Assembly (NCBI GenBank): GCA_026395175.1
Contig: JAPLZF010000009.1
Coordinates: 82,083-146,082, forward strand
DNA: 64,000 nucleotides
Source of the DNA: Candidatus Staskawiczbacteria bacterium
GTDB taxonomy: Bacteria; Patescibacteriota; Minisyncoccia; Minisyncoccales; Staskawiczbacteraceae
Reading direction: 5' to 3'
In this document: piece after piece, positions 1 to 64,000 of the stretch
How positions within the stretch are numbered: position 1 is the stretch's first letter
Layout of the letters: each line of letters starts with the position of its first letter
The notes under the pieces: model-generated
The model's database searches: none
Seen by the model: only the letters and a program-made list of their open reading frames with translations
Told to the model about the DNA's origin: nothing
Translations under genes and position numbers: made by a program

Positions 1-86
1 GTTCTACGTTGAACACGTTCAGGTTGCCGTTCGAATTGAGAATGTATAAAACGTCATCTGTGCCACTGCCCCTTGAATACTCTCAG
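1..86 (-). pseudogene. 3' fragment of a paralog of the GC-rich family gene at 417-1055. The minus-strand translation ...DDVLYILNSNGNLNVFNVE matches ...ILDSYGDLLVFSVEH of that gene, and the fragment runs off the window edge
   Basis: DNA 1-45 is about 80% identical to 515-560. In that frame a TGA lies just upstream with no Met before it. The flank at 60-100 is homologous to the flank at 17975-18015 of the second cassette. Confidence 0.35.
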
Positions 87-416
87 AGCTGTATATTATT
101 CGGCATCTTTATGCCTTAACGTTTTACACCAAGTAATCTTTATTTTTAGCAAATCAGGAGCGACTCTCACAAAAGCCTTGACCATTGTGACTCTGCGCTT
201 TCCTGAAATTCAGAATTCGGCAGCCTGAAGCCGTAACCGCAGACATATTCGCCTACTATCCTAAACATATTCTATCATATTGAAATAAAAAAAGAACCCC
301 TCGATACAAGTTGCAAACTTTGCAAAATGCGCCGAGAGGCCTGTGTCGCCAAGGGTTCAAGAAACCATGTGTCCGATGAAGGACAAGGGTTCCAAGTGCC
401 CAGAGGCAACTTGAGA

Positions 417-1055
417 TTACTTGCGGGGACGGCGGAAGACGAGCTGAGCGCCTGGACTCCAGAGATAGCCGGGATTAGCATAGTCGCTGCCGAGATACAC
501 GCCATCGCCCCCGTGCTCTACGCTGAACACGAGCAGGTCGCCGTACGAATCGAGAATGGGTTCAGAGCAAATTCTGAGCCATTCACCTTTGGGCTGATCC
601 TTGTACTGCCGACGCAGTTGCGGTCCGTCTTCCGTTCCGCACAACTCCAGTCCGAACCCGAGGGCTCGCTCGTAAATCCTGTCACGGCGAGTGGCTTCCG
701 TGAAGCCGAGTTCTGCGACGCTGGTTCGGACCAGGTCAACTTCCATTTCCGTGGCCGAGACGACGAAAGCATCCTTGTTAAGCATGTCGTCAGCCCAGTC
801 GCTGATATTCATACCGGCCTTCTTCATGGCTTCGCGGAAACCGTTGGCGTCCTTGAACCCGACACCGAGCTTGATGGTCCGCCAAACGGGAAACTCCCGT
901 GGCTCAATGAACATTCCTTCAACTGCCCGCTGGAGAAACTTATTCAGTCCCTCCGGATCATACGGATAGCCTCCGGGTTGCCTCATCTGCCGCTTGATCT
1001 CCGCTAACTTCCCATCAACATTGAAATACTGATCGCCAGTGAGTACAATACCCAT
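417..1055 (-). CDS. Hypothetical protein, member 1 of a GC-rich paralogous family (about 212 aa), C-terminal motif LLVFSVEHGGDGVYLGSDYANPGYLWSPGAQLV
   Basis: Long minus ORF in a visibly GC-rich segment. The internal ATG at 1055 is preceded by AAAGGAG-N7; the ORF-track start at 1121 lies inside the leader hairpin and is probably spurious. The antisense ORF 327-1007 has a low-complexity R/L/P composition. Confidence 0.55.
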   Translation of the reverse strand: MGIVLTGDQYFNVDGKLAEIKRQMRQPGGYPYDPEGLNKFLQRAVEGMFIEPREFPVWRTIKLGVGFKDANGFREAMKKAGMNISDWADDMLNKDAFVVSATEMEVDLVRTSVAELGFTEATRRDRIYERALGFGLELCGTEDGPQLRRQYKDQPKGEWLRICSEPILDSYGDLLVFSVEHGGDGVYLGSDYANPGYLWSPGAQLVFRRPRK

Positions 1056-1245
1056 GACAATCTCCTTTCTATTTTGCCCGCCGTTAGGACAGGCTGTTTG
1101 ACTGCCACTATTAGCAGTCATAGCCAGAAAACACCGAATAACATCAGTATCTTTTGGCTACGACTGCTAGTTTCGCAAGTATTTGATTATAAATGTACAA
1201 TCTTTACCAATTATTAATTATACACCCATAATGAGTCTTTGTCAA
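1056..1245 (-). promoter_or_regulatory. Conserved promoter-leader cassette L1: sigma70-like TTGACA (1240-1245, rc), 17 nt spacer, TATAAT (1217-1222, rc), then a roughly 130 nt 5' UTR with a long hairpin at 1113-1168
   Basis: The -35, 17 nt spacer and -10 are all consensus. The 14-bp stem agcagtcatagcca / tggctacgactgct can extend to about 20 bp. The same element recurs at 18945-19146 and 60205-60345. Confidence 0.6.
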
Positions 1246-1967
1246 GCTCTTACTTTACAATCTTTAAAATATGGAGAAATTTCTTTAACAATTTCTTCTA
1301 AAAATTCTTTTTTGAACGGCTGGATTTTTTCAAAATCAGGGTCAATTGTTTTTTCTGCCCTGAACTTCTGCAAATAATATTTTACGTTTTTTTCTCCAAT
1401 CCATTTTGCAATTTTAACAAAATCTTCTTTTGTATGAATTGTATTCACCACGGTTGTGCGAAATTCAAAATCCAAGCTTCCTCGCTTTAAAAATTCAACA
1501 CTCTCTTTAATATCTTCCATTTTCACACCCTCGCCCATAATTTTTTCGTATACTCCAGCAGGTCCCTTTATATCCATGGCAACATAATCAATCAAACTTG
1601 CCCTAACCAAATCTTTTAACATTGCAGGATTTGATCCGTTTGTGTCTAATTTCACAGAATATCTCTCACCCTGAGCAAGGTCGAAGGGCAAATTTTTAAT
1701 TTTTTCTATAAAGCTCGGCAAATCTTTGTTTATTGTCGGCTCTCCTCCGCAAATTACAACACCGTCCAGCAATCCTTTTCTTTCCCTTAAAAAATCAAAA
1801 AATTGTTTTTCTGAAATTCTTGGTTGCTCTGCAATTTTTAACGGCAAAACCAATTCTGAAGAATAACACCAAGGACATCTAAAATTACATCCTGCCAAAA
1901 AAACAATGCAGGCAATTTTCCCCGGGTAATCAATTAAAGTTGTTTTTTGAAGTCCAGCTATAATCAT
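1242..1967 (-). CDS. nrdG: Anaerobic ribonucleoside-triphosphate reductase activating protein (radical SAM)
   Basis: CNFRCPWC radical-SAM cysteine motif, and it sits directly downstream of nrdD. Confidence 0.85.
   Translation of the reverse strand: MIIAGLQKTTLIDYPGKIACIVFLAGCNFRCPWCYSSELVLPLKIAEQPRISEKQFFDFLRERKGLLDGVVICGGEPTINKDLPSFIEKIKNLPFDLAQGERYSVKLDTNGSNPAMLKDLVRASLIDYVAMDIKGPAGVYEKIMGEGVKMEDIKESVEFLKRGSLDFEFRTTVVNTIHTKEDFVKIAKWIGEKNVKYYLQKFRAEKTIDPDFEKIQPFKKEFLEEIVKEISPYFKDCKVRA
1669..1688 (+). repeat. Dispersed repeat family C copy (ccctgagc-nnn-gtcgaaggg), in frame in nrdG and encoding PFDLAQG
   Basis: A near-identical 19-20 nt motif recurs at seven other loci. Confidence 0.6.
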
Positions 1968-2025
1968 GAATTAATACTAACAAAAAAACTCCCCTGCGTG
2001 CAAGGGAGTTTTTTATATTTTATAA

Positions 2026-4194
2026 TTAAATCTTTTCTGCCATTATTGGGTTAACTTGCTCGTCAACAATTTCTAAAGTTGCAGCTATTGTTTCCATTGG
2101 AAAAGCAAACTCTTTTCTTTGCTGGTATTCTTCTTGTTTACCTTTATGCCATTGTTGAACTGGCCTAATATAGCCCACAACCCTTGAATAAACTTCACAT
2201 GGCTGTTTTATGGTGCATTGCGGGCATTCAAAGTGTTCGCCGGAAATATAACCGTGCGTTGGACAAATTGAAAATGTCGGGGTTAAAGTAATATACGGCA
2301 GGCTGTAATTTTCAAATATTTTTTTGACTAAATTTTTTGCCTGGTTGGGGTCTGAAATATTTTCTCCCAAAAATATGTGCAAAACTGTTCCGCCGGTGTA
2401 TTTTGTCTGAATGTCATTTTGCAAATCCAAAGCTTGGAAAACGTCATCTGTAAATCCAACCGGCAACTGGCTTGAATTGGTGTAAAAAGGAACTTCTTTT
2501 GTGCCGGCTGTAATAATATCTGGGTATTTTTCTCTGTCGGTTTTTGCCTGCCTGTAGCTTGTGCCTTCTGCCGGAGTAGCTTCCAAATTATACAAGTTTC
2601 CTGTTTCTTCTTGAAATTTAATCATGGTATCTCTCATAAAATCCAAAATTTCAATTGCAAATTTTCTTCCCTTTGGAGTTGTAATGTCTTCTTCCAAAAA
2701 GTTAAGCAAAGATTCATTCATTCCGCAAATTCCAATTGTTGAAAAATGATTTCCAAAATAAGTATTTCTCATTTTTTTCATATCTTCCAAATAATGCCTT
2801 GAATACGGGTAAAGCCCTTTTTCCATAAAGTTGTCCAAAGCTTTTCTCTTAATTTCCAAGCTTTCTTTTGCCAATTCCATTAAATGAGCCAGCCTGGCAA
2901 AAAATTCTGTTTTTGTTTTTGATGTATATCCAATTCTCGGCAAGTTGATTGTTACCACTCCAATGCTTCCTGTTTTTGGCGAAGAACCAAACAACCCGCC
3001 TCCTCTTTTGTATAATTCCCTATTGTCCAGGCGCAACCTGCAACACATACTTCTTGCATCATCCGGGCTCATGTCTGAATTAACAAAGTTTGAAAAATAA
3101 TTGATTCCATATTTTGCCGTAGCCTCCCACATTGCTGTCAAATTCGGATTGTCCCATTCAAAATCTTTTCCAACAGAAACCGTCGGAATTGGAAAAGTAA
3201 ACGGCCTTCCCGATGCGTCGCCTTCCATTAAACCCTCGTAAAAAGCTTTTATAAACATATCCATTTCCGGCTGAAATTCCCCATAAGTTTCATTTTGCGC
3301 CTCGCCCCCAATAATTACCGGCTGTTTTGCCAAGTGCGAAGGCGGTTTAATGTCCAAAGAAACATTTATAAACGGAGTTTGGAAGCCAACTCTTGTAGGC
3401 ACCATGCAATTGTACAAAAATTCCTGCATCGACTGCTTTACCTGCTTGTAATTTAAATTATCATATCTGATAAACGGAGCCAGCAAAGTGTCAAAATTTG
3501 AAATGGCGTTTGCCCCTGCTGTTTCGCCCTGCAAAGTAAACAGCGCGTTTACCAATTGCCCCAGCGCAGTTCTAAAATGTTTTGGAGGCCTGCATTCTAT
3601 TTTTCCATAAACCCCGCCAAATCCTTTCACCAAAAAATCATACAAATCCCAACCGGCGCAATAAGGAGCCAGCAATTCCAAATTGTGAATGTGAAAATCT
3701 TCGTTGGCTGCAGCCTCGCGAATTTCTTTTGGATAAATTTTATTCAGCCAATATTTTTTTGAAATATACGAGCCGACATATTGGTTTAACCCCTGCAAAG
3801 AAAAAGTCATATTGGCATTTTCTTTTACCTGCCAATCAATTTCTTTTAAGTAGCTGTCAATTTTTTCTGAAGATTCGTCAACCGCTTGTGACGCTTCCCT
3901 AATTGTTCTTCTTTGCTCTCTGTATAAAATATATGCCTTGGCTGTTTCAACCAAATCTTCCAGCATCAGAGCCTCTTCAACAATATCCTGAATTTGCTCA
4001 ATTGTCGGAATTTCACTTTTTTTGAACCTGCGATTGAGCAAGCTCAAAACTTTTTCTGAAACTCTTTTTGAAACTTCCCCGTCTCCCTGGTTTGCGGCAA
4101 CAACAGCTTTGTGAACTGCTTCTTCAATTTTTTTTATTTCAAAATCAACGACTCTTCCGTCTCTCTTCCTAATTTTTTCTATATTATTTTCCAT
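2026..4194 (-). CDS. nrdD: Anaerobic ribonucleoside-triphosphate reductase (class III)
   Basis: N-terminal ATP cone, C-terminal glycyl-radical region RVVGY, and a Cys-rich zinc ribbon CPQC. Confidence 0.9.
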   Translation of the reverse strand: MENNIEKIRKRDGRVVDFEIKKIEEAVHKAVVAANQGDGEVSKRVSEKVLSLLNRRFKKSEIPTIEQIQDIVEEALMLEDLVETAKAYILYREQRRTIREASQAVDESSEKIDSYLKEIDWQVKENANMTFSLQGLNQYVGSYISKKYWLNKIYPKEIREAAANEDFHIHNLELLAPYCAGWDLYDFLVKGFGGVYGKIECRPPKHFRTALGQLVNALFTLQGETAGANAISNFDTLLAPFIRYDNLNYKQVKQSMQEFLYNCMVPTRVGFQTPFINVSLDIKPPSHLAKQPVIIGGEAQNETYGEFQPEMDMFIKAFYEGLMEGDASGRPFTFPIPTVSVGKDFEWDNPNLTAMWEATAKYGINYFSNFVNSDMSPDDARSMCCRLRLDNRELYKRGGGLFGSSPKTGSIGVVTINLPRIGYTSKTKTEFFARLAHLMELAKESLEIKRKALDNFMEKGLYPYSRHYLEDMKKMRNTYFGNHFSTIGICGMNESLLNFLEEDITTPKGRKFAIEILDFMRDTMIKFQEETGNLYNLEATPAEGTSYRQAKTDREKYPDIITAGTKEVPFYTNSSQLPVGFTDDVFQALDLQNDIQTKYTGGTVLHIFLGENISDPNQAKNLVKKIFENYSLPYITLTPTFSICPTHGYISGEHFECPQCTIKQPCEVYSRVVGYIRPVQQWHKGKQEEYQQRKEFAFPMETIAATLEIVDEQVNPIMAEKI

Positions 4195-4270
4195 ATACTA
4201 CATTTTACTCTAACTAAAAACCCTGTCAAATCCCGTTTTAAGCCTAAAATCTGTGGATAAACTAAAAACG

Positions 4271-5191
4271 TTAAAATTTTGTGGCTATTACGGTAATTTT
4301 TATTTCTCCCTTCTTAAGCGTGCTGTCTTTTACTGCGCCAAAGATTATTTGAGCCTTTGAATCAACATTTTTTGTAATAACGTTTGCCGCTTCCTGAATT
4401 TCATTTAAAGTAACATCATTTCCCGAAGCCGAAAACAAAACTCCTTTTGCCCCCTTAATTGAAAAATCAAGCAACGGCGAGCTGATTGCTTTTTCTGCCG
4501 CCAAAACCGCCCTGTTTTCTCCCATCATTTTTCCTGTGCCAAACAATGCGTGCCCGGAATCTTTCATAATAGACAAAACCGACGCAAAGTCTATGTTTAT
4601 AATTCCCGGCACCAAAATCAAATCGGTAATTGATTGCACAGCCTCGCGCAAAACATCGTCGCAAATTAAAAACGCGTTTGTAACCGTGGTTTTTTCATCA
4701 ACTATTTTCAAAAGCTTGTCATTTGAAATAACCAGCAAAGAATCAACTTTTCCTTTTAAATTTTCCAAAGCAACTTGCGCAACTTTTTTTCTTTCTTCAC
4801 CCTCAAAGAAAAAAGGAGTCGTAACAACAGCAACAGTTAAAATGCCAAGATTTTTTGAAATCTCGGCAATAATTGGCGCAGCTCCGCTTCCGGTGCCTCC
4901 GCCAAGCCCACAAGTGACGAAAACCATATCTGCCCCTCTTAAGTTTTCTAAAATTTCTTGTTTAGATTCTTCGGCTGATTTTCTGCCCAGGTCAGCGTCC
5001 ATTCCGGTTCCAAGACCTTTGGTAAGATTTTTTCCTATTAAAAATTTTTTGTCGGCTCGGCAGATGTGCAAAGCTTGCGCATCTGTATTTACCGCCAGCA
5101 ATTCAACCTCCTGCATTTCCAATTTAGCCATTCGTGAAACCGTGTTAGACCCCGACCCGCCAACTCCAATAACTTTAATTTTTGGATTCAT
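4271..5191 (-). CDS. ftsZ: Cell division GTPase FtsZ
   Basis: GGGTGSGAAP tubulin signature; sits downstream of ftsA. Confidence 0.9.
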   Translation of the reverse strand: MNPKIKVIGVGGSGSNTVSRMAKLEMQEVELLAVNTDAQALHICRADKKFLIGKNLTKGLGTGMDADLGRKSAEESKQEILENLRGADMVFVTCGLGGGTGSGAAPIIAEISKNLGILTVAVVTTPFFFEGEERKKVAQVALENLKGKVDSLLVISNDKLLKIVDEKTTVTNAFLICDDVLREAVQSITDLILVPGIINIDFASVLSIMKDSGHALFGTGKMMGENRAVLAAEKAISSPLLDFSIKGAKGVLFSASGNDVTLNEIQEAANVITKNVDSKAQIIFGAVKDSTLKKGEIKITVIATKF

Positions 5192-5206
5192 AAAAACTTT
5201 ATCCTT

Positions 5207-6427
5207 TTATGGGATGAAGTTTCTGATCCATTTTCTAAATCCAGAGCCCCATCCCTTGGTAAGTCCTAATATACCATCTTTTGAGCCAGAATCAACCCCT
5301 TCCAAAGCCAATCCCGCAACAGTTGCCAACGCCGGGTCTTCTTGAAGCCCTATAATGCCTTTCGGCCTGCCAATTTCGCAGGAAAGATTCAATGTTTCTC
5401 TCACAAGCTCTTTTATTTTTGGAATTTTAGCTCCACCGCCTGTCAAAACAACTCCTCCCGGCAACAACTCCTGCCTGTTAATTTTTTTCAACTCTTTTTG
5501 CACCAAGTCCAAAATTTCAGAAACTCTCGGCTCAATAATGTCCACCAAATTTTTCTTTGTGAAACTCAAAGAATCTGATTTGTCAAAAACTTCTATTCTC
5601 TTTTTCGACTGGTCCAATCCTTTTTCTGTTTTTGAAGACATGCAAGTTCCATGTTGTTTTTTAATTGATTCTGCAATTGCCACGTCTGTTTTCAGACCAA
5701 TAGCAATGTCGTTTGTAATGTTTGCCGAGCCAATTGGAAAAACAGCCAAGTGCATCAGCTCGCCTTCTTCAAAAACTGCCAAAGATGTTGTTGCAGCCCC
5801 AATATCAATTAAAGCCACTCCCAGTTCTTTTTGTTGCGGAGTCAAAACAGCGTTGGCTGCTGCTAAAGGCGAAGGAATTACATCATTTATCTGCAATTTT
5901 GCAGCCAAAACAGCTTGGGTAAGCTTTATAAAATAAGGAGAAAAAACGCACAACAGCAAAACTTTTGCTTCCAATCTTACGCCGGTAAGGTCTTCGGGCT
6001 GTTTTATCCCTTTCTGGTCGTCAATAATAAATTCTCTGGGAATAACGTCTAAAACTTCATCATTTCTGGAAATATTTATTGCTCTTGTCGCCTGCAAAAC
6101 CCTTTCAACATCTTCTTTTGAAATTCTTTGGTCTGCCCTAGAAACAGAAATTATTCCGTCGGAAGGAGTAACATACAAATGGTTTCCGCCAATATTCACA
6201 AAAACAGAATTGATTTTCCTGTTGCAGTCTTTTTCAATTCCCGAAATTATCATCTGCACATTTTTTGCCGTTTCTTCCACAGAAACCACAGCACCCTTTC
6301 TCAGCCCAAACGAAGGAATTTCCGCATACGACAAAACTTCCCAGTCGTTTCCATTTCTTTGAGCCACCAAAGCTTTTATGCTGTGCGTCCCAATATCTAA
6401 ACCTGTGACAATGTCGGCTTTCGCCAT
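5207..6427 (-). CDS. ftsA: Cell division protein FtsA
   Basis: Actin-like ATPase N-terminus LDIGTHSIKALVA; ftsA-ftsZ gene order. Confidence 0.85.
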   Translation of the reverse strand: MAKADIVTGLDIGTHSIKALVAQRNGNDWEVLSYAEIPSFGLRKGAVVSVEETAKNVQMIISGIEKDCNRKINSVFVNIGGNHLYVTPSDGIISVSRADQRISKEDVERVLQATRAINISRNDEVLDVIPREFIIDDQKGIKQPEDLTGVRLEAKVLLLCVFSPYFIKLTQAVLAAKLQINDVIPSPLAAANAVLTPQQKELGVALIDIGAATTSLAVFEEGELMHLAVFPIGSANITNDIAIGLKTDVAIAESIKKQHGTCMSSKTEKGLDQSKKRIEVFDKSDSLSFTKKNLVDIIEPRVSEILDLVQKELKKINRQELLPGGVVLTGGGAKIPKIKELVRETLNLSCEIGRPKGIIGLQEDPALATVAGLALEGVDSGSKDGILGLTKGWGSGFRKWIRNFIP

Positions 6428-6514
6428 AATGCTATTTTTTAATTTCTAATTTTGAATTTCGATTAAATTTTAAAATTCTAATTTCGAAATTCTGGTTTTA
6501 TTCGAAATTCGAAA
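6428..6514. repeat. Degenerate array of the GAAATTC/TTCGAAA heptamer repeat (family A) in the ftsA-ybeY intergenic region
   Basis: aatttctaattttgaatttcga ... ttcgaaattcgaaatt; it shares a roughly 25 nt core with the copy inside polX at 53899-53937. Confidence 0.6.
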
Positions 6515-6901
6515 TTAAAAATTCAAAATTTCTAAATACTTCTCTTCTTTCTCCTGCATTTTTATTTCTTCTGCTCTGCTTTTCTCGTGGTCATATCCGC
6601 ACAAGTGCAAAATGCCATGAACAAAAACTTCCATTATTTTTTCTTTCTTTTCTTTTACAACTTCCGGACAAATCACAATCTCGCCTAAATAATCTTTTTC
6701 GTTAAACAAAAAAGATAAAACGTCGGTAGGTTTATTTTTCCCGCGATATTTTTTATTAAGCTTTGCAATCTCGGCTTTTTCCACAAAAGCCAAAGATAGC
6801 GTTTCCGTTTCTCTATTTTCGCCTAATAAAACTTTTTTTGCAACCTGTGAAAAACTTTTCTTATCCACAGAAAACTTGGTGAGGTTATTTATCTCTATCA
6901 T
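6515..6901 (-). CDS. ybeY: rRNA maturation endoribonuclease YbeY
   Basis: HGILHLCGYDH metal-binding motif. Confidence 0.85.
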   Translation of the reverse strand: MIEINNLTKFSVDKKSFSQVAKKVLLGENRETETLSLAFVEKAEIAKLNKKYRGKNKPTDVLSFLFNEKDYLGEIVICPEVVKEKKEKIMEVFVHGILHLCGYDHEKSRAEEIKMQEKEEKYLEILNF

Positions 6902-6995
6902 TCTGTCAATTATACCAAATATTCCACAATAAACAAAACAATAAAAAAGCGCTCATTTCACTGAGCGCCATGGCAAACCGAAAAGTTCGGCTATT

Positions 6996-7829
6996 TTACC
7001 CTTGCAAAACTTCGGCCATTGTAAAGATGTCTTTTTCAACTTTGTGTCTGGCGAGAAACCGAATCGCCCGCAACACGCCGTCCACATAGACGTTTCTGCC
7101 CAACACATTGTATGTGAATTGCAGTTTCACGGTGCCGTCCGGAGACATCATTGTGTAGGTATGATACGCGTGGCCACCAATATATTTCTTTGGAACGCCA
7201 AGCTTCACTTCTTGGACCACAGGGTCTCGCACCATGTTGTCTGCAATCTGTTCTTTTGTGTACGGCATTCCAAGCGCCGCGAAGAATTCCAGCAGGCTCA
7301 CCGCCGTCCCACTGGGGTCTTTTTTCCCAGCCTGGTGGCTTTCTTCAATGAGCAACTGCCAGCCTTCAAGCACATTCGGAAAATTCTTGGCAGCGTATTC
7401 CAACATCGCCTGAAACATCACAACTGGCGAGGCCATATTTGGAGCAATAACAGCCGAGACACAGGACTTCTTAACCGTTTCCTCCAGCTTTTGTCTGTCT
7501 CCGCCGGTTGTCCCCATAACAAAGGGAACTCCCGCTTGGCAATACAGCTCGGCATTGCGGTTGACCGCTTTCGGTTGTGTGAAATCAACAACCATGTCAA
7601 TATCTTTACGACTCCGTAAGAAGTCTGTATGTTCATCGGTTGGAATCAAACGCACTGCTTCCGGCGACCTCTCATCTGCGATGAGCGTAACTCCTTTCTC
7701 TTCGGAAAGCGCATAAGGATACAACTCCATGTCTTCCTGAGACACAATGGCTTCCGCGACAAGCCTGGCCATTTTCCCCATTTCTTGTTGTGCTGACAAT
7801 CCTGCTACCATCGCCATAATCTTTTTCAT
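6996..7829 (-). CDS. dapB: Dihydrodipicolinate reductase (DapB)-like oxidoreductase, visibly GC-richer than its neighbours
   Basis: ESHQAGKKDPSGTA matches the DapB E-HH-K-D-PSGTA signature. Its own promoter TTGACA-16-TAGTAT lies about 100 nt upstream. Confidence 0.6.
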   Translation of the reverse strand: MKKIMAMVAGLSAQQEMGKMARLVAEAIVSQEDMELYPYALSEEKGVTLIADERSPEAVRLIPTDEHTDFLRSRKDIDMVVDFTQPKAVNRNAELYCQAGVPFVMGTTGGDRQKLEETVKKSCVSAVIAPNMASPVVMFQAMLEYAAKNFPNVLEGWQLLIEESHQAGKKDPSGTAVSLLEFFAALGMPYTKEQIADNMVRDPVVQEVKLGVPKKYIGGHAYHTYTMMSPDGTVKLQFTYNVLGRNVYVDGVLRAIRFLARHKVEKDIFTMAEVLQG

Positions 7830-8131
7830 GACTTTCCCTTTCTATGTTGGCTCATTGAGCCGTTGTGAACGAACAGAACGAAACAAAACTTAACTTATTT
7901 ATATACTAATACTAATTATCATTTTGTCAAACAAAAAACCTGCCTGCCGGCAGTTTCTCACTTTCAGGGGGTAAAACGGCCCCAGCCCCTCCTGGCGCTC
8001 CAGGCGTAGTTCCTTGTCCCGCCGAAGCCTTTGGCGAAGACTGGTCCTGCCAAAAAATTATTTCTCAATTAATCTTTATTAAAAGGCTCCTACCCCTTTT
8101 TACCCCCTTTTACTCGAATCCAAAAAAAATA

Positions 8132-8863
8132 CTAATAAGTTTGAGGACTTAAATTTTCAACTATATTTTCAGATTTTTCTTTATAATCTTGGGACTGCAA
8201 ATATTCTTCTAATGTTGTATCTTGCCATTTTAGGTAGTATGCTTCTTTATTCCAACTCTTGAACAGTTCTTTGAGATATTTTTTCATTTCAATAAAAGTG
8301 TTTTCAACTAATGACCCACTACCATCTGATACAGATAACATTGTTGCGAATGCCTGCGATAGCATCATAATATTAATTGATATTTGGTCAGATTTATTCA
8401 TAACTTTTCTAATTGTTTGATCGCAATGATAAAAACTTATTAATAAAGCAAATTTATTCTTTACAACCACGATTCGATTTGAATGGATCAATGAGTAAAA
8501 AATATCATTTGAAATATAGCAAAACCCATGGACATCCTGATGGGTTTCTCTCCAATCTTTTATTTTTTTTAAATTACTATTTATACAGAGTAAATTATTG
8601 AATAATTCAGTTATAAGAAGTTTTTCCAATTCATTGTTTATTTGTTTTTCCCTTTGGACGCTAACACAATAAATCCCAAAAGCAACAATAATTGCTATAA
8701 CGTTAACGAATACAGAAATAGTATCTGCTACAAAACTCCATTCAATTTGTGGCATAACAAATAATTTATTTTCTAAAAAATAATCTGATAATATAAACAA
8801 TCCTCCAAAACCCATAAAAATAAAATGGTACCAGTTTAATTTTTCGAGCAAGCCATAATCCAT
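8132..8863 (-). CDS. Hypothetical membrane protein (two N-terminal TM helices), last gene of the defence-island operon
   Basis: ORF plus hydrophobic segments; no recognisable motif. Confidence 0.5.
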   Translation of the reverse strand: MDYGLLEKLNWYHFIFMGFGGLFILSDYFLENKLFVMPQIEWSFVADTISVFVNVIAIIVAFGIYCVSVQREKQINNELEKLLITELFNNLLCINSNLKKIKDWRETHQDVHGFCYISNDIFYSLIHSNRIVVVKNKFALLISFYHCDQTIRKVMNKSDQISINIMMLSQAFATMLSVSDGSGSLVENTFIEMKKYLKELFKSWNKEAYYLKWQDTTLEEYLQSQDYKEKSENIVENLSPQTY

Positions 8864-8894
8864 AATAGAGGTAAATCCACTATTTTTTTATTTC

Positions 8895-9125
8895 TCAATC
8901 AATTTTTGTCAACATTTTAAATTTATTCTCTAAATAAAAATTCTTTGTTTTTAAATAAATCATCTGATAAAACGGTGCCATTTTAATATTTTCGGGGTTT
9001 ACGCAATCAACCATCACGGCTTGCGCTACTTTTAGTAATTCAAATTGAGTGCTTTTTTTATCTAAAATTTTATTTTTTTCGAAGCTAATAAATTTTAACT
9101 CTTTTTCAAAATTAAATTTTTTCAT
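8895..9125 (-). CDS. Hypothetical small protein (76 aa)
   Basis: ORF tightly packed between the REase candidate and the membrane protein. Confidence 0.4.
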   Translation of the reverse strand: MKKFNFEKELKFISFEKNKILDKKSTQFELLKVAQAVMVDCVNPENIKMAPFYQMIYLKTKNFYLENKFKMLTKID

Positions 9126-9129
9126 ATTT

Positions 9130-10191
9130 TTATTTAAATAAAACTTTAAAATTATTGGTGCTCGCCTCCTCTTTTAATAATTCTATGATTTCTTTCTGTG
9201 ATTTTGTCATATTACTTTCATCAAATTTTGATCCAATGGTAAGTTTCAAAGCTGAAATTGAGTTATATTTTTTATCTTTAAATTTCACATCTTCAAGGTT
9301 GGTGAATAAAATCATTTTTAACAAACCATCTTTGATATCCTCTATGGATGGTAATGTGCCATCTTTGCTATGTTTCCCCTCTACTAAAAATAATTTATCA
9401 TCCTTAATCTTCGCTTCATCAACAGTGAAAAAATAATATCCACCTAAATAATTTTTTATAGTAATTATTGCTTTTTCCCCAGATAAGTTTTCTTTTGGTT
9501 GTATGATTAAACGCTCTCGCCCTTGGGCTTTTTTTGCCAACATCCGAGATAATTCCATAAAATTATTTTTACCTTTTAAAAGTTCGTTTATTCTTTTTTC
9601 GGCAGTTTGACGTGAGTGCATTTCTATTTTTAATTTTTTAGAAATTCCAGCATAGGATTCCAATGCCTTTTTTCCGATTTGCCCAATTTTGTCGATATGA
9701 GCAAGATTCCAGTGTAGAGCATCTGATTGATAAGATAAAATATTTTCAAGCTGTGTTTTAATATAGTCAATATCGAAACGTTGATTTGTAATTTTTTGCT
9801 TATATCTTTTACTCTTTTCTGCTGTATTATAATAAGCGATGATTACATAAATTCCCAATAAACTCATCAGTGAAATTGTATCCCATTGTAAAAAATCTCT
9901 ATCGCCTTCCAGCCCCTCGTCTTTAAAAACAGGTATAACCGTAATTTTTTTCCCAGAAAACCCTAAAGTATCATAGACTCTCGCGTAAGGATAGGAACGG
10001 GTTCGTTTTGCTGAAACCCACCAGCTCATCGCAACTTGATTCTCTTTATCAATTTTTAAAATAAAAGAAGAAAAAGAGGACATTCCTTTTCGTAAATCTT
10101 TTAAATCTAAAATCTCTAACTTACGGCAAAGTAGTGGCTTATATTTTATTCCTTTAATTTTAGCTAATATATCCATATTTGTCTGCTTCAC
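9130..10191 (-). CDS. Candidate Type II restriction endonuclease with a C-terminal PD-(D/E)xK-like motif TVDE...LVEGK
   Basis: Overlaps the downstream end of the adjacent DNA MTase gene. The D...ExK spacing is consistent with the nuclease fold. Confidence 0.5.
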   Translation of the reverse strand: MKQTNMDILAKIKGIKYKPLLCRKLEILDLKDLRKGMSSFSSFILKIDKENQVAMSWWVSAKRTRSYPYARVYDTLGFSGKKITVIPVFKDEGLEGDRDFLQWDTISLMSLLGIYVIIAYYNTAEKSKRYKQKITNQRFDIDYIKTQLENILSYQSDALHWNLAHIDKIGQIGKKALESYAGISKKLKIEMHSRQTAEKRINELLKGKNNFMELSRMLAKKAQGRERLIIQPKENLSGEKAIITIKNYLGGYYFFTVDEAKIKDDKLFLVEGKHSKDGTLPSIEDIKDGLLKMILFTNLEDVKFKDKKYNSISALKLTIGSKFDESNMTKSQKEIIELLKEEASTNNFKVLFK

Positions 10192-11266
10192 GATAAATAA
10201 TTTCTAATTTGTCGTTTTGGTTAGCAAAAAAAGTTTTTTGTGCATCACCAAAACCCAATTTTGTTTTTATGGTTGAAACGAGTGACTTTTTTATTTCAAA
10301 ACCAATACTATTTCTTCCTAATTCGCGAGCTTTTTTCATCGTCGTACCGCTACCAGCGAAAGGATCTAACACTGTTTCGTTTTTGTAAGAAAAAAGTTTA
10401 ATCGCACGATAAGGTAATTCTTCGGGAAAAGCCGCAATATCTTTTTCCAATGATGAACCAGGCATTACATTGTTCATTTCCCAAAGAGTCATATACCATC
10501 TATTTTTTTGAATCTCTTTCGTGTCCACTTTTGATTTTTCTCGGACATCTTTAGATATTGAACGATAATCAAATCTACCTTTTTGAAAAATTACTATACT
10601 TTCCAATAAATTGTCAGGATAAAAATACATAGGATAAGGATTCTGTAAAATAACTCCACTCCGACGACTAATTCTTAAATAACCATCGGGTTTCTTCCAG
10701 ACGATTTTATCTCTATATCTAAAACCTGCTTGTTGAAAAATTTTAACCGCGTCAGCGGCGATAGGATATTTCTCGCCATCAATCAACATATCATCAATAT
10801 TCAAAACGGCGATTCTCCCATCTTGTAAGACTCTATATGTTTCTTCGGCAAAACTTTTCAGCACTCCTAGATATTGTTCATAACTCTTAAATAAGCCCTT
10901 ATAATCAAAGGGAGCATTAAAATAAGGCGGCGAGGTTATCATTAGGTGAACACTACCATCTGGTATTTCTGCCATACTCATACAGTTGCCTACTATTAAT
11001 TTGTGGTTTGTTGCGGTAACATCGGGTTGTGTATGTTTTTTGGTTTCAACTAGTTCTTCCAAAACCGCATCTTTCACTCCTTGATTTTTAGATAGTTTGC
11101 TTTTAATTATTTCTTTCTGGATTTCATATAAAGCTTTTTTTGATTTTTTCCTTGGCCATTTTTTGGCTATAATTCCGTGTTTTGTTTTGCTAAGACTAAC
11201 AACCCCACGAAGTTTTTCTTTTGCCAATCTTAAAGCTTTTTTATTTTTAACTTTTACTTTTGCCAT
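10160..11266 (-). CDS. DNA methyltransferase, beta-class N6-adenine/N4-cytosine (motif IV SPPY before motif I DPFAGSGTT)
   Basis: The SPPY and FxGxG motifs occur in the order typical of PF01555-type MTases. Confidence 0.8.
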   Translation of the reverse strand: MAKVKVKNKKALRLAKEKLRGVVSLSKTKHGIIAKKWPRKKSKKALYEIQKEIIKSKLSKNQGVKDAVLEELVETKKHTQPDVTATNHKLIVGNCMSMAEIPDGSVHLMITSPPYFNAPFDYKGLFKSYEQYLGVLKSFAEETYRVLQDGRIAVLNIDDMLIDGEKYPIAADAVKIFQQAGFRYRDKIVWKKPDGYLRISRRSGVILQNPYPMYFYPDNLLESIVIFQKGRFDYRSISKDVREKSKVDTKEIQKNRWYMTLWEMNNVMPGSSLEKDIAAFPEELPYRAIKLFSYKNETVLDPFAGSGTTMKKARELGRNSIGFEIKKSLVSTIKTKLGFGDAQKTFFANQNDKLEIIYREADKYGYIS

Positions 11267-11269
11267 ATT

Positions 11270-11941
11270 TTATATTAATTTATTTTCCGAAAAACTAAAT
11301 GGTTTTTTACCCTTAGCTATTATAACATGATCTAGAACATCTACCCCCATAATTTTGCCGGCTCCAATAATTCTTTTTGTAATTTCTAAATCGTCTTCTG
11401 ACGGCTCGTTATCCCCCGACGGATGGTTGTGGGCTAAAATTACAGAGCAGGCATTTTGTTTTAGCGCTTCCTGAAAAATTTCTCGCGGATGTATTAAGCT
11501 TGCATTTAACGTGCCAATAAACATTGGTTTTTTATGTAAAAGTTCGTTTCTTGCATTAAGAAAAAGCGCCATCAAATGCTCTCTTGTTTTGTCTCGCATA
11601 TAAACAACTTGAGCCAAAACATCTTCAACTGAATTAATTTTTGGCAGACTTTCATCCCTAACATCCAAAGCTCTTTTTACCAATTCTTGGCTTGCCAAAA
11701 TTATACAGGCTTTAGCCGAGTTTATTCCTTTTATTTTTGTTAAATCTTCGTATTTTAATTGTAAAAAATTTTTAATAGGATATTTTGCCAAAATCTGTTC
11801 TGCAACTTCAATTACATTTTTACCTTCCACGCCCGTGCCAAGCAAAATTGCCAAAAGCTCTTTATCTTTCAAATTTTCTTCGCCTTTCGCAATCAACTTC
11901 TCTCTTGGTCTTTCAATTTTCGGCAAATCTTTTATCTTCAT
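11270..11941 (-). CDS. radC: RadC-like JAB/MPN domain protein
   Basis: HNHPSG JAMM motif plus an N-terminal HhH region. Confidence 0.8.
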   Translation of the reverse strand: MKIKDLPKIERPREKLIAKGEENLKDKELLAILLGTGVEGKNVIEVAEQILAKYPIKNFLQLKYEDLTKIKGINSAKACIILASQELVKRALDVRDESLPKINSVEDVLAQVVYMRDKTREHLMALFLNARNELLHKKPMFIGTLNASLIHPREIFQEALKQNACSVILAHNHPSGDNEPSEDDLEITKRIIGAGKIMGVDVLDHVIIAKGKKPFSFSENKLI

Positions 11942-11970
11942 ATTATAGCGACTTTCAGCTTTTACTTTTC

Positions 11971-12261
11971 TTACTTTCTATTAAAGTTTTTACCAACAAT
12001 TTTTTGCAGAATTTCTAAGGTGGCCTGCACAGAAGGATTTTCTGTATTTTCCAAGGTTAATCTATCCCCATAAGTGTTTAACAGAGGAGTTAAAAATTCA
12101 TCTCCCCAAGAAGGAGAAAAAGTTAACACGCCGTAAAAATCAATTTCAATACTTTCGGTTTCTTTCACGTCTCTTAAGAGTGATTGCAATGCAGAAAAAG
12201 CTTCCCTACCCGTTTGTCGGGAGATAAGTGTTGTGCCAAATTTTTTTAATTCTATTTTCAT
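11971..12261 (-). CDS. STAS-like (DUF4325-type) small protein, putative partner of the upstream GHKL kinase
   Basis: ISRQTGREAF ... IDFYGVLTFSPSWGDEF matches the DUF4325/STAS-like pattern; 4-nt gap to the kinase gene. Confidence 0.55.
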   Translation of the reverse strand: MKIELKKFGTTLISRQTGREAFSALQSLLRDVKETESIEIDFYGVLTFSPSWGDEFLTPLLNTYGDRLTLENTENPSVQATLEILQKIVGKNFNRK

Positions 12262-12265
12262 AATT

Positions 12266-12994
12266 TTAATAAGTTATTAAGGCAAGACATCCACGGACAG
12301 TTTCTGATGCATCTTCACTAACAATATCCGCGCTATTGCCTTTTAATAATAATTTTGCGTCGCCCGATTGGAATATCAAACTAATTGGATTCTTTGAAAT
12401 AACGCTTTTAACATATTTTAATCCATTACCTCTTGATTCGGGTTTCCTACCGGAGATTATCTCGGTAAATGCAGTTTGCAATGCATGAGCATGGTCTTTT
12501 AATTCTGGTTTTACTTTTCTTAATGTTTCTAAAATTCCCACTCCTCTGTCCGCCAATACAATCTGTTTTTTATTCAAATCATACGCAAAGAAAATTCCGG
12601 GAATATCTGGCCACTGACCAAGATTATGGTCATATGAATTATTTCCTATCTCTCCGGCAATAGATGTCAATAAAGAGAACAATGGTTTTGCATCTTTATT
12701 TTCAATCATCAGCGTTTCCATCTTTGTTATGCGAGCTTGAAAAACTCCGCTGTTTTGGCAATAAAATTGCTCGGGTATTTCTTTTTCTAAAACTGCCCAG
12801 TCTTTAGCAAGCTGGAATAAATCATTTAAGAAAACATCAATATCTTCTTTGCGATAATAACGATGACCGCCCGGTTTATCTCTAACTGAAAGCAAACGAC
12901 CGCTTTCATCCCAGCGACGCAATGTCATAATTGTAACTCCCAGCAATTCGGCTGCTTCACCTATTGTTATTAAATTTTTGTCTTTTTCTTCCAT
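12266..12994 (-). CDS. MerR-type HTH fused to a GHKL (HATPase_c, RsbW/anti-sigma-like) ATPase/kinase domain
   Basis: HTH ITIGEAAELLGVTIMTLRRWDESG; N-box EIGNNSYDH; G1 DRGVGI; G2 GRKPESRGNGLKYV. Start chosen at MEEKDK, downstream of a TATAAT; the ORF-track start at 13063 is probably too long. Confidence 0.65.
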   Translation of the reverse strand: MEEKDKNLITIGEAAELLGVTIMTLRRWDESGRLLSVRDKPGGHRYYRKEDIDVFLNDLFQLAKDWAVLEKEIPEQFYCQNSGVFQARITKMETLMIENKDAKPLFSLLTSIAGEIGNNSYDHNLGQWPDIPGIFFAYDLNKKQIVLADRGVGILETLRKVKPELKDHAHALQTAFTEIISGRKPESRGNGLKYVKSVISKNPISLIFQSGDAKLLLKGNSADIVSEDASETVRGCLALITY

Positions 12995-13093
12995 AGTTTT
13001 AATCTTTATTTGTATTATATCATAGTTTTTAAACCTATACAAGGTGCCAATAAACCTATACATTTACCCTAATTTTCAGCCAAACAAAAACCG

Positions 13094-13113
13094 TCCTGAG
13101 CGAAGTCGAAGGG
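13094..13113 (+). repeat. Repeat family C copy (intergenic), part of a hairpin plus T-run downstream of the 13139-13828 gene
   Basis: tcctgagcgaagtcgaaggg followed by cggttttt. Confidence 0.5.
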
Positions 13114-13138
13114 CGGTTTTTGGCCTTAACTTTTTTGG

Positions 13139-13828
13139 TTAGGATTTTACGCGTTTGAGGTCTTGGTATAAAGCATATAAAAATACAATGGTAAACGGAG
13201 CAACAAAGAATATGTTTATAATTGTGCCAAAGAATTTAATCCACGAAAGCAAAATTGCCACCACAAAAATTACCACCAGTCTGCCAAATATTGGCCACCA
13301 ATACCCTTGCACTAATTGTTTGCTTCTCTTTAAGGCACTTGTTCCTTTTGCGCCTTCGTCAATGTAAACAAACATAGAAAAGCAAAACCAAATGGCAAAA
13401 ATGATGCCGGGGATTATAAGCAAAATCAACCCGCCCAATGTTGCCAAGCCCACCAAAAGTGAAATCCAAAAAAATGATGCAATTTTTTGCCATCCAACTT
13501 CCAACGACGCTTTAAATTTTAATGCTGTGTCTTTAACCGCGCAGTACAATGCCGTTTTCGACCACAATGAAAAAATTATGCAAATTAAAATTCCAACCAG
13601 CCCCAAAAGCACATCAACCAAAATTATGGTTATGTTAAAGTCGCGCCTTTGAAACGGCCAGTAGCTTATTAAAAATCCAATCAAGCCGGCTGGCAACAAA
13701 ACCAAAGCGCCAATAAATCCAAACAATATTATGCCAGCATATGTCCAGATTTTTTTGTAATAAGCATCAAAACTTTTTTTAAATAATTCTACAACCGGCA
13801 AAAGCATTTTTGTTTGTGTTTCTTCCAT
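13139..13828 (-). CDS. Hypothetical polytopic membrane protein
   Basis: Multiple hydrophobic helices; no motif recognised. Confidence 0.5.
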   Translation of the reverse strand: MEETQTKMLLPVVELFKKSFDAYYKKIWTYAGIILFGFIGALVLLPAGLIGFLISYWPFQRRDFNITIILVDVLLGLVGILICIIFSLWSKTALYCAVKDTALKFKASLEVGWQKIASFFWISLLVGLATLGGLILLIIPGIIFAIWFCFSMFVYIDEGAKGTSALKRSKQLVQGYWWPIFGRLVVIFVVAILLSWIKFFGTIINIFFVAPFTIVFLYALYQDLKRVKS

Positions 13829-13833
13829 ATTTT

Positions 13834-14301
13834 TTATTTGCTTAACAGTTCTTTTATAATTTTAGAAATTTCCGAGTTGTCGGCTTTGCCTTTTACCTGT
13901 GGCATCAGGTCTGCCATTATTTTCCCTGTGTCTTTAATTTCTACAGCTCCTGTTTTTGCAATTGATTCTGCCACCAGCTTTCTTAATTCTTCGTCAGACA
14001 ATTGTTCTGGCAAATATTTTTTTATAATATCAATTTCTTTCTGCTCTTTTTCGGCCAATTCCGGCCTGTTGCCTTGCACGTATAAAGCAATGGCATCTTT
14101 TCTTTTTTTAATTTCCGAAGCCAAAACACTTATTATTTCCTCGTCAGAAAGCTGAATTTCTGTTTCAGACTTTTCCTTAAACTTTTTGTCTTTTTCTTTT
14201 GTAAGAATCACAGCCGACATCATACGCAAAACACCGGTAGTAAAGCTATCTTTGCTTTTCATTGCTTCTATAGTTTCTTTTTGTATTTTCTCTTTTAACA
14301 T
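13834..14301 (-). CDS. yqeY: GatB/YqeY domain protein
   Basis: GKIMADLMPQVKGKADNSEISKIIKELL, typical of the YqeY C-terminus. Confidence 0.7.
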   Translation of the reverse strand: MLKEKIQKETIEAMKSKDSFTTGVLRMMSAVILTKEKDKKFKEKSETEIQLSDEEIISVLASEIKKRKDAIALYVQGNRPELAEKEQKEIDIIKKYLPEQLSDEELRKLVAESIAKTGAVEIKDTGKIMADLMPQVKGKADNSEISKIIKELLSK

Positions 14302-14520
14302 TTACTTAGGCTTTGCGAGTTTTTCTGCTTTGATTTTTGCAATTTTTCTCTCAACTCTTTTCAAAGCAGACCTCTTTTTAACCAAATCAGATTTTGCTCT
14401 TTTAAAAAACTTTGTTTTTCTTAACTGAAGCAAAACACCCGATTGTCTCACAGTTTTTGTAAAACGGTGTCCCAAGTTTTGAGAAGTCTCTTTGTCTTTT
14501 TTTGTAACTTGTACTGGCAT
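14302..14520 (-). CDS. rpsU: 30S ribosomal protein S21
   Basis: RFTKTVRQSGVLLQLRKTKFFKRAKSDLVKKRSALKR resembles the S21 pattern RFKRSVSKTG...ARKREFYEKP. Confidence 0.7.
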   Translation of the reverse strand: MPVQVTKKDKETSQNLGHRFTKTVRQSGVLLQLRKTKFFKRAKSDLVKKRSALKRVERKIAKIKAEKLAKPK

Positions 14521-14595
14521 GATTTATGAACGAAGTGAATAAATCACCCTGACACTGAGGCATTTATGCCGAAATGGAAGGGTATACATTTATTT

Positions 14596-15879
14596 CTATT
14601 TTTTAATTTTAGCTTTCATTTCGCTTACGACCTTGTCAAGTTTTATTTCTTTTTGGACTCCTGTTTCCATATCCCTTAAAGTAATAAAATCTTCTAATGC
14701 TTCTTTTTGCCCAAAAATCAGCACCCACCTAATGTTTAATTTGTTGGCGTTTCTTAATTGGGTTTTTAAAGAATCTTTTGAAAATGATTCAGCCACCGGA
14801 ATTTTTGCGGCCCTAAATTCTTCAAACAATTTCATACTTTTCCTTTTTGCCAAAATTCCCAGCTGAGCCAAATATATTTTTGGATTTTCTTCCTGTTTTC
14901 CGGTTTTCATTTCTCTGGCTTTCATCAAGCTGATAATTCTTTCAATTCCGGCAGCCGACCCGCAGCCGGCTGTATCTCTGCCTCCCATAATTTTTGCCAA
15001 GTTGTCATATCTTCCTCCGCCGGACAACGTGCCCAGGGCTTTGCCATCTTCAGAAGTTTCCACAATTTCAAAAACCGTTTTTGTATAATAATCTAAGCCT
15101 CGCACCAAATACGGGTTTAAAGTATATGGCAATTCCAGCTCATCTAAAAATTCCAAAACTTCTTTAAAGTGCGCGTGGCATTTTTCGCAAAGGTGGTCAA
15201 TTATCTGCGGGGCATTGGCTTTTACTCTTTGGCATTTTTCTTCTTTGCAGTCTAAAATTCTCAAAGGGTTTTCCTTCAGCCTGCGTTGGCAGTCTGCGCA
15301 CAAAGACGATTTGCGCGATTTAAAATAGTTTGTCAAAATCTTTTTAAAATACGGCCTGCATTCAGAATCTCCAATTGAATTCACTTCAATTGTTAAATTT
15401 TTAAATCCCAATTCTTTCAAAACGTCATAACTCATTTGAATTATTTGGCTGTCAATTGAAGGAGTTGCGTCGCCAATTGCCTCAAATCCAAACTGGTGGA
15501 ATTGTCGAAATCTTCCTGCCTGCGGTCTTTCATACCTAAAAAATGGCCCCAAATACCAAAGCTTTACGGGCTGTGGCAAGTTGTGCATTCCGTGTTCCAA
15601 ATATGCGCGCATCACGGGGGCTGTGCCTTCGGGTCGCAAAGAAACCATGTCCCCGCCTTTTGTGCGAAATGTGTACATTTCTTTTCCAACAATGTCTGTG
15701 TCGTCTCCCACTGCCTTTTGAAAAACTTCCGCGTATTCCAAAATTGGAGTTTCAATTTTATCAAAGGTGTAAGAATTGGCAACCGCTTCAACAACTTTTT
15801 GCACGCGCTTAAAATACAATTGGTCTTCTGGCAAGACGTCATGCATTCCTGTTAGATTCTGATATCTTAATTTGCTCAT
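14596..15879 (-). CDS. hisS: Histidyl-tRNA synthetase
   Basis: Class II aaRS motifs, GMHDVLPED N-terminus, anticodon-binding C-terminus. Confidence 0.85.
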   Translation of the reverse strand: MSKLRYQNLTGMHDVLPEDQLYFKRVQKVVEAVANSYTFDKIETPILEYAEVFQKAVGDDTDIVGKEMYTFRTKGGDMVSLRPEGTAPVMRAYLEHGMHNLPQPVKLWYLGPFFRYERPQAGRFRQFHQFGFEAIGDATPSIDSQIIQMSYDVLKELGFKNLTIEVNSIGDSECRPYFKKILTNYFKSRKSSLCADCQRRLKENPLRILDCKEEKCQRVKANAPQIIDHLCEKCHAHFKEVLEFLDELELPYTLNPYLVRGLDYYTKTVFEIVETSEDGKALGTLSGGGRYDNLAKIMGGRDTAGCGSAAGIERIISLMKAREMKTGKQEENPKIYLAQLGILAKRKSMKLFEEFRAAKIPVAESFSKDSLKTQLRNANKLNIRWVLIFGQKEALEDFITLRDMETGVQKEIKLDKVVSEMKAKIKK

Positions 15880-15887
15880 ATTTTTTA

Positions 15888-16496
15888 TTAGTATGTTGGC
15901 CGATTAATTTCTGATATGGTTGTTATTGGAAAAATTCTCAAAGCTGCCTTGCCAATTATATATTGCCTTGAAACAACTCCCCACATTCTTGAATCATAAG
16001 AATATTCCCTGTTGTCTCCCAAAACAAAATATTGTCCGGGCATTAAGGTGACATTTACATATCCGTAAGTTTTTAAAATGTCTCCTCCGATTTGCGATAA
16101 ATATTTTTCATTTAGAATAGTTGTTTTTCCGTCTTGAATTATTTCAACCTTGCCGTTTGTTATGTTAATTGTTTCGCCGGGCAGCCCGACAACTCTTTTG
16201 ATAAAGCGCTGGCCTTCATAGCCTTTTATAAAACTGGCATCAAAAACAACTACATCTCCCCGTTGCGGTTCGGCAAATCTGTAAGAAATTTCATCAATAA
16301 TTAAATAATCTCCTGTTGCAAAATTCGGCGCCATTGATGCTCCGCTGACTATAAACGGCTGAAACAAAAAATATCTTATTGGAGCCACAATAACAAAAGC
16401 AATAATGGCAATTTTAACCAATTCCAAAACAAACGGCGAATATTTCCTTACAAATTTCCTTACCTTGCCAGCTTCTTGTTTAGTTTCACTATCCAT
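15888..16496 (-). CDS. lepB: Signal peptidase I
   Basis: GASMAPNF and GDNREYSYDSR motifs. Confidence 0.85.
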   Translation of the reverse strand: MDSETKQEAGKVRKFVRKYSPFVLELVKIAIIAFVIVAPIRYFLFQPFIVSGASMAPNFATGDYLIIDEISYRFAEPQRGDVVVFDASFIKGYEGQRFIKRVVGLPGETINITNGKVEIIQDGKTTILNEKYLSQIGGDILKTYGYVNVTLMPGQYFVLGDNREYSYDSRMWGVVSRQYIIGKAALRIFPITTISEINRPTY

Positions 16497-16564
16497 AAAT
16501 TTGTTTTATTTTATCACACTTTTTAGGCAATTACAACCCCTTTATAAATAGTCCAAATATAGAA

Positions 16565-16598
16565 AAAAAGTCGGGCTCCAGCATGTGCTAGAGCCCCT
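16565..16598 (-). terminator. Intrinsic terminator (GGGCTC-loop-GAGCCC then a T-run on the minus strand)
   Basis: Hairpin plus TTTTTTT seen in the minus-sense sequence. Confidence 0.5.
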
Positions 16599-16627
16599 CA
16601 AACTTGAAACAGGTACAACAAATGCAA

Positions 16628-16897
16628 CTACCGCCGCAAGCGCAGGGACTGCTTCCTGCACTTGGGCTTATGATGCCCATTGCCATTGCCGTTTTTGCCG
16701 TTGCCGGGGGATTGATCCCTAAAAACCTGCAGGAGCAACTTCCGCATTCCCTTCCGTCCGATGTGTTCCCCGCCATAGCGAGCGTTGAAGATTCTCGCCA
16801 GTTTTGCGATGGCGTCAGAATGCGCATTCGGGGGAACTTGAAATTTCCGTAGAAACCGTACTTGGTCCTCTGGCAACTGCATTGTCGCGTTAAGCAT
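16628..16897 (-). CDS. Hypothetical small basic protein in a GC-rich island (MLNATMQLPEDQVRFLRKF...); gene model uncertain
   Basis: This frame stops about 30 nt before the terminator. The alternative overlapping frame 16588-16968 is Cys-rich and stops inside the terminator hairpin. Confidence 0.3.
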   Translation of the reverse strand: MLNATMQLPEDQVRFLRKFQVPPNAHSDAIAKLARIFNARYGGEHIGRKGMRKLLLQVFRDQSPGNGKNGNGNGHHKPKCRKQSLRLRR

Positions 16898-17061
16898 ACT
16901 CTTTTCCCTCTTCGTTTTTGTTGTGTTTTCCCTGTTTCTACAAACAAAATTGGAAATGAGCTGACCATTCAACCGCCTTTCTCTCGGTTCTTGAATGGGT
17001 TGTTGACAACTAATATCATAGCTCTTTCATAAATTGATGTCAAATGCTATAATTACAAAAT

Positions 17062-17625
17062 ATGATAATTATTATTGGCCTGGGAAATCCGGGCAAACAA
17101 TATAAAAATACCCGCCACAATGTTGGATTTATGGCAGTTGACAGCTTTGCAGAGAAAAATAATTTCCCGGAGTTTAAGTTAAACAAAAAATTTAATTCTT
17201 TAGTTTCAGAAGGAATTATTGAAGAAGAAAAAATATTGCTCGCCAAACCTCAAACGTTTATGAATAACAGCGGTTCTGCAGTAAAATCCTTAATTCGAAA
17301 TTCGAAATTCGAAATTAGAAATTCTATCGTCGTGGTACACGACGATATAGATCTTCCTGTTGGAAAAATCAAAATCGTGCAAGAACGCGGTTCTGCCGGC
17401 CACAAAGGCGTTGAGTCAATAATTAAAAGCATTGGCAACAACGGCTTAGTAAGATTTCGCATAGGAATTGCAGGCAATAAAAAAACCGACGCCATGAAAG
17501 TTGTCTTAAAAAACTTTTCAGCAGAAGAGAAAAAAACATTGGATGAAACGATAGAAAAAATAACAGAAGCTTTAGACATGTTTATAAAAGAGGGTTTAGA
17601 AAAAACAATGAACAAATTTAATTAA
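17062..17625 (+). CDS. pth: Peptidyl-tRNA hydrolase
   Basis: MIIIIGLGNPGKQY...HNVGF motifs. It carries an in-frame heptamer-repeat insert encoding RNSKFEIRNS. Confidence 0.85.
   Translation: MIIIIGLGNPGKQYKNTRHNVGFMAVDSFAEKNNFPEFKLNKKFNSLVSEGIIEEEKILLAKPQTFMNNSGSAVKSLIRNSKFEIRNSIVVVHDDIDLPVGKIKIVQERGSAGHKGVESIIKSIGNNGLVRFRIGIAGNKKTDAMKVVLKNFSAEEKKTLDETIEKITEALDMFIKEGLEKTMNKFN
17291..17325 (+). repeat. (TTCGAAA)n heptamer tandem repeat (family A), in frame inside pth
   Basis: ttcgaaattcgaaattcgaaattagaaattc. Confidence 0.7.
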
Positions 17626-17841
17626 AAATTTGCGCTTGAATTTTTCTCGTATTCCCGTTTTTTATCAAACCTTATGATTCAAAATACTTTTCATAGTCAA
17701 AATATAAATAATAAAAGCCAGCTTTTAAGCCCCCCCCCCTAAACTTTTGCCTGTTTTAGAAAAATGTAAAGTGATGTACAAAAAGTGGATTGAAATGCAC
17801 CGCAATATTGAAAGAACTGCAAGATTTAGCAAAAGAAAACA

Positions 17842-17949
17842 TTAGCTGGAGATCACCTGGTTGCCGGCATTCCATTCGTTCGGATTCTCAACAGAGTTGG
17901 CGTTCACGTTCCAATAGCGATTGTCAGAGTTCCAGTTCGCGTTCACAGC
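17842..17949 (-). pseudogene. 3' fragment paralogous to the C-terminus of gene 18282-18944 (AVNANWNSDNRYWNVNANSVENPNEWNAGNQVISS*)
   Basis: About 85% DNA identity to 18295-18405. An in-frame TAA lies immediately upstream, so only about 35 codons are intact. Confidence 0.5.
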
Positions 17950-18281
17950 CCAGACCGATTATATGCAACACGCCATCACAACCACTGTCCTTTGAATACT
18001 CTTGGGACTGTATCTTATTTGGGACATAAAAGTCCTCCAGCGCGCTACACCGATTCTTTTCTTTTTTAGAAACTTGCATAATGACGCTTGTTGAAGACTT
18101 GTCCGCAACAATTCTGCAATATACAATTTCAAGGCGCTACGCAAAAGCCTTAACCTCCACGTTCAGCTATCCTTAGATTTATTTTACATTTTTTTGTGAA
18201 AATAAAAAGACTCTCCTTTACTTTTCAAAGTTTCAGAGAGCCATAGATTCTGAGAGTCCAAAGTCCCGAAGGGCTTTAGAG

Positions 18282-18944
18282 TCAAGAATCGCAAGAGAGG
18301 ACCTGGCTGCCAGCAAACCACACGTCCGGATTCTCAACAGAGTAGGCGTGCACGCTCCAATAGCGATTGACAGAGTTCCAGTTCGCGATCACAGCCCAGA
18401 CATTGCCGTCTTTTCCTGAGATATGCATGACGTTCGCACGCCCATTAACGAGCAATTTGCCCTCTTCTCCATGTGCCTGTTTTTTAATCAGGCAAAATAG
18501 GTAAGCGAGGTAAGCTCTGGCAAGATCGCCTAACTCAGCGATGATTTGTGGGTCTTTGGAGTCCAACTCCAACCGATGAATCGCGAGCGTGGCGTCAGGA
18601 ACGTTTTCTTCCACAAGATTGAGGAATTGTTCCTTGAAGACGTCGTTAGTCCAACCGACGTTAGCTTCTGCGAGATGGTCTTTGGCGATAAACTTCTTCG
18701 CGCCATCGACCGACGCCGTCGCAATCTTCATGAGAATACCGCCAACACGCCCACCTTTGGCCAGAAACTGAAGGAAACGTCCAAAGAAATCATCCTGGCT
18801 GTCGTTCACGATTTGTTGAGCAGTGGCACAGGATACGTCCCAATCCATCTTCCCTGTTACCACCTCAACACTCATCTTGATGAATGCCTTGAAAAGCATC
18901 ATCAAAATTTCTCCCAATTGCTCAACACTCATCCTGTCCTTCAT
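18282..18944 (-). CDS. Hypothetical protein, member 2 of the GC-rich paralogous family (C-terminal ...NRYWSVHAYSVENPDVWFAGSQVL)
   Basis: GC-rich ORF with the conserved promoter-leader upstream. Its C-terminal motif NP..W..G.QVL and internal AELG segment are shared with gene 417-1055. Start uncertain (MKDR or MSVEQ); the track start uses TTG. Confidence 0.55.
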   Translation of the reverse strand: MKDRMSVEQLGEILMMLFKAFIKMSVEVVTGKMDWDVSCATAQQIVNDSQDDFFGRFLQFLAKGGRVGGILMKIATASVDGAKKFIAKDHLAEANVGWTNDVFKEQFLNLVEENVPDATLAIHRLELDSKDPQIIAELGDLARAYLAYLFCLIKKQAHGEEGKLLVNGRANVMHISGKDGNVWAVIANWNSVNRYWSVHAYSVENPDVWFAGSQVLSCDS

Positions 18945-19146
18945 TGTATGAACCTTTTTTGCGGCTACTGTTGCTCTCGCCACAAGGCAGAGCAAGCTCA
19001 ACGCATACTGTGGCAACCCTTTGCCACACCAGAAAATTATCTGTTTCTCAAATCTCTTTCTGGCATGGCAAAAACAAGTATTTTTAAATTATAAATGTGC
19101 CAATTTACTATTTATTAATTATACACCCTCTATCAATTATTGTCAA
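18945..19146 (-). promoter_or_regulatory. Conserved promoter-leader cassette L3: perfect TTGACA (19141-19146, rc), 17 nt, TATAAT (19118-19123, rc), plus the leader hairpin (about 19021-19073)
   Basis: caagtatttttaaattataaatgtgccaatttactatttattaattatacaccc aligns to 1170-1235. The hairpin sequence differs from L1 but pairing is preserved. Confidence 0.6.
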
Positions 19147-19188
19147 TGTTTTGACTTTTACGTTACACTATTGTATTTTTAGTTAAAG

Positions 19189-21153
19189 ATGGACGATAAA
19201 AATTTAAATCAGCTATTAATCGTTGGCATCACACCCTACTTTTTGGAAAAGGAGGGTTTTTGGTTTCAAAAAAATCTACAAGGAATATTAGAAGCAAGAC
19301 ATACTCAAAATTTTTTTGAAGACAATATAATTTTTTTGCAAAAAGATCACAGCTTTCAATTTTCGCAATTTTTAAGAAAGCTGGACGAAATGGGTTATGA
19401 AAGAGTTTTTAAGGTTTCAGAGCCAGGAGAGTTTTCACAACGCGGAGGAATTGTTGACGTCTTCCCCATCAACACAACAAATGCCGTAAGGCTGGATTTT
19501 TTGGGAAACGAAGTAGACCAAATAAAAATTTTAGACATAAAAGTTGCCGACGAAAAAAAATCAAAAAATATTCTAATAAAAAGATTAAAATCTCAAAAAA
19601 TATATTCTGAATTAAAGGGATTAAAAGAAGGAGATTATTTAGTTCACTTAGACCACGGAATTGGCAAATTTATAGGCATTGAAAAATTTAATACCACAAT
19701 AGAAGAATCCCAAAGTTATTATGTTTTAGAGTACGCGCAGGAAGATAAGTTATATGTTCCTTTAGGACTTGAAAGAAAGCTGTCTCGGTATTTTGGCTTT
19801 CAAGACCCAAAGGTTTCCAGGCTTGGTTCTTCTTTGTGGCAAAAAACAAAAAAAGCAGTAAAAGAAGAAGTTGAAAAATTAGCCAAAGAGCTTCTGCAGT
19901 TATATGCCCAGAAAGAAACCGCGCAAAGACCTCCTTATATAGAAGATTCAGAAATGGAGTCTAAGTTAAAAGACGGTTTTAATTTTCAAGAAACTCCAGA
20001 CCAAATCCAAACAATAGAAGACATAAAAAACGACTTATCAAAAACAAAACCAATGGACCGCATTGTTTGCGGAGATGTTGGCTTTGGCAAAACCGAAGTT
20101 GCAATGCGAACCGCTTTGTTGGCTGTTGCCAACAACAGGCAGACAGCTTTAATTTGCCCAACCACAATTTTGGCAAACCAGCATTATAATAACTTTAAAA
20201 AGCGGTTTGAAAATTTACCCGTAAGAATTGCCGAGCTTTCAAGGCTTCAATCAAAAAAAGAAGAAATAAAAGTTATAAAAGATTTAGAAGACGGCAGAAT
20301 AGACATTGTAATAGGCACGCACAAGCTTTTGTCAAAAAATATAAAGTTTAAAAACCTGCAACTTTTAATAATTGATGACGAGCAAAAATTTGGCGTAAAA
20401 CAAAAAGAAAGGTTAAGAAGCATAAAAGCCAGCCTAGATGTTTTGAGCTTGTCGGCCACTCCAATTCCCCGCACAATTTATTTGGCGCTTTCATCTTTAA
20501 AAAACATCAGCTTAATGCAAACTCCGCCGGTTGGCAGGCAGGCAATAAAAACAGAAATTTTGCCATATTCAGAAAAAGCAATAAAAAAAATAATTAACGA
20601 AGAGTTAAACAGAAAAGGCCAAGTTTATTTTTTGCACAACAGAGTTGAAAGCATAGATAAAAGGGCGCATGAATTAAAAAAACTTTGTAAAAATGCAAAA
20701 ATTAGCCTAATCCACGGCAGAATGCCAGAAGGTAAACTGATAAAAATAATGGATGATTTTCAAAAAGAAAAAACAAATGTGCTGGTTGCCACAACAATAA
20801 TAGAGAACGGATTGGACTTTCCAAACGTAAATACTATTATAATAGAAGACGCCACCAGGCTTGGGTTGTCTCAGGCTCACCAAATAAGAGGCAGAGTTGG
20901 AAGGTCCGGCACAAAAAGTTATGCCTATTTTATGTATTTAGAAAAAAACCTAACTCCTTTGGTTAAAGAAAGATTAAAAGCTTTGGAAGACTCGCAAGAA
21001 TTGGGTTCAGGCTACAGGCTTGCCATAAGAGACTTAGAATTGCGGGGAGCTGGCAATATTTTAGGCCGTGAACAATCTGGCGCCATAAACAAAATCGGTT
21101 TAAATTTATACAGCCAAATGATTTCTGAAGCCATCGAAAAATTCAAACAATAA
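19189..21153 (+). CDS. mfd: Transcription-repair coupling factor (short form lacking the N-terminal UvrB-homology domains)
   Basis: CarD-like RNAP-interacting domain, DEAD/H helicase motifs GFGKTEVA and LIIDDEQKFG, TRCF C-terminus. Confidence 0.8.
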   Translation: MDDKNLNQLLIVGITPYFLEKEGFWFQKNLQGILEARHTQNFFEDNIIFLQKDHSFQFSQFLRKLDEMGYERVFKVSEPGEFSQRGGIVDVFPINTTNAVRLDFLGNEVDQIKILDIKVADEKKSKNILIKRLKSQKIYSELKGLKEGDYLVHLDHGIGKFIGIEKFNTTIEESQSYYVLEYAQEDKLYVPLGLERKLSRYFGFQDPKVSRLGSSLWQKTKKAVKEEVEKLAKELLQLYAQKETAQRPPYIEDSEMESKLKDGFNFQETPDQIQTIEDIKNDLSKTKPMDRIVCGDVGFGKTEVAMRTALLAVANNRQTALICPTTILANQHYNNFKKRFENLPVRIAELSRLQSKKEEIKVIKDLEDGRIDIVIGTHKLLSKNIKFKNLQLLIIDDEQKFGVKQKERLRSIKASLDVLSLSATPIPRTIYLALSSLKNISLMQTPPVGRQAIKTEILPYSEKAIKKIINEELNRKGQVYFLHNRVESIDKRAHELKKLCKNAKISLIHGRMPEGKLIKIMDDFQKEKTNVLVATTIIENGLDFPNVNTIIIEDATRLGLSQAHQIRGRVGRSGTKSYAYFMYLEKNLTPLVKERLKALEDSQELGSGYRLAIRDLELRGAGNILGREQSGAINKIGLNLYSQMISEAIEKFKQ

Positions 21154-21202
21154 AATTTTATGTTATTATAAGGTAAGCTAAAAAAATTAAAAAACAGAAC
21201 CA

Positions 21203-23254
21203 ATGAAAAAAAGTTTAGTTATAGTTGAGTCACCTACAAAGGCCCGCACAATACAAAAATTTTTAGGAAGCGACTTTATAATTAAGTCGTCTTTTGGTCA
21301 TGTAAGAGATTTGCCAAGAAGAGAGCTTGGAGTAGATGTTGAAAAAAACTTTTTGCCAAAATATGTCATTCCTCCAAAAGCCAAAAAAGTTATTGCCGAA
21401 TTAAAAAAGGATATGGCAAAAGTTGAAAACACCATACTGGCTACCGACGAAGACCGCGAAGGTGAATCAATTGCCTGGCACTTGCAGGAAGCCTTAAAAT
21501 TAAAAGACCCGCAAAGAATTGTATTCCACGAAATTACAGAATCTGCAATTAACCATGCCTTAAAATCTCCAAGAAAAATTGATATGAATTTGGTTGATGC
21601 CCAGCAGGCAAGGCGCGTTTTAGACAGAATTGTAGGCTACAAACTTTCGCCATTTTTGTGGAAAAAAGTTGCCAAAGGACTTTCAGCCGGCAGAGTGCAA
21701 TCGGTTGCGGTAAAACTAATTGTGGAAAAAGAAAGAGAAATTGAAAAATTTATTGCAGTGGAATATTGGGGCGTTGAAGCTTTGCTGAAAAAACCTGCCT
21801 CGCCGAGTCAAGGCGGGTCTGACAAAGAATTTCCTGCTTCTTTAATTAAAAAAGGCGACAAAGCAATTGAGAAGCTGGAAATAAAAAATAAAGTAGAGGC
21901 AGATAAAATTTTGCAGGATTTAAACAATGCAGATTATATTGTTGAGTCAATAGAAAAAAAGGAAACAAAAAGAAACCCTGCTCCCCCATTTACAACCAGC
22001 ACCCTGCAACAGGCCGCGTCCCAAAGATTTGGCTGGCCGGCAAAAATGACAATGTCGATTGCTCAAAGGCTTTACGAAGAAGGAAATATAACTTACCACA
22101 GAACAGATTCTTTAAATTTATCTGAAACATCTTTGGAGTCTGCTAAAAATTTTATAACCAAAGAATATGGCAAAAATTATTGGGCCGGCAAAGCGGTAAA
22201 ATATATTACAAAAAGCAAAGGAGCTCAAGAAGCTCACGAAGCCATAAGACCTGCTTACGCAGACAGAACTCCAGAATCATTAAAGGGCATAGACGCAAGG
22301 CAATTAAAACTTTACACCTTAATTTGGCAGAGATTTATTGCCTGCCAAATGACTCAAGCAATTTTTGACTCTGTTTCAGCCGACATAAGCGCAAATGATT
22401 ACACATTCCGAGCCAACGGGCTTACAATGAAATTTGACGGATTTTTAAAAGTCTACCCAACAAAATTTGAAGATAAAGACCTGCCGGACCTGGAAAAAAA
22501 TGACAAATTAGATTTTGTAAAACTTGATTCTATTCAGCATTTTACAGAACCTCCGGCAAGATACAACGAAGCCAGCTTAATAAAAACTTTAGAAAAAAAT
22601 GGCGTAGGAAGGCCGTCAACTTATGCGCCAACCATATCTACCATACAAGACAGGAATTATGTTTCAAAAAATGAACAAAAAAGATTTTTTCCAAGCGAAA
22701 TGGGGTTTATAGTCAATGATGTTTTAGTGGAAAATTTTTCGGAAATTGTCGACATTGGATTTACCGCAAAAATGGAAGAAGAACTGGACGGAGTAGCCGA
22801 AGGCAAAGACAAATGGGAAAAAGTCTGCAAAGATTTTTATGGTCCTTTTGCCAAAATTTTAGCGGAAAAATATAAAGACGTGGTAAAAACCGACCTAACT
22901 CAGGAAACAGATAAAATATGCCCGAAATGTGGCTCTAAAATTATTGAAAGAATGGGCCGATTTGGAAGATTTTATGCCTGCTCTCGTTTCCCAGAATGCA
23001 AGCACACAGAATCAATAGAAGACAAAAAAAATGATTTGGGAATAAAATGTCCAAAATGCAAAGAAGGAGATATTGTTGCCAGGAAAAGCAAACGTGGAAA
23101 AATATTTTACGGGTGCAATAGCTTTCCAAAATGTGACTTTGCTTTGTGGGACAAGCCCGTAAATGAGTTTTGCCCAAAATGCGATTCCATATTAGTTCAA
23201 AAAAATAAAAGCACAATCAAATGCTCAAACAAAGAGTGCGACTATGCCAAGTGA
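21203..23254 (+). CDS. topA: DNA topoisomerase I
   Basis: TOPRIM N-terminus, type IA core, C-terminal C4 zinc ribbons. Confidence 0.9.
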   Translation: MKKSLVIVESPTKARTIQKFLGSDFIIKSSFGHVRDLPRRELGVDVEKNFLPKYVIPPKAKKVIAELKKDMAKVENTILATDEDREGESIAWHLQEALKLKDPQRIVFHEITESAINHALKSPRKIDMNLVDAQQARRVLDRIVGYKLSPFLWKKVAKGLSAGRVQSVAVKLIVEKEREIEKFIAVEYWGVEALLKKPASPSQGGSDKEFPASLIKKGDKAIEKLEIKNKVEADKILQDLNNADYIVESIEKKETKRNPAPPFTTSTLQQAASQRFGWPAKMTMSIAQRLYEEGNITYHRTDSLNLSETSLESAKNFITKEYGKNYWAGKAVKYITKSKGAQEAHEAIRPAYADRTPESLKGIDARQLKLYTLIWQRFIACQMTQAIFDSVSADISANDYTFRANGLTMKFDGFLKVYPTKFEDKDLPDLEKNDKLDFVKLDSIQHFTEPPARYNEASLIKTLEKNGVGRPSTYAPTISTIQDRNYVSKNEQKRFFPSEMGFIVNDVLVENFSEIVDIGFTAKMEEELDGVAEGKDKWEKVCKDFYGPFAKILAEKYKDVVKTDLTQETDKICPKCGSKIIERMGRFGRFYACSRFPECKHTESIEDKKNDLGIKCPKCKEGDIVARKSKRGKIFYGCNSFPKCDFALWDKPVNEFCPKCDSILVQKNKSTIKCSNKECDYAK

Positions 23255-24986
23255 TACGCAAAAAATAATTCGCCAAATATCAGACAAAAGCTCAGACCCA
23301 CAATTAATTGAGTCGGCTTTCGAATTTGCAAAAGAAGCCTACAAAGACAAATACAGAATTTCCGGAGAAAATTATATTGTTCACGCCACAAGAGTGGCTT
23401 TAGAACTTGGCAAAATGGACCTCGACCCCTCAACAATCGCTCTGGGGTTGCTTCATGATGTGCTTGATGACACTCCCGGATTTACAAAAAAAGTTGAATT
23501 AAAGGAAATTGAAAAAAAATTCGGCAAAGACCTAAGCCAAATGATAGAAAAAATTTCAAACATCAGCAAGGTACAATATTCTTTGTCACTTGGGCTAAAA
23601 GATAAAAAAACTTTAACTAAAGAAAAAATTGAAAATTTAAGGAGAATGTTTTTAGCCCTGGCCGGAGATTTAAGGGTAGTGCTGGTAGAACTTGTTTCAC
23701 GACAAGATGGATTAAATTTTCTGGATAGCTTGCCCGAAGACCAGCAAAAATTGTTTGCCCTTGAAACCTTGCAAATTTTTGTGCCCGTTGCCAGCAGATT
23801 AGGATTGTCAGGAATAAGGAGAAACCTTGAAGATACGGCTTTTTCTTTTTTATTTCCTGCCAAATTCAAATGGCTGAAAGAAAACATTAAAGAGCAATTT
23901 GAAGAAAGAGAAAAATACTTAAAAAAATTCATACCCCATCTAAAAAAAATATTCAAAAAAGAAAGAGTAAAAGTTTTAGATATAAACTATCGGGCAAAGT
24001 CGTATTGGAGTACTTATCAAAAATTGCTGCGGCACGGAATGAATTTTGATGAAATATACGACCTGCTTGCTTTAAGAATAATCACATCAGACATTGAAAG
24101 TTGCTACAAAATTTTGGGCGTGGTGCACAAACATTTCAAACCAATCTCTGACGAAATAAACGATTACATAGCGCATCCAAAATTAAATGGTTACAGATCG
24201 TTACACACCACCATTTTTTCAGAAGGAAACAAAACAACAGAAGTGCAGATAAGAACCGAGGAAATGCACAAAGAAGCCGAATACGGAGTGTGCGCCCACT
24301 GGTCTTACAAAGAAAAAATTGACCTCAAAAAAGAAGGAGAAAACTTTGAATGGGTAAAAGACGTTTCTGATTTTTGGAAAAACTTCAAAATAGATTTTTT
24401 CCCAAGCAAGGTTTTTTGCTTCACCCCAATGGGAGATGTTATTGTTTTGCCAAAAGATTCAACTCCTGTTGATTTTGCGTACGCTGTGCATTCAGATGTT
24501 GGAAATCATTGCGAGTCAGCAAAAATTGGCGGTAAAATTGTGCAGCTTAACCACATTTTAGAAAATGGAGACACGGTGGAAATTGTCACAAGTAAAAATA
24601 AAATTCCTTCAAAAGACTGGCTAAGATTTGTAAAAACTTCTCTGGCGCGGTCTCACATAAACAGACTAACCGACCAAAAATCCAATTTCCAATTTCCTTT
24701 GCCAAACTTTATAAAAAGGAAAATTGCAGAAATTTCCGAGGCCTCAAAAAAAAGGCAGGAAGAAAAACAAAATGTAAAAAAAGGAAATGTTAAACAAATT
24801 TATCTTTCCGGTCAACAGGGAATGCTAATTCACATTGCAAAATGCTGTAATCCAAAGCCGGGAGATAAGGTTTCAGCCTATCTTGCCCAGAGCAGGTCTG
24901 CTGTTTTGCATAAAATTTCCTGCAATAATTTCAAAAAAATATCAGAAAAATATCCTGAAAAAGTAATTGATGCTTCTTGGGAATAG
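23244..24986 (+). CDS. rel: Bifunctional (p)ppGpp synthetase/hydrolase
   Basis: HD hydrolase motif HDVLDDT, synthetase motif YRSLHTTIF...IRTEEMH, TGS domain. Confidence 0.85.
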   Translation: MPSDTQKIIRQISDKSSDPQLIESAFEFAKEAYKDKYRISGENYIVHATRVALELGKMDLDPSTIALGLLHDVLDDTPGFTKKVELKEIEKKFGKDLSQMIEKISNISKVQYSLSLGLKDKKTLTKEKIENLRRMFLALAGDLRVVLVELVSRQDGLNFLDSLPEDQQKLFALETLQIFVPVASRLGLSGIRRNLEDTAFSFLFPAKFKWLKENIKEQFEEREKYLKKFIPHLKKIFKKERVKVLDINYRAKSYWSTYQKLLRHGMNFDEIYDLLALRIITSDIESCYKILGVVHKHFKPISDEINDYIAHPKLNGYRSLHTTIFSEGNKTTEVQIRTEEMHKEAEYGVCAHWSYKEKIDLKKEGENFEWVKDVSDFWKNFKIDFFPSKVFCFTPMGDVIVLPKDSTPVDFAYAVHSDVGNHCESAKIGGKIVQLNHILENGDTVEIVTSKNKIPSKDWLRFVKTSLARSHINRLTDQKSNFQFPLPNFIKRKIAEISEASKKRQEEKQNVKKGNVKQIYLSGQQGMLIHIAKCCNPKPGDKVSAYLAQSRSAVLHKISCNNFKKISEKYPEKVIDASWE

Positions 24987-25025
24987 CCTTGAAATTTATC
25001 ACAAAACGTGCTAAAAATATAAAAT

Positions 25026-25109
25026 GCCGAGGTGGTGAAATTGGCAAACACGCCGGACTCAAAATCCGGTGCCCTTAAAAGCTTGAGGGTTCAAGTCCCT
25101 CCCTCGGCA
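25026..25109 (+). tRNA. tRNA-Leu (anticodon CAA), long variable arm, CCA not encoded
   Basis: Acceptor stem GCCGAGG/CCTCGGC, anticodon loop CTCAAAA, T arm GAGGGTTCAAGTCCCTC. Confidence 0.8.
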
Positions 25110-25137
25110 CACTTCACTTTGTTCAGTGTGAACAACT

Positions 25138-25166
25138 AAAAAGCCCCAGATCGGGGCTTTTTTATT
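25138..25166. terminator. Bidirectional intrinsic terminator (aaagccccagatcggggcttttttatt)
   Basis: A-run, GC hairpin, T-run between the tRNA and glyA. Confidence 0.7.
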
Positions 25167-26412
25167 AACTTGGCAATGGGAATTTTTTGCAGAACTTTTT
25201 AATTTCTTCTCTAACTTTTTTAACAGACTTTGGGTTCAAAATAACTTCATTTATCCAGCCTGCTACCTGCTTCATATCTTTTTCTTTCATTCCCCTTGTT
25301 GTAATTGCAGGGGTACCCATTCTTATTCCCGAAGGCTTAAACGGCGGAGCCGGGTCATAAGGAATAGTATTTTTATTGATTGTAATTCCTGCAGCTTCCA
25401 GCAAGTCTTGAGCTTCGGGACCCGAAACATTTTTGTTCCTTAAATCCACCAAAAGCAAATGGTTGTCGGTTCCGCCGGAAACCAAATTAAATCCGTGTTT
25501 TTTTAATTCTTCAGCCAAAGCTTTTGCATTTTTCACAATTTGCTTTGCATATTTTTTAAATGCCGGAGTTGAAGCTTCTTTCAGGCAAACTGCAATGGCG
25601 GCAACTTGGTGCATATGAGGCCCGCCTTGAAACCCCGGAAAAATTGCTTTATCAATTTTTTTGGCAAGTTCTGCGTCCTTTTCCAATCCTTTTTGAGTAA
25701 CCATAATCATTCCGCCCCTTGGCCCTCTCAAGGTTTTATGCGTTGTTGTTGTAATAATATGCACATAAGGAGCCGGGCTTGGATGCGCGCCACCTGCCAC
25801 AAGCCCTGCAATATGCGCAATATCAGAAACCAAATATGCTCCCACAGAGTCTGCAATTTCTCCCAATCTTTTCCAATCAAACAATCTTGGATAAGCTGTG
25901 GCGCCCACAAATATAAGTTTTGGTTTGTTTTCTTTCACCAACTTTTCCATCCCTTCATAATCCAGCAACCCTGTTTTCTCGTCCACTCCATACTGAACAG
26001 AATTATAAAACTTGGCAGAAAAGTTAACCTTCCACCCATGCGTTAAATGTCCGCCCATTGGCAAAGCCATTCCCATTATTGTGTCTCCCGGCTCGCAAGT
26101 TGCCAAATACACCGCAGCATTTGCCGGGCTTCCAGAATATGGCTGGACATTGGCATGAGCAACTTTAAACAACTTTTTTGCACGGTCTCTGCACAAATCT
26201 TCCAAAATGTCATAATATTTCAAGCCAGCATAATATCTTTTGCCGGGGTAACCTTCAGCATATTTGTCAGTTAAAATTGACCCCAAGGCTTCCCTGACAG
26301 CCGGCGAAGAATGGTTTTCAGAAGGAATCATTTCCAAAGATGTCTTCTGCCTTTCTGTTTCCAAATTTATTAATTTATCAATTTGCGGATCCTGTTTTTT
26401 TAATTTTGCCAT
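25165..26412 (-). CDS. glyA: Serine hydroxymethyltransferase
   Basis: PLP-lysine region TTTTHKTLRGPRGG. Confidence 0.9.
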   Translation of the reverse strand: MAKLKKQDPQIDKLINLETERQKTSLEMIPSENHSSPAVREALGSILTDKYAEGYPGKRYYAGLKYYDILEDLCRDRAKKLFKVAHANVQPYSGSPANAAVYLATCEPGDTIMGMALPMGGHLTHGWKVNFSAKFYNSVQYGVDEKTGLLDYEGMEKLVKENKPKLIFVGATAYPRLFDWKRLGEIADSVGAYLVSDIAHIAGLVAGGAHPSPAPYVHIITTTTHKTLRGPRGGMIMVTQKGLEKDAELAKKIDKAIFPGFQGGPHMHQVAAIAVCLKEASTPAFKKYAKQIVKNAKALAEELKKHGFNLVSGGTDNHLLLVDLRNKNVSGPEAQDLLEAAGITINKNTIPYDPAPPFKPSGIRMGTPAITTRGMKEKDMKQVAGWINEVILNPKSVKKVREEIKKFCKKFPLPS

Positions 26413-26429
26413 AACGAAAATTTTTAATG

Positions 26430-26993
26430 TTAATTTCTTATTATTTTATTATTATTTGTTAAATCTATTATTTTTGATGGTTTGCTTTTCTTTAAATTCC
26501 CTGCATCTATTATTATAATATCATACTTGCCGAATTGTTCTATTATATCACTAATTTTTGCCAGTGTAGAATTTCCTGAAATATTAACCGAAGTTTGAAC
26601 CAAGGGTTTATTAATCTTTTTTAACAAATCATTCAAAAATTTATATTTTGGAATTCTTAAGGCAATTGTATTTTTATCTGTGCCATAAAGCTTTACCTTT
26701 TTCTTATTTAATATAAATGTGTATTTTCCCGGCCATTTACTTTTTAAAGCTTTAGCGTGCTTTTCATCAATTTCTGCCAATTCTTTTGCCATTTTAAAAT
26801 CTTTTACAAAAACCGGTAATGGTTTTGTTTTGCTTCTTTTTTTTATTTTATATATTCTATCAACTGCTTTTTTATTTGTCGCATCTGCCAAAAAACCATA
26901 AACCGTATCTGTGGGGCAGACAACTACTGCCCCATTTTCTAGGGCAGTAACAATTTTTTTTATATTTGCATTTTTTTTCTTAAGTATTTCCAT
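26430..26993 (-). CDS. tsaC: L-threonylcarbamoyladenylate synthase (YrdC/Sua5 family)
   Basis: YrdC fold motifs VVCPTDTVYGF and KIKKRSKTKPL. Confidence 0.75.
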   Translation of the reverse strand: MEILKKKNANIKKIVTALENGAVVVCPTDTVYGFLADATNKKAVDRIYKIKKRSKTKPLPVFVKDFKMAKELAEIDEKHAKALKSKWPGKYTFILNKKKVKLYGTDKNTIALRIPKYKFLNDLLKKINKPLVQTSVNISGNSTLAKISDIIEQFGKYDIIIIDAGNLKKSKPSKIIDLTNNNKIIRN

Positions 26994-27729
26994 TTAAAAA
27001 TTTAGATATTTTTTGAATGTCATTTGGATTTCCAAAGTCGTGCCAGCAATCTTTAATTTTTTTAATTTTTACTTTTTTTTCTTTTGCCAAAAGTGAGATA
27101 GCATCTGTAACTTCATACTCTCCCCTGACAGATTTTTCTATTTTTAAAACTTTTTCAAAAATGTCTTTTGTAAATTTATAAAGCCCGGCGTTTACCAGGT
27201 TTCCCACAAACTCTGTTGGTTTTTCAATAATTTTTTCCAAAAAGTCATCTCCATCTTCAATCAAAACTCCATATTTTTCAGGGTGTTCTTGCTTTAACCC
27301 CGCAATATAACAAAACTCATCATCTATGTTCATAGACTTTAAATCTTCAACAGAAAATAAATTATCTCCATAAACATAAAGAAAATTTTCGTCTCCAACA
27401 ATATCTTTTACGCATTTTATAGGGCAGGCAGTTCCATACTCTTTTTCTTTGGGGCCTAAAATATCGCACTGGTTCACAAGAGAAACTTTAAAATCATCTT
27501 TGCTAATTCCTTTTGGGGGCAAATAGCTTTCTACAAAGTCATTCATTAATTCAACCTTAAAGCCAACAACTAAAATTATTTCTTTGTATTGGGCAAGCAA
27601 AAGGCTGTCAATCAAATATGCCAAAAACGGCCTGTTATTAACCTCTATTAAGTGTTTTGACTTGTCCTTAGATAATTCAAGCATACGAGTCCCCTGACCC
27701 GCAGCGGCTATAACAACTTTTTTAACTGC
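26980..27729 (-). CDS. Sugar-phosphate nucleotidyltransferase
   Basis: N-terminal VIAAAGQGTRM glycine-rich NTP-transferase motif. Confidence 0.7.
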   Translation of the reverse strand, partial: AVKKVVIAAAGQGTRMLELSKDKSKHLIEVNNRPFLAYLIDSLLLAQYKEIILVVGFKVELMNDFVESYLPPKGISKDDFKVSLVNQCDILGPKEKEYGTACPIKCVKDIVGDENFLYVYGDNLFSVEDLKSMNIDDEFCYIAGLKQEHPEKYGVLIEDGDDFLEKIIEKPTEFVGNLVNAGLYKFTKDIFEKVLKIEKSVRGEYEVTDAISLLAKEKKVKIKKIKDCWHDFGNPNDIQKISKFLNGNT

Positions 27730-28294
27730 CATAACCCAAGTTGAATGCATTAATATTTAATTCTTTATATTTTTCCGGTACCATTTGGTCAATTGCTTTC
27801 AGCACAGATTCTTTTTTCATTGGAATTAAATTTTTGGCAACAGCATACCCCAAAGAATAAAGCGTGCAAACAATTTCATTCTGCAGTTTTTCTTTGCAGT
27901 CTTTTGAGGCTGGAATTATATAAGTTTCATTTTTAATCAAACCAAGCTGTTTTTTAATTTCCTCTGCCGTCAAAGACCCTAAAAACGGCAAAAAATAATC
28001 ATTAACCAAAAATTTTGTCTGCTTTCCAGATTTCTCTGTTTCGCGCAAGCCCTCCAGTATTTCCAAAGAAAGTATCAAGTCTGCCTTGCCGTTTGCAATC
28101 AAAGGAGAATTTACTTTTTTGCCAAACCTAATATGCGTTTCCACGCTTCCCCCTCTTTGCGAAAGTCCGTGCAATTCTGAAGACCTCACGTCATATCCTT
28201 CATTCATAGCTACCTGGTCAATCAAAATTAACAGCGTAATAACTCCCTGGCCGCCAACTCCATTAATTATCAAATTAAATATTTTATTGGTCAT
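27722..28294 (-). CDS. iorB: Indolepyruvate/2-oxoacid:ferredoxin oxidoreductase, beta (gamma-like) subunit
   Basis: NGVGGQGV motif; adjacent to iorA. Confidence 0.7.
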   Translation of the reverse strand: MTNKIFNLIINGVGGQGVITLLILIDQVAMNEGYDVRSSELHGLSQRGGSVETHIRFGKKVNSPLIANGKADLILSLEILEGLRETEKSGKQTKFLVNDYFLPFLGSLTAEEIKKQLGLIKNETYIIPASKDCKEKLQNEIVCTLYSLGYAVAKNLIPMKKESVLKAIDQMVPEKYKELNINAFNLGYGS

Positions 28295-29939
28295 GTTTTT
28301 CTGCTGTTTGTTTTTTTAATAATAGAGCGCAGATTTTTTTGCAAACAATCAAAGAAATTTCTTCTTTTTCTAAAAATTCTTTAACAACGTCTTCCAGTTC
28401 TTTTTGATTTATCGGGTCTAAAACTTTTATGTTTTTTACTCCGCAAGCCTTTGCAATTTCTTCAATTGAAAGTTCTGGGGCTTCTTCTCCCATCAAATTT
28501 TTTCCCATCCCGGGATTTGGCTGGTGCCCGGTCATTGCTGTAATTCTGTTATCCATTACAATCATCAAAGGGTTTGATTTGTTGTAAACAGCATTAACCA
28601 TTCCTGCAATTCCGGAATGAAAAAATGTGCCATCCCCCATAAAAGATATAACCTTTCGGCTTCGCTCAGGGCCTTCGGCCTTTAAAATGCCGTGGGCAAC
28701 ACCTATAGACGCGCCCATGCAAAACAAATAATCATACATTGAATGAGGAGGCAAAGCTCCAATCATGTTGCACCCAATATCTCCACCAAAAATTGTGCCT
28801 TCCGGGGCAATTCTTTTTATGGTTGGTAAAATATACCAATATGGGCAACCCTCACAAAGCCTTGCTGTTCTCTTTGGCAAATTCAAATTCTTTGTTTTAA
28901 ATTCGGCAAATTTCATTCCCACTACTTTTGACAAAGCGCCACAAACTTTTTCAGCGCTCAATTCTCCAATAATTGGCAAAACATTTTTGCCAAAAATTTC
29001 CATTTTTGCGTTTGCGTCTTTTGCCAACACAGCAATTTCTTTTTCAACATATCCTTCCAACTCCTCAACAACTAAAACTTTTTTTAATGGTTTTATAAAC
29101 TTTATAATTTTTTCTTTTGGTAAAGGATAAAAAGATCCAAGTTGCAAAACCGGCAAATCCAATTTCAATTCTTCCAAAGCCTCCATAACATGCAAACCTG
29201 CAACTCCCGAAGCTATTATTCCAACCTTCAAATTGTAGGACTTCGGGAGTCCTACAATTTTGTTGATTTTAGACTTTTCTGCATATGCCTGTATTTTTTT
29301 TATTTTTTCCAAAAGCTCTTTTTTCATTTCCAAGGTTCTTGGTGGCATTGTAGAATACTGATGCGGATTTTTGACGAAGTCACCCCGCGGAGTTTCAACG
29401 GAGTGGGGCTCATCCACCTCAACAACTGCCCGCTGGTGCGCGCATCTTGTAACAGTTCGTAAAATTACCGGCATATTAAATTTTTCAGAAATTTCAAAAC
29501 CAATTTTTGTAAAGTCGTAGCATTCCTGCGGATCTGCGGGCTCTAACATTGGAATATGGCCCAAATAAGCATACATTCTGGAATTTTGCTCAGATTGAGC
29601 CGAACTCCAGCAGGAAGGGTCGTCTGCCACCACAATCACCATTCCGCCTTTTGTGCCGGTGTAGGCCAATGGCAACAAAACGTCCGAGCACACATTAATT
29701 CCAAAGCTCTTCATATTCACCAAAACTTTCAAACCGGAAAAACTTGCTCCAATGGCAGATTCCAAAGCTGTTTTTTCGTTTGTAGCGTACTCTGCATAAA
29801 CCCCGTTTTCTTTGGCAATCTTGCCAAATTCGTCTCCAATTTCAGCCGATGGGCATCCGGGATATCCGGTAACATAAGAAACGCCCGATGCCAACGCCGC
29901 CCTAACTATTGCCTCATTCCCCAATAAAATTTTCTTCAT
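28284..29939 (-). CDS. iorA: Indolepyruvate:ferredoxin oxidoreductase alpha subunit (TPP-dependent)
   Basis: TPP-binding and CEGCPYW Fe-S motifs. Carries an in-frame 31-nt palindromic insert. Confidence 0.75.
   Translation of the reverse strand: MKKILLGNEAIVRAALASGVSYVTGYPGCPSAEIGDEFGKIAKENGVYAEYATNEKTALESAIGASFSGLKVLVNMKSFGINVCSDVLLPLAYTGTKGGMVIVVADDPSCWSSAQSEQNSRMYAYLGHIPMLEPADPQECYDFTKIGFEISEKFNMPVILRTVTRCAHQRAVVEVDEPHSVETPRGDFVKNPHQYSTMPPRTLEMKKELLEKIKKIQAYAEKSKINKIVGLPKSYNLKVGIIASGVAGLHVMEALEELKLDLPVLQLGSFYPLPKEKIIKFIKPLKKVLVVEELEGYVEKEIAVLAKDANAKMEIFGKNVLPIIGELSAEKVCGALSKVVGMKFAEFKTKNLNLPKRTARLCEGCPYWYILPTIKRIAPEGTIFGGDIGCNMIGALPPHSMYDYLFCMGASIGVAHGILKAEGPERSRKVISFMGDGTFFHSGIAGMVNAVYNKSNPLMIVMDNRITAMTGHQPNPGMGKNLMGEEAPELSIEEIAKACGVKNIKVLDPINQKELEDVVKEFLEKEEISLIVCKKICALLLKKQTAEKHDQ
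29230..29260. repeat. 31-nt palindromic element (family B), in frame inside iorA and encoding KIVGLPKSYNL
   Basis: aaattgtaggacttcgggagtcctacaattt, identical to 49235-49266. Confidence 0.7.
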
Positions 29940-29967
29940 AAATTTATTTTTATTTACTAAACTATTT

Positions 29968-30453
29968 TCAGTCCTCTTTTCCAGGGTTATCTAAATGTTT
30001 AATGATTTCGAAAGTTTTTCTCCCTCTATCATTATCTGCTTCATAAGCTAATTTCTCAGCCAATCTTTTTAAATCTTCCTTAGTTGATTGTTCATCGGGC
30101 ACCCACCCTTCTCTTGACCCCTGCCTTAAGATTTCTTCTGTTATTTTATGTATCCTGTTATCTTCAGCAAGTTGTTCTGGAGACATATTTTTGCGTCTTT
30201 TCTCATTAAATCTTCTTGTTTGTTCTCCCATTTCAGCATAATGTCGCGCCAACTCTACTTCTGATAATTCACCAAGTGTCTTTGACCTTCCTTTCCTATT
30301 TTCTTTAGCAAGGTCTTTTGGAGATAATCTTGCCCGTCTTTCATCGTCTTGTTTTAGCAACTCGTCCCATCTACGTTGCCTATCTGCATCTGATTCTTCA
30401 CCAACTTGTTTTGGCTCTGAATCTTTTTCAAAACCTGGATTTTCTATTGACAT
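29968..30453 (-). CDS. Hypothetical highly charged protein
   Basis: ORF only; K/E/R/D-rich. Confidence 0.45.
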   Translation of the reverse strand: MSIENPGFEKDSEPKQVGEESDADRQRRWDELLKQDDERRARLSPKDLAKENRKGRSKTLGELSEVELARHYAEMGEQTRRFNEKRRKNMSPEQLAEDNRIHKITEEILRQGSREGWVPDEQSTKEDLKRLAEKLAYEADNDRGRKTFEIIKHLDNPGKED

Positions 30454-30551
30454 GATTTTTCCTTTCTAATTACGATGGGTTAAATTTAATTTAACACAAA
30501 TTAATAAAAAGTATTATATAATAATATTGATTAATTTATTTATAACGAAAA

Positions 30552-31406
30552 TTATTTTAATTTTTTTATAGCTTCAGGCGTTTGTAAAAAATTATGTCCG
30601 TTGACAACCTTTTTGCCGGTTTTGGTTTCTAATTCTAATCGCGCATTTTTGGCGATACGTCCGCCTTTTTGGGCTGGAATCTTATTTTCTTCAAATCCTT
30701 TTGCTTTTTCGGTCTCAGCAATTTCTCGTGTGGAAAGCTCTGCTAAAGCTGTGAAAACCAATTCGGCATCTGTCATATGGTCTCGCAAATTTTGTGTTTT
30801 TAAATTTTTCAATTTTTTATGTTCTTTAACCGATAAGTCGCTCCATTCTTGATGGATAATATTTGTTAAAATGGCATACTCATCTTTTTCTTTGACTTCG
30901 TTGTCTTTCCAATAATCAGTTAATTTATTTCTAATTTCCTGGCCCATCATTCTTTGCTGAATCCATTTTTGGCTTCTGCCCATTCTTTGCCAATTTTTTC
31001 TTCCTCTGTCAATTGATTTTTCAGGGTCGGCTGTTTCCTGAATTCTTTCATAGCCAACCCGAGCCAGCCAAAGTTTTATTGGTTCGGCTTTTGGGCTTGG
31101 CACCGATTGAATCAAACGAAATAATGTTTCTGCATCAGCAGAATCGGTTAAATACAATTTTCCATCAGAGGCCGGCATTTTGAGTTGGTTACATTTTGTA
31201 ACCAAATGAAACCCTTCTTTTTTATGGCGATTTTTCAATACCTTCCAATAATTTCTTGCCAACTTAAAATCTGTTTGATCAGTCAAAACTTGGATAATAT
31301 CTACTACTGAAAAATACCATTTCTCTTTTTTCTCATCCCAAAGCCTGCGTATTTTTTGACCTTCAAATATCGCAAGTTGTTTATTTTTTAATTTTTTGCT
31401 TTTCAT
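30552..31406 (-). CDS. Bro-N / DinD-like (DNA-damage-inducible protein D family) protein
   Basis: N-terminal LAIFEGQKIRRLWDEKKEKWYFSVVDIIQVL resembles Bro-N. Confidence 0.5.
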   Translation of the reverse strand: MKSKKLKNKQLAIFEGQKIRRLWDEKKEKWYFSVVDIIQVLTDQTDFKLARNYWKVLKNRHKKEGFHLVTKCNQLKMPASDGKLYLTDSADAETLFRLIQSVPSPKAEPIKLWLARVGYERIQETADPEKSIDRGRKNWQRMGRSQKWIQQRMMGQEIRNKLTDYWKDNEVKEKDEYAILTNIIHQEWSDLSVKEHKKLKNLKTQNLRDHMTDAELVFTALAELSTREIAETEKAKGFEENKIPAQKGGRIAKNARLELETKTGKKVVNGHNFLQTPEAIKKLK

Positions 31407-31413
31407 ACAAAAC

Positions 31414-33864
31414 TCAAATAACTATATTAATTAATTTGTTTTGCACGTAAATTGTTTTTACAGATTTTTTATCGCCAATTAAGGCTTTTATTTTTTCAGA
31501 TTTCAAAACTAATTTTTCTGCATCTTTTTGTGCAATGCCGGCTTTAGCTTCAATCTTATCTCTTACCTTGCCGTTTACCTGCACAATCAAAAGCACATTT
31601 TCTTCTTCAATTAATTTTTCATCATATTTTGGCCATTTTTGTTCACAACACATTTCTTTAAATCCCATTCCGCTCCAAATTTCTTCTGCCAAATGCGGAG
31701 CAAAAGGAGATAAAATTTTCAAAAAGTCTGCCAAACCTTTCTTGTCCAGCCCTTCCTCTGAAACTTGCCATGCGTTCACAAATTCCATCATAGAGCTTAC
31801 AGCTGTGTTAAACTTCATCAGCTCAATATCTCCAGAAACTTTTTTAATTGTTTTATGTAAAATCTTTTCCAAGCTCTCACTGGTTTTAACAGCAACTTTT
31901 TTGCCGGCCAGGTTATAAATTTTTTCAACAAATCTGCGCGAGCCCACAACTCCTTTTGTATCCCAAGGAATCATTTGCTCAAAAGGCCCCATAAACATTT
32001 CATAAATGCGCAAAGTGTCGGCTCCCCATTGCTTTACAATTGTATCCGGGTTTATAACATTTCCCTTAGATTTTGACATCTTAATTCCGCCCTCGCCCAA
32101 AACCATTCCATGTGAAGTGCGTTTTTTATAAGGCTCTGGCCCCACAATTGTGGGAACGGCTTTAATATCCCACAAAAATTTAAAAATAAATCTTGAATAT
32201 AATAAGTGCAAAGTTGTGTGCTCCATTCCGCCATTATACCAATCAACCGGCATCCAATATTTTGTTATCGCGCCATCTGCCAATTCCTTGTTATTTTTTG
32301 GGTCTAAATATCTTAAATAATACCAATTACTGCCTGCCCAATTTGGCATTGTGTCTGTTTCTCGTTTGGCTTGGCCTTTGCATTTTTCGCATTTTACATT
32401 TACCCATTTATCAATTAAAGCTAAGGGCGACTCTCCTGTGTCTGTTGGCTTATATTTTTTTACATTTGGCAATTCAATTGGCAAATCTTTTTCAGCAACT
32501 GCCTGCCACCCGCATTTCTTGCAAAAAATCATTGGAATTGGCTCGCCCCAATAATGCTGTCGTGAAAATACCCAGTCACGCAATTTATAACTTACTTTTG
32601 GTTGGGCTAAACCCTTACCAGCCAGCCACATAATTATCTTTGGCCTGGCTTCTGCAGATTTTAAATCATCAAACTGCTGTGAATTATAAAGTGTTCCCTC
32701 TTCTTCAAAACATTCCTCTAAATTTTTAACTTTCTGCATTAATAATTCATCATCTGGCTTAATAGAAGTTCTCAAAGGTATGCCATATTTTTTTGCCATC
32801 TTAAAATCTCTTTTATCATGCGCATCGGCAAAAACAGCTCCCGTGCCATAATGCTCCAAAACAAAGTCAGCAGTCCACACCGGCATTTCTTCATTGGTTG
32901 CAGGGTTTCTTACCACAATTCCCTTCAACTGCACTCCTGTAATTTCTTTGTCCTGGTTGGTCCTGTCCATGTCAGAAACATTTTTTGCATCTTCCCTGTA
33001 TTTTAAAACTTCGTCAATGTTTTCAATTCTGCTTTTATATTTATCAATAAAATTATGACCTGGTGCCACAATTAAAAATGTTACGGAAAATATTGTGTCC
33101 ACTCTGGTTGTAAAAACATCAATATGTTCTTCAACTCCTTCAACAAAAAATTTAATCAAAGCTCCGTGGCTTTCCCCAATCCAATCTTTCTGCTGAGTTT
33201 TAATTTTTTCCAAATAATCTACATTATCCAAATCTTTAATCAGCCTGTCTGCATATTTTGTAATTTTTATCATCCATTGTTCTTTTTCTCTTTTTTCAAC
33301 TTTTGTTCCGCACCTTTCACATTTTCCATCAATGACTTCTTCGTTTGCCAAACCAATTTTATCTTTAGGACACCAATTAATATCAATTTTAGATTTATAA
33401 GCCAATCCATTATTAAACAGCTGAATAAAAATCCACTGCGTCCATTTATAATATTTGGGGTCTGTTGTGTTAATTTCACGGCTCCAGTCAAAAGACCAGC
33501 CCAAGCTTTTCATTTGCCTGCGGAATGTATCTGTATTCTTTTTTGTAACCACAGCCGGGTGTACTTTCTTTTTAATGGCATAGTTTTCTGTGGGCAAACC
33601 AAAAGCATCCCAGCCCATTGGGTACAAAACATTAAATCCCTGCATCCTGCGTTTCCTGGCAACCACATCTAAGGCAGTATAGCTTCTGCAATGGCCCACA
33701 TGAAGCCCAACTCCCGAAGGGTATGGAAACTCCACCAAAAGGTAGCATTTCTTCTTTTTAGAGCCATTTTTCGCCTTAAAAACACTTGATTTATACCAAG
33801 CATCCTGCCACTTCTGCTCTATTTTTTTAGGATTATATTTAATCATATTATTACATAATAACAC
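31414..33864 (-). CDS. leuS: Leucyl-tRNA synthetase
   Basis: HIGH (GLHVGH) and KMSKS motifs; editing and anticodon-binding domains. Confidence 0.9.
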   Translation of the reverse strand: MLLCNNMIKYNPKKIEQKWQDAWYKSSVFKAKNGSKKKKCYLLVEFPYPSGVGLHVGHCRSYTALDVVARKRRMQGFNVLYPMGWDAFGLPTENYAIKKKVHPAVVTKKNTDTFRRQMKSLGWSFDWSREINTTDPKYYKWTQWIFIQLFNNGLAYKSKIDINWCPKDKIGLANEEVIDGKCERCGTKVEKREKEQWMIKITKYADRLIKDLDNVDYLEKIKTQQKDWIGESHGALIKFFVEGVEEHIDVFTTRVDTIFSVTFLIVAPGHNFIDKYKSRIENIDEVLKYREDAKNVSDMDRTNQDKEITGVQLKGIVVRNPATNEEMPVWTADFVLEHYGTGAVFADAHDKRDFKMAKKYGIPLRTSIKPDDELLMQKVKNLEECFEEEGTLYNSQQFDDLKSAEARPKIIMWLAGKGLAQPKVSYKLRDWVFSRQHYWGEPIPMIFCKKCGWQAVAEKDLPIELPNVKKYKPTDTGESPLALIDKWVNVKCEKCKGQAKRETDTMPNWAGSNWYYLRYLDPKNNKELADGAITKYWMPVDWYNGGMEHTTLHLLYSRFIFKFLWDIKAVPTIVGPEPYKKRTSHGMVLGEGGIKMSKSKGNVINPDTIVKQWGADTLRIYEMFMGPFEQMIPWDTKGVVGSRRFVEKIYNLAGKKVAVKTSESLEKILHKTIKKVSGDIELMKFNTAVSSMMEFVNAWQVSEEGLDKKGLADFLKILSPFAPHLAEEIWSGMGFKEMCCEQKWPKYDEKLIEEENVLLIVQVNGKVRDKIEAKAGIAQKDAEKLVLKSEKIKALIGDKKSVKTIYVQNKLINIVI

Positions 33865-33886
33865 CGCTTTAACCTGTTTTAAAGTC

Positions 33887-33915
33887 TTGACATAATCAAC
33901 AAATATGATAATATT
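33887..33915 (+). promoter_or_regulatory. Sigma70-like promoter (TTGACA-17-AATATT) for the small GC-rich gene
   Basis: Consensus -35 with correct spacing, followed by AAGGGAGG-N7-ATG. Confidence 0.55.
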
Positions 33916-33943
33916 CAGTCAACACAACTAAGGGAGGTAACAC

Positions 33944-34153
33944 ATGAAAGCGAACGAAGCTGTTGACGCCTTGAAAAAAGGCACTGGACTGGTCGCTTTT
34001 CGACCAAGCTGGGAAAAGGGCGAGTATCTATTTGTTACGGGAGGAAACGGAAGTGCGTGGGACGTCCACGATACGTTCAAAAAACCTCGTACACAAAAGC
34101 AAATGCTCGCCGACGCAGAGGCCAATGACTGGAGGGTTCAACTACTTGTATAA
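33944..34153 (+). CDS. DUF2829-like small protein (Tad2-like fold family), GC-rich self-contained module
   Basis: EAVDALKKGTGLVAFRPSW...YLFV...SAW...MLADAEANDWRV fits the DUF2829 pattern; strong RBS. Confidence 0.55.
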   Translation: MKANEAVDALKKGTGLVAFRPSWEKGEYLFVTGGNGSAWDVHDTFKKPRTQKQMLADAEANDWRVQLLV

Positions 34154-34204
34154 TGGAGCCCCCTCCCAAACAGAACCGCCGAGGTTTCGACCCGGCGGTG
34201 AACA

Positions 34205-34237
34205 AAGCGCGAGACTTCGGTCCCGCGCTGTTTTATT
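34205..34237 (+). terminator. Intrinsic terminator (agcgcgagacttcggtcccgcgct then gttttattg)
   Basis: GC hairpin plus T-run, preceded by a second hairpin ccgccg...cggcgg. Confidence 0.6.
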
Positions 34238-34345
34238 GCACATTTAACTGCCATCACATTTCCAGCGATAGCATAAAATCTGACACCACCTATTTTACAT
34301 ACTTTTTAAAAATATTTCGGGTTAATGAGTATTAACCTGCGCGAA

Positions 34346-35182
34346 TTAAATATTAAATAATTTTTTAGCGTTTTGGGTGGTGGCATCTGCAACTTCGTCA
34401 AAACTCATGCCTCGTAAGTCTGCAATTTTCTGGATAACATGTTTTACAAAAATTGGCTCGTTTCTTTTTTCTCCAGCTTCAGGTGGAGCAAGGTAAGGAC
34501 AATCTGTTTCAGTTAAAAGTCGGTCCAAAGGAGCTTTTTTAATAACCTCATCAATATCAAATTTAAATATAATTCCATTGATACCAAGATAAAATCCCAA
34601 ATCCATATATTTTTGCGCCTGCTCCCAGCTTCCAGTAAAACAATGAATCACTCCGCGCAATTCGTTAACACTAGCAAGCCCTTTAAATCTACCCAAAATA
34701 TCAAGCACATCTTCGTGCGCCATTCTGCAATGAATAATAATAGGTAAATCTCGTTTAACTGCAAGATCAATCTGCTCAATAAAAACCTCTCTTTGCTTTT
34801 GCTTAAATTTTTCCTGCTTTGTAGCTCCTTTTGGTTTGTAATAATAATCCAAACCAATTTCTCCAATTGCCACAACTTTCGGCGATTTCAAAAGCTCTTT
34901 ATATTTTTGCCTATCAAATTCCTCGCCAAGCGGTTCAAATGCGCCCTCTTCCTCGTCCATTTTTAACTTCATCAAATCTGTTTTTATATGAATCGGATGC
35001 ATTCCAATTGCAGCATAAATTCCCTCATTCTTTTCAGCCAACTCAATTGCCAATTTTGAAGTTTCATATTTTGTTCCAACATCAATACAAACCACCCCCG
35101 CTTCTTTCGTGCGTTTTACAACCTCCTCCCTATCTGCATCATAGGCTTTAAAGCTTAAATGTGAGTGCGTATCAGTTATCAT
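34346..35182 (-). CDS. tatD: TatD-family metal-dependent hydrolase/DNase
   Basis: ITDTHSHL N-terminus; TIM-barrel metal ligands. Confidence 0.8.
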   Translation of the reverse strand: MITDTHSHLSFKAYDADREEVVKRTKEAGVVCIDVGTKYETSKLAIELAEKNEGIYAAIGMHPIHIKTDLMKLKMDEEEGAFEPLGEEFDRQKYKELLKSPKVVAIGEIGLDYYYKPKGATKQEKFKQKQREVFIEQIDLAVKRDLPIIIHCRMAHEDVLDILGRFKGLASVNELRGVIHCFTGSWEQAQKYMDLGFYLGINGIIFKFDIDEVIKKAPLDRLLTETDCPYLAPPEAGEKRNEPIFVKHVIQKIADLRGMSFDEVADATTQNAKKLFNI

Positions 35183-36672
35183 TTTTTGTTTTCTAGTCTC
35201 GGAAATAAAATTTCTGACCTGCCCTGAGCGGAGTCGAAGGGTTTTTCAACTACTTTTTTTATTTTTTCTGAAGTTTGTGGCAAAAATGGTTCCAGCAAAA
35301 TTCCAATTTCTTTTATAGCAAAAAATAAGTCATTAATAACTTCCATTTTTTTTGCCTGCCCAGAGCTGGTCGAAGGGGTTTCCCAAAGTTTTTCTTCATT
35401 TATATATTTGTCGCAAAAACTTATTATTTCCCAAACAGAAATTAAAGCTTCGTTAAATTTAAAACTTTCAATGGCTAATTTATAATTTTTTTGCGTTTTT
35501 TCAATTTGTTTTTTTAATTCTAAATTTGAAAATTTATTCGAAATTCGAAATTCAAAATTCGAAATTTTGTCTGATATTCCCAATGTTCTTGCTACCAGAT
35601 TGCCAATACCGCCGGCTAAATCGGCGTTGTATCTTTGCTCAAATTTTTCGTATGTAAAATCACCATCCTCTGCAGAGACGATTTCTCTTAACAAATAATA
35701 TCTAACTGCATCAACTCCATATTTGTTTACCAGCTCAAAAGGGTCAACTACATTTCCCAAAGATTTTGACATTTTTTGCCCGCCAACATTTATAAATCCA
35801 TGAACAAAAATCTTTTTAGGGAGAGCAAGCTTAGCCGACAAAAGCATTGCTGGCCAAAATATGGTATGAAACTTCATTATATCTTTGCCTAAACAATGAA
35901 CGTCTGCTGGCCAATATTTTTTGAATTGCTCTGTTTCATTGTCATATCCAATAGCCGAAATATAATTTGGCAAAGCGTCGCACCAAACATACATTACCTG
36001 TTCTGGGTCTCCCGGAACTTCAAACCCCCAATATTTATCTTTTGTTCTGGAAAAGCTTACATCTTCCATACCTTGCTTCAACATTGATAAAGTTTCATTC
36101 TTTCTAGACTCGGGAATAATTTCTATTTCGCCACTCCTAATTTTTTCTTCCACTTCTTTAGTATATTTTGAAAGCCTAAAAAAATAATTTTCTTCTTCAA
36201 CAAATTCCAGCTCTTTCAAATGTATAGGACACTTGCCATCAACTATTTCTTTTTCTGTTTTAAATGCCTCGCATCCTGGGCAATAATAACCTTTATATTT
36301 TTTCTTATAAATATCGCCTGCTTCATCTAATTTTTTCCAAAGCTTTTCTACTGCTGGCTTGTGCTTTGTTTCATCTGTGGTTCTTATAAAGTCATTATTT
36401 GATATATTTAAAATTTTTGTCAGCTCTCTAAATTTGCCAGAAATTCCATCGGCAAAATCTTTTGGGTCACGGCCCGCTTCTCTCGCCACCCTTAAGGTTT
36501 TAATGCCGTGTTCATCTGTGCCGGTCAGGAAAAAAACATCTTCACCTAAACACTTATGATATCTTGCCAAAACATCTGCCTGAATTGCCTCCAACGCAAA
36601 GCCAATGTGCGGAGGCGCATTTGTGTAGGGAATGCTGGTGGTGATATAGAATTTTTTGTTTTTATTTGTCAT
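35179..36672 (-). CDS. metG: Methionyl-tRNA synthetase
   Basis: PYTNAPPHIGH and KMSKS motifs. Start moved to MTNKNKK. Carries in-frame repeat inserts from families A and C. Confidence 0.85.
   Translation of the reverse strand: MTNKNKKFYITTSIPYTNAPPHIGFALEAIQADVLARYHKCLGEDVFFLTGTDEHGIKTLRVAREAGRDPKDFADGISGKFRELTKILNISNNDFIRTTDETKHKPAVEKLWKKLDEAGDIYKKKYKGYYCPGCEAFKTEKEIVDGKCPIHLKELEFVEEENYFFRLSKYTKEVEEKIRSGEIEIIPESRKNETLSMLKQGMEDVSFSRTKDKYWGFEVPGDPEQVMYVWCDALPNYISAIGYDNETEQFKKYWPADVHCLGKDIMKFHTIFWPAMLLSAKLALPKKIFVHGFINVGGQKMSKSLGNVVDPFELVNKYGVDAVRYYLLREIVSAEDGDFTYEKFEQRYNADLAGGIGNLVARTLGISDKISNFEFRISNKFSNLELKKQIEKTQKNYKLAIESFKFNEALISVWEIISFCDKYINEEKLWETPSTSSGQAKKMEVINDLFFAIKEIGILLEPFLPQTSEKIKKVVEKPFDSAQGRSEILFPRLENKK
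35222..35241 (+). repeat. Repeat family C copy in the metG C-terminus (KPFDSAQGRS)
   Basis: ccctgagcggagtcgaaggg. Confidence 0.6.
35359..35377 (+). repeat. Repeat family C copy in metG (PSTSSGQ)
   Basis: cccagagctggtcgaaggg. Confidence 0.6.
35523..35568. repeat. Heptamer repeat family A array, in frame in metG (ISNFEFRISNKFSN)
   Basis: aatttgaaaatttattcgaaattcgaaattcaaaattcgaaatttt. Confidence 0.65.
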
Positions 36673-36706
36673 AATGTATAAATTATATAATCTTAACACT
36701 TTTTTT

Positions 36707-37180
36707 ATGATTCTGTTAGTCCATCTTTTATTTGGAACGGCAATCGGGTCTGCGGTAAACAACGTTTGGCTGGCTATTATTTTAGCCTTTATAAGCCATT
36801 ACCTTTTAGACCTCCTCCCCCATATTGAGTATAATATCCAAAATATAGAACAAAAACAATGGCACAAAGCCCTACCGGACATTTTAAGAGTAATTTTAGA
36901 TTTTTGTCTGGGAATTTTACTTATATTTATCTTATCTAAGAATAATCCTATTATTTATATTTGCGCCTTTTTTGCCTTACTGCCGGACGGCTTAACTGTT
37001 TTTAATACTCTTTTTCCAAACAAAATTTTAGAACCTCTCCAAAAATTTCACATAGAAAAAATCCATTTCCTAAAAGAAAACCCTTCGACAAGCTCAGGGC
37101 AAGAAAAAATCTCCACTTTCTGGAGAATTTCAACTCAAGTCGTAGTAATTATAATTTCTATAGTTTTATTTAGAATATAG
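36707..37180 (+). CDS. Membrane-bound metal-dependent hydrolase-like protein (DUF457/YdjM-like)
   Basis: LVHLLFGTAIG...SHYLLDLLPH pattern in a polytopic membrane protein; start moved to the internal ATG. Confidence 0.5.
   Translation: MILLVHLLFGTAIGSAVNNVWLAIILAFISHYLLDLLPHIEYNIQNIEQKQWHKALPDILRVILDFCLGILLIFILSKNNPIIYICAFFALLPDGLTVFNTLFPNKILEPLQKFHIEKIHFLKENPSTSSGQEKISTFWRISTQVVVIIISIVLFRI
37091..37109 (+). repeat. Repeat family C copy, in coding orientation (NPSTSSGQ)
   Basis: cccttcgacaagctcaggg. Confidence 0.6.
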
Positions 37181-37186
37181 CGAGCG

Positions 37187-38221
37187 CTATTCTTCTTCTA
37201 TTTCCCCAACTCTCCTCTTTTCTAAAAACTCTTTTGTAAACTCATAAATAATTCCAAAAACAGGCACGGCAAAAATCATTCCCAAAAATCCAAAAATTTC
37301 GGCTCCCAAAAATAAAGAAACCAAAACCAAAACCGGCGGAATGTCGGTCATTTTTTTCATTAAAAGCGGAGTTAAAAGCTTATTTTCTACCTCCTGAACC
37401 AATGTTACTGAAATCAAAACATAAAGCACCATCATCCAAGAGCCGGAAGAAACAGCAACTAGCACAATCAACAAAATGCTGGTTATCCATGGCCCAATAT
37501 ATGGCACAAAATTCAAAAACCCGGAAATTAAAGCCAAAATAAAAGCATATTTTATCCCAAATATAAAAAACACAATGTACGAGGCAACTCCAACAAACAA
37601 GCACGCCAGTAACCTTGCTCCAAACCAGCCGGCAACTTTTTTCTGGACTCTTTCAAAAATGTTTTTTATCTGGTCTTCATATCTTTGCGGGAATAATAGC
37701 AACAAAACTTTTTCTGGTGCGTTTTCTTCCAAAGAAAGAAAAAATGCCATGGTTAAAATAGATATTGTAGAAGCCAAACCGCCAAAAAATATCATAAGCG
37801 CCTTCAAAATACCCTGAGAATTTTGTTGCACGTATCCCGTAAGCACTTCTGACAAATCACTAAAATTTTGCGCAGTATCTATCCCAACCTGGTTTAAAAC
37901 CGGGCTAATTTGGCTGAAATAATTTGGTAAATTTTGGGAAAACTGGCCCATTTCAGAAATAAAAACTGGAGCTGAAAGGTAAATTAAAAGCCCTAAAATT
38001 CCAAAAATAGAAAGGTAAACAATAAGTATGGAAATAATTTTTGGTATGTGCCTTTTCCTTAAAGCGCTTATTGCCGGGTCCAGCAAAATAGAAATTGCTA
38101 CAGCAAAAAACAGCCAAAGTGCTATGTTCCGGGCCAAATAAATAATGTAAAAAATAAAAATCGCTATAAATATTTTTATAATAGTTTCCCAAGAAATATC
38201 TAATGTTTGTTCTTTGCTCAT
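37187..38221 (-). CDS. AI-2E family transporter (UPF0118/PerM-like)
   Basis: Eight-TM topology and the typical conserved C-terminal helix pattern. Confidence 0.7.
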   Translation of the reverse strand: MSKEQTLDISWETIIKIFIAIFIFYIIYLARNIALWLFFAVAISILLDPAISALRKRHIPKIISILIVYLSIFGILGLLIYLSAPVFISEMGQFSQNLPNYFSQISPVLNQVGIDTAQNFSDLSEVLTGYVQQNSQGILKALMIFFGGLASTISILTMAFFLSLEENAPEKVLLLLFPQRYEDQIKNIFERVQKKVAGWFGARLLACLFVGVASYIVFFIFGIKYAFILALISGFLNFVPYIGPWITSILLIVLVAVSSGSWMMVLYVLISVTLVQEVENKLLTPLLMKKMTDIPPVLVLVSLFLGAEIFGFLGMIFAVPVFGIIYEFTKEFLEKRRVGEIEEE

Positions 38222-38224
38222 TTA

Positions 38225-39496
38225 TTAAATCTTTAATAATTGTCTTAATCTTTCGTTCTCCTTTTCTTCAAACGGACCAATAATGGCTAAATTAAGCTTT
38301 TCGGGCAAAAATATGTCTTCTGCAATTTTCTGGATGTCATCAACCGAAACCTCGTCAATTTTTTTAAACTTTTCTTCCGGAGTCAGAATATTTTTTTCCA
38401 ATAATTCCTGCACTGCGTAAAAAGATGCCTGGCTGTCTGAAGAATCCAAAGACAAAGATGTAATGCCCTTTAAATAATCTTTTGCCTTCTGCAATTCTTT
38501 TTGCGTGATCTTTTTATCTTTCATACTTTTATATTCCTGCAATATTAATTTTACAGATTTTTCCAAATTTTTGTGGTCAATTCCGGCCTGCGTTACCAAA
38601 TATCCGGTGTCGGTGGAGCTATCGGCTGAAGTATGAATTGAATATGCCAAACCGTTCCTTTCCCTTACTTTTATAAAAAGCCGAGAACTCATATTTCCTC
38701 CCAAAATTATAGACAACAAAGCTAAAGCATATTTTCTTTTATCAAACAAATCATAAGCCCTGACTCCCAAACAAAAATGCGTCTGGTCTGTCTTTTTGTG
38801 ATGCAATAAAACTTCAGGTTTTAACTGGCTTTCTTTTACTTTAATTTTTTGCCCAGTTTTGCTGTCCTTTGAATTTTTAAAATAATTTTTTATTTTTTCT
38901 TCCATTTTATCTGAATTCACAGCTCCCGAAACACAGACAATTATATTAGATGGAGAATAATGAGCGTTATAATAATCCAAAACCTTTTTCCTGTTAAAGC
39001 CCAAAATGTTTTCTTTCTCGCCTATAACTCGCCAGCCGGCAGGAGTGTCGCCGTATAAAAGTTTTTCAAAAAGTTCTCCAACGTAAGCCATCGGCGTATC
39101 CAAATACATGTTTACCTCTTCAACTATTACTCCTTTTTCTCTTTCCATCTCTTTTTCATCAAACTTAGAATTCAAAAATATATCGCATATCCAATCTAAA
39201 GCAATGTCAGAATGCAATTTATCAACTTTTGCCCAAAATCCGGTAATTTCTTTTGAAGTAAAAGCATTGTATTCTCCGCCAACCGAATCCAAGGTTTCTG
39301 AAATTTTCAAAGTATTCGGCCGTTTTTGAGTGCCTTTAAAAAACATATGCTCTAAAAAATGAGAAATCCCATTTATGTCTTTTGTCTCATATTTTGACCC
39401 TGTGCCAACCAAAATTAAAGCCGTGACAGAATTGGCGTTTTCCATCGGGATTGTGATAACCCTTAGTCCGTTGCTTAAAGTTGTTTTTTTATACAT
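38225..39496 (-). CDS. M16 family (insulinase-like) zinc peptidase
   Basis: HFLEHMFFKGT inverted zinc-binding motif HxxEH. Confidence 0.8.
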   Translation of the reverse strand: MYKKTTLSNGLRVITIPMENANSVTALILVGTGSKYETKDINGISHFLEHMFFKGTQKRPNTLKISETLDSVGGEYNAFTSKEITGFWAKVDKLHSDIALDWICDIFLNSKFDEKEMEREKGVIVEEVNMYLDTPMAYVGELFEKLLYGDTPAGWRVIGEKENILGFNRKKVLDYYNAHYSPSNIIVCVSGAVNSDKMEEKIKNYFKNSKDSKTGQKIKVKESQLKPEVLLHHKKTDQTHFCLGVRAYDLFDKRKYALALLSIILGGNMSSRLFIKVRERNGLAYSIHTSADSSTDTGYLVTQAGIDHKNLEKSVKLILQEYKSMKDKKITQKELQKAKDYLKGITSLSLDSSDSQASFYAVQELLEKNILTPEEKFKKIDEVSVDDIQKIAEDIFLPEKLNLAIIGPFEEKENERLRQLLKI

Positions 39497-40170
39497 AGTT
39501 GTAATCTTATTTTTATTATTTGCCCAACCATTTTTACACGGCTTATAAAGCCTTTGCAAAACCCGTATTTTTTTTCTTTAATTATTATTGAGAGCTTGGG
39601 CAATTTTACATATTTTACGAGCAACTTTTTATTTATGCAATAATGGTTTAACGCCAGCTCCACTGCAAATTTTTGAATAAATTTTTCCGGAATGTCTTCT
39701 AATATAGCCCGCTTAATTGCCCGCTCTCCTCCAATTGCCAACAAAGGATCAATTTTTACAACCAGTTTAGGAAACCCAAAAAACCTGTCTCTTATTCCAA
39801 CACACATATCAGCATTATCTTTTACCATTGGCTCCAAAAGCAAATAAATATGTTTTTGTGATAAACCAATCAAATCTGCGTCAAAGAAAACAATAATTTC
39901 AGCATTGGTTGCATTCAAGCCTTGTTTCATTGCGTTTCCCTTGCCTTTGTTTTCAGATAACTTCAAAACTTTAACTCCCAGGTTTTTTCCAATTTCTGCG
40001 GTTTTGTCAGTCGAGCCATCATCAACCAAAATTACCTCATCCAAATCTTTCGAGCTTAAAAGAACTTTCAAAACATTCCCGACATTTTTTTCTTCGTTAT
40101 ATGCCGGCACAATCGCCGCAATCCTTCGACGTGGCTCAGGACCTTCGGTTTTTTCAACAAAGTTTATCAT
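39475..40170 (-). CDS. Family 2 glycosyltransferase (dolichol-phosphate mannosyltransferase-like)
   Basis: IVPAYNEE ... VDDGSTD GT-A motifs. Confidence 0.75.
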   Translation of the reverse strand: MINFVEKTEGPEPRRRIAAIVPAYNEEKNVGNVLKVLLSSKDLDEVILVDDGSTDKTAEIGKNLGVKVLKLSENKGKGNAMKQGLNATNAEIIVFFDADLIGLSQKHIYLLLEPMVKDNADMCVGIRDRFFGFPKLVVKIDPLLAIGGERAIKRAILEDIPEKFIQKFAVELALNHYCINKKLLVKYVKLPKLSIIIKEKKYGFCKGFISRVKMVGQIIKIRLQLCIKKQL

Positions 40171-41470
40171 TTAAATAATCTATCAAATCCTTTATCTTTA
40201 TTCTCTCCTGTTTCATTGTGTCGCGGTCTCTCACGGTCACGTCGTCATTTTCCAAAGTATCAAAATCAATTGTCACGCAAAACGGAGTTCCAATTTCATC
40301 CTGGCTGTAATAACGTTTCCCAATATTTCCCCTGTCGTCAAAGGCTACATTAAACCCTGAGCCTATCGAAGGGTTCCTCAACTGGATGTACACTTCTTTT
40401 GCTTTTGCAACTAATTCAGGCTTGTTTTTTAAAAGCGGAAACACAGCCACCTTATATGGAGCCAAACTTGGTTTTAGCTTTAAAACAACTCTATCTTTTT
40501 CTTCTACATAAGAATCGCAAAGCACCGCCAAAACCGACCTATCCACTCCAAAAGTCGGTTCAATAACATGCGGATAAAATTTTTCGCCGGATTCTGCGTC
40601 CTCGTATGGCGGTTCCTCAAAATGATTTTTTAAATCAAAATCTGTTCTATAGGCCAAACCATACAACTCGCTTTTTTCAAAAGGAAAGTCATATTCAATA
40701 TCTATAGTTTTTTTGGAATAATGAGCCCTATTCTCTGGCTCGCATTCGCAGTCATGAATATGTTCTTTTTTTAAGCCAAGATCATTTACCGTCCAATCCC
40801 ACATTTCTTTTTGCCAATAATCAAATACTTTTTCCCAATCAGCATCTTTTTTAGGAACTGGAATAAAATATTCAATTTCCATTTGCTCAAATTCACGAGT
40901 TCTAAAAATAAAATTTCCTGGAGTAACTTCATTTCTGAAAGCTTTTCCTGTTTGGGCGATACCAAAAGGAATTTTCCTTCTTGTTGTATCCAAAACATTT
41001 TTAAAATCAACAAACATCGACTGCGCAGTTTCAGGACGAAAATACACGGTGCTTGCGCTGTCTTCGGTTACGCCCAAAAAAGTTTTTAGCATTAAATTAA
41101 ATTGTCTCGGTTCGCCCAATTTTCCCCCGCAGTCAGGGCATTTCTTTGAATTTACATGGTCAGCTCTAAATCTCCTTTTGCATTTTTCGCATTCAACCAA
41201 TGGGTCAGCAAACTCTTTCAAATGGCCTGACGAGGCCCAAACTTTTGGATTCATAATTAAAGCCGCATCAATTCCAACCATGTCATCTCTTTTATGCACA
41301 AAACGCTTCCACCAAATATTTTTTATATTATTTTTCAACTCAACTCCCAGGGGCCCATAGTCAAACGAGTTTGCCAAACCGCCATAAATTTCAGAGCCGG
41401 GGAATATAAAACCCCGTCGCTTGCACAAAGATACAATTTTTTCCATTGAATTATTTTCTTCTTTTTTCAT
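40154..41470 (-). CDS. glyQS: Glycyl-tRNA synthetase (dimeric alpha2 type)
   Basis: Class II motifs with a GlyRS-specific N-terminus. Confidence 0.85.
   Translation of the reverse strand: MKKEENNSMEKIVSLCKRRGFIFPGSEIYGGLANSFDYGPLGVELKNNIKNIWWKRFVHKRDDMVGIDAALIMNPKVWASSGHLKEFADPLVECEKCKRRFRADHVNSKKCPDCGGKLGEPRQFNLMLKTFLGVTEDSASTVYFRPETAQSMFVDFKNVLDTTRRKIPFGIAQTGKAFRNEVTPGNFIFRTREFEQMEIEYFIPVPKKDADWEKVFDYWQKEMWDWTVNDLGLKKEHIHDCECEPENRAHYSKKTIDIEYDFPFEKSELYGLAYRTDFDLKNHFEEPPYEDAESGEKFYPHVIEPTFGVDRSVLAVLCDSYVEEKDRVVLKLKPSLAPYKVAVFPLLKNKPELVAKAKEVYIQLRNPSIGSGFNVAFDDRGNIGKRYYSQDEIGTPFCVTIDFDTLENDDVTVRDRDTMKQERIKIKDLIDYLNDKLC
40365..40383 (+). repeat. Repeat family C copy in glyQS (NPSIGSGF)
   Basis: ccctgagcctatcgaaggg. 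Confidence 0.6.
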
Positions 41471-41482
41471 AAATATATTATT

Positions 41483-42040
41483 CTAAGGATTTCCCACAGG
41501 CGGTATAAAAACAGCCAATGCCAATACTGTTGTCCACAAGCCGTCTTCGTTGCCTTGAGCTGACTGCGTTATGCTTGTTGTCGTGACAATCTTGTCTGAC
41601 ATTTTAAAAACTTTTTCCTTCTCATCCCAAGCTGAGTTAGGGTCAAACGCAACGCCTAAAGTCGTCGCCAGCATTGTCGCCGCCAAATCTTCAGCCATAT
41701 CCGATGCTTTTCCTTCGGTTTCTCCAAAAGGGTGATGCTCTGATAAATATCCATGCTGATTTTCTTCTGCAGGAACCGCGCATCCTACCGAAGCTGCAAT
41801 TAATCTGTTTGGCTCATTTGTCGCGTTTCTTGCCATAACACAAAAAACAACTTCTCCTGGCTTTAAGTATTCAATGCCTTCCTCTTTTTTAATTCTTTCG
41901 CATCTTGGAGGCAAAATGCTTGAAACCGAAACCAAATTAAATTTTTCAATTCCGGCATCTCGCAAAGCCATCTCAAAAGACATAAGTTGCTCTTTGGCGA
42001 CTCCTACGCCTTTTGTAAAAAACATTTTACACGGTATCAT
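41483..42040 (-). CDS. pdaD: Pyruvoyl-dependent arginine decarboxylase
   Basis: MIPxxxFFTKGVG N-terminus and LVSVSSILP conserved block. Confidence 0.65.
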
Positions 42041-42088
42041 ATTTTTATTGGTTAAAATTTTTAATAATTTATTTTACTTTATTTTTTA

Positions 42089-43750
42089 TCATTGGACAAT
42101 ACCTCCGCCAGAATTGGAAAAATCATCGGGTAGGCTTGTATTTATTCCAGAATCTTGAGATGTAACCGTTGTATTTGTAAACTGGTTTTCTCCCGAAATT
42201 TGAGCCGGGCCAATAAGAGAAGCAACAGATCCTTTTTGCGAACTGTCCGGAGTTAAGGAAACCTGGAAAGAAAGAGTTACCGGGTCTCCATTCACTCCTG
42301 TGCCGGCTAGGATGTCGCCAGAGGACCAAACAATCTCACGGCTGGCCGAGTCATAAGAAAAGTTCGACGACTCATCCTGGGGCATAATTTGTCCGGTCAA
42401 GCTAACATTTTTCGGCAAAGTTGCTTTTACTTTTACATTTTTTGCATCATTAAAATAATTTTTTATTTCCCAATTTATAGTGTACGTGGTTGCCTGACCG
42501 GCTTTTGGCGGGGTAGGTCCCGAATTTGGAATATCAGAATCTTGGTAATATCCTTTTTGAGAAATCACCAGTCCGGAACTCACTTTTATTGAAAACTTCT
42601 GGGTAATTTGCGAAACATTAATTTCATCGGTTATGGTTGTATTGCTTGCATCCGAGCCGGAAGGATTCCAATTGCTTTTCACTTTTACCGAAAAATCAAC
42701 CTCTCCTTCCTGTTGCACATCCAAATGCGCCAATTGCGGAACTTGGCTGTGGTCCCAAACAATCATGTTGTCATCCGGTTGAGCTTTACCATTTTCGTCT
42801 GGTTGAATTGTAGACATATCCAATGCCGGACTATCAAGCTTTGCCACCAAAAATAAATTATCAAACGGGGTAGAACCTATATTGGTGAAAAAAATTTTAT
42901 AATGCAAGGTTTCGCCAGGTAAAGCAACATAAGAGGCCGAACCGTTAACCTGCTGAGAAATAAACAGCAACGGCTGTATAACCTGAACCTCAACGCTGGC
43001 TTGTTTTATCACAATAAAATTTCCCTTTTGCCACATTCCAAGCGAAGCTGAAAAAGTCAAATTCTGATTGGTAGTGGCGGAAACTTTTCCCGTAATATTT
43101 ATTCTTCCCCCTTGCGCTTTATTCAAAGTCTGCAATTTCCATTCTGAATTATCCAAAGATTTAGGGTCTGAAGAAACAAAATCAAAACCGGGCGTAGGAT
43201 CAATTTTAACGCTTAAGTTTTCCAGCGGGTAATCCACATTTGAAAAATAATTTATTGAATACTGCAAACTTTTTTCCTGCTCCACCTTAGTTGGCAAATC
43301 AAAATCCAAAGTAATCGGGCTTGCGTCAATTTTGGTTATAAAAGTGGTATTTGATTCATAAGTAGCTGTTATGTTTTTTGGTATATAGGAAATAGATGCC
43401 TTGGCGGTTTTCAAATCTCCGTCTTTGCCCAAAAGCCGAGCTTTGAATTTTACAGATTCCTGGTCTCCAGGATATATGTCGTTTAGACTTTGGACAATTA
43501 TTGTTTTGCCGTCTTCAGTCAAAGAATTATCCGGCAAAACAAAAGTCAGCTTTGGATTCTGCAAAACAAAATTTCCGTTGTTTTTATATTGCACAGTATA
43601 TTCTATTTCATCTCCTATTTTGGCATTGTCTGGCCCCAAAATTTCAACTTTTAAAATTTCCTTTGAAAACATCCCTTCCCTGTAAAACAAAAAGACGACA
43701 AAAATCACCACTATAACCCCAAATATTATAAAAAATGTTTTTTTGTTCAT
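42089..43750 (-). CDS. Cell-surface protein with an N-terminal TM anchor and repeated beta-rich (DUF11/CARDB-like) domains
   Basis: N-terminal hydrophobic helix followed by S/T/N-rich repetitive segments. Confidence 0.5.
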   Translation of the reverse strand: MNKKTFFIIFGVIVVIFVVFLFYREGMFSKEILKVEILGPDNAKIGDEIEYTVQYKNNGNFVLQNPKLTFVLPDNSLTEDGKTIIVQSLNDIYPGDQESVKFKARLLGKDGDLKTAKASISYIPKNITATYESNTTFITKIDASPITLDFDLPTKVEQEKSLQYSINYFSNVDYPLENLSVKIDPTPGFDFVSSDPKSLDNSEWKLQTLNKAQGGRINITGKVSATTNQNLTFSASLGMWQKGNFIVIKQASVEVQVIQPLLFISQQVNGSASYVALPGETLHYKIFFTNIGSTPFDNLFLVAKLDSPALDMSTIQPDENGKAQPDDNMIVWDHSQVPQLAHLDVQQEGEVDFSVKVKSNWNPSGSDASNTTITDEINVSQITQKFSIKVSSGLVISQKGYYQDSDIPNSGPTPPKAGQATTYTINWEIKNYFNDAKNVKVKATLPKNVSLTGQIMPQDESSNFSYDSASREIVWSSGDILAGTGVNGDPVTLSFQVSLTPDSSQKGSVASLIGPAQISGENQFTNTTVTSQDSGINTSLPDDFSNSGGGIVQ

Positions 43751-43786
43751 ATTTTTTATTAGTTTATTATATCACTAAAATTAGAA

Positions 43787-44500
43787 TTAAGATGGACAAA
43801 ACGAATTAAAAGCATTTTCTGAAATTTCTGACAGCATTTTCTGATAAGCCGGTTCAACTTTTAATTTAGACAATGTCTGCCAATCTTTTGATAAAATAAT
43901 CCTTAATATTTTTACAATGTCTGAATTCACTATTTTTGCTGATTTGTCGTTGCTAAAACATTTTTCGCAAATAATGCCGCCTTCTTTAGCAGAAAAATAA
44001 ATACTGCGCGGGTTTAATTTTTCATGGCAATTTGCGCAATTCTGGACTTCGCAATGGTACCCCAGCAAAGAAAAAACATTCCACAAAAAATAATAATAAA
44101 CTAATTGCTTGTTCTTAACCTGCCCATTTAATCTTTCAATTGTTTCGTCTAATAAATTAAAAATATCTTTGTCTTTTTGTTCGCCTTTTACAAAATTATC
44201 CAAAACTTCTGCTATTTTGTTGGCAATTTCAAACTTCTCCAAGTCACAATAAACATTGCCAAACTTTTTAGTTGCCACGGCATCCGTGAGGGTTTTCTTT
44301 ATTTTGCCCTGTATAAATTCTATTTCCGACACAAAAAAAATATCAATTCCGCTTCTTAATTTTGAAGCATTTTTTCTTATGGCTTTGGCAAAAATATCCA
44401 ATCTTCCAAAGTCGTCTGTAAAAACAGAAAAAACCCTGTCTGATTCATTTGCATCATTCTTTTTAAAAACAAAAGCTCTTGTTTTATAGCGAGTCGTCAT
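43787..44500 (-). CDS. recO: DNA repair protein RecO
   Basis: OB-fold N-terminus and C-terminal zinc finger CANCHEKL...CEKC. Confidence 0.75.
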   Translation of the reverse strand: MTTRYKTRAFVFKKNDANESDRVFSVFTDDFGRLDIFAKAIRKNASKLRSGIDIFFVSEIEFIQGKIKKTLTDAVATKKFGNVYCDLEKFEIANKIAEVLDNFVKGEQKDKDIFNLLDETIERLNGQVKNKQLVYYYFLWNVFSLLGYHCEVQNCANCHEKLNPRSIYFSAKEGGIICEKCFSNDKSAKIVNSDIVKILRIILSKDWQTLSKLKVEPAYQKMLSEISENAFNSFCPS

Positions 44501-44874
44501 TTTATCCCGCCAATTTTTTTGAAAAAACTTATTTCTTTCCTGATGTCTGCATGCTCTTTTGGAGTTTTGGCGCCAAGCAATTTTTTATTGAGCCCTGCAA
44601 TGCTTCTGTTCAAATCTGTCTTAGAAACATTAGAGCCATAAACTTGAGGAATATCTTTTTTTATCAATTCTGCTCTTTGCGCCGGACTCAAGTTAAGCCC
44701 CGCACTTCTCTCAGCCTGCCAAACTCCGGCATCTGTTCTCATTTTTTGCTCCAATGCCTTTCTTGAAATTTCCGGCTTTCCACCGAAGATTGAGCCGTCC
44801 TGCTTTGCCGGCTGGCTTGGCATTGATTTTTGCGGAGTTTGCGGTATTTTTGATCCCATTTTTTGATTATCCAT
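44497..44874 (-). CDS. Hypothetical protein
   Basis: ORF overlapping the recO start by 4 nt; Pro/Gln-rich N-terminus. Confidence 0.4.
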   Translation of the reverse strand: MDNQKMGSKIPQTPQKSMPSQPAKQDGSIFGGKPEISRKALEQKMRTDAGVWQAERSAGLNLSPAQRAELIKKDIPQVYGSNVSKTDLNRSIAGLNKKLLGAKTPKEHADIRKEISFFKKIGGIK

Positions 44875-44879
44875 ATTTT

Positions 44880-47672
44880 TTATTTTTTAATAATATTTAT
44901 TTTTGTTTTGTCGGCTTCAACGTTTTCATCTTTTACAAAAATTTCCACTGCTCTGAATTCTTTCAGCAAAAATTCCTTATTCTTTTCTATAATCAATTTC
45001 TCTTTTTCAGAGACAAACATTTCAACAGAAATTTTATCTTGCGGAACCAATTTTTGTTCTTTTCTTTGGTTTTGTACTGCCCTTATAATTTCCCGCAATG
45101 TTCCCTCTTCTTTTAATTCTTCTGTAAGATTTATGTCCAGCTCAACTTCGCCTGCAATTTTGTCATCAAAAATAATTTCTTTTACATTCACTTCATCTTT
45201 TACCAATCCCAACAAATCATTTTCATTTTTTATTTTAGCTTTTATATTTTTTATTTTCAGTAAAGCCAACGGCTGTTTTACTTTAACTCCTTTTGCAATT
45301 CTTTCGGCCAAAGCTAAGTTAACAACCGTTCTCACTTCATTCATTTTTTCTTCCAGGTCATTATTAATTTTCTTTTTGTCCACATCTGGCCAGATGCATA
45401 AATGCACTGACTCTGGTGTATCATTTGTTTTTACCTGCTGATAAATTTCCTCTGCAAAAAATGGCATTGCCGGAGACATCAATAAAGATACATAATTTAA
45501 AACATATCGCAGGGTAGCCAATGCGTCTTTTTTGTCTTGCCCGTCTTCCTTAAAGCGTTCTCGGCTTCTCCTTAAATACCAGACAGAAAAGTCATCAATA
45601 AAGTCAGTCAATGGTCGTGTAGCCAAATCTAATCTGTAACTTTCATAACCCTCTGTAATATTTTTTATCAACCCGTTAAGTCGAGATATTATCCATTGGT
45701 CAAGCAAATTTTTGCTTTTATTGCTTGCCGGAGTGCCGTCTGCATAAAGCTGATAAAAAGATAAAACGTTGTAAAGCCTGCTGATATTTTTGTTTGCAAT
45801 TTCGGCAACACCTTTTTCAGAAAACGCCAGATTGTCTGCCTGCACCACAGGCGAGCTCAACATATAAAACCTCATTGCATCTGCTCCATACTTTTCCATT
45901 ACTTCTTTTGGATCTGGATAGTTTTTTAACTTTTTAGACATTTTTTTGCCGTCTTCAGCCAAAACAATTCCGGTTACAATGCAATTTTTAAATGCTTCCT
46001 TGCCAAATAAAGCTCCAACCAAAACATGCTGGTAATAAAACCAAGCCCTTGTTTGGTCTTGAGCTTCTCCAATAAAATCTGCCGGAATATGCTTTTTGGT
46101 GGCAAATGGCACCGACCCAGAATCAAACCAAGTGTCCAAAACATCGGGCACCCTTTTCATTTTGTCGCCACAACTGCAATCAAAAACCACTTCATCAACA
46201 ACATCTTTATGCAAATCAACAACTTTTATTCCGCTGGCTTTCTCAAGTTCTTCTGCCGACGCAAAAACAATTTCTTTTTTGCATTTTTGGCATCTCCACA
46301 CAGGAATTGTATTTGCCCAAAAACGCTGGCGTGAAATAGACCAGTCTCTGGCTCCTTCTAACCACTGGCCAAATCTTCCTTCTTTTATATGCGTTGGCAC
46401 CCAGTGTATTTTTTTTGCGGTCTTCAACAATATTGATTTTATTTTCTCAACTGCAACAAACCACGAACTTGTAGCATAATTCAACAAAGCAGTATCACAC
46501 CTCCAGCAATGCGGGTAGCTGTGCTCATATTTTTCATATTTAAATAACAATCCTTTTTCTTCCAAATATTTTACTATTGTCAAATCTGCTTCGCGAATTT
46601 CTTCGGGCTTATCTTTTGCCCGAGGCTTTAAATCAAGCCCGGCAAACTCGCCAGTCTCCTCTTTAAATGTGCCGTCCATTTTTACGTGCTGGACAAATGG
46701 CAAGCTTTCTTTTTTGCCAAGTATCATATCGTCTGTTCCAAATGCTGGTGCTATATGAACAATTCCTGTTCCATCTTGTGTATTCACAAAATCAGCAGAA
46801 TAAACCTTTCCACTTTTTATATAATAATCAAACAATGGCTCATATTCCAGCCCAACCAAATCTTTCCCTAAAATATTTTTTACAATTTTATATTCCTTCT
46901 CATTAAAAATATCTTTTACTCTTTCTTCTGCTAAAATATAATTATTATTTTCAAATTCCACAACTACATAATTTATTTTCTCGCCAACTGCCAATGCAAC
47001 GTTGCCGGGCAAAGTCCAAGGAGTTGTAGTCCAAGCCAAAAAATAACCATCTTTTGTTTTAAACTTTAATGTTGCCGACAAATCTTTTATGTCTTTATAG
47101 CCTTCTGCAACTTCACCCTGGCTTAATGTTGTTTCGCACCGTGGACAAATATGAAGCGACCGGTAATCTTCATAAATAAGCCCCTTCTTATATAATTCTT
47201 TAAATGCCCACCATTCTGCCTGCATATACTCAAAATCCATAGTGCGATATGGGTTTTTCATATCAGCCCATCTGCCGAATCGTGGTATTATAGTCTCCCA
47301 CTCGTGAATAAAAGTAAAAATTTGTTCACGGCACAAATCATTAAATTTTTTGACTCCCATGGCTACAATATCCTTTTTGGATTTTGTGCCAAGGCTTTTT
47401 TCAACAATGTTTTCAATTGGCAAACCATGGCAATCCCAGCCCCATTGCCTTTCAACATAAAAACCCTGCATCGTTTTATACCGGGGAATTGCGTCTTTAA
47501 CCACGCTTTGAAGCAAGTGGCCATAATGCGGAGTTCCTGTGGCAAATGGCGGACCATCATAAAACACAAAAGCTTTTTTGTTTTTTGTCTGTTCTAAAGA
47601 TTTCTCAAAAATCTTATTCTCCTGCCAAAATTTTAATATTTTATTTTCCTCCTCAGAATAATTATACGGCAT
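44880..47672 (-). CDS. ileS: Isoleucyl-tRNA synthetase
   Basis: HIGH (PHYGH) and KMSKK motifs; CP1 editing domain. Confidence 0.9.
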   Translation of the reverse strand: MPYNYSEEENKILKFWQENKIFEKSLEQTKNKKAFVFYDGPPFATGTPHYGHLLQSVVKDAIPRYKTMQGFYVERQWGWDCHGLPIENIVEKSLGTKSKKDIVAMGVKKFNDLCREQIFTFIHEWETIIPRFGRWADMKNPYRTMDFEYMQAEWWAFKELYKKGLIYEDYRSLHICPRCETTLSQGEVAEGYKDIKDLSATLKFKTKDGYFLAWTTTPWTLPGNVALAVGEKINYVVVEFENNNYILAEERVKDIFNEKEYKIVKNILGKDLVGLEYEPLFDYYIKSGKVYSADFVNTQDGTGIVHIAPAFGTDDMILGKKESLPFVQHVKMDGTFKEETGEFAGLDLKPRAKDKPEEIREADLTIVKYLEEKGLLFKYEKYEHSYPHCWRCDTALLNYATSSWFVAVEKIKSILLKTAKKIHWVPTHIKEGRFGQWLEGARDWSISRQRFWANTIPVWRCQKCKKEIVFASAEELEKASGIKVVDLHKDVVDEVVFDCSCGDKMKRVPDVLDTWFDSGSVPFATKKHIPADFIGEAQDQTRAWFYYQHVLVGALFGKEAFKNCIVTGIVLAEDGKKMSKKLKNYPDPKEVMEKYGADAMRFYMLSSPVVQADNLAFSEKGVAEIANKNISRLYNVLSFYQLYADGTPASNKSKNLLDQWIISRLNGLIKNITEGYESYRLDLATRPLTDFIDDFSVWYLRRSRERFKEDGQDKKDALATLRYVLNYVSLLMSPAMPFFAEEIYQQVKTNDTPESVHLCIWPDVDKKKINNDLEEKMNEVRTVVNLALAERIAKGVKVKQPLALLKIKNIKAKIKNENDLLGLVKDEVNVKEIIFDDKIAGEVELDINLTEELKEEGTLREIIRAVQNQRKEQKLVPQDKISVEMFVSEKEKLIIEKNKEFLLKEFRAVEIFVKDENVEADKTKINIIKK

Positions 47673-47676
47673 ATGT

Positions 47677-48258
47677 TTAATTTAGTTGTCTTAGTTCTGC
47701 TGTGCCAATTTCCTCTCTTTTTAAATAAAAATCTTTGTTTGGTATTCCTTTGACCGTGCAACTTAAAAAAAGAATTGGAAGCTCGTGGCTGATTATTAAA
47801 ATATTTTTACCTTTGTATTTTTTGTCTGTGTCTTTCAAAAAATCTACCATTCGTTTTTTAATCTCAATGTATGTTTCGCCGTTTTTCGGCCTTATCTTAA
47901 ACCTTCTCAAACCTCTTTCGCCAAAAAAAATACTCATCCCCATAAAAGGCAACCCGTTAAAATCTCCTGCCCCTTGCTCTCTCAGCCTTTTATCAATTTT
48001 TGGCTTTATATGCAAAATTTTTCCCACAATTTCAGCTGTCATTTTTGTTCTCAGCAACGGAGAACAAAAAATTAAATCAATGCTTCGACCCTGCTCAGCA
48101 CAGGTGTTTTTAAGCTTTTTGGCTGTTTCTTTTGCTTTCTGCCTGCCAATTTTTGTTAAAGGATTATAAAATTTTTCCGGCCAGCAGGATACAAGCTCTT
48201 TTACGTTTGAAATTGCCTGCCCGTGCCGCATTATATAATATTTGTTATTTAGCTTCAT
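47677..48258 (-). CDS. Histidine phosphatase (phosphoglycerate mutase-like) family protein
   Basis: IMRHGQAISN RHG catalytic motif. Confidence 0.7.
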   Translation of the reverse strand: MKLNNKYYIMRHGQAISNVKELVSCWPEKFYNPLTKIGRQKAKETAKKLKNTCAEQGRSIDLIFCSPLLRTKMTAEIVGKILHIKPKIDKRLREQGAGDFNGLPFMGMSIFFGERGLRRFKIRPKNGETYIEIKKRMVDFLKDTDKKYKGKNILIISHELPILFLSCTVKGIPNKDFYLKREEIGTAELRQLN

Positions 48259-49825
48259 TTCTTTTTAGTTCTTTAGGGGTTGATATTCCCATTAATTTCA
48301 GCGCATTCTCCAAAACAATTTTTGTTGCCAATATTAAAGACAAGCGGGCTTCTGTTAATTTTTTATCTTCAGTAACAACTCTGCATTTTTCATAAAACTT
48401 ATGGAATGAATCTGCCAGTTCAATTGCATAATTTGGCAGACGTTGCAGTTGATAATCATTTGCGCTGTCTCCAATAATTTCCGGAAATCTTATTAATTGT
48501 TTTATCAATTCTAATTCACTTTGCTCTTTCAACAAATCCAAATTATTTGTTTTTGCTTTAATTTTAGATTTTGCAAAAATGCTGTTTATTCTGGCATAAG
48601 CATATTGCACTTTAAAAACCGGGTTTTTGTCTGACTTTTCTTTTGCCAAGTCCATATCAAAATTAAAATGCGTGTTTAAAGACCTTTGCAAAAAGAAAAA
48701 ACGCGCAACATCCAGGCCAACCTCGTCAATTAATTCGTCAATGGTTACATAAATTCCTGTTCTTTTAGACATGCGCACTTCTTTGCCGTTTTCAAAAAGC
48801 TTTACCAATTGCAAAACAATTGCATCAACATTTTCTTTGTTATAACCCAACGCTTGGCAAGCAGCTTTCAACCTTGCCACATAGCCGTAATGGTCTGCTC
48901 CTAAAAATATTATTAATTTGTCAAAGCCTCGCTCAAATTTATTTCTTAAATAGGCAATGTCTGAGGCAAAATAGGTTTTAACCCCATCCTCTCTTATCAA
49001 AACCCTGTCTTTGTCGTCTCCTAGTTCAGATGATTTAAACCACAAAGCGCCTTCGCTTTCGTAAGCAAAACCCTTTTTTGTGAGTTCTGCGATTGTTTTG
49101 TCCACTACGCCATTTTTATACAAAGTTGTTTCAGAAAACCAGGTATCAAATTTAATGCCCATCCTTTTCACAGACGGCTTTATCATTTTTTCTAAAATTA
49201 TCTTTCCTGCCTTTTCACCAATTTCTTCAGCTTTAAAATTGTAGGACTTCGGGAGTCCTACAATTTCTTTTCTTAAATCCTCAATATACTTTCCGGAATA
49301 AACCGCTTCTTCGTCTCCAATTACTGAATGTCCCAGCTTTGTAATTTGAGCGCCAATATCATTTATGTAATATTCTCTTGAAACTTTATATCCGGCTTTT
49401 TCTAAAACCTTTGCCAAAACATCTCCACCAAATCCGCCTCTTCCATTGCCCAGTGTCAAAGGCCCCGTGGGATTTGCAGAAATAAACTCCACATTTATTT
49501 TTTGTTTTTTCCCAATATTTGAGCTCCCAAATTTTTCCTTTCCTTTTAAAACTTTCTGCACCTGCTCTTTTAAATATTTTTCTGAAAGATAAAAATTAAT
49601 AAACCCATTTACAACTTCTATTTTAGAAAATAATTTATTTTTTTGTTTTTCTATTTCTGTTTTTATCAGCTCTGCCGTTTCGCGAGGATTTTTATTTTCT
49701 TTTTTCGCCAAAATCAACGCAACGTTGCTTGAATAATCTGCATGGCTTGAAGTTTCAACAGAAAAGTTCAGGACTTCTCCTTTAATAACTTTCTCAATTA
49801 TTTTTTTGATTTCTTCTTTTATCAT
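48245..49825 (-). CDS. argS: Arginyl-tRNA synthetase
   Basis: Class I HIGH-like SANPTGPLTLG motif and DALR anticodon-binding domain. Carries the in-frame 31-nt palindrome. Confidence 0.85.
   Translation of the reverse strand: MIKEEIKKIIEKVIKGEVLNFSVETSSHADYSSNVALILAKKENKNPRETAELIKTEIEKQKNKLFSKIEVVNGFINFYLSEKYLKEQVQKVLKGKEKFGSSNIGKKQKINVEFISANPTGPLTLGNGRGGFGGDVLAKVLEKAGYKVSREYYINDIGAQITKLGHSVIGDEEAVYSGKYIEDLRKEIVGLPKSYNFKAEEIGEKAGKIILEKMIKPSVKRMGIKFDTWFSETTLYKNGVVDKTIAELTKKGFAYESEGALWFKSSELGDDKDRVLIREDGVKTYFASDIAYLRNKFERGFDKLIIFLGADHYGYVARLKAACQALGYNKENVDAIVLQLVKLFENGKEVRMSKRTGIYVTIDELIDEVGLDVARFFFLQRSLNTHFNFDMDLAKEKSDKNPVFKVQYAYARINSIFAKSKIKAKTNNLDLLKEQSELELIKQLIRFPEIIGDSANDYQLQRLPNYAIELADSFHKFYEKCRVVTEDKKLTEARLSLILATKIVLENALKLMGISTPKELKRNEAK
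49235..49266. repeat. 31-nt palindromic element (family B), in frame in argS and encoding EIVGLPKSYNF
   Basis: aaaattgtaggacttcgggagtcctacaattt. Confidence 0.7.
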
Positions 49826-50520
49826 TGGATAATAGTGCCTACAAATGGCTTGTTATTTAAGCAATCTTCAAGGCGGTCTAAATTTTTTCCGTTAATTATA
49901 ACAACTTTCAGCTTTAATTTTGAAGCCAGCTTTGAAGCCCTTGGATCAAACGGCATTGAAAGCCCGGGGTTCCATTTGTCTCCAACAATTCTTTCAAAAC
50001 TTTTCCAATCAATTTCTTTTAATGCTTTGGCATCGGGAAACTGATTTGGGTCTTTATCATAAACATAATCAATGTTTGAAAGATTTATTATGGTTTTTAC
50101 ATTATGATTTTTTGCAATTAGCACAGCGTCGTAGTCTGTTGACCAGCCGGGTTTCCAGCCGGCTCCCACAATAACATCTTTGTTGGTTTTTACTTTTATA
50201 TTTGGGTCGGTGATAACTTTTGGATAAGCATTACCAACAAACATTTGCTTTATAACTTCAGCATTAAGCCTTGTAATGTTAATTCCAATCCAATCTCGGT
50301 CTTTGCTTTGCCCGCCAAACTCCAAAAGAGCATTTTGATAATTCCTGGCAACTTTCCCTCCCCCAACTATAATAAAAAATTTAAATCCTGAGCCTGTCGA
50401 AGGGCCGTTTCCGATATATTTTTGAAGAGTATGCTTAAAACTTTTCAAAAATCCCAGGTCAATATTATCTGGAACCACCAACGACCCACCCAATGAAATT
50501 ATAATAGTTTCTTTATTCAT
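49822..50520 (-). CDS. pyrH: UMP kinase (amino-acid kinase family, archaeal-like)
   Basis: ISLGGS ... IVGGGK.AR amino-acid-kinase motifs. Contains a family C insert (NGPSTGSGFK). Confidence 0.6.
   Translation of the reverse strand: MNKETIIISLGGSLVVPDNIDLGFLKSFKHTLQKYIGNGPSTGSGFKFFIIVGGGKVARNYQNALLEFGGQSKDRDWIGINITRLNAEVIKQMFVGNAYPKVITDPNIKVKTNKDVIVGAGWKPGWSTDYDAVLIAKNHNVKTIINLSNIDYVYDKDPNQFPDAKALKEIDWKSFERIVGDKWNPGLSMPFDPRASKLASKLKLKVVIINGKNLDRLEDCLNNKPFVGTIIQ
50387..50404 (+). repeat. Repeat family C copy in pyrH
   Basis: cctgagcctgtcgaaggg. Confidence 0.6.
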
Positions 50521-50568
50521 TATTTATAGTTTAGCTTATTTTACTCAAAATTTAAAGAGCTGAAAGCA

Positions 50569-50606
50569 ATAAAAAAGCCGACAGAGGTCTTTCGACATGT
50601 CGGTAT
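50569..50606 (-). terminator. Intrinsic terminator for the 91-aa gene (CCGACA-loop-TGTCGG then a T-run on the minus strand)
   Basis: Hairpin plus CTTTTTTATT in the minus-sense sequence. Confidence 0.6.
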
Positions 50607-50632
50607 AAAAGCAGTAGGTCTACTTAGTCCTA

Positions 50633-50908
50633 TTACGAGTGATGTTCTTGGCCAGCTTTGAAGGCCGCGGTCACTGCCTCATCGATGAGTCTGAATATGC
50701 TGACTTCAGGACAAGCGATAACTTCATCAAGGGCCCGTATCGCCTTGTAGGTTTTCTCGAGCTCTTCATCAAGTTCGACTTCGACAAAGCCGACGATTTT
50801 TTCGTCTGGCATTACTGCACCAAGCTCAAGCTCGGGGCTTAAACCACCCTCTCCCGTAACAATTGAAACGTAGAATTTCCCTTGAGTTTGTACTAAAGCG
50901 AGTCGCAT
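50633..50908 (-). CDS. Hypothetical 91-aa acidic protein, GC-rich self-contained module (MRLALVQTQGKFYVSIVTGEGG...)
   Basis: Perfect RBS AAAGGAGG-N5-ATG, its own promoter TTGACA-17-TACTAT, and its own terminator. Confidence 0.55.
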   Translation of the reverse strand: MRLALVQTQGKFYVSIVTGEGGLSPELELGAVMPDEKIVGFVEVELDEELEKTYKAIRALDEVIACPEVSIFRLIDEAVTAAFKAGQEHHS

Positions 50909-50962
50909 ATATCCTCCTTTGCTACTTTTTGGCGTAGCGACCTTAGTTGAAGAACTATAAAT

Positions 50963-50991
50963 ATAGTAGCATATTTTATACACCTTGTCAA
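50963..50991 (-). promoter_or_regulatory. Sigma70-like promoter (TTGACA-17-TACTAT) for the 91-aa gene
   Basis: Consensus hexamers with 17 nt spacing. Confidence 0.55.
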
Positions 50992-51034
50992 TGATAAATT
51001 TTTATGTTAGTATGATAGTATAAAAGTATAGATT

Positions 51035-51481
51035 ATGAAGATATTCAGTGAAAACAAAAAGGCGGGGTTTAACTATGAAATCCTAGAGAAGTTTGAAGCC
51101 GGGATGGTTTTGTTTGGCCAGGAAGTTAAATCAATAAAAACCGGGCACATCAATTTGTCCGGGTCTTATGTTGTTTTTAACAGGTCAGAGCCCTATTTAA
51201 CCGGCGTAAAAGTGCCTCCATACCAGCCAAACAACATTGGAGCCGACTATAATGAAGAAAGGCAAAGAAAACTTCTTTTAAACAAAAAAGAGATAGATTA
51301 TTTGGCGGGCAAGACCAAAACCAAGGGTTTTAGCTTAATACCCTTGAAAATTTATGAGAACAATGGTAGAATAAAACTCGAATTCGGGTTAGCCCGCGGA
51401 AAGAAGAAATTCGACAAAAAGGAGAAAATTAAAAAACGGGATGTCGACCGAGAGGTTAATCGCGAATTATCACGGGGATGA
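51035..51481 (+). CDS. smpB: SsrA-binding protein
   Basis: GFNYEILEKFEAGMVL..EVKS SmpB signature. Confidence 0.85.
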   Translation: MKIFSENKKAGFNYEILEKFEAGMVLFGQEVKSIKTGHINLSGSYVVFNRSEPYLTGVKVPPYQPNNIGADYNEERQRKLLLNKKEIDYLAGKTKTKGFSLIPLKIYENNGRIKLEFGLARGKKKFDKKEKIKKRDVDREVNRELSRG

Positions 51482-51827
51482 TTGTTTCGATGACTAGTTC
51501 TTTAAAACAAGGCAAGTTAAGCTTTCTCAGGGCTTATAAATCTTCTGGGAAAAAACATAATTGCTACTAATTTATTTAATAGACAACCAGCATTAGCTTT
51601 CGCTTAATGCGGCATCTCAACCATTGACTCCTAATAAATGGACCTGAGGTGTTATATTATTAGGATAGGAATTCTGAGTCCTTGGCAGATTTCCAAAATA
51701 AAAAGGATAAGATGTTAAAAATTTTGCTATTTCTTTATTTGACATCCTAAAAAACAGAACTAGCTAAACTTGTAGAATTGCTTTAGAAAACTTTTCAGAC
51801 GCGATTTCAACATCGCCATCTCCACCA
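51474..51827 (+). ncRNA. ssrA: tmRNA (SsrA); its 5' GGGGATG pairs with 3' CATCTCC-A-CCA; predicted tag ATNLFNRQPALAFA
   Basis: tRNA-like 3' end GACGCGATTTCAACATCGCCATCTCCACCA and 5' GGGGATGATTGTTTCGATGAC resemble E. coli tmRNA; the candidate tag reading frame ends in TAA; sits downstream of smpB. Confidence 0.75.
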
Positions 51828-51848
51828 TTAAATTATTAAAATAAATCA

Positions 51849-52355
51849 TTGGACAAAATATTAATCAACAATTTCATAAGGGCAAAAGAGGTTAGGGTAA
51901 TTTCTGAAACTGGAGAACAGCTGGGAGTTATGAATATATTTTCGGCAATTGATTTGGCAAAGTCAAAGGGTTTGGACTTAATTCAGGTCACAGAAAAAGT
52001 TGAGCCTCCTGTTTGCAGAATTGCAAACTACGGAAAATTTCTTTACCAGCAACAGAAAAAAGAAAAAAAAATGTCCAAACCCAGGGGTGGAGAATTAAAA
52101 GAAATAAGATTAACCTTTAAAATTTCACCGCACGACATGGAAACAAGGGCAAAACAGGCGGAAAAATTTTTAAACGAAGGAGATAAAGTAAAAATTAATA
52201 TGGCGCTTAGGGGCAGAGAAAAAGCAATGGGGCAATTTGCCACAGACAAAGTAAAATTATTTTTAGAAAAATTAAATTTATTAATACCAATTAAAACCGA
52301 GAGAGAATTAAAGCGTGAGCCCCGAGGATTCACAATGATTGTCTCTAAGCAATAA
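51849..52355 (+). CDS. infC: Translation initiation factor IF-3
   Basis: IF3 N- and C-domain pattern; infC-rpmI-rplT operon. Confidence 0.8.
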   Translation: MDKILINNFIRAKEVRVISETGEQLGVMNIFSAIDLAKSKGLDLIQVTEKVEPPVCRIANYGKFLYQQQKKEKKMSKPRGGELKEIRLTFKISPHDMETRAKQAEKFLNEGDKVKINMALRGREKAMGQFATDKVKLFLEKLNLLIPIKTERELKREPRGFTMIVSKQ

Positions 52356-52551
52356 TAAAGACATGAACAAGACAAAAAAAGCTTTAGTTAAAAGGTTCAA
52401 AATAACCAAAAACGGAAAAATTTTAAGAAGGGCAACCGGGCAAAACCATAACCGGGCAAAAAAAACCGGCGAAGCAAAAAGAAAGGGCCGAAAATGGGTT
52501 GCCTTGGCTCCAAACGAAGCAAAAAGATTAAAAAAATTCTTAACAAAATAA
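52339..52551 (+). CDS. rpmI: 50S ribosomal protein L35
   Basis: KTKKALVKRFKITKNGKILRR L35 pattern. Confidence 0.75.
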   Translation: MSLSNNKDMNKTKKALVKRFKITKNGKILRRATGQNHNRAKKTGEAKRKGRKWVALAPNEAKRLKKFLTK

Positions 52552-52552
52552 C

Positions 52553-52903
52553 ATGAGCAGAATAAAACGAGCCGTACAAGCAAGAAAACACAGAAAGCAT
52601 TTAATGAAACATGCCAAGGGTTTTCAAAACGGCAGAAAAACAAAATTCAAATTAGCAAAAGACGCGCTAAGGCATGCTTGGACTTATGCATACAGAGACA
52701 GAAAGGTAAAAAAACGAACATACAGAAATTTGTGGAACCTGCAAATAAACGCCCTATCCCGAGCAAACGGAATCACTTACAGCAGGCTGATAAACGGATT
52801 AAAAATTAAAAAAATTGAACTGGACAGGAAGGTTTTGTCAGAATTGGCAAAAGAGCACCCAGAAATTTTCATAAAAATTGTAGAAGAAGTTAAAGCCAAG
52901 TAA
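52553..52903 (+). CDS. rplT: 50S ribosomal protein L20
   Basis: MSRIKRAVQARKHRK... L20 signature. Confidence 0.85.
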   Translation: MSRIKRAVQARKHRKHLMKHAKGFQNGRKTKFKLAKDALRHAWTYAYRDRKVKKRTYRNLWNLQINALSRANGITYSRLINGLKIKKIELDRKVLSELAKEHPEIFIKIVEEVKAK

Positions 52904-52906
52904 TTT

Positions 52907-52936
52907 AAAAAACACCCGAAAGGGTGTTTTTGTTTT
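52907..52936. terminator. Intrinsic terminator (aacacccgaaagggtgtttttgtttt)
   Basis: GC hairpin plus T-run after rplT. Confidence 0.7.
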
Positions 52937-52940
52937 GTAA

Positions 52941-53408
52941 TTATTTTATAGATAAAACAAACTCATTTGCTTTTTCTAATAATTTTTTTGAATTTTTAAA
53001 TGTTGTTTTTTTAATTGCCTCTTTAATGGGCAACCACACAAAATCAATATGTTCGTCGGAAATTTTAACATCTTTTGTTTTTGTTTCTGCCAAGAAAAAA
53101 ACAACCAGTTTAAAAACCCATGGAGCTTTTTTTCTGGCTTCACCCGCCAGACCATAATTTCTCCTAAAGAAATATTTTTCCAATTCCTTAAATCCCAAAA
53201 TTATTTTTAAGTCTTTAATTCCTGTTTCCTCAAAAATCTCGCGCTTTGCGGTTTCTGTTTCGGTTTCTCCTTGTTCAACATGGCCTTTGGCAAAACCCCA
53301 TTGCCCCCTTTTCCCCTTTTCAGCCGGTGCATAATGCAAAAGTAAATAGTGCGGCACACCATTTTCCATTCTATATATTATAGCTCCTGCAGATTTTTCT
53401 TTCGGCAT
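52941..53408 (-). CDS. NUDIX hydrolase
   Basis: Nudix box GHVEQGETETETAKREIFEETG. Confidence 0.8.
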   Translation of the reverse strand: MPKEKSAGAIIYRMENGVPHYLLLHYAPAEKGKRGQWGFAKGHVEQGETETETAKREIFEETGIKDLKIILGFKELEKYFFRRNYGLAGEARKKAPWVFKLVVFFLAETKTKDVKISDEHIDFVWLPIKEAIKKTTFKNSKKLLEKANEFVLSIK

Positions 53409-55132
53409 TACTTAAAATACTTTAATAATTTTTCTACTGAATTCGTGTTTATAATATCTTCTTTCTCGGACCAGCCTCTTCGTGCTTGCGCAATTCCATA
53501 TTCCATAAAATTTAATTGCTCTTTTTGGTGAGCGTCTGTGTTTATTATCATTTTTATTCCGGCCTCTTTTGCTCTTCTAATGTAAAAACCATTCAAATCA
53601 AGCCTTTCCGGGGCAGAGTCAATTTCCAAAATTGTTCCTGTTTTTTTGGCAACTTCCAAAATTTTATCAAAGTCCATTTGGTACTCATCTCTTTTCCCAA
53701 TCAGTCTTCCTGTTGGATGCCCAAATATATCAACATTTTTATTTTGCATTGCTTTTACTATTCTTTGGGTCATTTCTTTCTTTTCCATTTTCATATTTGA
53801 ATGCACGCTGGCAATTGCATAATCCAGTTTTTCTAAAACTTCATCTTTAATATCAAGACTGCCATCTGCCATTATATTAACTTCACATCCATGCAATATG
53901 CGAAATTTCGAATTTCTAATTTTGAATTTCGAATTTAATTGTTCTATTTTTTTATTCTGGGCTAAAAGTTGTTTTTCGTTTAAGCCATGCGTTATTCCTA
54001 AAGATTTCGTATGGTCTGAAATGCCAACATATTCATATCCCATATTTATTGCCGCTTTAACCATTTCTTCAATTGAATTCTCTCCATCGGAAGCTGTTGT
54101 GTGGCAGTGCAAGTCACCTTTAATATCTTTATATCCTATTATTTTTGGCAATTCATTTTTTAAACCAGCCTCAATTTCTCCTTCATTTTCGCGAAGCTCG
54201 GGCTCAATATACGGAAGCCCAATTGCCTTATAAACGCCTTCTTCTGTCTCGCCTGCAATCTGCTTTTTCCCTTTAAATATTCCATATTCAGAAAGCTTTA
54301 AACCTTTTGAAATAGCAATTTTCCTTGTAATAATGTTATGGTCTTTGTTGCCGGTAAAATATTGCAAAGCAGACCCATAGCTTTCTTTTTTTACAACTCT
54401 CAAATCCATATCAAATCCTTCTCTTATCCTAACCGAAGCTTTTGTTCCGCCCTTGCCCCAAACTTTTTCTACTCCGTCCAACTTCACAAAAAAATCCATA
54501 ACTTTGGCAGGATTTTTAGAAACAACTAGAATGTCCACGTCCCCAATTGTTTCTTTTCTTCTTCTTACAGATCCCGCCAAGCTAATCTGGTCAACTTCTT
54601 CCAAGCTTTTTAATTTTTCCAAAACATTTCTGGCAGTAGGCAAAATTTGCCCAATTGGAAACCTGCCTTTATCTCTTTTTAAAAATTCCAAACCCTGCAA
54701 AATATTTTTTTCTGTTTTTTCTCCAAAACCAAATAGGGGAGCCACTTTGTGGGCATTAGCAACTTTTTCCAAATCCTTTAAATTTTTAACTCCCAATTTT
54801 TGATATAATATTTTTGCCTTTTTCACTCCCATCCCTTCAACCCTAACCAGCTCATCCAATTTCAACGGTAATTTTTTCTTAAAATCTTCATAATGTTTTA
54901 TTTTTCCAGTTTTTAAATATTCTTCTATGTGGTCAGCAATTGCTTTGCCAACTCCGGGAATTTCCAGCAAAGCTTTAACTCCTCCTTTTTTATAAATGTC
55001 GCCCACGTCCTCGCTCAGGCCTTCTAAAGACAAAGCTGCCCTTTGGTACGCATAGGGCTTAAAAGCCACGCCGTCGGCTTCCAAAAATCTTGCCATATCA
55101 TTGAAAACTTTAGCCAATTCCTGATTTCTCAT
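53408..55132 (-). CDS. polX: DNA polymerase X family protein with a C-terminal PHP domain
   Basis: N-terminal HhH/pol-beta-like domain, nucleotidyltransferase GDVD region, PHP histidines. Carries an in-frame heptamer-repeat insert. Confidence 0.8.
   Translation of the reverse strand: MRNQELAKVFNDMARFLEADGVAFKPYAYQRAALSLEGLSEDVGDIYKKGGVKALLEIPGVGKAIADHIEEYLKTGKIKHYEDFKKKLPLKLDELVRVEGMGVKKAKILYQKLGVKNLKDLEKVANAHKVAPLFGFGEKTEKNILQGLEFLKRDKGRFPIGQILPTARNVLEKLKSLEEVDQISLAGSVRRRKETIGDVDILVVSKNPAKVMDFFVKLDGVEKVWGKGGTKASVRIREGFDMDLRVVKKESYGSALQYFTGNKDHNIITRKIAISKGLKLSEYGIFKGKKQIAGETEEGVYKAIGLPYIEPELRENEGEIEAGLKNELPKIIGYKDIKGDLHCHTTASDGENSIEEMVKAAINMGYEYVGISDHTKSLGITHGLNEKQLLAQNKKIEQLNSKFKIRNSKFRILHGCEVNIMADGSLDIKDEVLEKLDYAIASVHSNMKMEKKEMTQRIVKAMQNKNVDIFGHPTGRLIGKRDEYQMDFDKILEVAKKTGTILEIDSAPERLDLNGFYIRRAKEAGIKMIINTDAHQKEQLNFMEYGIAQARRGWSEKEDIINTNSVEKLLKYFK
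53899..53937. repeat. Heptamer repeat family A, in frame in polX (NSKFKIRNSKFRI)
   Basis: gaaatttcgaatttctaattttgaatttcgaattt, nearly identical to the core at 6440-6465. Confidence 0.7.
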
Positions 55133-55167
55133 AAAAAAACCCGCCTGGCGGGTTTGAGCATTATATT

Positions 55168-55644
55168 CTAGCTTATTTCGTATTTTATATTCTTTATTTT
55201 GTAGGTTATTTTAGTCGGTGAAGTGACAACAATTTCGTCTCCAACTTTATGTCCCAAAAGAGCTTTACCAACTGGAGACTCATTGCTAATTTTTCCTAAA
55301 GCCGGGTTTGCTTCAAGAGTTCCAACTATGACAAATTCGTCTTTTTGGCCGTTTACAGCCACGTTAACCTTAGCTCCCAATCCAATAAATCCCTGTTTGT
55401 CTTTTGCCGGATTTTTTATTAATTCATGATGGTCTATAACGCTTTTAAGCTCGTCAATTCTTGACCTAAGAAAGCCAACATCTTCCTGAAAGCTTACAAA
55501 TTCCGGATTCAAATCTTCTGATTCCAAAATTTTTGGCGCTTCCTGTTCCAAAGATTTTTTATGCTCAAAAGCAACCAACTCTTCATATTCTTTTTTGAGC
55601 TCATATAATTTTCCCTTAGTTATATAGAAAATTTTTCCATCCAT
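55168..55644 (-). CDS. greA: Transcription elongation factor GreA
   Basis: Coiled-coil N-terminus and FKBP-like C-terminus. Confidence 0.8.
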   Translation of the reverse strand: MDGKIFYITKGKLYELKKEYEELVAFEHKKSLEQEAPKILESEDLNPEFVSFQEDVGFLRSRIDELKSVIDHHELIKNPAKDKQGFIGLGAKVNVAVNGQKDEFVIVGTLEANPALGKISNESPVGKALLGHKVGDEIVVTSPTKITYKIKNIKYEIS

Positions 55645-55694
55645 GTTATTGTTATTGTATAATAATATGCCTCATCATTTGAATTGTCAATTAT

Positions 55695-56924
55695 TTAAAA
55701 TAGAGTATTCTGGTTTTGCCCGGAGAAAATTTTAATTTTCCCATAGACGCCGTCATATCCCGGCTCAATTAAAACCTTGCCCTCGCGCATTTTAATAACC
55801 CCCTCGGCAATTTCCGGCAAAGATTTCTCTTTTATTTCCTTTTCGGTTGATTCCAATAATATTTTGAATTCGTTTCCCAAATTTTTAATTAAGTTATTAT
55901 AATGTTCAACAACTTTTTTTGAAGCAACAGGAGAACCAATTGATTCTGCAATAATTTCATTTAAAGGAATTAAACTTTTAAAGGGAATTGCATTTTTAGG
56001 CGCAAATCCTTCTGGTCTGTCGGCTAATTCTGCAACACGATTTAAAACTCCAATTACCAAAGGCTTTTTGCATATTGGGCAAATATTATTATATTTTTTT
56101 GATTGCTCGGGCTTTAAGCTTAAGTTGCACAAGCGGTGGCCGTCATAATGGTATTTTCCTTCTTCGGGAAAAAATTCAATTGTGCTTAAAAATTTGCTAT
56201 TATCTTTTGTTTTTATCGCATCAAAAACACCCATATAGCTTAACTCTGTATCAAAAACATTTGCTTCTCTGCCAAGCTTTGGAAGGGAATGCGCGTCTGA
56301 ATTTGAAATTAGAGTAATTTTATCAAGTTGCGACAGCCTCCAGTTCATTGCAGGGTCAGAAGACAACCCTGTTTCAATTGCATAAATATGTTTTGTATAT
56401 TCTTCAAAGCATTCTTCCAAAGTATCAAAACCAGATTTTGAGCCAAAAACAGAAAACCAAGGCGTCCAAGCATGAGCCGGCACCACCAAACAATTTTCGT
56501 CTGCCGACAAAACAATTTTTGCCAGTTCTTTTGCGTCTAGTCCTAAAATTGGTCTACCATCTGAGTGCAAATTTCCAATTTTATTCAATTTTTCATTTAT
56601 TTTCTCTACAGCGCTTATAGACGGAGCAAAAACTATTATATGAACCTTCCTGACTTTTCCGCCCTTTGAATAAATACAGCTAATTTCTGCGGTTAAGATA
56701 AATCTGATACCGGAATCACTTTGCGCCAGCATAAAAAGGCCGGGTTCAGCCGGCTCTAACTTTTGCTTTATTTCCTCAAACCATTTAGGATGCGTAAAAT
56801 CTCCCGTGCCCAAAACATTTATTCCTTTTATTGCTCCCCATCTGTCTAAGTTTTCCAAATCCATTAAGGGAGAGGTGGCTCTGGAATATTTTGAGTGTAT
56901 ATGAAAATCTGCAACAAACTTCAT
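55695..56924 (-). CDS. PHP-domain protein with a C4 zinc finger (endonuclease Q-like)
   Basis: N-terminal FHIHSKYSRATSP PHP motif; later Cys cluster CPICKKPL. Confidence 0.55.
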   Translation of the reverse strand: MKFVADFHIHSKYSRATSPLMDLENLDRWGAIKGINVLGTGDFTHPKWFEEIKQKLEPAEPGLFMLAQSDSGIRFILTAEISCIYSKGGKVRKVHIIVFAPSISAVEKINEKLNKIGNLHSDGRPILGLDAKELAKIVLSADENCLVVPAHAWTPWFSVFGSKSGFDTLEECFEEYTKHIYAIETGLSSDPAMNWRLSQLDKITLISNSDAHSLPKLGREANVFDTELSYMGVFDAIKTKDNSKFLSTIEFFPEEGKYHYDGHRLCNLSLKPEQSKKYNNICPICKKPLVIGVLNRVAELADRPEGFAPKNAIPFKSLIPLNEIIAESIGSPVASKKVVEHYNNLIKNLGNEFKILLESTEKEIKEKSLPEIAEGVIKMREGKVLIEPGYDGVYGKIKIFSGQNQNTLF

Positions 56925-57316
56925 TTTTTTTCAAGTTCTTTTATTAAAAAACTGACAAACTCTTTTTTGCTCATTGAAAATTTGAAAAAATCATTTTTAC
57001 CCGCTAGCTCTTTAAATTTTAAAGACGGAACAACCAAAAAATTATCTTCTATATCCTGTTTTACAATGTCAAAAGAAACAACCAATAAATAAAAATTTTC
57101 AACCGGTTTTAAATCTGCTTTTTCTACCAGCTGATTAATTTCGTCTTTTCCAAAAATATCCAGAGCTATTACTTTCTTTTTATAGTCGCCTTTCTTTTCA
57201 ACAACCAAATCATTATCTAAATTTTCGGGCTTAAAAACAACCAATCTTCCCTTGGCGTTCAAAGCAATCAAATCAATTATTTTGTTTTCAATCTTTTCCT
57301 TTGTGTTGTCTGACAT
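56921..57316 (-). CDS. Hypothetical protein
   Basis: ORF only. Confidence 0.4.
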   Translation of the reverse strand: MSDNTKEKIENKIIDLIALNAKGRLVVFKPENLDNDLVVEKKGDYKKKVIALDIFGKDEINQLVEKADLKPVENFYLLVVSFDIVKQDIEDNFLVVPSLKFKELAGKNDFFKFSMSKKEFVSFLIKELEKK

Positions 57317-57317
57317 C

Positions 57318-57623
57318 TTATATTTTATACACCTTATACCCTTCGTGAACTTTTTCATCTATCTTCATCCCCACCGAATCGCCCTTTTTTGCCGACTTCA
57401 CCTCTTTGTGGTCAATTTGCATAGAACCGGCTTTCTGCTCAAAATCAGTTTCTTGCCCACCAATTATCCTAATTTTATCTCCTTTTTTTAATGGAACGGT
57501 TAACTTAATAACTGCCACCTCAATATTGGAAAAATAATGTGTTATTTGGCCAATTAATTTTCCCTGCTTTTTAATTTTTACCATATTTTTTATTGTTTTA
57601 ATACTATTGTTATACTTTATCAA
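57318..57623 (-). CDS. Hypothetical small beta-rich protein
   Basis: ORF only. Confidence 0.4.
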   Translation of the reverse strand: MIKYNNSIKTIKNMVKIKKQGKLIGQITHYFSNIEVAVIKLTVPLKKGDKIRIIGGQETDFEQKAGSMQIDHKEVKSAKKGDSVGMKIDEKVHEGYKVYKI

Positions 57624-57877
57624 AAAATTTGCTGCAGAGCAACAAAAAACACCAGCTTTACAGCTGATGGACTTTGTTGGAGGGGGATAATAATTCCTAA
57701 CAAAAATGGATTATTTCTCGAGATAAATTCGGACAATGAATTTATGTATAATACTTATACCCTCTTCGTTAAAAACTATTATGTCCTTGAGGATAAACCT
57801 CGCACCCCCTCATAATAATTATTTTATTCTATTTTAAGCCGATGTCAAATTTTTATTCACTTTTTATCTGCAAGGGC

Positions 57878-57906
57878 TTGACACAATTTTTAGTTGGGAC
57901 TATGCT
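57878..57906 (+). promoter_or_regulatory. Sigma70-like promoter (TTGACA-17-TATGCT) driving a GC-rich orphan transcript
   Basis: Consensus -35, 17 nt spacer, near-consensus -10. Confidence 0.55.
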
Positions 57907-57912
57907 TAAATA

Positions 57913-58412
57913 ACCTAGTGTTCTTCGCGCTTCGCCACAGAAGAGGAAGTAGTACAATACACTACACACGACAAACAACACGATCAACCTGGCGAAAGGA
58001 GGGCCAATAAGCAAGACCCACGAACACTCTTCTGATGAAGAGGCCGAAGACACGATGAGGTGTAGTATAGCCACCATTGTTGTGGCACGCGACGAAGTCG
58101 GAAGACGACAAGGCAAGGAGAACTTCCATGATGCACCGGACAATGATGAAGCGAATCGTCGGCCTGACGATCGCAACGGCCGAAGTAGTGCGCGGTGTCG
58201 AGAGCAACATCGGCGTAACGGCCGGCTAGGTCCAAGTTGCTGTGACCTTGATGGTTGTGTGGCTGGGCTGCCCGCGGGCGAAATTGCTTGCTTCGGCGAG
58301 CGATATCCGGTGGGCAGCCCGCTCACAACAACAGTTCTTTGACATCAACCAGTCCTATCGCATGATAGGACATAACCCAGGAGCAACAACACACACGTTG
58401 CTCAATTTTTTT
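57913..58412 (+). ncRNA. Candidate structured ncRNA or small-ORF transcript (about 500 nt, GC-rich), delimited by a promoter and a rho-independent terminator; no convincing ORF
   Basis: All three minus frames are open (GC artefact). The plus ORFs are low-complexity. Strong internal hairpin gggctgcccgc...gggcagccc. Terminator gagcaac-loop-gttgctc then ttttttt. Confidence 0.4.
58381..58412 (+). terminator. Intrinsic terminator (gagcaacaacacacacgttgctcaattttttt)
   Basis: 7-bp stem plus T7. Confidence 0.65.
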
Positions 58413-58457
58413 ACAAAAAAACAAGCCTTTTAATAAGACTTGCTTTAAAATTTAAAT

Positions 58458-59429
58458 TTATTTGACTCGCGAGAATCTGGTAAAGCCGGAGCACGGGACA
58501 ATTTCAATTCCCTGTTTTTCCAATTCATCCATAAACAAATTAACTCCCAAAGAATCAGAAGAAATATGTCCGGCAATTACAATGTTAACATGGGCAGACT
58601 CTGCCTCTTTTTTGTGCTCTTCAGAAATATGCATTGCAATTGATGTGCCAATTCCAGCTTGCGCCATTTTTTCATACATTTTTGGCGAGCCCTCTGTGCC
58701 TCCTGTAATCTCAGACATGGCAATTTTTCCGCATCTGTTTTCTGAGCTTCCCACAAATATCTTAGGGCCCACTCCAATTTTCATCGCCTCCTTATATTCC
58801 GGTATTTCTTTTAAAATGTTTATTATTTCTCCAACTGTTTGTGGTTTTTTTGCTTCAAGCAAATCTTTCAAAAATTTTGCAGCTAAGTTGTCGCAAGGAG
58901 TGTGAGAATTCATTAAATTAACTTTCATAAGCCTGGCCGAGTCAACTGTTCTTTGATGGTTTGAGGCATTAAGGCCCCTGGCAACTTCAGAAATTCTTTC
59001 TTTCATCAAGCCCTCGGCAACATTAATTGGCACGCCATAATAGTTGTAAACATCTGCCTGCAATTCCATAACATCGGCCAGTTGGGCCAATCCTTTTCCA
59101 ATTGGATGATGGGCAATAACTAAATCTATCCCTCCTCCGTCGGGACCTGCGGTATCACTCAATTCTTTTGCCATCAAAATTTCTGCAGGAGCGATGTCAA
59201 TTCCAACCAAAACTTTCTTGATTTCTTTGTCATCGGCAATATTATAAATGCCAGAATCCAAGTAAGGGTTTTCCAAGGCGTCCTTATCAAACTCTTCTTT
59301 GTCTTTTTCCGACAATCTATCAAATGCGCGCCTTTTATTATCCAATAATTTCTGCACGCCCTCTTTGCCCCTAAAATCGGACTCAACCCCCATTTTAAGC
59401 GCTAAATTAAAAATATCTTGTATCTTCAT
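58458..59429 (-). CDS. Nif3-family dinuclear metal centre protein
   Basis: IDLVIAHHP and C-terminal IAGHISSD motifs. Confidence 0.65.
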   Translation of the reverse strand: MKIQDIFNLALKMGVESDFRGKEGVQKLLDNKRRAFDRLSEKDKEEFDKDALENPYLDSGIYNIADDKEIKKVLVGIDIAPAEILMAKELSDTAGPDGGGIDLVIAHHPIGKGLAQLADVMELQADVYNYYGVPINVAEGLMKERISEVARGLNASNHQRTVDSARLMKVNLMNSHTPCDNLAAKFLKDLLEAKKPQTVGEIINILKEIPEYKEAMKIGVGPKIFVGSSENRCGKIAMSEITGGTEGSPKMYEKMAQAGIGTSIAMHISEEHKKEAESAHVNIVIAGHISSDSLGVNLFMDELEKQGIEIVPCSGFTRFSRVK

Positions 59430-59682
59430 ATTATTTTACAGGGTTAAGTTTGTTATACATTTCTTTAATCAATTCTTCCTGTTTTTTTATATCCCAAAAC
59501 TGGCGCCTTATTTGCGCTTTTTGGTTGCGGATAAATTTTTTCTCAGATTTTGAATATTTCATAATATATTACCTTAACACAAAATTAAAATTTTTGCAAT
59601 AATAAAAAAGCCCAATGCAAATACGATGAAATGCAAAGGGCAAAAATTCTGGGGAAAAATAGATTGAGGCGATGACCGCAAC

Positions 59683-60204
59683 TCAGTAAAAGTACAGCGT
59701 CACAGAATCTATCTCAATTCCGTAACCATCCCCTCCACTGATGACCAAATAGAGGATACGGTCATCACCACCGCTCTCGACATTGGCCGGGCCGATTTTG
59801 AGGCTTTCAGAAAAAACATTCCAGCCGTTGCCCCCGCTACCGGTACTGCCGGCTGTGAACGAGCCGATAAACTCGGCCCCGACGGCGAGCGTCACCCGTT
59901 CGGATATAGGACTGCCATTATCGTTCGAATACCTGACGCTAACCCACAACTTGGTGGCGCCCGGCGGGACGGAGAAATTCTTATCAATTGACTCGCCGGC
60001 ACGCAGGTGAACCGTCCAATCGTTCTGGGCGTTGCCCCGTTGCTGTTTATAACCGTCTCCTTCAAACTTCTCCGCCGGGATTTGTACCTGTTTGAGCAAG
60101 GGACCGCTTAATAACGGCTGAAGCAGAGAACAGCCCGTCATTACCGGCGCTGTTAACAGCAGCGCCATTGCCAACACCATAAACCACCACTTCGATTTCT
60201 TCAT
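59683..60204 (-). CDS. Lipoprotein, member 3 of the GC-rich paralogous family (C-terminal LYLVISGGDGYGIEIDSVTLY)
   Basis: Signal peptide with a lipobox (VMTGC); RBS AGGAGGG; the conserved leader lies upstream; GGDG C-terminal motif shared with gene 417-1055. Confidence 0.6.
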   Translation of the reverse strand: MKKSKWWFMVLAMALLLTAPVMTGCSLLQPLLSGPLLKQVQIPAEKFEGDGYKQQRGNAQNDWTVHLRAGESIDKNFSVPPGATKLWVSVRYSNDNGSPISERVTLAVGAEFIGSFTAGSTGSGGNGWNVFSESLKIGPANVESGGDDRILYLVISGGDGYGIEIDSVTLYFY

Positions 60205-60345
60205 GACCTTTACCCTCCTGTGTTGCTTAAGCTGCTGCTATAGCAGTCATAGCCAGAAAACACCGACTAATAATATCAGTATCTTTTGGCTACAACTGCT
60301 AATTTCGCAAGTAATTTTTAAGTGTAAATGTGCTGATTTATCAAG
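60205..60345 (-). promoter_or_regulatory. Conserved leader L2 with hairpin (60242-60300); its upstream end overlaps the 3' end of the Mur ligase gene
   Basis: About 90% identity to 1110-1185 over roughly 75 nt; a C-to-T change keeps pairing as G-U. Confidence 0.55.
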
Positions 60346-61588
60346 TTTTCGAATTCAATGCGTCTCTGGCAATTTGGCGGTCATCCCATGGAATTTTTTT
60401 CCCGTTTGCTAAACACATTAAAGGCTCTGAACCTTTTCCGGTTATAATAACCACGTCACTCGGCTTTGCTATTTTTATTGCTTTTCCTATTGCTTCTTTT
60501 CTGTCTAAAATCTTTTCAGCCTTATCTCCTGCAGTTTCTGCAACTTGGTTTATAATTTCCATTGGGTCTTCATCGTAAGGGTCTTCGTTGGTGATTATAA
60601 TTTTATTGCAATATTTTTTTGCAATTTCTCCCAAAACAGGCCTTCTCCATTTGTCTCTGCCTCCTCCTGTTCCACCTAAAACGCAAATTAAATTTTTGCC
60701 TTCAAACGTTTTATACACTTTTTCTAAAGCATCTGGAGTAAATGCGAAATCAACAAAAACTTTAAATGGTTCAGAAACAACTTCTTCCATCCTGCCTGGG
60801 ATCCCTTTTGTCTTTCCCAGGGCTTTTCTGCAGACTTCTAAACTAATACCATAATTTTTCGCAACATTTATTGCGGCCAGAGCATTATAAATATTAAATG
60901 ATCCTAAAATATTAATATTAAATTTTTGTCCCTCCAGCTCAAAACTTGTGCCATTATTAAAACTTATATTTTTTGCATCCTGAACGCTAAAACTTATTAT
61001 TTTACGTGCTTTAATATCTAAAAAGTATCTTGAATTTTCATCATCTCTATTTATAACGTGGATGTTTCTTCCTGCCCGGAATAACTTTAATTTTTCGTTT
61101 CTGTAATTTTCAAAACCTCCGTGGCTTTCAATATGCTCTGGAGTTAAATTTATAAAAACAACTGCATCAAAATTTATAAACTTGTGCCTGAATTGCCTTA
61201 TTCCTTCTGAAGTAACTTCCAAAACAACATAATTGCACCCGGCCTTTTTTGCTTGGCTCAAAAGCTTTTGTATTACAAATCTTCCGGGCATTGTCATTTT
61301 GTATTTATTTTCCCATTCTTTGTCTGCAACTTTAAATCTGATAGAAGACACAGATGCAACTTTGTTTTCAGACCTGCCTTGAGGCATCTCGAAGGGTTCT
61401 TCTAAAATTCTTGTTATAAAATCCGTGGTTGTAGATTTTCCGCTGGTGCCGGTGACTCCAATAATTTTCATATTTTTAGAGTATCCTGGAAACCCAAAAA
61501 TTACAGCTCCCAAAAGCGCCCAACAAAAATGATAGAATCTCAATAAAAACTTCGGTATAATTTTTTTAACAAATTCTTTAAATGTCAT
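60341..61588 (-). CDS. Mur ligase family protein (MurE/MurT-like) with an N-terminal hydrophobic segment
   Basis: GVTGTSGKSTT P-loop, Mur ligase middle and C-terminal domains; contains a family C insert (EEPFEMPQGRS). Confidence 0.65.
   Translation of the reverse strand: MTFKEFVKKIIPKFLLRFYHFCWALLGAVIFGFPGYSKNMKIIGVTGTSGKSTTTDFITRILEEPFEMPQGRSENKVASVSSIRFKVADKEWENKYKMTMPGRFVIQKLLSQAKKAGCNYVVLEVTSEGIRQFRHKFINFDAVVFINLTPEHIESHGGFENYRNEKLKLFRAGRNIHVINRDDENSRYFLDIKARKIISFSVQDAKNISFNNGTSFELEGQKFNINILGSFNIYNALAAINVAKNYGISLEVCRKALGKTKGIPGRMEEVVSEPFKVFVDFAFTPDALEKVYKTFEGKNLICVLGGTGGGRDKWRRPVLGEIAKKYCNKIIITNEDPYDEDPMEIINQVAETAGDKAEKILDRKEAIGKAIKIAKPSDVVIITGKGSEPLMCLANGKKIPWDDRQIARDALNSKT
61377..61396 (+). 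repeat. Repeat family C copy in the Mur ligase gene
   Basis: ccttgaggcatctcgaaggg. Confidence 0.55.
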
Positions 61589-61758
61589 TTTTTCCAGTCT
61601 TTAATAATCAGGTGTCTTCCTTTCAGCTCAACAGAAACTTTCTGATGCTCTTTCCAACCTAGTTTTTCCATAATTTCAATAGGCAAAGTTAAACCCATAC
61701 TAAATCCTGCTCCCATATTAGTAAGTTTTCTTATATTTTTTTCTTTCAAAACTCTCAT
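61585..61758 (-). CDS. AbrB/MazE/SpoVT-type swapped-hairpin small protein (57 aa), stop overlapping the Mur ligase ATG (ATGA)
   Basis: MRVLKEKNIRKLTNMGAGFSMGLTLPIEIMEKLGWKEHQKVSVELKGRHLIIKDWKK; below the 60-aa ORF-track cutoff. Confidence 0.5.
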   Translation of the reverse strand: MRVLKEKNIRKLTNMGAGFSMGLTLPIEIMEKLGWKEHQKVSVELKGRHLIIKDWKK

Positions 61759-61767
61759 ATTATTTTC

Positions 61768-61799
61768 CTACTTACATATTTCAGTAGTGATGTAAGTAG
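61768..61799. promoter_or_regulatory. Perfect 10-bp inverted repeat CTACTTACAT-N12-ATGTAAGTAG immediately upstream of the AbrB-like gene (candidate operator)
   Basis: The exact reverse-complement arms are visible in the sequence. Confidence 0.5.
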
Positions 61800-61809
61800 C
61801 ATTTTTTAT

Positions 61810-61953
61810 TTACTCAATCACTTCTTCAATTTTAGTAGCATAAACAAGTTTATCTTTTATCCATTCAATGAAATTGCTTAATGCCTGCTCCTTATCATCG
61901 GATTCAACCTCCATCTGCTCGTTTATTTTACATTTAATATTATATTTTTTCAT
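61810..61953 (-). CDS. Hypothetical 47-aa ORF upstream of the operator
   Basis: ORF only (MKKYNIKCKINEQMEVESDDKEQALSNFIEWIKDKLVYATKIEEVIE). Confidence 0.25.
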   Translation of the reverse strand: MKKYNIKCKINEQMEVESDDKEQALSNFIEWIKDKLVYATKIEEVIE

Positions 61954-61998
61954 ATTTTTTACTTTGAAATTACAAAAATTATTTTATAAAACAAATAA

Positions 61999-62826
61999 CT
62001 AAAAATTTAATAACTTAATTTGCTGTTCCTCTAATCTTTTTCTATTTTTTACAAACTCTAATTTAAATTCTGTTTTAATTTCTCCATTATTTTCCAATCT
62101 ATCTAAAATCATTTTGTAATACTTCTGATGTATTTCGCAAGAAATAAAATTTCTTTTCAAATCCTTGCATTTTATAATCTCCGAACCGCTTCCACCAAAC
62201 AATACAAAAACATTGTCCCCCTCTTTTGTGCTTGCTTTTATTAGCATTTCAACTAATCCTAAAGGTATTTGACAGGAATGGAAAGTTTTATCTTTGGAAA
62301 CATTTTTAACTAAATCAAAATAAAACCAAGAATATGGCATTCTGCCCAAACTACCATTTTCGATTCTATTTTGAATCCTTCTGTCGTTTGGATTTTGGTA
62401 GGGCAATGCAATTTGATCCTTGTAAAAATTATTATTCTTTGTTTTAGTAGCATGTAAAATAATCCTATGAGCAGTGGTAAATTTTTTATCGCTATGACCA
62501 ATATTCGAATTATAGACCCAAACATAATCATTTACTGAAAAAGCATTGTCATCTAAAAATTTCACTCTTAAATAAGCGTTTTGTTTTGGATAATTCATCA
62601 TAAATAAATTCCCAGTTGGTTTTAATACCCTTATACATTCTTGTGTAAGTTTAATATACCAATCAATATACTTATTCCATTCAGCGGTAAATTTTTTGCC
62701 GGCATAATTTATGCCAACATTATAATCCGGGTCTCCATAAACCATATCAATAGAATTATCTGGCATTCTCTTCAAAACTTCTAAAATGTCCTCATTAAAA
62801 ATTTTATTTGTAAAACTATCTGTCAT
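61999..62826 (-). CDS. DNA methyltransferase, beta-class N6A/N4C (motif IV DPDY, then motif I FGGSGS)
   Basis: GDPDYN ... VLFGGSGSE in beta-class order. Confidence 0.75.
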   Translation of the reverse strand: MTDSFTNKIFNEDILEVLKRMPDNSIDMVYGDPDYNVGINYAGKKFTAEWNKYIDWYIKLTQECIRVLKPTGNLFMMNYPKQNAYLRVKFLDDNAFSVNDYVWVYNSNIGHSDKKFTTAHRIILHATKTKNNNFYKDQIALPYQNPNDRRIQNRIENGSLGRMPYSWFYFDLVKNVSKDKTFHSCQIPLGLVEMLIKASTKEGDNVFVLFGGSGSEIIKCKDLKRNFISCEIHQKYYKMILDRLENNGEIKTEFKLEFVKNRKRLEEQQIKLLNF

Positions 62827-63662
62827 TTTTTGTTTTGATTTATTAAGTTATACCTAACTGACTTTAAAAATTTAATTGAAGTTATATCTTTCGGATTAGC
62901 AAAAGTGTAAGCGTATAAATTAAGCGCATCAAATTCTTTTTGCTTTTCTCTAACCACATAAATACAAATAATTTCTTTTATTTTTGATTTTAATTCTGGT
63001 TTTTGCTTCGCTTGCCAATAATAAAGAAAGGGATGATAAATTTGGTATATCGAAAAATTAGTTGGCTTACCATTTTTTGCCTCAAAAATTCCTATTTTAC
63101 CGTTAAATTCAATGGTTAAATCAATCTCAATTTGGACCTTATTCAATTTTACCCCTATATTATTCCCAAAATTATATTCTAAATTAGCTTTTGTTCTGTG
63201 AGGAAAATATGTTTTGGGTCTGCTGTCAATGTCTGAATTATCAAACTCTTTATCCTGACCAAATAAAAAATGATGCAAAATTCTTTGGTTGTTCGCAACC
63301 GACAAAATATTTGATTCGCTAGTATTATATTGATTCAAAACTGACTTTCTATATTGCCAATCAATTACCTTTTCTATCGGCTCAAAATTATGATAAATCT
63401 TTTCTATATTTTTAATAAACTGATGTTTCCCGCTTCCTAAATGAATAAGGGCAAAATCTTCTTTTTGCAAAGCAACGGGCAATTTTTCTTTAGTATCCAA
63501 TTTCGTAGCATCAAAATGATTTTGGAAGCCAACTCTTTTAGAAACAGCTTTAACTAAATCGTTATTAAAAACAAAATTGTTTTTATCTTTGCAAATTTTA
63601 AAAATTACCGACAAAACTTTTTTCTTTCTATTCTCTCTTTTTAAAATCTTTTTAGCTTTCAC
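62823..63662 (-). CDS. Candidate Type II restriction endonuclease paired with the MTase
   Basis: 4-nt overlap with the MTase gene and a typical REase-MTase arrangement; no motif recognised. Confidence 0.45.
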   Translation of the reverse strand: MKAKKILKRENRKKKVLSVIFKICKDKNNFVFNNDLVKAVSKRVGFQNHFDATKLDTKEKLPVALQKEDFALIHLGSGKHQFIKNIEKIYHNFEPIEKVIDWQYRKSVLNQYNTSESNILSVANNQRILHHFLFGQDKEFDNSDIDSRPKTYFPHRTKANLEYNFGNNIGVKLNKVQIEIDLTIEFNGKIGIFEAKNGKPTNFSIYQIYHPFLYYWQAKQKPELKSKIKEIICIYVVREKQKEFDALNLYAYTFANPKDITSIKFLKSVRYNLINQNKK

Positions 63663-63682
63663 AATTTTTATTTTTAATAATA

Positions 63683-64000
63683 TTATTTGCCTAAATGTTT
63701 TAGAGCAATTTTTATACGTTCTTCCGGGTTTTTTATAGAATCTGAAACTTTGCTCAAGGCGTCTCTTGCCTGTTGTTTTGAAAAGCCAAGTTGAGTCAAA
63801 GCATCTTCGGCTTCGTCTTTAGAACCTTTTTTATTTCCCAGCATTTTTATTTTTCCTGTAAGTTCTAAAATTATTGTCATAGCTTTTTTTGAACCAATAC
63901 CAGGAATGCCCTCAAATATTTTCTCGTCTTGTTTTAAAATTCTGTCTTTTATTTTTTCCAAAGAACCCAAAGCCGAAATATCTAAGGCCGACTTTGGCCC
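63683..64000 (-). CDS. ruvA: Holliday junction helicase subunit RuvA, C-terminal part (gene continues beyond the window end)
   Basis: HhH motif IFEGIPGIGSKKA and the C-terminal domain III; the frame stays open to position 64000. Confidence 0.7.
   Translation of the reverse strand, partial: GPKSALDISALGSLEKIKDRILKQDEKIFEGIPGIGSKKAMTIILELTGKIKMLGNKKGSKDEAEDALTQLGFSKQQARDALSKVSDSIKNPEERIKIALKHLGK

Follow-up and report, generated by a model that had tools for sequence, protein, structure and literature searches.

The feature at 417-1245 is best explained, with a probability of roughly 0.8, as the target gene of a diversity-generating retroelement (DGR) with the signals for its expression; the element is chromosomal and falls in the clade specific to Patescibacteria. 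This reading also takes in the leader of the gene and the copy of that leader upstream of a third gene, cassette 3. Overall, the locus is a Patescibacterial DGR, which is a known kind of element, accompanied by a conserved leader RNA that apparently is undescribed. To our knowledge, DGRs are the sole natural system of targeted protein hypermutation in prokaryotes. A complex of reverse transcriptase (RT) and Avd copies the RNA of a template repeat (TR) into adenine-mutagenized cDNA. Once this cDNA has replaced the variable repeat (VR) of a target, the face with which a small C-type-lectin-like domain binds its ligand is rewritten. Patescibacteria, which are ultra-small and depend on hosts, are particularly rich in such elements. 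Concrete results here are a covarying, deeply conserved leader RNA that precedes target genes, a codon composition that separates targets from their own RT and Avd, and stand-alone target-plus-TR modules apart from any RT. Coordinates are given in Table 1 for the window, the whole 64-kb stretch of DNA that was analyzed, and for contig L001 which overlaps it.

Table 1. Positions of the features in the window and on contig L001.
Feature	Position	Strand	Details
TR1, first 44 nt	1-44	-	Self-BLAST, 3-44 vs 517-558; other 101 nt beyond window start
Box AATAATATACAG..AGAGTATTCAAGGGGCAGTGG..GATGACGT just upstream of TR1	51-100	-	Pairwise alignment of the stop-to-TR regions of both cassettes
Inverted repeat CAAGTTGCC-TCTG-GGCACTTGG	392-413	-	4-nt loop; starts 4 nt past stop; read from sequence
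VR1	414-558	-	Final 142 nt of CDS 417-1055 and 3 nt past stop codon
Cassette 1, DGR variable-protein (target) gene	417-1055	-	212 aa; GC 0.56, GC3 0.65
Second small hairpin, Shine-Dalgarno, start codon	1053-1094	-	GCCUGUC / GGCGGGC 1094-1076, AAGGAG 1067-1062, ATG 1055-1053; fold and sequence
Alternative hairpin	1093-1124	-	3' arm of main hairpin (GCUAUGACUGCU) with downstream 5'-arm copy (GGCAGUC..AGC); folding
Leader hairpin, cassette 1	1112-1169	-	~25 bp; core AUAGCCAAAAG / UUUCUGGCUAU; covarying outer and apical stems; fold z = -7.1
TACTTGC element	1175-1181	-	Single-stranded, directly 5' of hairpin; alignments A2 and A3
5' box GTACATTTA	1190-1198	-	Local form of AGYWCYTT box
Promoter, cassette 1 (sigma-70-type consensus)	1217-1245	-	TTGACA 1245-1240, 17-nt spacer, TATAAT 1222-1217; promoter scan, 12/12 matches
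TR2	17844-17957	-	AAC-codon-rich
VR2	18290-18403	-	Ends 8 nt short of end of CDS 18282-18944
Cassette 2, second DGR target gene	18282-18944	-	ORF, 220 aa; GC 0.49, GC3 0.58
Leader, cassette 2	18993-19083	-	TACTTG 19080-19075, hairpin 19074-19018; fold z = -4.75
Promoter, cassette 2	19118-19146	-	TTGACA 19146-19141, 17-nt spacer, TATAAT 19123-19118
Cassette 3, predicted lipoprotein gene	59683-60204	-	173 aa; signal peptide, Cys at lipobox-like position; GC 0.53, GC3 0.63
Leader, cassette 3	60216-60316	-	TACTTGC 60313-60307, hairpin 60301-60241; covariance model 77.2 bits, fold z = -5.4
TR on L001	1798-1942		145-nt repeat with VR1
Avd on L001	1971-2300	- (opposite strand)	NF033474 DivGenRetAVD 86.6 bits (cut-off 80); PF22296 bAvd 70.5 bits (cut-off 40)
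RT on L001	2343-3326		RVT_1 85 bits; contains LGNLTSQ and YADD

Target genes and their repeats

A preliminary description of the locus had proposed a GC-rich coding sequence of ~212 residues behind a perfect TTGACA-17-TATAAT promoter whose -35 hexamer overlaps the nrdG stop codon. Each of these elements was found as proposed. The coding sequence stands out from a window GC of 0.365 and from GC3 values of 0.27-0.36 in the genes that neighbor it, all 12 promoter positions match the consensus, and the -35 hexamer covers the TGA (1244-1242) of the nrdG ORF (1242-1967). The protein is identical to NTY81_00765, an NCBI entry from a Candidatus Staskawiczbacteria MAG. Searches of Pfam and NCBIfam with all three cassette proteins produced no match, and the predicted structure of the modelled protein matches FGE/C-type-lectin folds, those of TvpA and Mtd among them.

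The 3' end of cassette 1 is a variable repeat, VR1, with its template repeat TR1 located ~370 nt downstream. The window contains only the start of TR1, and the complete 145-nt repeat is on L001, a contig retrieved via an exact match to the cassette 1 protein. VR1 and TR1 differ at 23 positions, 20 of which are TR adenines (hypergeometric P = 3e-10), and the match rate is 0.97 at non-A positions compared to 0.52 at A positions. The order on the combined sequence is target with VR1, TR1, reversed Avd and RT, with Avd and RT just outside the window start. No NCBIfam RT model reached its own cut-off with the L001 RT, which was recognized by the RVT_1 profile and agrees with the DGR-type signature, [IL]GxxxSQ in motif 4 plus YxDD. 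Given the mismatches at adenines together with Avd and RT beyond the window start, what had been described initially as recombining is mutagenic retrohoming by the RT, directed at the final ~140 nt of the gene, and not a shuffling of cassettes. The mobile aspect of that description stands to the extent that the cassette 1 family occupies different genomic places, namely after nrdG here, after rplE in a ribosomal-protein cluster (L005) and after an RNase III gene (L007).

The VR1/TR1 repeat terminates in an adenine-free GC-rich stretch, CTCGTCTTCCGCCGTCCCC. From its sequence, the inverted repeat at 392-413 appears to occupy the place of the DGR hairpin/cruciform that lies downstream of the IMH; the minimum-free-energy fold of the wider region gives the same bases other partners. 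An inverted repeat with a 4-nt loop (18258-18279), predicted by folding, also is present 2 nt past the stop codon of cassette 2, and the box that precedes TR1 has a similar counterpart of ~50 nt before TR2 (17971-18020). VR1 is identical in four metagenome contigs (L001-L004) which were all selected by exact protein match, so that the identity arises by construction and is uninformative on polymorphism. The 22-23 differences in the comparison of these contigs fall within nrdG and at a contig end.

Cassette 2 is a second target with a template of its own. Self-BLAST aligned VR2 and TR2 as a 107-nt repeat with 86.9% identity (E 1.4e-30) in which 13/19 mismatches are at TR adenines and several of the remainder are at the two ends of the repeat; the match rates are 0.93 at non-A and 0.57 at A positions. 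An adenine-tolerant scan of the whole window yielded a single match for each template (TR1 with VR1, TR2 with VR2). TR2 is neighbored by pth on the other strand (17062-17625), and tblastn detected neither RT nor Avd within the 64-kb window, itself part of a 179-kb contig, so that TR2 has none there. We infer that the RT-Avd beside TR1, ~17 kb away, acts on cassette 2 in trans. Tandem target-plus-TR modules also are present in L024.

The organization closely resembles that of known DGRs such as those of Bordetella phage BPP-1 (mtd/avd/TR/brt) and Treponema (TvpA). Common to all are adenine-specific differences between TR and VR, a VR at the 3' end of the target, and Avd and an RT with LGxxxSQ and YADD motifs; non-adjacent targets are known there also. 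Probable further parallels are an adenine-free GC-rich VR end followed by an inverted repeat and, by structural modelling, a C-type-lectin-like variable domain. The nearest relatives are the DGRs of CPR/Patescibacteria, namely the CPR set (Wu et al., 2018, PMC5758913) and clade 2 (Roux et al., 2021, PMC8144416), to which the location on a Patescibacterium chromosome corresponds. The present elements differ in that cassette 2 has a distinct TR of its own with no RT and does not rely on the TR beside the RT, the targets, at ~200 aa, are very small and without signal peptides, the targets have a GC3 of ~0.66 while RT and Avd remain AT-rich like the host, and the targets carry a structured, conserved 5' leader that is unmentioned in the DGR papers searched.

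A conserved leader RNA

The leader of cassette 1 is ~155 nt in length and comprises, after the promoter, a 5' box, the TACTTGC element, a long hairpin, and a second small hairpin followed by the Shine-Dalgarno sequence and start codon, the last block also being conserved at a homologous locus (L007). The core of the long hairpin, AUAGCCAAAAG / UUUCUGGCUAU, holds an A.C mismatch and an invariant G-U pair, and a covariance model scored the sense strand at 76.9 bits compared to 36.2 bits for the antisense strand. Neither a terminator nor a clear Shine-Dalgarno-sequestering helix was seen in cassette 1.

The leader had been portrayed as conserved nearly base-for-base upstream of three genes. The upstream alignments are significant, and they qualify that portrayal. 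Cassettes 1 and 3 share 85% identity over 101 nt (1102-1196 vs 60232-60331; E 1.6e-23), but only in the leader, as cassette 3 is without the promoter part. Cassettes 1 and 2 have the promoter and 5' box in common (1176-1245 vs 19075-19146; 76.7% identity over 73 nt, E 3.7e-6), but the hairpin of cassette 2 is built from another stem sequence in the same architecture, with a G-C pair in place of the A.C mismatch. Covariance model R1, trained with cassette 2 excluded, nevertheless scored the cassette 2 leader at 21.2 bits (E 0.0034). Covariance-model searches of the window found leaders only at the three cassettes and none at its other GC-rich islands (dapB-like 6996-7829, 16526-16972, 33926-34300 and 57876-58425).

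A pattern search of species-representative genomes recovered the leader at 47 loci, 44 of which are titled Patescibacteria-type or unclassified bacteria and the other three of which are short contigs binned as Gammaproteobacteria. The leader is positioned 37-140 nt upstream of GC-rich ORFs, mostly of ~160-260 aa, in a single orientation and always downstream of a promoter. Approximately 20 loci adjoin a complete DGR in the order leader, target with VR, TR, reversed Avd and RT, with adenine-specific mismatches of 13/13 to 22/22. The hairpin spans 22-26 bp in different leaders. Compensatory changes are evident in 13 of its 22 aligned pairs, 96.4% of cells are paired in comparison to 33-47% with slid partners, and the observed covariation values were reached in 0/500 shuffles. 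G-U pairs are invariant or frequent on the sense strand only, the score of which is about twice that of the antisense strand. The AGYWCYTT box, which was absent from the search pattern, occurs in 42/48 leaders compared to 8% of random 35-mers, and in most leaders is 4-13 nt upstream of TACTTG. As the latter was fixed by the search pattern, the invariance of the leader core is partly circular, yet cassette 2, L006, L072 and L079, all found independently, also contain TACTTG.

When DGR loci were gathered by RT homology alone, the canonical leader was present in 15/39, located 1.5-1.65 kb upstream of the RT. For the 35 of these loci in which a target ORF was identified, the best 90-nt folding energy in the 220 nt upstream was -37.4 kcal/mol compared to -24.7 kcal/mol for controls (p = 4e-10), and five non-canonical loci inspected by eye possess other long hairpins. 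The leader is not strictly DGR-specific, as it also precedes cassette 3 and three further genes (L008, L027 and L043) with no VR, TR or RT detected nearby, all with signal-peptide or transmembrane-like N-termini.

Rfam 15 at gathering thresholds identified only tmRNA and tRNA in the window and 13 DGR loci, and thus no curated retroelement-associated motif matches; an E-value scan of 1000-1300 gave 15.7 bits as the best match against a 49-bit threshold. No leader or motif of this kind is described in the DGR literature searched. The leader therefore apparently is an undescribed conserved RNA element of Patescibacterial DGR target genes. It can serve as a simple sequence tag with which to locate targets, even remote ones that TR matching overlooks, and is a candidate for a new class of cis-regulatory RNA in a lineage with few described RNAs. 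Structured RNAs at retroelement loci have precedents in the RT-1 to RT-19 candidate motifs (Weinberg et al., 2017, PMC5737381) and in DGR TR/spacer RNA, from which the leader differs in its position ~1.5 kb upstream of the RT, where it precedes the target instead of adjoining the RT or TR.

Possible modes of action of the leader

The 3' arm of the main hairpin can pair alternatively with a downstream copy of the 5' arm. When the 3' arm and downstream segment were folded in 45 leaders, native partners gave -11.27 kcal/mol and swapped partners -8.82 kcal/mol (Mann-Whitney p = 1.3e-8). The least secure part of the overall reading is the mode of action proposed for the leader, which would act post-transcriptionally, as a substrate for a protein or for RNase III. 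Cleavage or opening of the long helix would allow the 3' arm to refold with the downstream segment, and the new 5'-proximal hairpin formed in this way may govern how stable the target mRNA is or how well it is translated. Hairpins in 5'-UTRs that are processed by RNase III or that stabilize transcripts exist in phage lambda N, in T7 early mRNA leaders and as 5' stabilizer stem-loops of Bacillus mRNAs. The leader is akin to these hairpins in its perfect or near-perfect two-turn helix with one conserved internal mismatch, situated between promoter and ribosome-binding site, and by analogy cleavage could leave a new 5'-proximal hairpin here also. However, the leader hairpin is set back from the very 5' end of the transcript as predicted, and simple stabilizers are without the deep conservation of helix core and flanking TACTTGC that characterizes the leader.

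These elements might, more tentatively, constitute a distinct DGR architecture in which every target, RT-adjacent or in a stand-alone module with its TR, is marked by a leader that is read by RT-Avd, RNase III or a dedicated regulator, and in which the targets, unlike RT and Avd, are GC-recoded. If this possibility is true, leader and recoding would couple the expression of hypervariable proteins to the mutagenesis machinery or insulate it from that machinery, and the DGRs would have gained both a new regulatory layer and a new RNA family. If the leader is merely a generic expression signal, the finding shrinks to one more Patescibacterial DGR.

Alternatively, the leader could be a riboswitch-like or protein-controlled conformational switch that gates translation. 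The 5' box (AGCUCUUU) would be a pyrimidine-rich anti-Shine-Dalgarno sequence, and the choice between hairpin 1:2 and hairpin 2:3 would decide whether the ribosome-binding site is free. The mutually exclusive pairings, each backed by sequence comparison, reproduce the three-segment arrangement of attenuator and riboswitch leaders, the 5' box is widely kept (42/48 leaders), its complementarity to the Shine-Dalgarno region exceeds that of shuffled boxes (-5.1 vs -3.9 kcal/mol, p = 7e-5), and in several leaders the Shine-Dalgarno sequence resides inside a GGCG...CGCC-AUG hairpin. What makes a switch of this type rather doubtful is that in the window's own cassettes the pairing of the box (GYACAUUUA) with the Shine-Dalgarno region is poor (-1.9 and -2.5 kcal/mol), and that the leader consists largely of a single long helix which leaves few conserved nucleotides unpaired, unlike known ligand-binding aptamers. 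The gene context also points to no particular ligand. In contrast to attenuators and riboswitches, it also displays no intrinsic terminator, multi-helix junction, conserved pocket, Rfam match or link to metabolic genes.

It is less probable still that the leader belongs to the retroelement as one of its cis elements, namely a site for RT-Avd or another DGR factor that marks targets or couples mutagenesis to expression. The leader is found with RT-adjacent and stand-alone targets alike, this DGR clade generally has long 5' hairpins, and leaders within one genome are near-identical (cassettes 1 and 3, L021 and L022, L046 and L054), as is expected if leaders co-evolve with one trans factor. However, target recognition is known to rely on the IMH and a hairpin 3' of the VR and not on sites that lie 600 nt upstream (Guo et al., 2011, PMC3240598; Wu et al., 2018, PMC5758913). 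Moreover, the four genes without a detected VR also carry the leader, and leader type tracks RT phylogeny only weakly, with mean identities of 0.655 (C-C), 0.651 (N-N) and 0.640 (C-N) and nearest-neighbor agreement in 24/37 cases compared to ~19 expected.

Base composition, gene mobility and cassette 3

Over 48 leader-type DGRs the GC3 of the targets is 0.66 compared to 0.40 for the RT, and the gap is present at 47/48 loci which range in their own GC from ~0.31 to 0.51. The Avd and RT beside TR1 are AT-rich like the host, with GC3 values of 0.22 and 0.26, respectively. Depletion of adenines was rejected as the cause of the GC-richness of the targets, as the coding strand is low in both A and T and the segment that precedes the VR is just as rich in GC (GC3 0.64). 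Simple horizontal transfer likewise is an unlikely cause because the adjacent RT and Avd are AT-rich.

These data also bear on whether the GC-rich genes and their leaders arrived recently by transfer as mobile cassettes, integron-like or otherwise, with the hairpin as a DNA recombination site. The gene GC of 0.49-0.56 in a genome of 0.365, the differing chromosomal sites of cassette 1 homologues and the joining of unrelated coding bodies to the leader are as would be expected of such cassettes, but this explanation is very unlikely. The Avd and RT genes that belong to the element have the AT-rich composition of the host, and the GC3 gap across loci of varied GC argues against simple recent import. 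Many G-U pairs would turn into A.C mismatches if the structure formed in a cruciform or from the opposite DNA strand, the hairpin is always downstream of a promoter in one orientation at a short distance (37-140 nt) before the ORF, and the neighboring genes are housekeeping. The architecture in particular speaks against an integron cassette with attC, as the hairpin precedes the ORF and follows a consensus promoter, the G-U pairs point to an RNA structure on one strand, and the copies are 17-41 kb apart amid housekeeping genes.

The best explanation of the locus as a DGR with leader-bearing targets extends to cassette 3 as a gene that merely bears a copy of the leader. As the adenine-tolerant scan found only VR1 and VR2, with no match between cassette 3 and either template, cassette 3 is not a target of TR1 or TR2. 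It has 13 homologues besides itself, four of which possess a PF03422 CBM_6 domain, and the leader is not present at the two homologue loci that were checked (L055 and L056). Cassette 3 is an unrelated lipoprotein gene whose leader copy was acquired within this genome, and its inclusion in one recombining family does not hold.

The preliminary description had interpreted the three proteins as paralogues, one GC-rich family with common C-terminal motifs, which is scarcely tenable and is refuted at the level of sequence: a similar NP-x-W-x-G-x-Q-[LV] tail closes the VR-encoded segments at the ends of cassettes 1 and 2, but pairwise BLASTP E values are 3.7, 0.41 and 0.74, the relatives of cassette 3 are CBM6-like proteins, and in tblastn with the leader-linked proteins of other genomes 17 match cassette 1, L042 and L049 match cassette 2, and none matches both. 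The motif NPGYLWSPGAQLV / NPDVWFAGSQVL is located in the VR-encoded C-terminal segments of cassettes 1 and 2, but BLASTP leaves these unaligned, and the likeness of LLVFSVEHGGDG to LVISGGDGYG of cassette 3 is at chance level. What survives of that description is that conserved AT-rich promoter-leader regions are joined to divergent GC-rich coding bodies, and that these are not ordinary core genes. The cassette 2 homologues L042 and L049 also are located behind a canonical leader. The genes that flank the cassettes are the housekeeping genes nrdDG, hisS, lepB, pth, mfd and murE.

Cassettes 1 and 2 as predicted retroelement targets

The preliminary description placed a GC-rich gene for a 212-aa protein behind a perfect TTGACA-17-TATAAT promoter whose -35 hexamer overlaps the nrdG stop codon. 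These features were present (Table): the promoter matched at 12/12 positions, the overlap was evident from both the sequence and the ORF, and the cassette 1 gene had a GC content of 0.56 and a GC3 of 0.65, compared with 36.5% GC for the window and GC3 values of 0.27 for nrdG, 0.36 for nrdD and 0.28 for the murE-like gene. The protein is identical to NTY81_00765 from a Candidatus Staskawiczbacteria MAG (178,960-bp contig). The genes around the cassettes are housekeeping genes (nrdD, nrdG, hisS, lepB, pth, mfd-like and murE-like). Homologues of cassette 1 were noted within a ribosomal-protein cluster after rplE, with a different and shorter leader hairpin (locus L005, 3713-4000), and directly 3′ of an RNase III gene, with only the 3′ arm and second hairpin of the leader retained (locus L007, 3864-4000). 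Candidatus Staskawiczbacteria is a lineage of the Patescibacteria, or candidate phyla radiation (CPR).

The proposed paralogy of the three cassette proteins did not hold: pairwise BLASTP was not significant (E 3.7, 0.41 and 0.74), and none of the proteins matched Pfam or NCBIfam. The motif ascribed to them (NPGYLWSPGAQLV / NPDVWFAGSQVL) does sit in the C-terminal segments of cassettes 1 and 2 encoded by the variable repeat (VR) discussed below, but in proteins that lack significant similarity. Base-for-base conservation upstream of all three genes was overstated, although the similarity is real. Sensitive self-BLAST of the window aligned 1102-1196 with 60232-60331 (85% over 101 nt, E 1.6e-23) and 1176-1245 with 19075-19146 (76.7% over 73 nt, E 3.7e-6). 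Thus, sharing is pairwise, with the leader common to cassettes 1 and 3 and the promoter and 5′ box common to cassettes 1 and 2.

In diversity-generating retroelements (DGRs), a reverse transcriptase (RT) and the accessory protein Avd turn template repeat (TR) RNA into adenine-mutagenized cDNA that replaces the VR of a target gene. Self-BLAST paired 18295-18401 with 17849-17955 (86.9% over 107 nt, E 1.4e-30) and 517-558 with 3-44 (85.7%), the latter pair being truncated by the window start. At positions where the in-gene copies have other bases, the downstream copies have A on the minus (coding) strand. An overlapping contig that extends beyond the window start (L001) was found by exact match of the cassette 1 protein, and there the full repeat is 145 nt (VR 1284-1428, TR 1798-1942). 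Of its 23 mismatches, 20 fall on adenines of the TR (15 A>G, 3 A>T, 2 A>C; hypergeometric P = 3e-10). In frame, TR1 is rich in Asn and Asp codons (ILNSNGNLNVFNVEHDDDDVYLNSNYANPDNLWNPDNQLVF), and exactly those positions are diversified in VR1. An avd gene lies on the opposite strand 30 nt past the TR (NCBIfam DivGenRetAVD, 86.6 bits, cut-off 80; Pfam bAvd, 70.5 bits), followed by a 327-aa reverse transcriptase with LGNLTSQ and YADD motifs (RVT_1, 85 bits). For cassette 2, TR adenines account for 13 of the 19 mismatch sites and several of the remainder are at the repeat ends. Past each stop codon lies an inverted repeat with a 4-nt loop, predicted by folding after VR2 and read from the sequence after VR1. 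Cassettes 1 and 2 are therefore DGR target genes, and at the sequence level diversification by the established DGR mechanism is strongly supported. An adenine-tolerant scan of both window strands found exactly one VR per TR, and none for TR1 or TR2 in cassette 3.

No RT or Avd was detected by tblastn in the whole 64-kb window, and TR2 is followed by pth, encoded on the opposite strand. TR1 and TR2 are each immediately preceded by ~50 nt with a common box (AATAAnATACAG..AGAGTATTCAArGGrCAGTGG..GATGrCGT). The RT-Avd pair beside TR1, ~17 kb from TR2, would serve both TRs; possibly, an RT elsewhere in the genome serves TR2 instead. Locus L024 has two tandem target-plus-TR modules ahead of a single Avd. 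This arrangement, the separate TR for each target and the shared box suggest multi-TR DGRs with one RT. DGRs of CPR bacteria are already known (PMC5758913; PMC8144416) and are labeled clade 2 in PMC8144416, so the element itself is of a known kind. The leader, the GC3 split and the stand-alone target-plus-TR modules were not found described in Rfam 15 or the literature searched, but an earlier account among CPR DGR studies is possible. Paul et al. 2017 is reportedly the main paper on CPR DGRs.

Structure, distribution and possible function of the leader

The leader comprises a 5′ box, TACTTGC and a long hairpin. Each of the three window leaders folds into a near-perfect hairpin of ~25 bp (z = -7.1, -4.75 and -5.4 for cassettes 1, 2 and 3), the stem sequence differing in cassette 2; a homologue locus, L006, has the same layout (TACTTGC..GTCGTAGCCAAAAG..TTTCTAGCTACGAC). 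The pattern TACTTG-N9-20-TAGCCAAAAG-N15-45-TTTCTRGCTA matched 47 loci in one genome per GTDB species, and invariance of the core and TACTTG among these leaders is not independent as both were set by the pattern. RNAalifold of the 47 leaders gave a 22-bp helix with compensatory changes in 13 pairs. Helix cells were paired in 96.4% of cases vs. 33-47% with partners slid by 1-3 columns, doubly changed cells numbered 128 vs. 33 in shuffles, and none of 500 shuffles equaled the observed value by any measure. One G-U pair is invariant and other G-U pairs are frequent. A covariance model scored the sense strand about twofold higher than the antisense (77 vs. 36 bits) and recovered exactly three copies in the window, including the cassette 2 leader from outside the training set (21.2 bits, E 0.0034). 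An Rfam 15 scan yielded no family for the leader. The 5′ box AGYWCYTT, absent from the pattern, precedes TACTTG by 4-13 nt in 42 of 48 leaders compared with 8% of random 35-mers. Likewise outside the pattern, the 5′ arm has a second copy further downstream with which the 3′ arm can pair (-11.27 kcal/mol for native partners vs. -8.82 for swapped, p = 1.3e-8). Overall, the leader is a conserved structured RNA in the sense orientation within the 5′ UTR.

The matched loci are titled Saccharibacteria, Paceibacterota, Nomurabacteria, Nealsonbacteria, Staskawiczbacteria, Kerfeldbacteria, Minisyncoccales or unclassified bacteria; the three binned as Gammaproteobacteria are all on short contigs. Nearly all have an ORF 37-140 nt downstream of the motif, mostly of ~160-260 aa and with higher GC (mostly 0.44-0.62) than the locus (0.31-0.51), except in L015 (0.31). 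The full order of leader, target with VR, TR, reversed Avd and RT was found at ~20 loci with adenine-specific mismatches (e.g., 22/22, 16/16, 13/13), and C-terminal domains of the same VR type are present in most of the other leader-linked proteins. In tblastn, 17 leader-linked proteins matched cassette 1 and two others cassette 2.

RT homology alone was used to gather 80 metagenome loci, 39 of which extended far enough upstream of the RT. In 15 of these 39, the canonical leader was found on the same strand as the RT and 1.5-1.65 kb 5′ of it. Visual reading of five non-canonical loci showed different long hairpins at the equivalent position, and these loci often retained the 5′ box and TACTTG. 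At the 35 RT-first loci with an identifiable target ORF, the best 90-nt fold in the 220 nt upstream of the target was -37.4 kcal/mol vs. -24.7 for other ORFs of the same loci (p = 4e-10), and the median uninterrupted helix was 15 vs. 10 bp (p = 1e-11). Judged by these fold energies and helix lengths, a long 5′-UTR hairpin is a general trait of targets in this DGR clade, and the TAGCCAAAAG type represents a widespread form of it.

We infer that the leader functions at the RNA level. It has no terminator, and it is too close to a plain helix to be a typical ligand aptamer. In the preferred model, the long helix would be processed or bound by RNase III or another protein, the 3′ arm would then pair anew with the second copy of the 5′ arm to give a 5′-proximal hairpin, and that refolding would govern the stability or translation of the mRNA. 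A translational switch in which the 5′ box serves as anti-Shine-Dalgarno sequence is rather unlikely; this role is supported over the leaders as a whole, but is weak in those of the window. Less probable still is a more novel alternative in which the DGR machinery recognizes the leader. The leader is not strictly DGR-specific: no VR, TR or RT was detected near the leader-linked genes of L008, L027 and L043, whose products have signal-peptide or transmembrane-like N-termini. Cassette 3 (NTY81_01080, same contig as NTY81_00765) encodes a predicted lipoprotein with 13 homologues besides itself, four annotated with CBM_6, and the leader was absent at both homologue loci examined. Its leader, 85% identical to that of cassette 1, fits recent intragenomic copying or concerted evolution. 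Near-identical leaders likewise occur in loci L021/L022 and L046/L054.

Base composition and other features of the window

Within the cassette 1 element, the target has a GC3 of 0.65 and Avd (0.22) and RT (0.26) are AT-rich like the host. Mean GC3 across 48 non-redundant DGR loci (drawn from L008-L136) was 0.663 for the target and 0.396 for the RT, and 47 of the 48 loci had the higher value in the target (Wilcoxon p = 1.4e-14). GC3 was equally high (0.639) in the part of the target that precedes the VR. The bias is not accounted for by adenine mutagenesis because the coding strand is depleted in both A and T. AT-rich genes next to the target in one and the same element speak against a simple recent transfer. 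The bias could come from selection on the stability or structure of the mRNA or from GC-biased gene conversion among targets.

Table. Features of the window
Feature	Position	Strand	Remarks
TR1 with shared upstream box	1-100		TR1 runs past window start
Cassette 1 gene	417-1055	-	
Cassette 1 promoter	1245-1217	-	
dapB-like gene	6996-7829	-	DapB_N + DapB_C; GC 0.49 in 0.365 genome
GC-rich island	16526-16972	-	GC 0.50; behind TTGACA-17-TATGAT promoter-like site; between pth and lepB, 900 nt downstream of TR2
TR2 with shared upstream box	17844-18020		
Cassette 2 gene	18282-18944	-	
tRNA	25026-25109	+	84 nt, long variable arm; ordinary
Palindromic hairpin	29227-29260; 49233-49266		34 nt, perfect; two copies, 97% identical; AAATTGTAGGACTTCGGGAGTCCTACAATTT
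69-aa ORF	33944-34153	+	Inside GC-rich island 33926-34300
tmRNA	51474-51827	+	95.8 bits; ordinary
GC-rich island	57876-58425	probably -	GC 0.51; ~550 nt; flanked by minus-strand genes
Cassette 3 gene	59683-60204	-	
AT-rich intergenic repeats	6436-6535; 17290-17328; 35512-35571; 53902-53948	both	TTCGAAATTCGAAATT units

Some GC-rich islands are not leader-linked, as the dapB-like gene has no leader copy. The island near TR2 has overlapping ORFs of 89-126 aa, Gly/Asn-rich or Cys-rich, with no Pfam match and no leader copy. The ~550-nt island has no credible ORF and no Rfam match even at permissive thresholds; 57840-58450 (minus strand) folds with z = -4.76, and the island may be an unannotated structured RNA. 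The 69-aa ORF has a weak, sub-threshold likeness to Tad2-like / DUF2829 (E 0.0013, 19.6 bits, cut-off 25). The paired palindromes may be copies of a shared terminator or of some small repeat element.

Follow-up and report, generated by a model that had tools for sequence, protein, structure and literature searches.

Three leader hairpins and the genes behind them

The window, a 64,000-nt (64 kb) stretch of a Candidatus Staskawiczbacteria MAG (Patescibacteria), contains three copies of a long hairpin, H1, all on the minus strand and each followed by a minus-strand open reading frame whose G+C content is far above that of the ~35% GC surroundings. We refer to the three sites as L1 (hairpin at 1112–1169), L2 (60241–60301) and L3 (19020–19072).

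As judged from their repeats, L1 and L3 are the variable-protein genes of two diversity-generating retroelements (DGRs). The L1 gene (417–1055, minus strand) encodes the 212-aa variable protein of DGR-1, with its VR at ~414–558. The window's left end carries the start of the DGR-1 TR and its immediate upstream flank (1–61, minus strand), a segment 100% identical to L001:1780–1840; L001 is a public contig with an identical L1 gene that reaches past this end, and the remainder of the TR is outside the window on that side, as are the accessory gene Avd and the reverse transcriptase (RT) gene. On L001 the Avd gene is on the opposite strand and the RT is downstream (bAvd, 1.9e-19; RVT_1, 6.3e-24), so that DGR-1 has both RT and Avd beside its TR. 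Twenty of the 23 mismatches between the DGR-1 VR and TR fall at TR adenines. The L3 gene (18282–18944, minus strand) encodes the variable protein of DGR-2, and its VR (18295–18401) forms a repeat pair with the template repeat at 17849–17955 (minus strand), with 12 of 14 mismatches at TR adenines. The target protein has its VR at the C-terminus, within a C-type-lectin/FGE-like fold, as is typical of DGRs. An intact Avd or RT was not found after the DGR-2 TR, where the next gene is pth; what is left are remnants at ~17670–17740 of the minus strand, namely an RT start and a G-run. The segment 17660–17830 (minus strand) holds the G-run at 17730–17740 and a shortened RT start (ATGAAAAGTATTTTGAATCATAAG, then a stop). 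The DGR-2 VR/TR pair, which still has adenine-specific differences, may be serviced in trans by DGR-1.

The RNA just upstream of the TR is itself conserved and apparently structured. We observed it at 46–330 (minus strand) and 17967–18060 of the window, at L001:1545–1795 and in the loci L057, L064 and L104, and it is common to both window DGRs and to metagenome DGRs. Its pattern runs ...AAAGAUACUUGGUG, a small co-varying hairpin and then CCGAAUWAGAUNCAGCUCYGAGA...UUCAAGGGGCAGUGGCACAGAUGA, and AAGAUACUUG is common to this RNA and the target-gene leader. It has no Rfam family match and probably constitutes the 5′ domain of the RNA that serves as the DGR template.

None of the L1, L2 and L3 proteins has a Pfam match. 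There is no pairwise similarity between the L1 and L3 proteins, which are connected solely via intermediate homologs. The sequence-only reading had treated the three genes as a paralog family, and this part of it has to be given up: L1 and L3 are DGR targets that share no pairwise similarity, and the L2 gene is unrelated. The latter (59683–60204, minus strand) codes for a lipoprotein of CBM6-like type and is no DGR target: neither TR of the window has a matching VR in it, and some of its homologs carry PF03422 (CBM_6). The L2 leader shares 92% identity over 48 nt with the L1 leader, and the hairpin is absent from the locus of the closest L2 homolog. The lack of a VR, the different protein family and the leaderless closest homolog led us to reject L2 as a third DGR target. 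Since the leader is so close to that of L1 while the gene behind it is an unrelated, CBM6-like one with neither a VR nor a hairpin at its closest homolog, we read the L2 leader as a recent transplant onto an unrelated gene.

The stem arms first noticed at L1 (1113–1126 and 1155–1168) and in a second copy at L2 (60242–60255 and 60287–60300) gave 4 matches in a search allowing up to 2 mismatches, against 0.22 expected. Folded as minus-strand RNA, the L1 segment (1100–1180) forms a 15-bp lower stem, an A/C internal loop and a 10-bp apical stem (−42.3 kcal/mol, z −8.8 versus shuffles). The L2 segment (60230–60312), a copy of the L1 leader, folds into 15 + 11 bp (−39.8 kcal/mol, z −7.0 versus shuffles) and the L3 segment (19010–19085) into 17 + 5 bp (−28.5 kcal/mol, z −5.9 versus shuffles), and at none of the three sites did a shuffled sequence match the native fold energy. 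The sequence-only reading had rightly seen a stem in L1 and L2, whereas the length it gave, 14–20 bp, proved too short. Its C-to-T change that keeps G-U pairing is confirmed, the L1/L2 stem differences being C-to-U changes on the minus strand that give U.G pairs. It had also described in L3 a stem-loop of the same shape but different sequence, and the L3 stem does lie at the same position with a sequence of its own, keeping CCAGAAAG...UUUUCUGG. The conserved block said to precede the hairpin, ACATTTATAAT..AAATACTTG, is present in L1 and L3 but degenerate in L2.

Immediately 5′ of the L1 hairpin lies a conserved single-stranded 5′ segment (UUGUACAUUUAUAAU..AAAUACUUGCGAAAC; 1170–1200, minus strand) that aligns with L2 and L3; in metagenome loci it takes the form AGCACAUUUACAG or AGUUCUUUGAWAA, followed by UACUUGCGA. 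On the other side of H1, the L1 fold contains a hairpin 2 (GCCUGUC-cuaac-GGCGGGC; 1076–1094, minus strand), a module that also occurs in L171 and L173 with a changed stem or loop. Direct reading found no U-tract after the stem in any of the three copies, and no terminator-like site was detected on either strand at 1100–1180. The GC-rich stem plus U-tract of an intrinsic terminator is therefore missing, and the earlier view that H1 is not a terminator stands.

A covariance model built from homologs elsewhere identified exactly three sites in the 64 kb window: L1 (77.8 bits), L2 (76.1 bits) and L3 (18.5 bits, E 0.009). A covariance-model search had been suggested as a check on the sequence-only reading, and in this form it recovers all three window sites, with strong covariation among the homologs. 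The closest homologs of the L3 protein have the canonical hairpin, and L3, placed by its fold and by the covariance model, is therefore a diverged member of the family.

The L1 promoter (1217–1245, minus strand) is a TTGACA-17-TATAAT sequence that agrees with the consensus at 12 of 12 positions. The same arrangement, TTGACA-17-TATAAT, was read directly upstream of L3 (19118–19146, minus strand), where it is homologous to the L1 promoter block (79%). A consensus promoter is absent from the L2 leader, which begins 6 nt past the stop codon of the upstream Mur-ligase gene. With the transcription start placed from the promoter consensus alone, ~35 nt of leader would lie ahead of H1. Downstream, direct reading places the L1 Shine-Dalgarno (SD) sequence AAAGGAG at 1062–1068 and the ATG start codon at 1053–1055 (1053–1068 together, minus strand). 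The SD is outside H1, ~45 nt 3′ of the 3′ end of the hairpin, and the distance from the end of H1 to the AUG is ~55 nt. Among the matches listed, a sigma-70 promoter close to consensus precedes the leader at 63 of 71 distinct loci; at homologous loci its −10 element lies a median of 50 nt upstream of TAGCC, and nearly all homologous leaders have a strong SD. The whole constitutes an expression module of a strong sigma-70 promoter, a ~150-nt structured 5′ UTR and a strong SD. We considered an anti-SD role for the 5′-terminal AGYUCYUUK and set it aside: the segment pairs with the SD at a probability of 0.24 in its natural order and likewise 0.24 when reversed, against 0.08 in shuffles, and in L042 the motif directly adjoins the SD, which counts against sequestering.

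Other features of the window were recorded in passing. GC-rich islands (45–51% GC in the ~35% GC genome) lie at 6996–7829, 16588–16968, ~33975–34150 (plus strand) and ~57850–58400. All have a TTGACA...TATAAT-like promoter of their own; the product of one is DapB-like, and no Pfam match was obtained for the rest. The covariance model did not find the leader hairpin at any of these islands of the window, which resemble genes gained by horizontal transfer. A heptamer repeat, (TTCGAAA)n, is present at 6444–6535, 17290–17328, 35512–35571 and 53904–53948. One array is within the pth gene and in frame with it, reading LIRNSKFEIRNSI; two arrays are inside the long ORFs 35179–36762 and 53408–55132, and the array at 6444–6535 spans the boundary between intergenic DNA and the 3′ end of ORF 6515–6901. 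Finally, a near-identical perfect hairpin, AAAATTGTAGGACTTCGGGAGTCCTACAATTT, occurs at 29230–29261 and 49235–49266 and has the appearance of a small repeat element or of a terminator common to both sites.

The leader family and its covariation

Scanning metagenome contigs with a two-arm DNA pattern taken from the conserved core retrieved at least 120 further copies, against ~2 estimated by chance. Since the pattern fixes part of both arms, the conservation of those columns is partly ascertainment, and covariation was scored in columns free of the pattern. Loci reached through homologs of the L1 protein are unbiased as to the leader, and the five loci found in this way (L001, L043, L044/45, L171 and L175) agree with the pattern-found set. 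Among the L1-protein homolog loci, an H1-type hairpin is present in L043, L044/45, L171 and L175 (a truncated copy in the last), L042 has a variant hairpin and L173 has the 3′ half only, while the hairpin is absent from L174, a complete DGR, and from L046–49, which are in a non-DGR context. The leader is common yet dispensable. 

The genes behind these leaders resemble those of the window. At 77 of 80 loci among the matches listed, an ORF, typically of 190–230 codons, starts 2–105 nt downstream in the same orientation. Avd and/or RT follow at fixed offsets at 19 of these 80 listed loci (Avd on the opposite strand at +1.2–1.55 kb, RT at +1.55–2.55 kb), and the 19 include most of the 24 listed loci that hold at least 2.5 kb of downstream sequence. 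A cis VR/TR pair with adenine-specific mismatches was found at 21 loci among the matches listed. In the same set, 59 of 69 downstream proteins group with those of L1 and L3 in a single superfamily, and a second DGR-target family accounts for four others.

Several individual loci are of interest in their own right. In L053 the leader drives a gene that has the variable-protein N-terminal motif and in which the VR domain is replaced; by eye, the C-terminus of the product looks like a histidine-phosphotransfer (HPt) domain. A decayed promoter and leader without an ORF lie at L119:4800–4960, directly upstream of an intact leader, and L085:9060–9250 holds a second intact leader with its gene, beyond the RT, that the pattern missed. 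The leaders in the Logan contigs L001–L015 are all identical, offering no strain variation to use. A scan of GTDB species genomes for the block ACATTTATAATN{1,6}AAATACTTG gave 26 matches, approximately the chance number by our own estimate, and none of the 26 had a hairpin or related context; the upstream block is not conserved at the exact-sequence level.

Known RNA families did not account for the leader. At the gathering threshold, Rfam 15 identified only a tmRNA and a tRNA in the 64 kb window, and with E up to 10 the leader itself gave two chance-level matches, both outside H1. A search of ten homologous DGR loci with Rfam 15, which includes RT-1..19 and riboswitches, likewise returned a tmRNA and a tRNA only. 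We found no description of a leader RNA for DGR target genes in the literature. We conclude that H1 is the core of a widespread, previously uncatalogued leader RNA tied to Patescibacteria DGR variable genes.

For covariation we aligned 75 distinct leader sequences. RNAalifold predicted one 21-bp hairpin for this set, with compensatory changes in 11 pairs. Paired cells amounted to 95.9% versus 85.2% in shuffles of the 75 sequences, and double-sided changes to 201 versus 46 ± 9 (0 of 500 shuffles reached 201); when the pairing partners were slid against each other, at most 40 double-sided changes remained. The covariation score was 0.396 versus 0.183. In pattern-free columns, the informative pairs comprise the outer stem, two adjoining pairs and the whole apical stem. 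The apical loop and apical stem are variable and the 2x2 internal loop is conserved. G.U pairs, which would be A.C on the opposite strand, occupy 227 of 1564 cells, and 152 of the G.U cells lie beyond the one pair that the pattern forces. The covariance model scored the sense strand higher throughout (50–87 bits versus 32–54 bits antisense; 77.8 versus 40.8 bits for L1). Because of the G.U pairs and the higher sense scores, the structure can be assigned to the sense RNA. These substitution patterns show that H1 is conserved as an mRNA-sense RNA structure in the 5′ leader. The central claim of the sequence-only reading, a conserved 5′ UTR hairpin, is borne out both by the fold z-scores of −5.9 to −8.8 and by compensatory changes in many homologs.

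A second helix for the 3′ arm

The 3′ arm of H1 has a second potential partner, a feature that, like the DGR context, is absent from the sequence-only reading. In nearly every leader a partial copy of the 5′ arm lies just 3′ of H1, for example GGCAGUC after GACUGCC, or GGYUCAUAGYY after GGCUAUGACC. In L1 the copy (GGCAGUC, 1100–1106) would pair with the H1 3′ arm (UGGCUAUGACUGCU) to form an alternative hairpin, H1′ (1092–1126, minus strand), with a fold energy of −17.2 kcal/mol and a z of −4.9. L3 has a downstream copy of its own 5′ arm (UUGCCACA; 19009–19016, minus strand) that pairs with its 3′ arm, UGUGGCAA (−12.8 kcal/mol, z −2.3), and the alternative hairpin of L2 is weak. In the L3 triplet, UUGCCAUG / UGUGGCAA / UUGCCACA, all three elements depart from the canonical sequence in concert.

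The same relationship is seen across the family. When the 5′ arm was left out, the 3′ arm re-paired over 6 nt or more with the 30 nt that follow it in 70 of 75 leaders; on average 8.9 nt re-paired, versus 5.6 nt with shuffled downstream sequence (Wilcoxon p = 2e-10). Counts under strict geometry were 17 versus 7.1 in permutations (maximum 14 in 1000), and 16 versus 2.5. Leaders in which the 3′ arm has AAC instead of GAC have GUU in the 5′ arm in 5 of 5 cases and GUU in the copy in 3 of 3 resolved cases; with GAC in the 3′ arm, the copy has GUU in 5 of 46. The second leader of L085 displays a three-way compensatory change (GCC/GGC/GCC), and L173 naturally retains only the 3′ arm and the downstream copy. 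In the latter contig a variable-protein gene (L173:2159–3010) is located directly downstream of an RNase III (rnc) gene, a single case of adjacency that may be a coincidence.

These patterns show two mutually exclusive helices, both co-varying and both under selection. The need for the 3′ arm to fit two partners would explain why the lower stem is near-invariant while the apical stem is free to co-vary. H1 is thermodynamically much stronger than H1′; since it is far more stable, the H1′ state would need an active trigger that removes or holds the 5′ arm.

Function of the leader and its alternatives

It is very probable that DGR targets have a cis-acting structured leader RNA, a 'variable-protein leader', with H1 as its core. 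A cis-regulatory RNA, for example the site of a trans-acting factor, had been proposed from the sequence and still appears to be the best reading. How such a leader would work is less certain. We propose, giving the idea about an even chance, a two-state leader that controls mRNA processing, stability or translation, with double-stranded RNA cleavage or a binding protein as the trigger. In the primary transcript, the 5′ and 3′ arms would pair as the ~25-bp H1. Loss or sequestration of the 5′ arm would let the 3′ arm re-pair with the downstream copy and form H1′. An RNase III-type double-strand-specific RNase might provide the trigger by cutting H1 and freeing the 5′ segment, in which case H1′ would be left as a protective 5′-terminal hairpin on the mature mRNA. 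Capped by H1′, the variable-protein mRNA would be stabilised or activated, so that the exchange would set its stability and translation. We infer the cleavage, the factor involved and the effect on expression alike, and cleavage of H1 by a double-strand-specific RNase is put forward tentatively.

H1 has the features expected of an RNase III site, a double-stranded stem of ~20 bp or more, often with an internal loop: its stem is 21–26 bp long and has one small internal loop. RNase III-processed 5′ leaders include the phage lambda N leader, the T7 early-mRNA sites and the E. coli adhE and pnp leaders, in which processing alters translation or stability. The variable-protein leader resembles them in its stem of about two helical turns, its small internal loop and its location in the 5′ UTR between promoter and ribosome-binding site, and its downstream helix could cap the new 5′ end. 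It differs in that the built-in 5′-arm copy, and with it a hairpin exchange, is not known from those sites; cleavage of H1 is putative, and the H1 sequence is far more conserved than RNase III requires. Given the low sequence specificity of RNase III, this enzyme alone does not account for the invariant internal-loop region. A binding protein at the CCA-AA-AG / UU-YC-UGG internal loop is nearly as likely a trigger as cleavage.

A related possibility, which we regard as rather unlikely when taken on its own, is that H1 remains uncleaved and serves as an operator, acting on translation or stability, for a sequence-specific RNA-binding protein. Avd or RT from the same DGR, or a factor of the host, could fill this role and, by binding at the internal loop and lower stem, would tie synthesis of the variable protein to the activity of the DGR. 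This would fit the conservation of the AA/YC internal loop and the adjoining G.U, which extends to the protein-found L043, L044 and L171 and to L3, as well as the near-confinement of the motif to DGR target genes and the occurrence of AAGAUACUUG in both the leader and the TR-upstream RNA. It sits less well with the leader on the non-DGR gene L2 and with L174, a complete DGR without the leader, and the three-way pairing already explains most of the frozen stem sequence. Known translational operator hairpins, such as the MS2 and Qbeta coat-protein operators and the ribosomal-protein leaders, overlap the start site. Like these, the leader has a single hairpin with a conserved internal loop or bulge; unlike them, H1 ends ~55 nt ahead of the AUG and does not overlap the start site. 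A simpler and, in our view, improbable reading is that the leader is a passive element of an expression cassette, a very stable hairpin whose sole effect is to stabilise or insulate the mRNAs of GC-rich genes that move horizontally, neither switching nor recruiting a factor. The near-consensus promoters and SDs, the transplantation of the module onto the unrelated L2 gene and the relatives without a leader all suit such a role. A protective hairpin would, however, be expected at the extreme 5′ end, whereas ~35 nt precede H1, and neither the conserved internal loop nor the co-varying downstream copy of the 5′ arm would be explained.

Alternatively, H1 could be part of the DGR mechanism itself, marking the target for cDNA homing or belonging to a long VR-TR RNA. 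Known cis elements of DGRs comprise the IMH together with a hairpin/cruciform that directly follows the VR on its 3′ side (Guo et al. 2011, PMC3240598) and, in the interval from TR to RT, the RT-10 or spacer RNA (Weinberg et al. 2017, PMC5737381); the motifs RT-1..19 lie beside RT genes and not in target leaders (Weinberg et al., PMC5737381). H1 resembles the IMH hairpin and RT-10 in being a conserved non-coding structure of DGR cassettes. Those elements have roles in homing or in the priming of cDNA and are found either next to the TR and RT or at the VR's 3′ end, whereas H1 is in the 5′ UTR of the target gene and pairs as sense RNA only. The tight association with DGR variable genes, including those without a nearby TR, is what a role in the mechanism would predict, yet we consider it very unlikely, because H1 lies 5′ of the start codon, with ~500–650 nt between it and the VR (~550 nt by the window coordinates), whereas the IMH/hairpin signals are at the other end of the gene, immediately 3′ of the VR (PMC3240598), and a terminator-like structure separates the gene from the TR. 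Leader-TR pairing reveals no specific complementarity (cognate −12.9 versus non-cognate −12.2 kcal/mol), and here too L174, a complete DGR, lacks H1 while the non-DGR L2 has it. Hardly any probability falls to a DNA palindrome (a cruciform, an attC-like recombination site or a MITE/REP), the last reading on our scale: the long inverted repeat at several loci and the copying of the leader to L2 are compatible with it, but the 227 G.U cells pair on the sense strand only and the antisense scores are about half the sense scores. Such elements would have equal strands and occur in arrays or in either orientation; the listed copies of H1 share one orientation upstream of an ORF at a fixed distance to the downstream start codon, the three copies in the 64 kb are all 5′ of genes, and cassette arrays and an integrase are absent. 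Almost as remote is a small-molecule riboswitch or an RNA thermometer. The location in the 5′ UTR and the mutually exclusive helices, which share one strand upstream of the SD, are indeed those of riboswitch and attenuator platforms, but the leader has no aptamer-like core and no terminator, and the SD is in neither helix. A riboswitch would be expected to have a multi-helix ligand core with invariant unpaired nucleotides; H1 is a single hairpin, conserved loop nucleotides are confined to the 2x2 internal loop, the apical loop is variable and there is no Rfam family match. The thermometer, which the sequence-only reading had offered as an example, would require a weak hairpin hiding the SD or AUG. 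With H1 at −28 to −42 kcal/mol (~−40 kcal/mol at L1 and L2) and the SD outside the hairpin, ~45 nt further downstream, a thermometer is unlikely.

To our knowledge, DGRs are the only dedicated protein-hypermutation systems in prokaryotes. They are especially abundant in uncultivated Patescibacteria. We know of almost nothing on the expression or regulation of their variable proteins, and the leader is a first handle on the control of these genes. It adds to the RNA families a widespread one that is missing from Rfam 15. A bolder version of the two-state leader, to which we give only a slim chance, is a DGR-dedicated riboregulator in which H1 would be recognised by Avd/RT or a dedicated partner and the H1-to-H1′ exchange would couple variable-protein synthesis to retroelement activity. 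If true, DGR target genes would gain their first known regulatory RNA, one with a hairpin-exchange design unlike any catalogued RNA family. The motif is sequence-defined, co-varying and easily searched, and it marks variable-protein genes, including trans and orphan targets without a TR; together with its promoter it defines a portable promoter-leader module whose hypothesised modes of action are processing, factor binding and hairpin exchange.

Follow-up and report, generated by a model that had tools for sequence, protein, structure and literature searches.

We found that a helix-turn-helix (HTH)::GHKL fusion protein and the STAS protein encoded directly after it, identified in a 64,000-nucleotide stretch of Candidatus Staskawiczbacteria DNA (the window, meaning the whole stretch analyzed), form what we read, with moderate confidence, as a self-contained regulatory cassette of about 1.1 kb: an autoregulated phospho-switch of the anti-sigma 'partner-switching' type and a distant relative of CapK/CapS and VapK/VapS. 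The domain folds, the strict pairing of the two genes, the operator, and the covariation between the operator and the HTH were all observed computationally. The cassette is probably not itself an anti-phage weapon, and it represents a variant of the kinase-STAS class already described for CapK/CapS and VapK/VapS/VapC.

The gene for the 242-aa fusion protein lies at 12266-12994 on the minus strand, as do all features described below, and starts with the ATG at 12994. Its homologues are 240-242 aa long, and an alternative 265-aa ORF starting at 13063 would take in the promoter. An AF2 model of the protein (pLDDT 83.8) shows an N-terminal HTH domain of the MerR/excisionase/BldC type (approximately aa 8-67; 12794-12973) and a compact C-terminal GHKL (Bergerat-fold) domain (approximately aa 82-242; 12269-12751), with only two helices (aa 82-122) separating the HTH from the first GHKL strands. 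In a Pfam scan the HTH matched MerR (PF00376, 48.8 bits, cut-off 28.2), as well as MerR_1 (PF13411, 40.8 bits) and HTH_17, and the NCBIfam BldC model gave a score of 36, far below its cut-off of 77. For the kinase domain, no HATPase_c-type family of Pfam or NCBIfam matched at E ≤ 0.1, and its profile found only chance matches (haemoglobin) in the PDB; what identifies it as GHKL is its fold and its motifs only. Fold comparison revealed the Bergerat fold, with an anti-sigma Ser kinase as each of the four best matches. The N box (aa 115-124; 12623-12652), the G1 box DRGVG (aa 149-153; 12536-12550), and the G2 box RGNGLK (aa 188-193; 12416-12433) align with those of VapK and CapK, whose kinase domains are likewise missed by Pfam HATPase_c-type models. 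Residues E115, N119, D149-R-G-x-G153, and R188-G-N-G-L-K are invariant across 27 sequences, the cysteines C79 and C236 also form an invariant pair, and identity across class-level lineages is unusually high (52-95%).

Four nucleotides after the stop codon of the fusion gene begins the ORF of the partner (11971-12261), a single-domain STAS protein of 96 aa that matches DUF4325 (PF14213) with 25.6 bits, above the Pfam gathering threshold. The protein has a STAS fold, and its best matches among small proteins are substrates of anti-sigma Ser kinases. Two serines, S49 and S51, lie on either side of P50, where helix alpha-2 starts, and the phosphorylated S48 of VapS aligns within one residue of them. 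Some relatives have G, T, A, or L at the S49 position, and S51 is invariant in most alignments, with Ala in one member. The candidate phospho-acceptor at the start of helix alpha-2 is thus ambiguous between Ser49 and Ser51. A preliminary description of this locus, made from the sequence, had reported a MerR-type HTH fused to a GHKL ATPase with visible N, G1, and G2 boxes, a small STAS-like protein of the DUF4325 type 4 nt downstream, and a resemblance to RsbW/RsbV. Our analyses bear out each of these assignments, the resemblance holding for the folds of both proteins. The HMM searches it proposed as a check agree for the MerR and DUF4325 models and fail for HATPase_c.

At least 556 species-level genomes carry the pair, almost all of them from Patescibacteria (the candidate phyla radiation). 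We surveyed 81 loci, of which 80 could be evaluated (in the remaining one the contig stops at the kinase gene), and a DUF4325 gene adjoins the kinase gene in all 80, which span many Patescibacteria lineages. The presence of DUF4325 was determined by tblastn, and the ORFs that displace it in 12 loci are antisense artefacts. The same adjacency was found in four relatives that have no HTH, one of them from Treponema. A relative at 30% identity is carried by four alphaproteobacterial plasmids, and no closer plasmid carriage was found.

The promoter of the cassette carries two exact copies of the repeat TGTATAGGTTT, a distal one at 13052-13062 and a proximal one 21 bp away at 13031-13041. The proximal copy overlaps a -35-like TTGTAT (13037-13042), and 17 nt after this element we read a -10 hexamer, TATAAT (13014-13019); a -10-like element recurs at the same position across homologous loci. 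A consensus scan missed this promoter because its -35 matches at only 3 of 6 positions, and such a weak -35 makes it possible that the fusion protein activates rather than represses. The two copies belong to a family of direct repeats found upstream of the kinase gene in most of 77 loci, where cassette promoters carry 2-4 copies of TG(T/C)ATAG(R)TTT spaced by 21 bp (the mode, with 50 pairs; 20 bp follows with 15), a spacing that places the repeats on one face of the DNA. The core TG[CT]ATAG occurs 10.4 times per kb in the 170 nt upstream versus 0.049 times per kb elsewhere, a 215-fold enrichment.

We also observed that the repeat covaries with the HTH. The residue X in the HTH motif VSI-X-TLRRW predicts the repeat sequence in 68 out of 72 loci, a number reached in none of 10,000 permutations (best 52), with the reservation that the loci are phylogenetically non-independent. 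Specifically, TGCATAG accompanies D in 42 out of 44 loci and TGTATAG accompanies M in 17 out of 17 and Q in 4 out of 4, while N, S, and T go mostly with TGAGTAG or TGGGTAG (TGTATAG in one of three T loci). In the fusion protein of the window, X is M23, within TIMTLRRW. It is the third base of the repeat that covaries with this residue across loci, and the wing sequence xGYRLY is paired with TAGGGT in 7 out of 7 loci. This pattern suggests a recognition code in which M would specify T, D would specify C, and N or S would specify R at position 3, and in which a wing residue would correspond to the 3' half of the repeat. Nine loci have a different HTH, and in all eight of their promoters that we read, a palindrome, GTTAACATATGTTAAC, lies between -35 and -10 in place of the direct repeats; the HTH-less relatives do not carry these repeats either. 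Together, the enrichment of the repeats, their covariation with the HTH, and the palindrome of the subgroup with another HTH make it very probable that the fused HTH autoregulates the cassette through the cassette's own promoter. Both the repeats and their covariation with the HTH are new here.

We propose that the HTH of the fusion protein would bind the 2-4 direct repeats on the cassette promoter, that the GHKL domain would bind ATP and the STAS partner and probably phosphorylate the partner at S49 or S51, and that this interaction would alter promoter occupancy. Through read-through, the altered occupancy may in turn change the expression of downstream genes, which in this genome are those for RadC and a type II restriction-modification (R-M) system. 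Four elements of this scheme are inferred: that the partner is phosphorylated, whether the promoter is repressed or activated, what the input signal is, and that transcription reads through. The kinase role assigned to the GHKL domain follows the precedent of CapK, which phosphorylates S54 of CapS, and VapK, which phosphorylates S48 of VapS (Chambers et al., EMBO J 2026; PMC13373217). When the repeat motif was sought in the window, 1.06 Mb of flanking sequence, and all metagenome contigs, it turned up almost exclusively at the cassette's own promoter, and no other target was found. No linked PP2C phosphatase gene was found among the neighbors surveyed, which counts against our explanation: with neither a PP2C nor a linked third gene, it does not account for the reversibility of the switch. 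The failure of sequence HMMs to recognize the GHKL domain, its marginal similarity to VapK and CapK, the ambiguous acceptor Ser, the weak -35, the phylogenetic non-independence of the covariation counts, and the lack of a second target also count against it.

Among described systems, CapK/CapS and VapK/VapS/VapC (PMC13373217) come closest. Like the fusion protein, CapK carries an N-terminal HTH on a GHKL kinase resembling anti-sigma kinases, and its gene is followed by that of a STAS-domain substrate in an autoregulated system. The sequence similarity is weak and covers the N and G1 boxes (hhalign E 4.3e-4; probabilities for VapK and CapK range over 34-48%). In CapK, a STAS domain between the HTH and the GHKL domain forms a groove that binds ssDNA; the fusion protein has no such domain, and the N-box Asn is residue 119 here versus 218 in CapK. 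CapS is a STAS-wHTH protein that binds DNA as a repressor at palindromic operators, whereas the partner described here consists of a STAS domain only, DNA binding would reside on the kinase, judging by the covariation, and the operator consists of direct repeats. VapK and VapS share with our pair the order of a kinase gene directly before a STAS gene. VapK is remotely similar to the kinase domain (hhalign E 1.8e-4, probability 48%) and VapS to the partner (E 7.6e-5), VapS being a DUF4325 protein as well (62.7 versus 25.6 bits). However, VapK is a STAS-GHKL protein that lacks the HTH, the C-terminal tail by which VapS inhibits VapC is absent from the partner, and VapKSC ends in a PIN toxin gene, whereas here neither a PIN gene nor a recurrent third gene follows.

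In SpoIIAB/SpoIIAA and RsbW/RsbV the target is a sigma factor; here neither Sigma70 nor SpoIIE is among the recurrent neighbors, the kinase carries its output domain within the same polypeptide, no PP2C gene is linked, and Pfam HATPase_c and HATPase_c_2 give no match. BldC, a protein of about 70 aa, stands alone, whereas here the HTH is joined to a kinase domain. MerR regulators bind as dimers to a palindrome within a 19-20 bp spacer and carry a C-terminal effector domain after a coiled coil, whereas the fusion protein has a GHKL fold in that place and its direct repeats lie at and upstream of the -35 of a promoter with a 17-nt spacer. Type II toxin-antitoxin (TA) systems such as HipBA are likewise compact cassettes of two overlapping or nearly abutting genes with an operator in their own promoter and variable locations, but here the DNA-binding domain is on the enzyme, not on the small partner, and conservation across lineages is very high.

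Patescibacteria have very small genomes and few recognizable regulators, and almost no genetics is available for them. A two-gene signaling cassette found in hundreds of species of this group, whose operator is legible in the sequence and whose specificity follows a predictable code, offers a rare testable entry to their gene regulation. We tentatively suggest, as a possibility on which we would not yet rely, that the cassette defines an undescribed class of transcription factor common in Patescibacteria, in which an anti-sigma-type Ser kinase and a BldC/excisionase-type HTH in one polypeptide would assemble on direct repeats phased by 21 bp and be switched by a STAS protein. DNA binding would then be switched directly, with no sigma factor involved, in a traveling 1.1-kb cassette whose recognition code is readable and diversifying. 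The class may also explain the N-terminal HTH of CapK, which has no known role and for which our results suggest binding to the kinase's own promoter as one testable function. Whatever the standing of this class, the cassette widens the newly described CapK/VapK kinase-STAS class beyond immune loci and known architectures.

Downstream of the cassette, at a distance of 29 nt, lies a gene for RadC (JAB; 11270-11941; Pfam PF04002, 142.9 bits), followed by low-GC cargo specific to this locus (8132-11266; GC 0.23-0.33 versus 0.365 for the window). The cargo comprises a type II methyltransferase of the N6_N4 type (10160-11266; PADLOC MTase_II, 6.4e-72), a type II restriction enzyme (9130-10191; PADLOC REase_II PDLC03572, E 2.9e-101), orf76, and orf243. 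A terminator scan placed the first terminator-like hairpin outside ORFs at 7940-7953, with no intrinsic terminator outside ORFs between it and the cassette. RadC is possibly transcribed by read-through from the cassette promoter and is no conserved part of the module. The RadC and type II R-M neighbors named in the preliminary description are thus real, and the linkage it drew to them stands for the window and for a 95%-identical relative (locus L178), in which RadC is kept beside the pair and followed by different defence/TA cargo. It does not stand generally: across the survey RadC was found in 5 out of 81 loci; of the R-M genes, that for the methyltransferase occurs in 2 and that for the restriction enzyme in 1.

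This arrangement raises the alternative that the cassette is a CapKS-like controller of adjacent pathways, which would switch on the downstream operon (RadC and R-M) upon a stress signal such as ssDNA. CapK/CapS provides a precedent, although it lies upstream of immune operons in 348 out of 443 cases (PMC13373217) and the cassette described here has no recurrent neighbor. The window and its 95%-identical relative, with RadC and different defence/TA cargo downstream, fit this reading. Moreover, the downstream gene is co-directional in 57 out of 78 loci, 30 of these with a gap of at most 60 nt, and a terminator-like hairpin follows DUF4325 in just 22 out of 79 loci. We nevertheless consider this reading unlikely. 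The tightly coupled downstream genes are heterogeneous and without a common theme (YchF, NUDIX, HAD, RadC, PIF1, and small membrane proteins), the downstream gene is convergent in the other 21 of the 78 loci, the internal STAS domain with which CapK builds its ssDNA groove is missing from the kinase, and no second operator precedes the downstream genes in the window. One further coupled downstream gene likely encodes a superoxide reductase, as read from its sequence.

A second alternative, to which we also assign a low probability, is an anti-phage or TA-like module. Here the kinase would act on cellular targets as effector or toxin and be antagonized by the STAS protein, while the HTH would do no more than autoregulate, as in type II TA systems. 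The cassette does behave as a unit, as nucleotide homology with close relatives (83-88% identity) runs from the repeats to the stop codon of the DUF4325 gene with unrelated flanks on either side, which also supports our own reading of a self-contained cassette, and its operator is private and diversifies in specificity. In addition, a minority of loci adjoin R-M, AbiE, Fic, Phd/ParE, or PIF1/RecD-like genes, the related VapKSC protects against phage Bas42 (PMC13373217), and a distant relative on Aminobacter plasmids is found beside STAS-like, DUF499, and DUF1156 genes. Against this reading, we found no effector: all-against-all clustering of the 81 loci, together with Pfam and PADLOC searches of 282 neighbor proteins, revealed no conserved third gene, and PIN is absent from the listed neighbor families. 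The two genes on either side are mostly housekeeping genes (MurJ, MreB, DnaK, YchF, and others), and on either side a given Pfam or PADLOC family matched at most 4 of the 141 neighbor proteins. The high identity across class-level lineages also speaks against such a module, as does the viral record, with a single match in 2.9 million viral contigs and none among 50,697 phage records.

PADLOC has no model that matches the kinase core or DUF4325, in agreement with the preliminary description, which did not recognize the two genes as a named defence system. Its matches to the fusion protein are limited to a generic HTH-level match to mad1 (E 5.4e-15) and a weak match to an MTase_II model (E 2e-4, aa 25-63). 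The mad1 match looked like a tie to the MADS defence system, but this lead was dropped: the mad1 product is a small HTH regulator of a generic kind, and mad2 encodes a methyltransferase (10.1101/2023.03.30.534895). The gene context, described earlier as typical of anti-phage modules, does not hold as a general property of the pair. The neighborhood comparison across genomes, proposed at the same time, showed no recurrent linkage to defence genes and placed homologous pairs largely outside islands, the outcome that the preliminary description had itself named as refuting its idea. For annotation, this means that adjoining R-M genes alone are no ground for labeling the pair a defence system.

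It is also conceivable, but quite improbable, that the fusion protein controls a dispersed regulon through weaker or single operator copies before unlinked genes outside the 20-kb flanks. Patescibacteria are known for having few transcription factors, and a scan of 1.06 Mb of flanking DNA did reveal two extra repeat pairs, one preceding an orphan DUF4325 gene (L009) and the other an ATPase gene of the AAA_14/DUF4143 type (L058). A further exact pair precedes an NYN/LabA-like gene (L099); the latter two genes were typed by eye from their translations. Most exact-pair sites in metagenome contigs nonetheless precede the kinase gene: 61 out of the 83 that were read, or 61 out of about 73 without the 7 sites that lie at the end of a contig and the 3 that belong to an unrelated AT-rich tandem repeat, and among the sites not before a kinase gene only one has a clear gene just downstream. 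Within the window, the proximal and distal repeats are the sole exact copies of TGTATAGGTTT, and matches with one mismatch are at chance level (4 seen versus 6.8 expected). The metagenome counts also favor the self-contained cassette.

Finally, the GHKL domain could be an ATP-binding or ATPase sensor and not a protein kinase, with the STAS protein as an unphosphorylated ligand or nucleotide-binding cofactor, which would fit the lack of a linked phosphatase gene and the ambiguous acceptor Ser; we regard this as doubtful at best, given that the fold matches of both proteins lead to anti-sigma Ser kinases and their substrates and that, among relatives with STAS partners, the two examined by experiment are both kinases.

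This Patescibacteria-wide cassette is an uncharacterised kinase-STAS switch that very probably regulates itself through an operator whose code can be read from sequence. It comprises an HTH::GHKL fusion gene on the reverse strand (12266-12994; ATG at 12994, 242 aa) and, 4 nt past its stop codon, a 96-aa DUF4325 partner gene on the same strand (11971-12261). ATG 12994 is the sensible start because homologues measure 240-242 aa and the longer reading, 265 aa from 13063, spans the promoter and was rejected. The partner protein matches one from a Candidatus Staskawiczbacteria MAG at 100% identity, which places the window in a Patescibacteria genome. The preliminary description, which saw a MerR-type HTH joined to a GHKL domain and followed by a STAS-like protein, is confirmed, the HTH and DUF4325 by Pfam and the GHKL domain by fold and motifs only. 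The N-terminus of the fusion is a MerR/excisionase-type HTH (48.8 bits to Pfam MerR, 38.1 to HTH_17 and 36.5 to the NCBIfam excisionase domain, which has a cut-off of 28.8); among PDB sequences it matches a Listeria MerR-like regulator (3qao) best and BldC next. The partner clears the Pfam DUF4325 threshold (25.6 vs 23 bits). Since neither Pfam, NCBIfam nor a family profile against PDB sequences recognised the C-terminal 160 residues of the fusion, the GHKL assignment draws on evidence other than sequence models, and the kinase domain is visible through fold and motifs alone. The boxes named at the outset are present and do not vary within the family: E115 and N119 in GEIGNNSYDHN, D149-R-G-x-G, and R188-G-N-G-L-K. 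Two cysteines are also invariant in the HTH-type family, C79 (window 12758-12760, in FYCQNS) and C236 (12287-12289, in RGCLAL); the secondary structure of the model assigns C79 to a short N-terminal strand and C236 to the final one, and the two could form a redox pair.

Using a pattern and tblastn scan over one genome per species, we found that at least 556 genomes encode a relative. The best 80 of these (52-74% identity) come from Staskawicz-, Nealson-, Yanofsky-, Moran-, Portnoy-, Berkel-, Doudna-, Peri-, Uhr- and Andersenbacteria and other Patescibacteria (CPR), and include three contigs with non-CPR labels. An exhaustive search of 1.84 billion proteins with a kinase-domain HMM returned only 400 representatives at 50% identity; the kinase-domain family is small and tight. 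In every related locus with downstream DNA (n=80), a DUF4325 gene follows directly on the same strand. Relatives of about 190-200 aa that lack the HTH occur in Patescibacteria and Treponema MAGs, in contexts that include def-fmt-rpsP, ruvABC and polysaccharide synthesis genes, and they keep an overlapping DUF4325 gene, so that kinase and STAS protein together form the conserved core, of which the HTH fusion is one branch. One locus holds two kinase-gene copies about 4.9 kb apart (L049:6030 and L049:10958) with near-identical upstream regions, which looks like a segmental duplication. In addition, a kinase-domain relative with 30% identity, annotated as a 274-aa hypothetical protein, lies on the Aminobacter sp. 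plasmid pMET2 (locus L187, which spans 80543-90917 of NZ_CP114192.1), with equal-scoring matches on two further Aminobacter plasmids and one Skermanella plasmid. Its co-directional neighbours are genes for a 189-aa 'STAS-like domain-containing protein', DUF4417, DUF499 and DUF1156, a run that we take to resemble a candidate DNA-modification or defence cluster.

The promoter of the cassette carries a distinctive operator. Upstream of the gene in most of the 77 loci with a readable upstream region we found 2-4 direct repeats, TG(T/C)ATAG(R)TTT, and the TG[CT]ATAG 7-mer is 215-fold enriched in the 170 nt upstream (10.4 per kb, vs 0.049 per kb over the other 2.1 Mb, both strands counted). The repeats are spaced by 21 bp in 50 pairs and by 20 bp in 15, approximately two helical turns. 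In the window, the only two exact copies of TGTATAGGTTT in 64 kb are the distal repeat (13052-13062) and the proximal repeat (13031-13041), the latter overlapping a -35-like TTGTAT; a perfect -10 TATAAT (13014-13019) stands 17 nt beyond. A search of the full set of metagenome contigs for exact TGTATAGATTT-N10-TGTATAGATTT pairs gave 90 stretches, 80 of them readable (83 sites). The cassette kinase gene lay downstream of 61 of the 83 sites, and thus the operator is essentially private to the cassette. Of the others, seven were at contig ends, three were an unrelated AT-rich tandem repeat, one preceded an NYN-like gene, two were on high-GC non-CPR contigs without the kinase gene downstream, and the remainder were ambiguous or had no ORF just downstream on that strand. 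The two non-CPR contigs (L089:2100-2132 and L116:3436-3468; GC 54-58%) share a conserved intergenic region that contains the 21-bp-phased pair AATGTATAGATTTGGAnTnCAAATGTATAGATTT; the next 1.5 kb downstream hold no kinase gene. A second, orphan DUF4325 gene at L009:16065-16403 has its own repeat promoter and no kinase gene.

The sequence of the repeats tracks residue X of VSI-X-TLRRW, at the start of the recognition helix. Asp at this position goes with TGCATAG in 42 of 44 loci, Met with TGTATAG in 17 of 17 and Gln with TGTATAG in 4 of 4; Asn, Ser or Thr goes with TGAGTAG or TGGGTAG in five of six loci, the sixth being a Thr locus with TGTATAG. X predicted the repeat in 68 of 72 loci, a number that none of 10,000 permutations reached (best 52), although the loci are not phylogenetically independent. 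xGYRLY in the wing is accompanied by TAGGGT (7 of 7 loci). Nine loci (L012, L013, L014, L015, L019, L023, L026, L068 and L076) combine the same kinase domain with a different N-terminal HTH (EFYTTKELAELLGVSR.../EFYTTKELAELLGVSRVAVFNRIKKGDIKAQKMGRNF...), and in their eight read promoters a palindrome, GTTAACATATGTTAAC, between -35 and -10 replaces the repeats. No phased repeats were seen upstream of the HTH-less relatives. Because the operator switches wholesale with the HTH, and given this negative control, the fused HTH very likely binds its own promoter. The same eight promoters have an additional downstream AAGTTAACAA, and one locus (L025) contains both kinds of operator.

The pair had been proposed to be a defence module co-transcribed with RadC and a restriction-modification system, an idea that survives in part at this locus and is not supported as a property of the family. 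Besides DUF4325 no gene is conserved, the largest other gene cluster being present in 6 of 81 loci, and the pair is linked to RadC in 5, to a methyltransferase in 2 and to a restriction enzyme in 1 of the 81. The 282 proteins encoded one or two genes away on either side, scanned with Pfam and PADLOC, are a heterogeneous set in which ordinary genes prevail (MurJ, MreB, DnaK, YchF, RNA polymerase, PPDK and others), with a few R-M, AbiE, Fic, NYN and PIF1/RecD-like genes scattered among them; no family matched more than 4 of 141 proteins on either side. The kinase gene was found on only 1 of 2.9 million viral contigs and in no phage records. Several loci have an AAA_14/DUF4143 ATPase gene close to the pair (L185:3893-5059, directly downstream; L183:3091-4215; L058:5111-6235), lying 3 kb upstream in the Treponema locus; in L058 a second repeat pair precedes a gene that resembles this type, judged by eye from its translation. 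In L009 and other Staskawiczbacteria loci (flanks of L009, L081 and L082), the pair sits amid paralogous Cys-rich proteins of 577-587 aa with a faint zf_Tbcl_2 match; L081 has annotated TrwB/TraG-like ATPases, and one L009 gene was assigned to a similar type by eye.

What survives is confined to the window locus, where the cassette borders a defence island and read-through into it is plausible. Following the partner on the reverse strand are RadC (11270-11941), an N6/N4 DNA methyltransferase (10160-11266), a type II restriction enzyme (9130-10191) and two ORFs that match no family, orf76 (8895-9125) and orf243 (8132-8863), the latter membrane-protein-like by appearance. Outside the ORFs, the nearest terminator-like hairpin downstream lies at 7940-7953; transcription could plausibly continue through RadC and the R-M genes. 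Nucleotide homology to the relatives with 95%- and 90%-identical proteins covers window 13065-11968 (88% identity) and 13082-11945 (83.5%), in both cases from the operator to the DUF4325 stop. One of the two also shares RadC (82.8% identity), and the rest of +/-10 kb is unrelated. The window cargo beyond RadC (8132-11266) has a GC content of 0.23-0.33, vs 0.365 for the window. With cassette and RadC shared and the cargo differing, the two border a variable island in this lineage. The R-M genes overlap by 32 nt (10160-10191) inside this low-GC stretch. In the 95%-identical relative (L178:2778-11211), downstream of the cassette come DUF7695, RadC, Phd/ParE, a 574-aa methyltransferase, a DEAD/ResIII helicase, a PD-(D/E)XK protein and Fic, a cargo unlike that of the window yet in the same position after RadC.

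Known kinase-STAS systems offer the closest comparison. CapK is an ssDNA-activated HTH-STAS-GHKL kinase whose HTH can be deleted without phenotype, and CapS is a STAS-wHTH repressor whose phosphorylation at S54 breaks the dimer and derepresses adjacent immune operons; VapK is a STAS-GHKL protein, VapS a short-tailed STAS protein phosphorylated at S48, and VapC a PIN toxin (PMC13373217, published in 2026). We compared CapK, VapK and VapS from their published sequences. VapS is a solid DUF4325 member (62.7 bits), and Pfam recognises CapK and VapK no better than it does the cassette kinase. The partner aligns with VapS (hhalign, E 7.6e-5), S48 falling on P50, between S49 and S51, at the start of modelled helix alpha-2. 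The kinase aligns weakly (probability 34-48%) with CapK (E 4.3e-4) and a 25-sequence VapK profile (E 1.8e-4) through the N and G1 boxes, and with VapK also G2. The cassette kinase lacks an internal STAS domain and has its N-box Asn at 119 rather than 218 as in CapK, the partner has neither the wHTH of CapS nor the tail of VapS, and the cassette has no toxin gene, unlike VapKSC, and no consistent immune neighbour, unlike CapKS. By these differences it is neither CapKS nor VapKSC, and we class it as an architecturally distinct member of the anti-sigma-kinase/STAS class. The earlier description of a VapC clade as 'transcriptionally coupled to DUF4325' (PMC5499597) agrees with this view.

We propose that a SpoIIAB-like dimer of the kinase domain would present two HTHs to successive repeats on one DNA face at the -35, and that their occupancy would set the cassette's own expression. 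The covariation supports autoregulation; activation rather than repression is possible, given the weak -35. The GHKL domain, whose catalytic and binding motifs are all invariant, is predicted to bind ATP and to engage the STAS partner, probably phosphorylating S51 (nearly invariant; Ala in 1 of about 40 aligned members) or S49 (more variable, distant partners included). Partner binding or phosphorylation would then alter promoter occupancy. As no phosphatase is linked, reset may occur via turnover, or the partner may work unphosphorylated. Candidate inputs are the ATP/ADP ratio, to which RsbW responds, nucleic acid, as for CapK, or redox via C79 and C236.

Elsewhere in the window, a DapB-like gene (6996-7829) has a GC content of 0.49, higher than its neighbours and far above the 0.365 averaged over the window. 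The interval 16500-17060, which separates the signal peptidase gene from that for peptidyl-tRNA hydrolase, holds only overlapping, oddly composed reverse-strand ORFs in two frames (126 and 114 aa), with no Rfam match at the gathering threshold. At that threshold, the sole RNA genes of the window are a tmRNA (51474-51827; 95.8 bits) and tRNA-Leu(CAA) (25026-25110).
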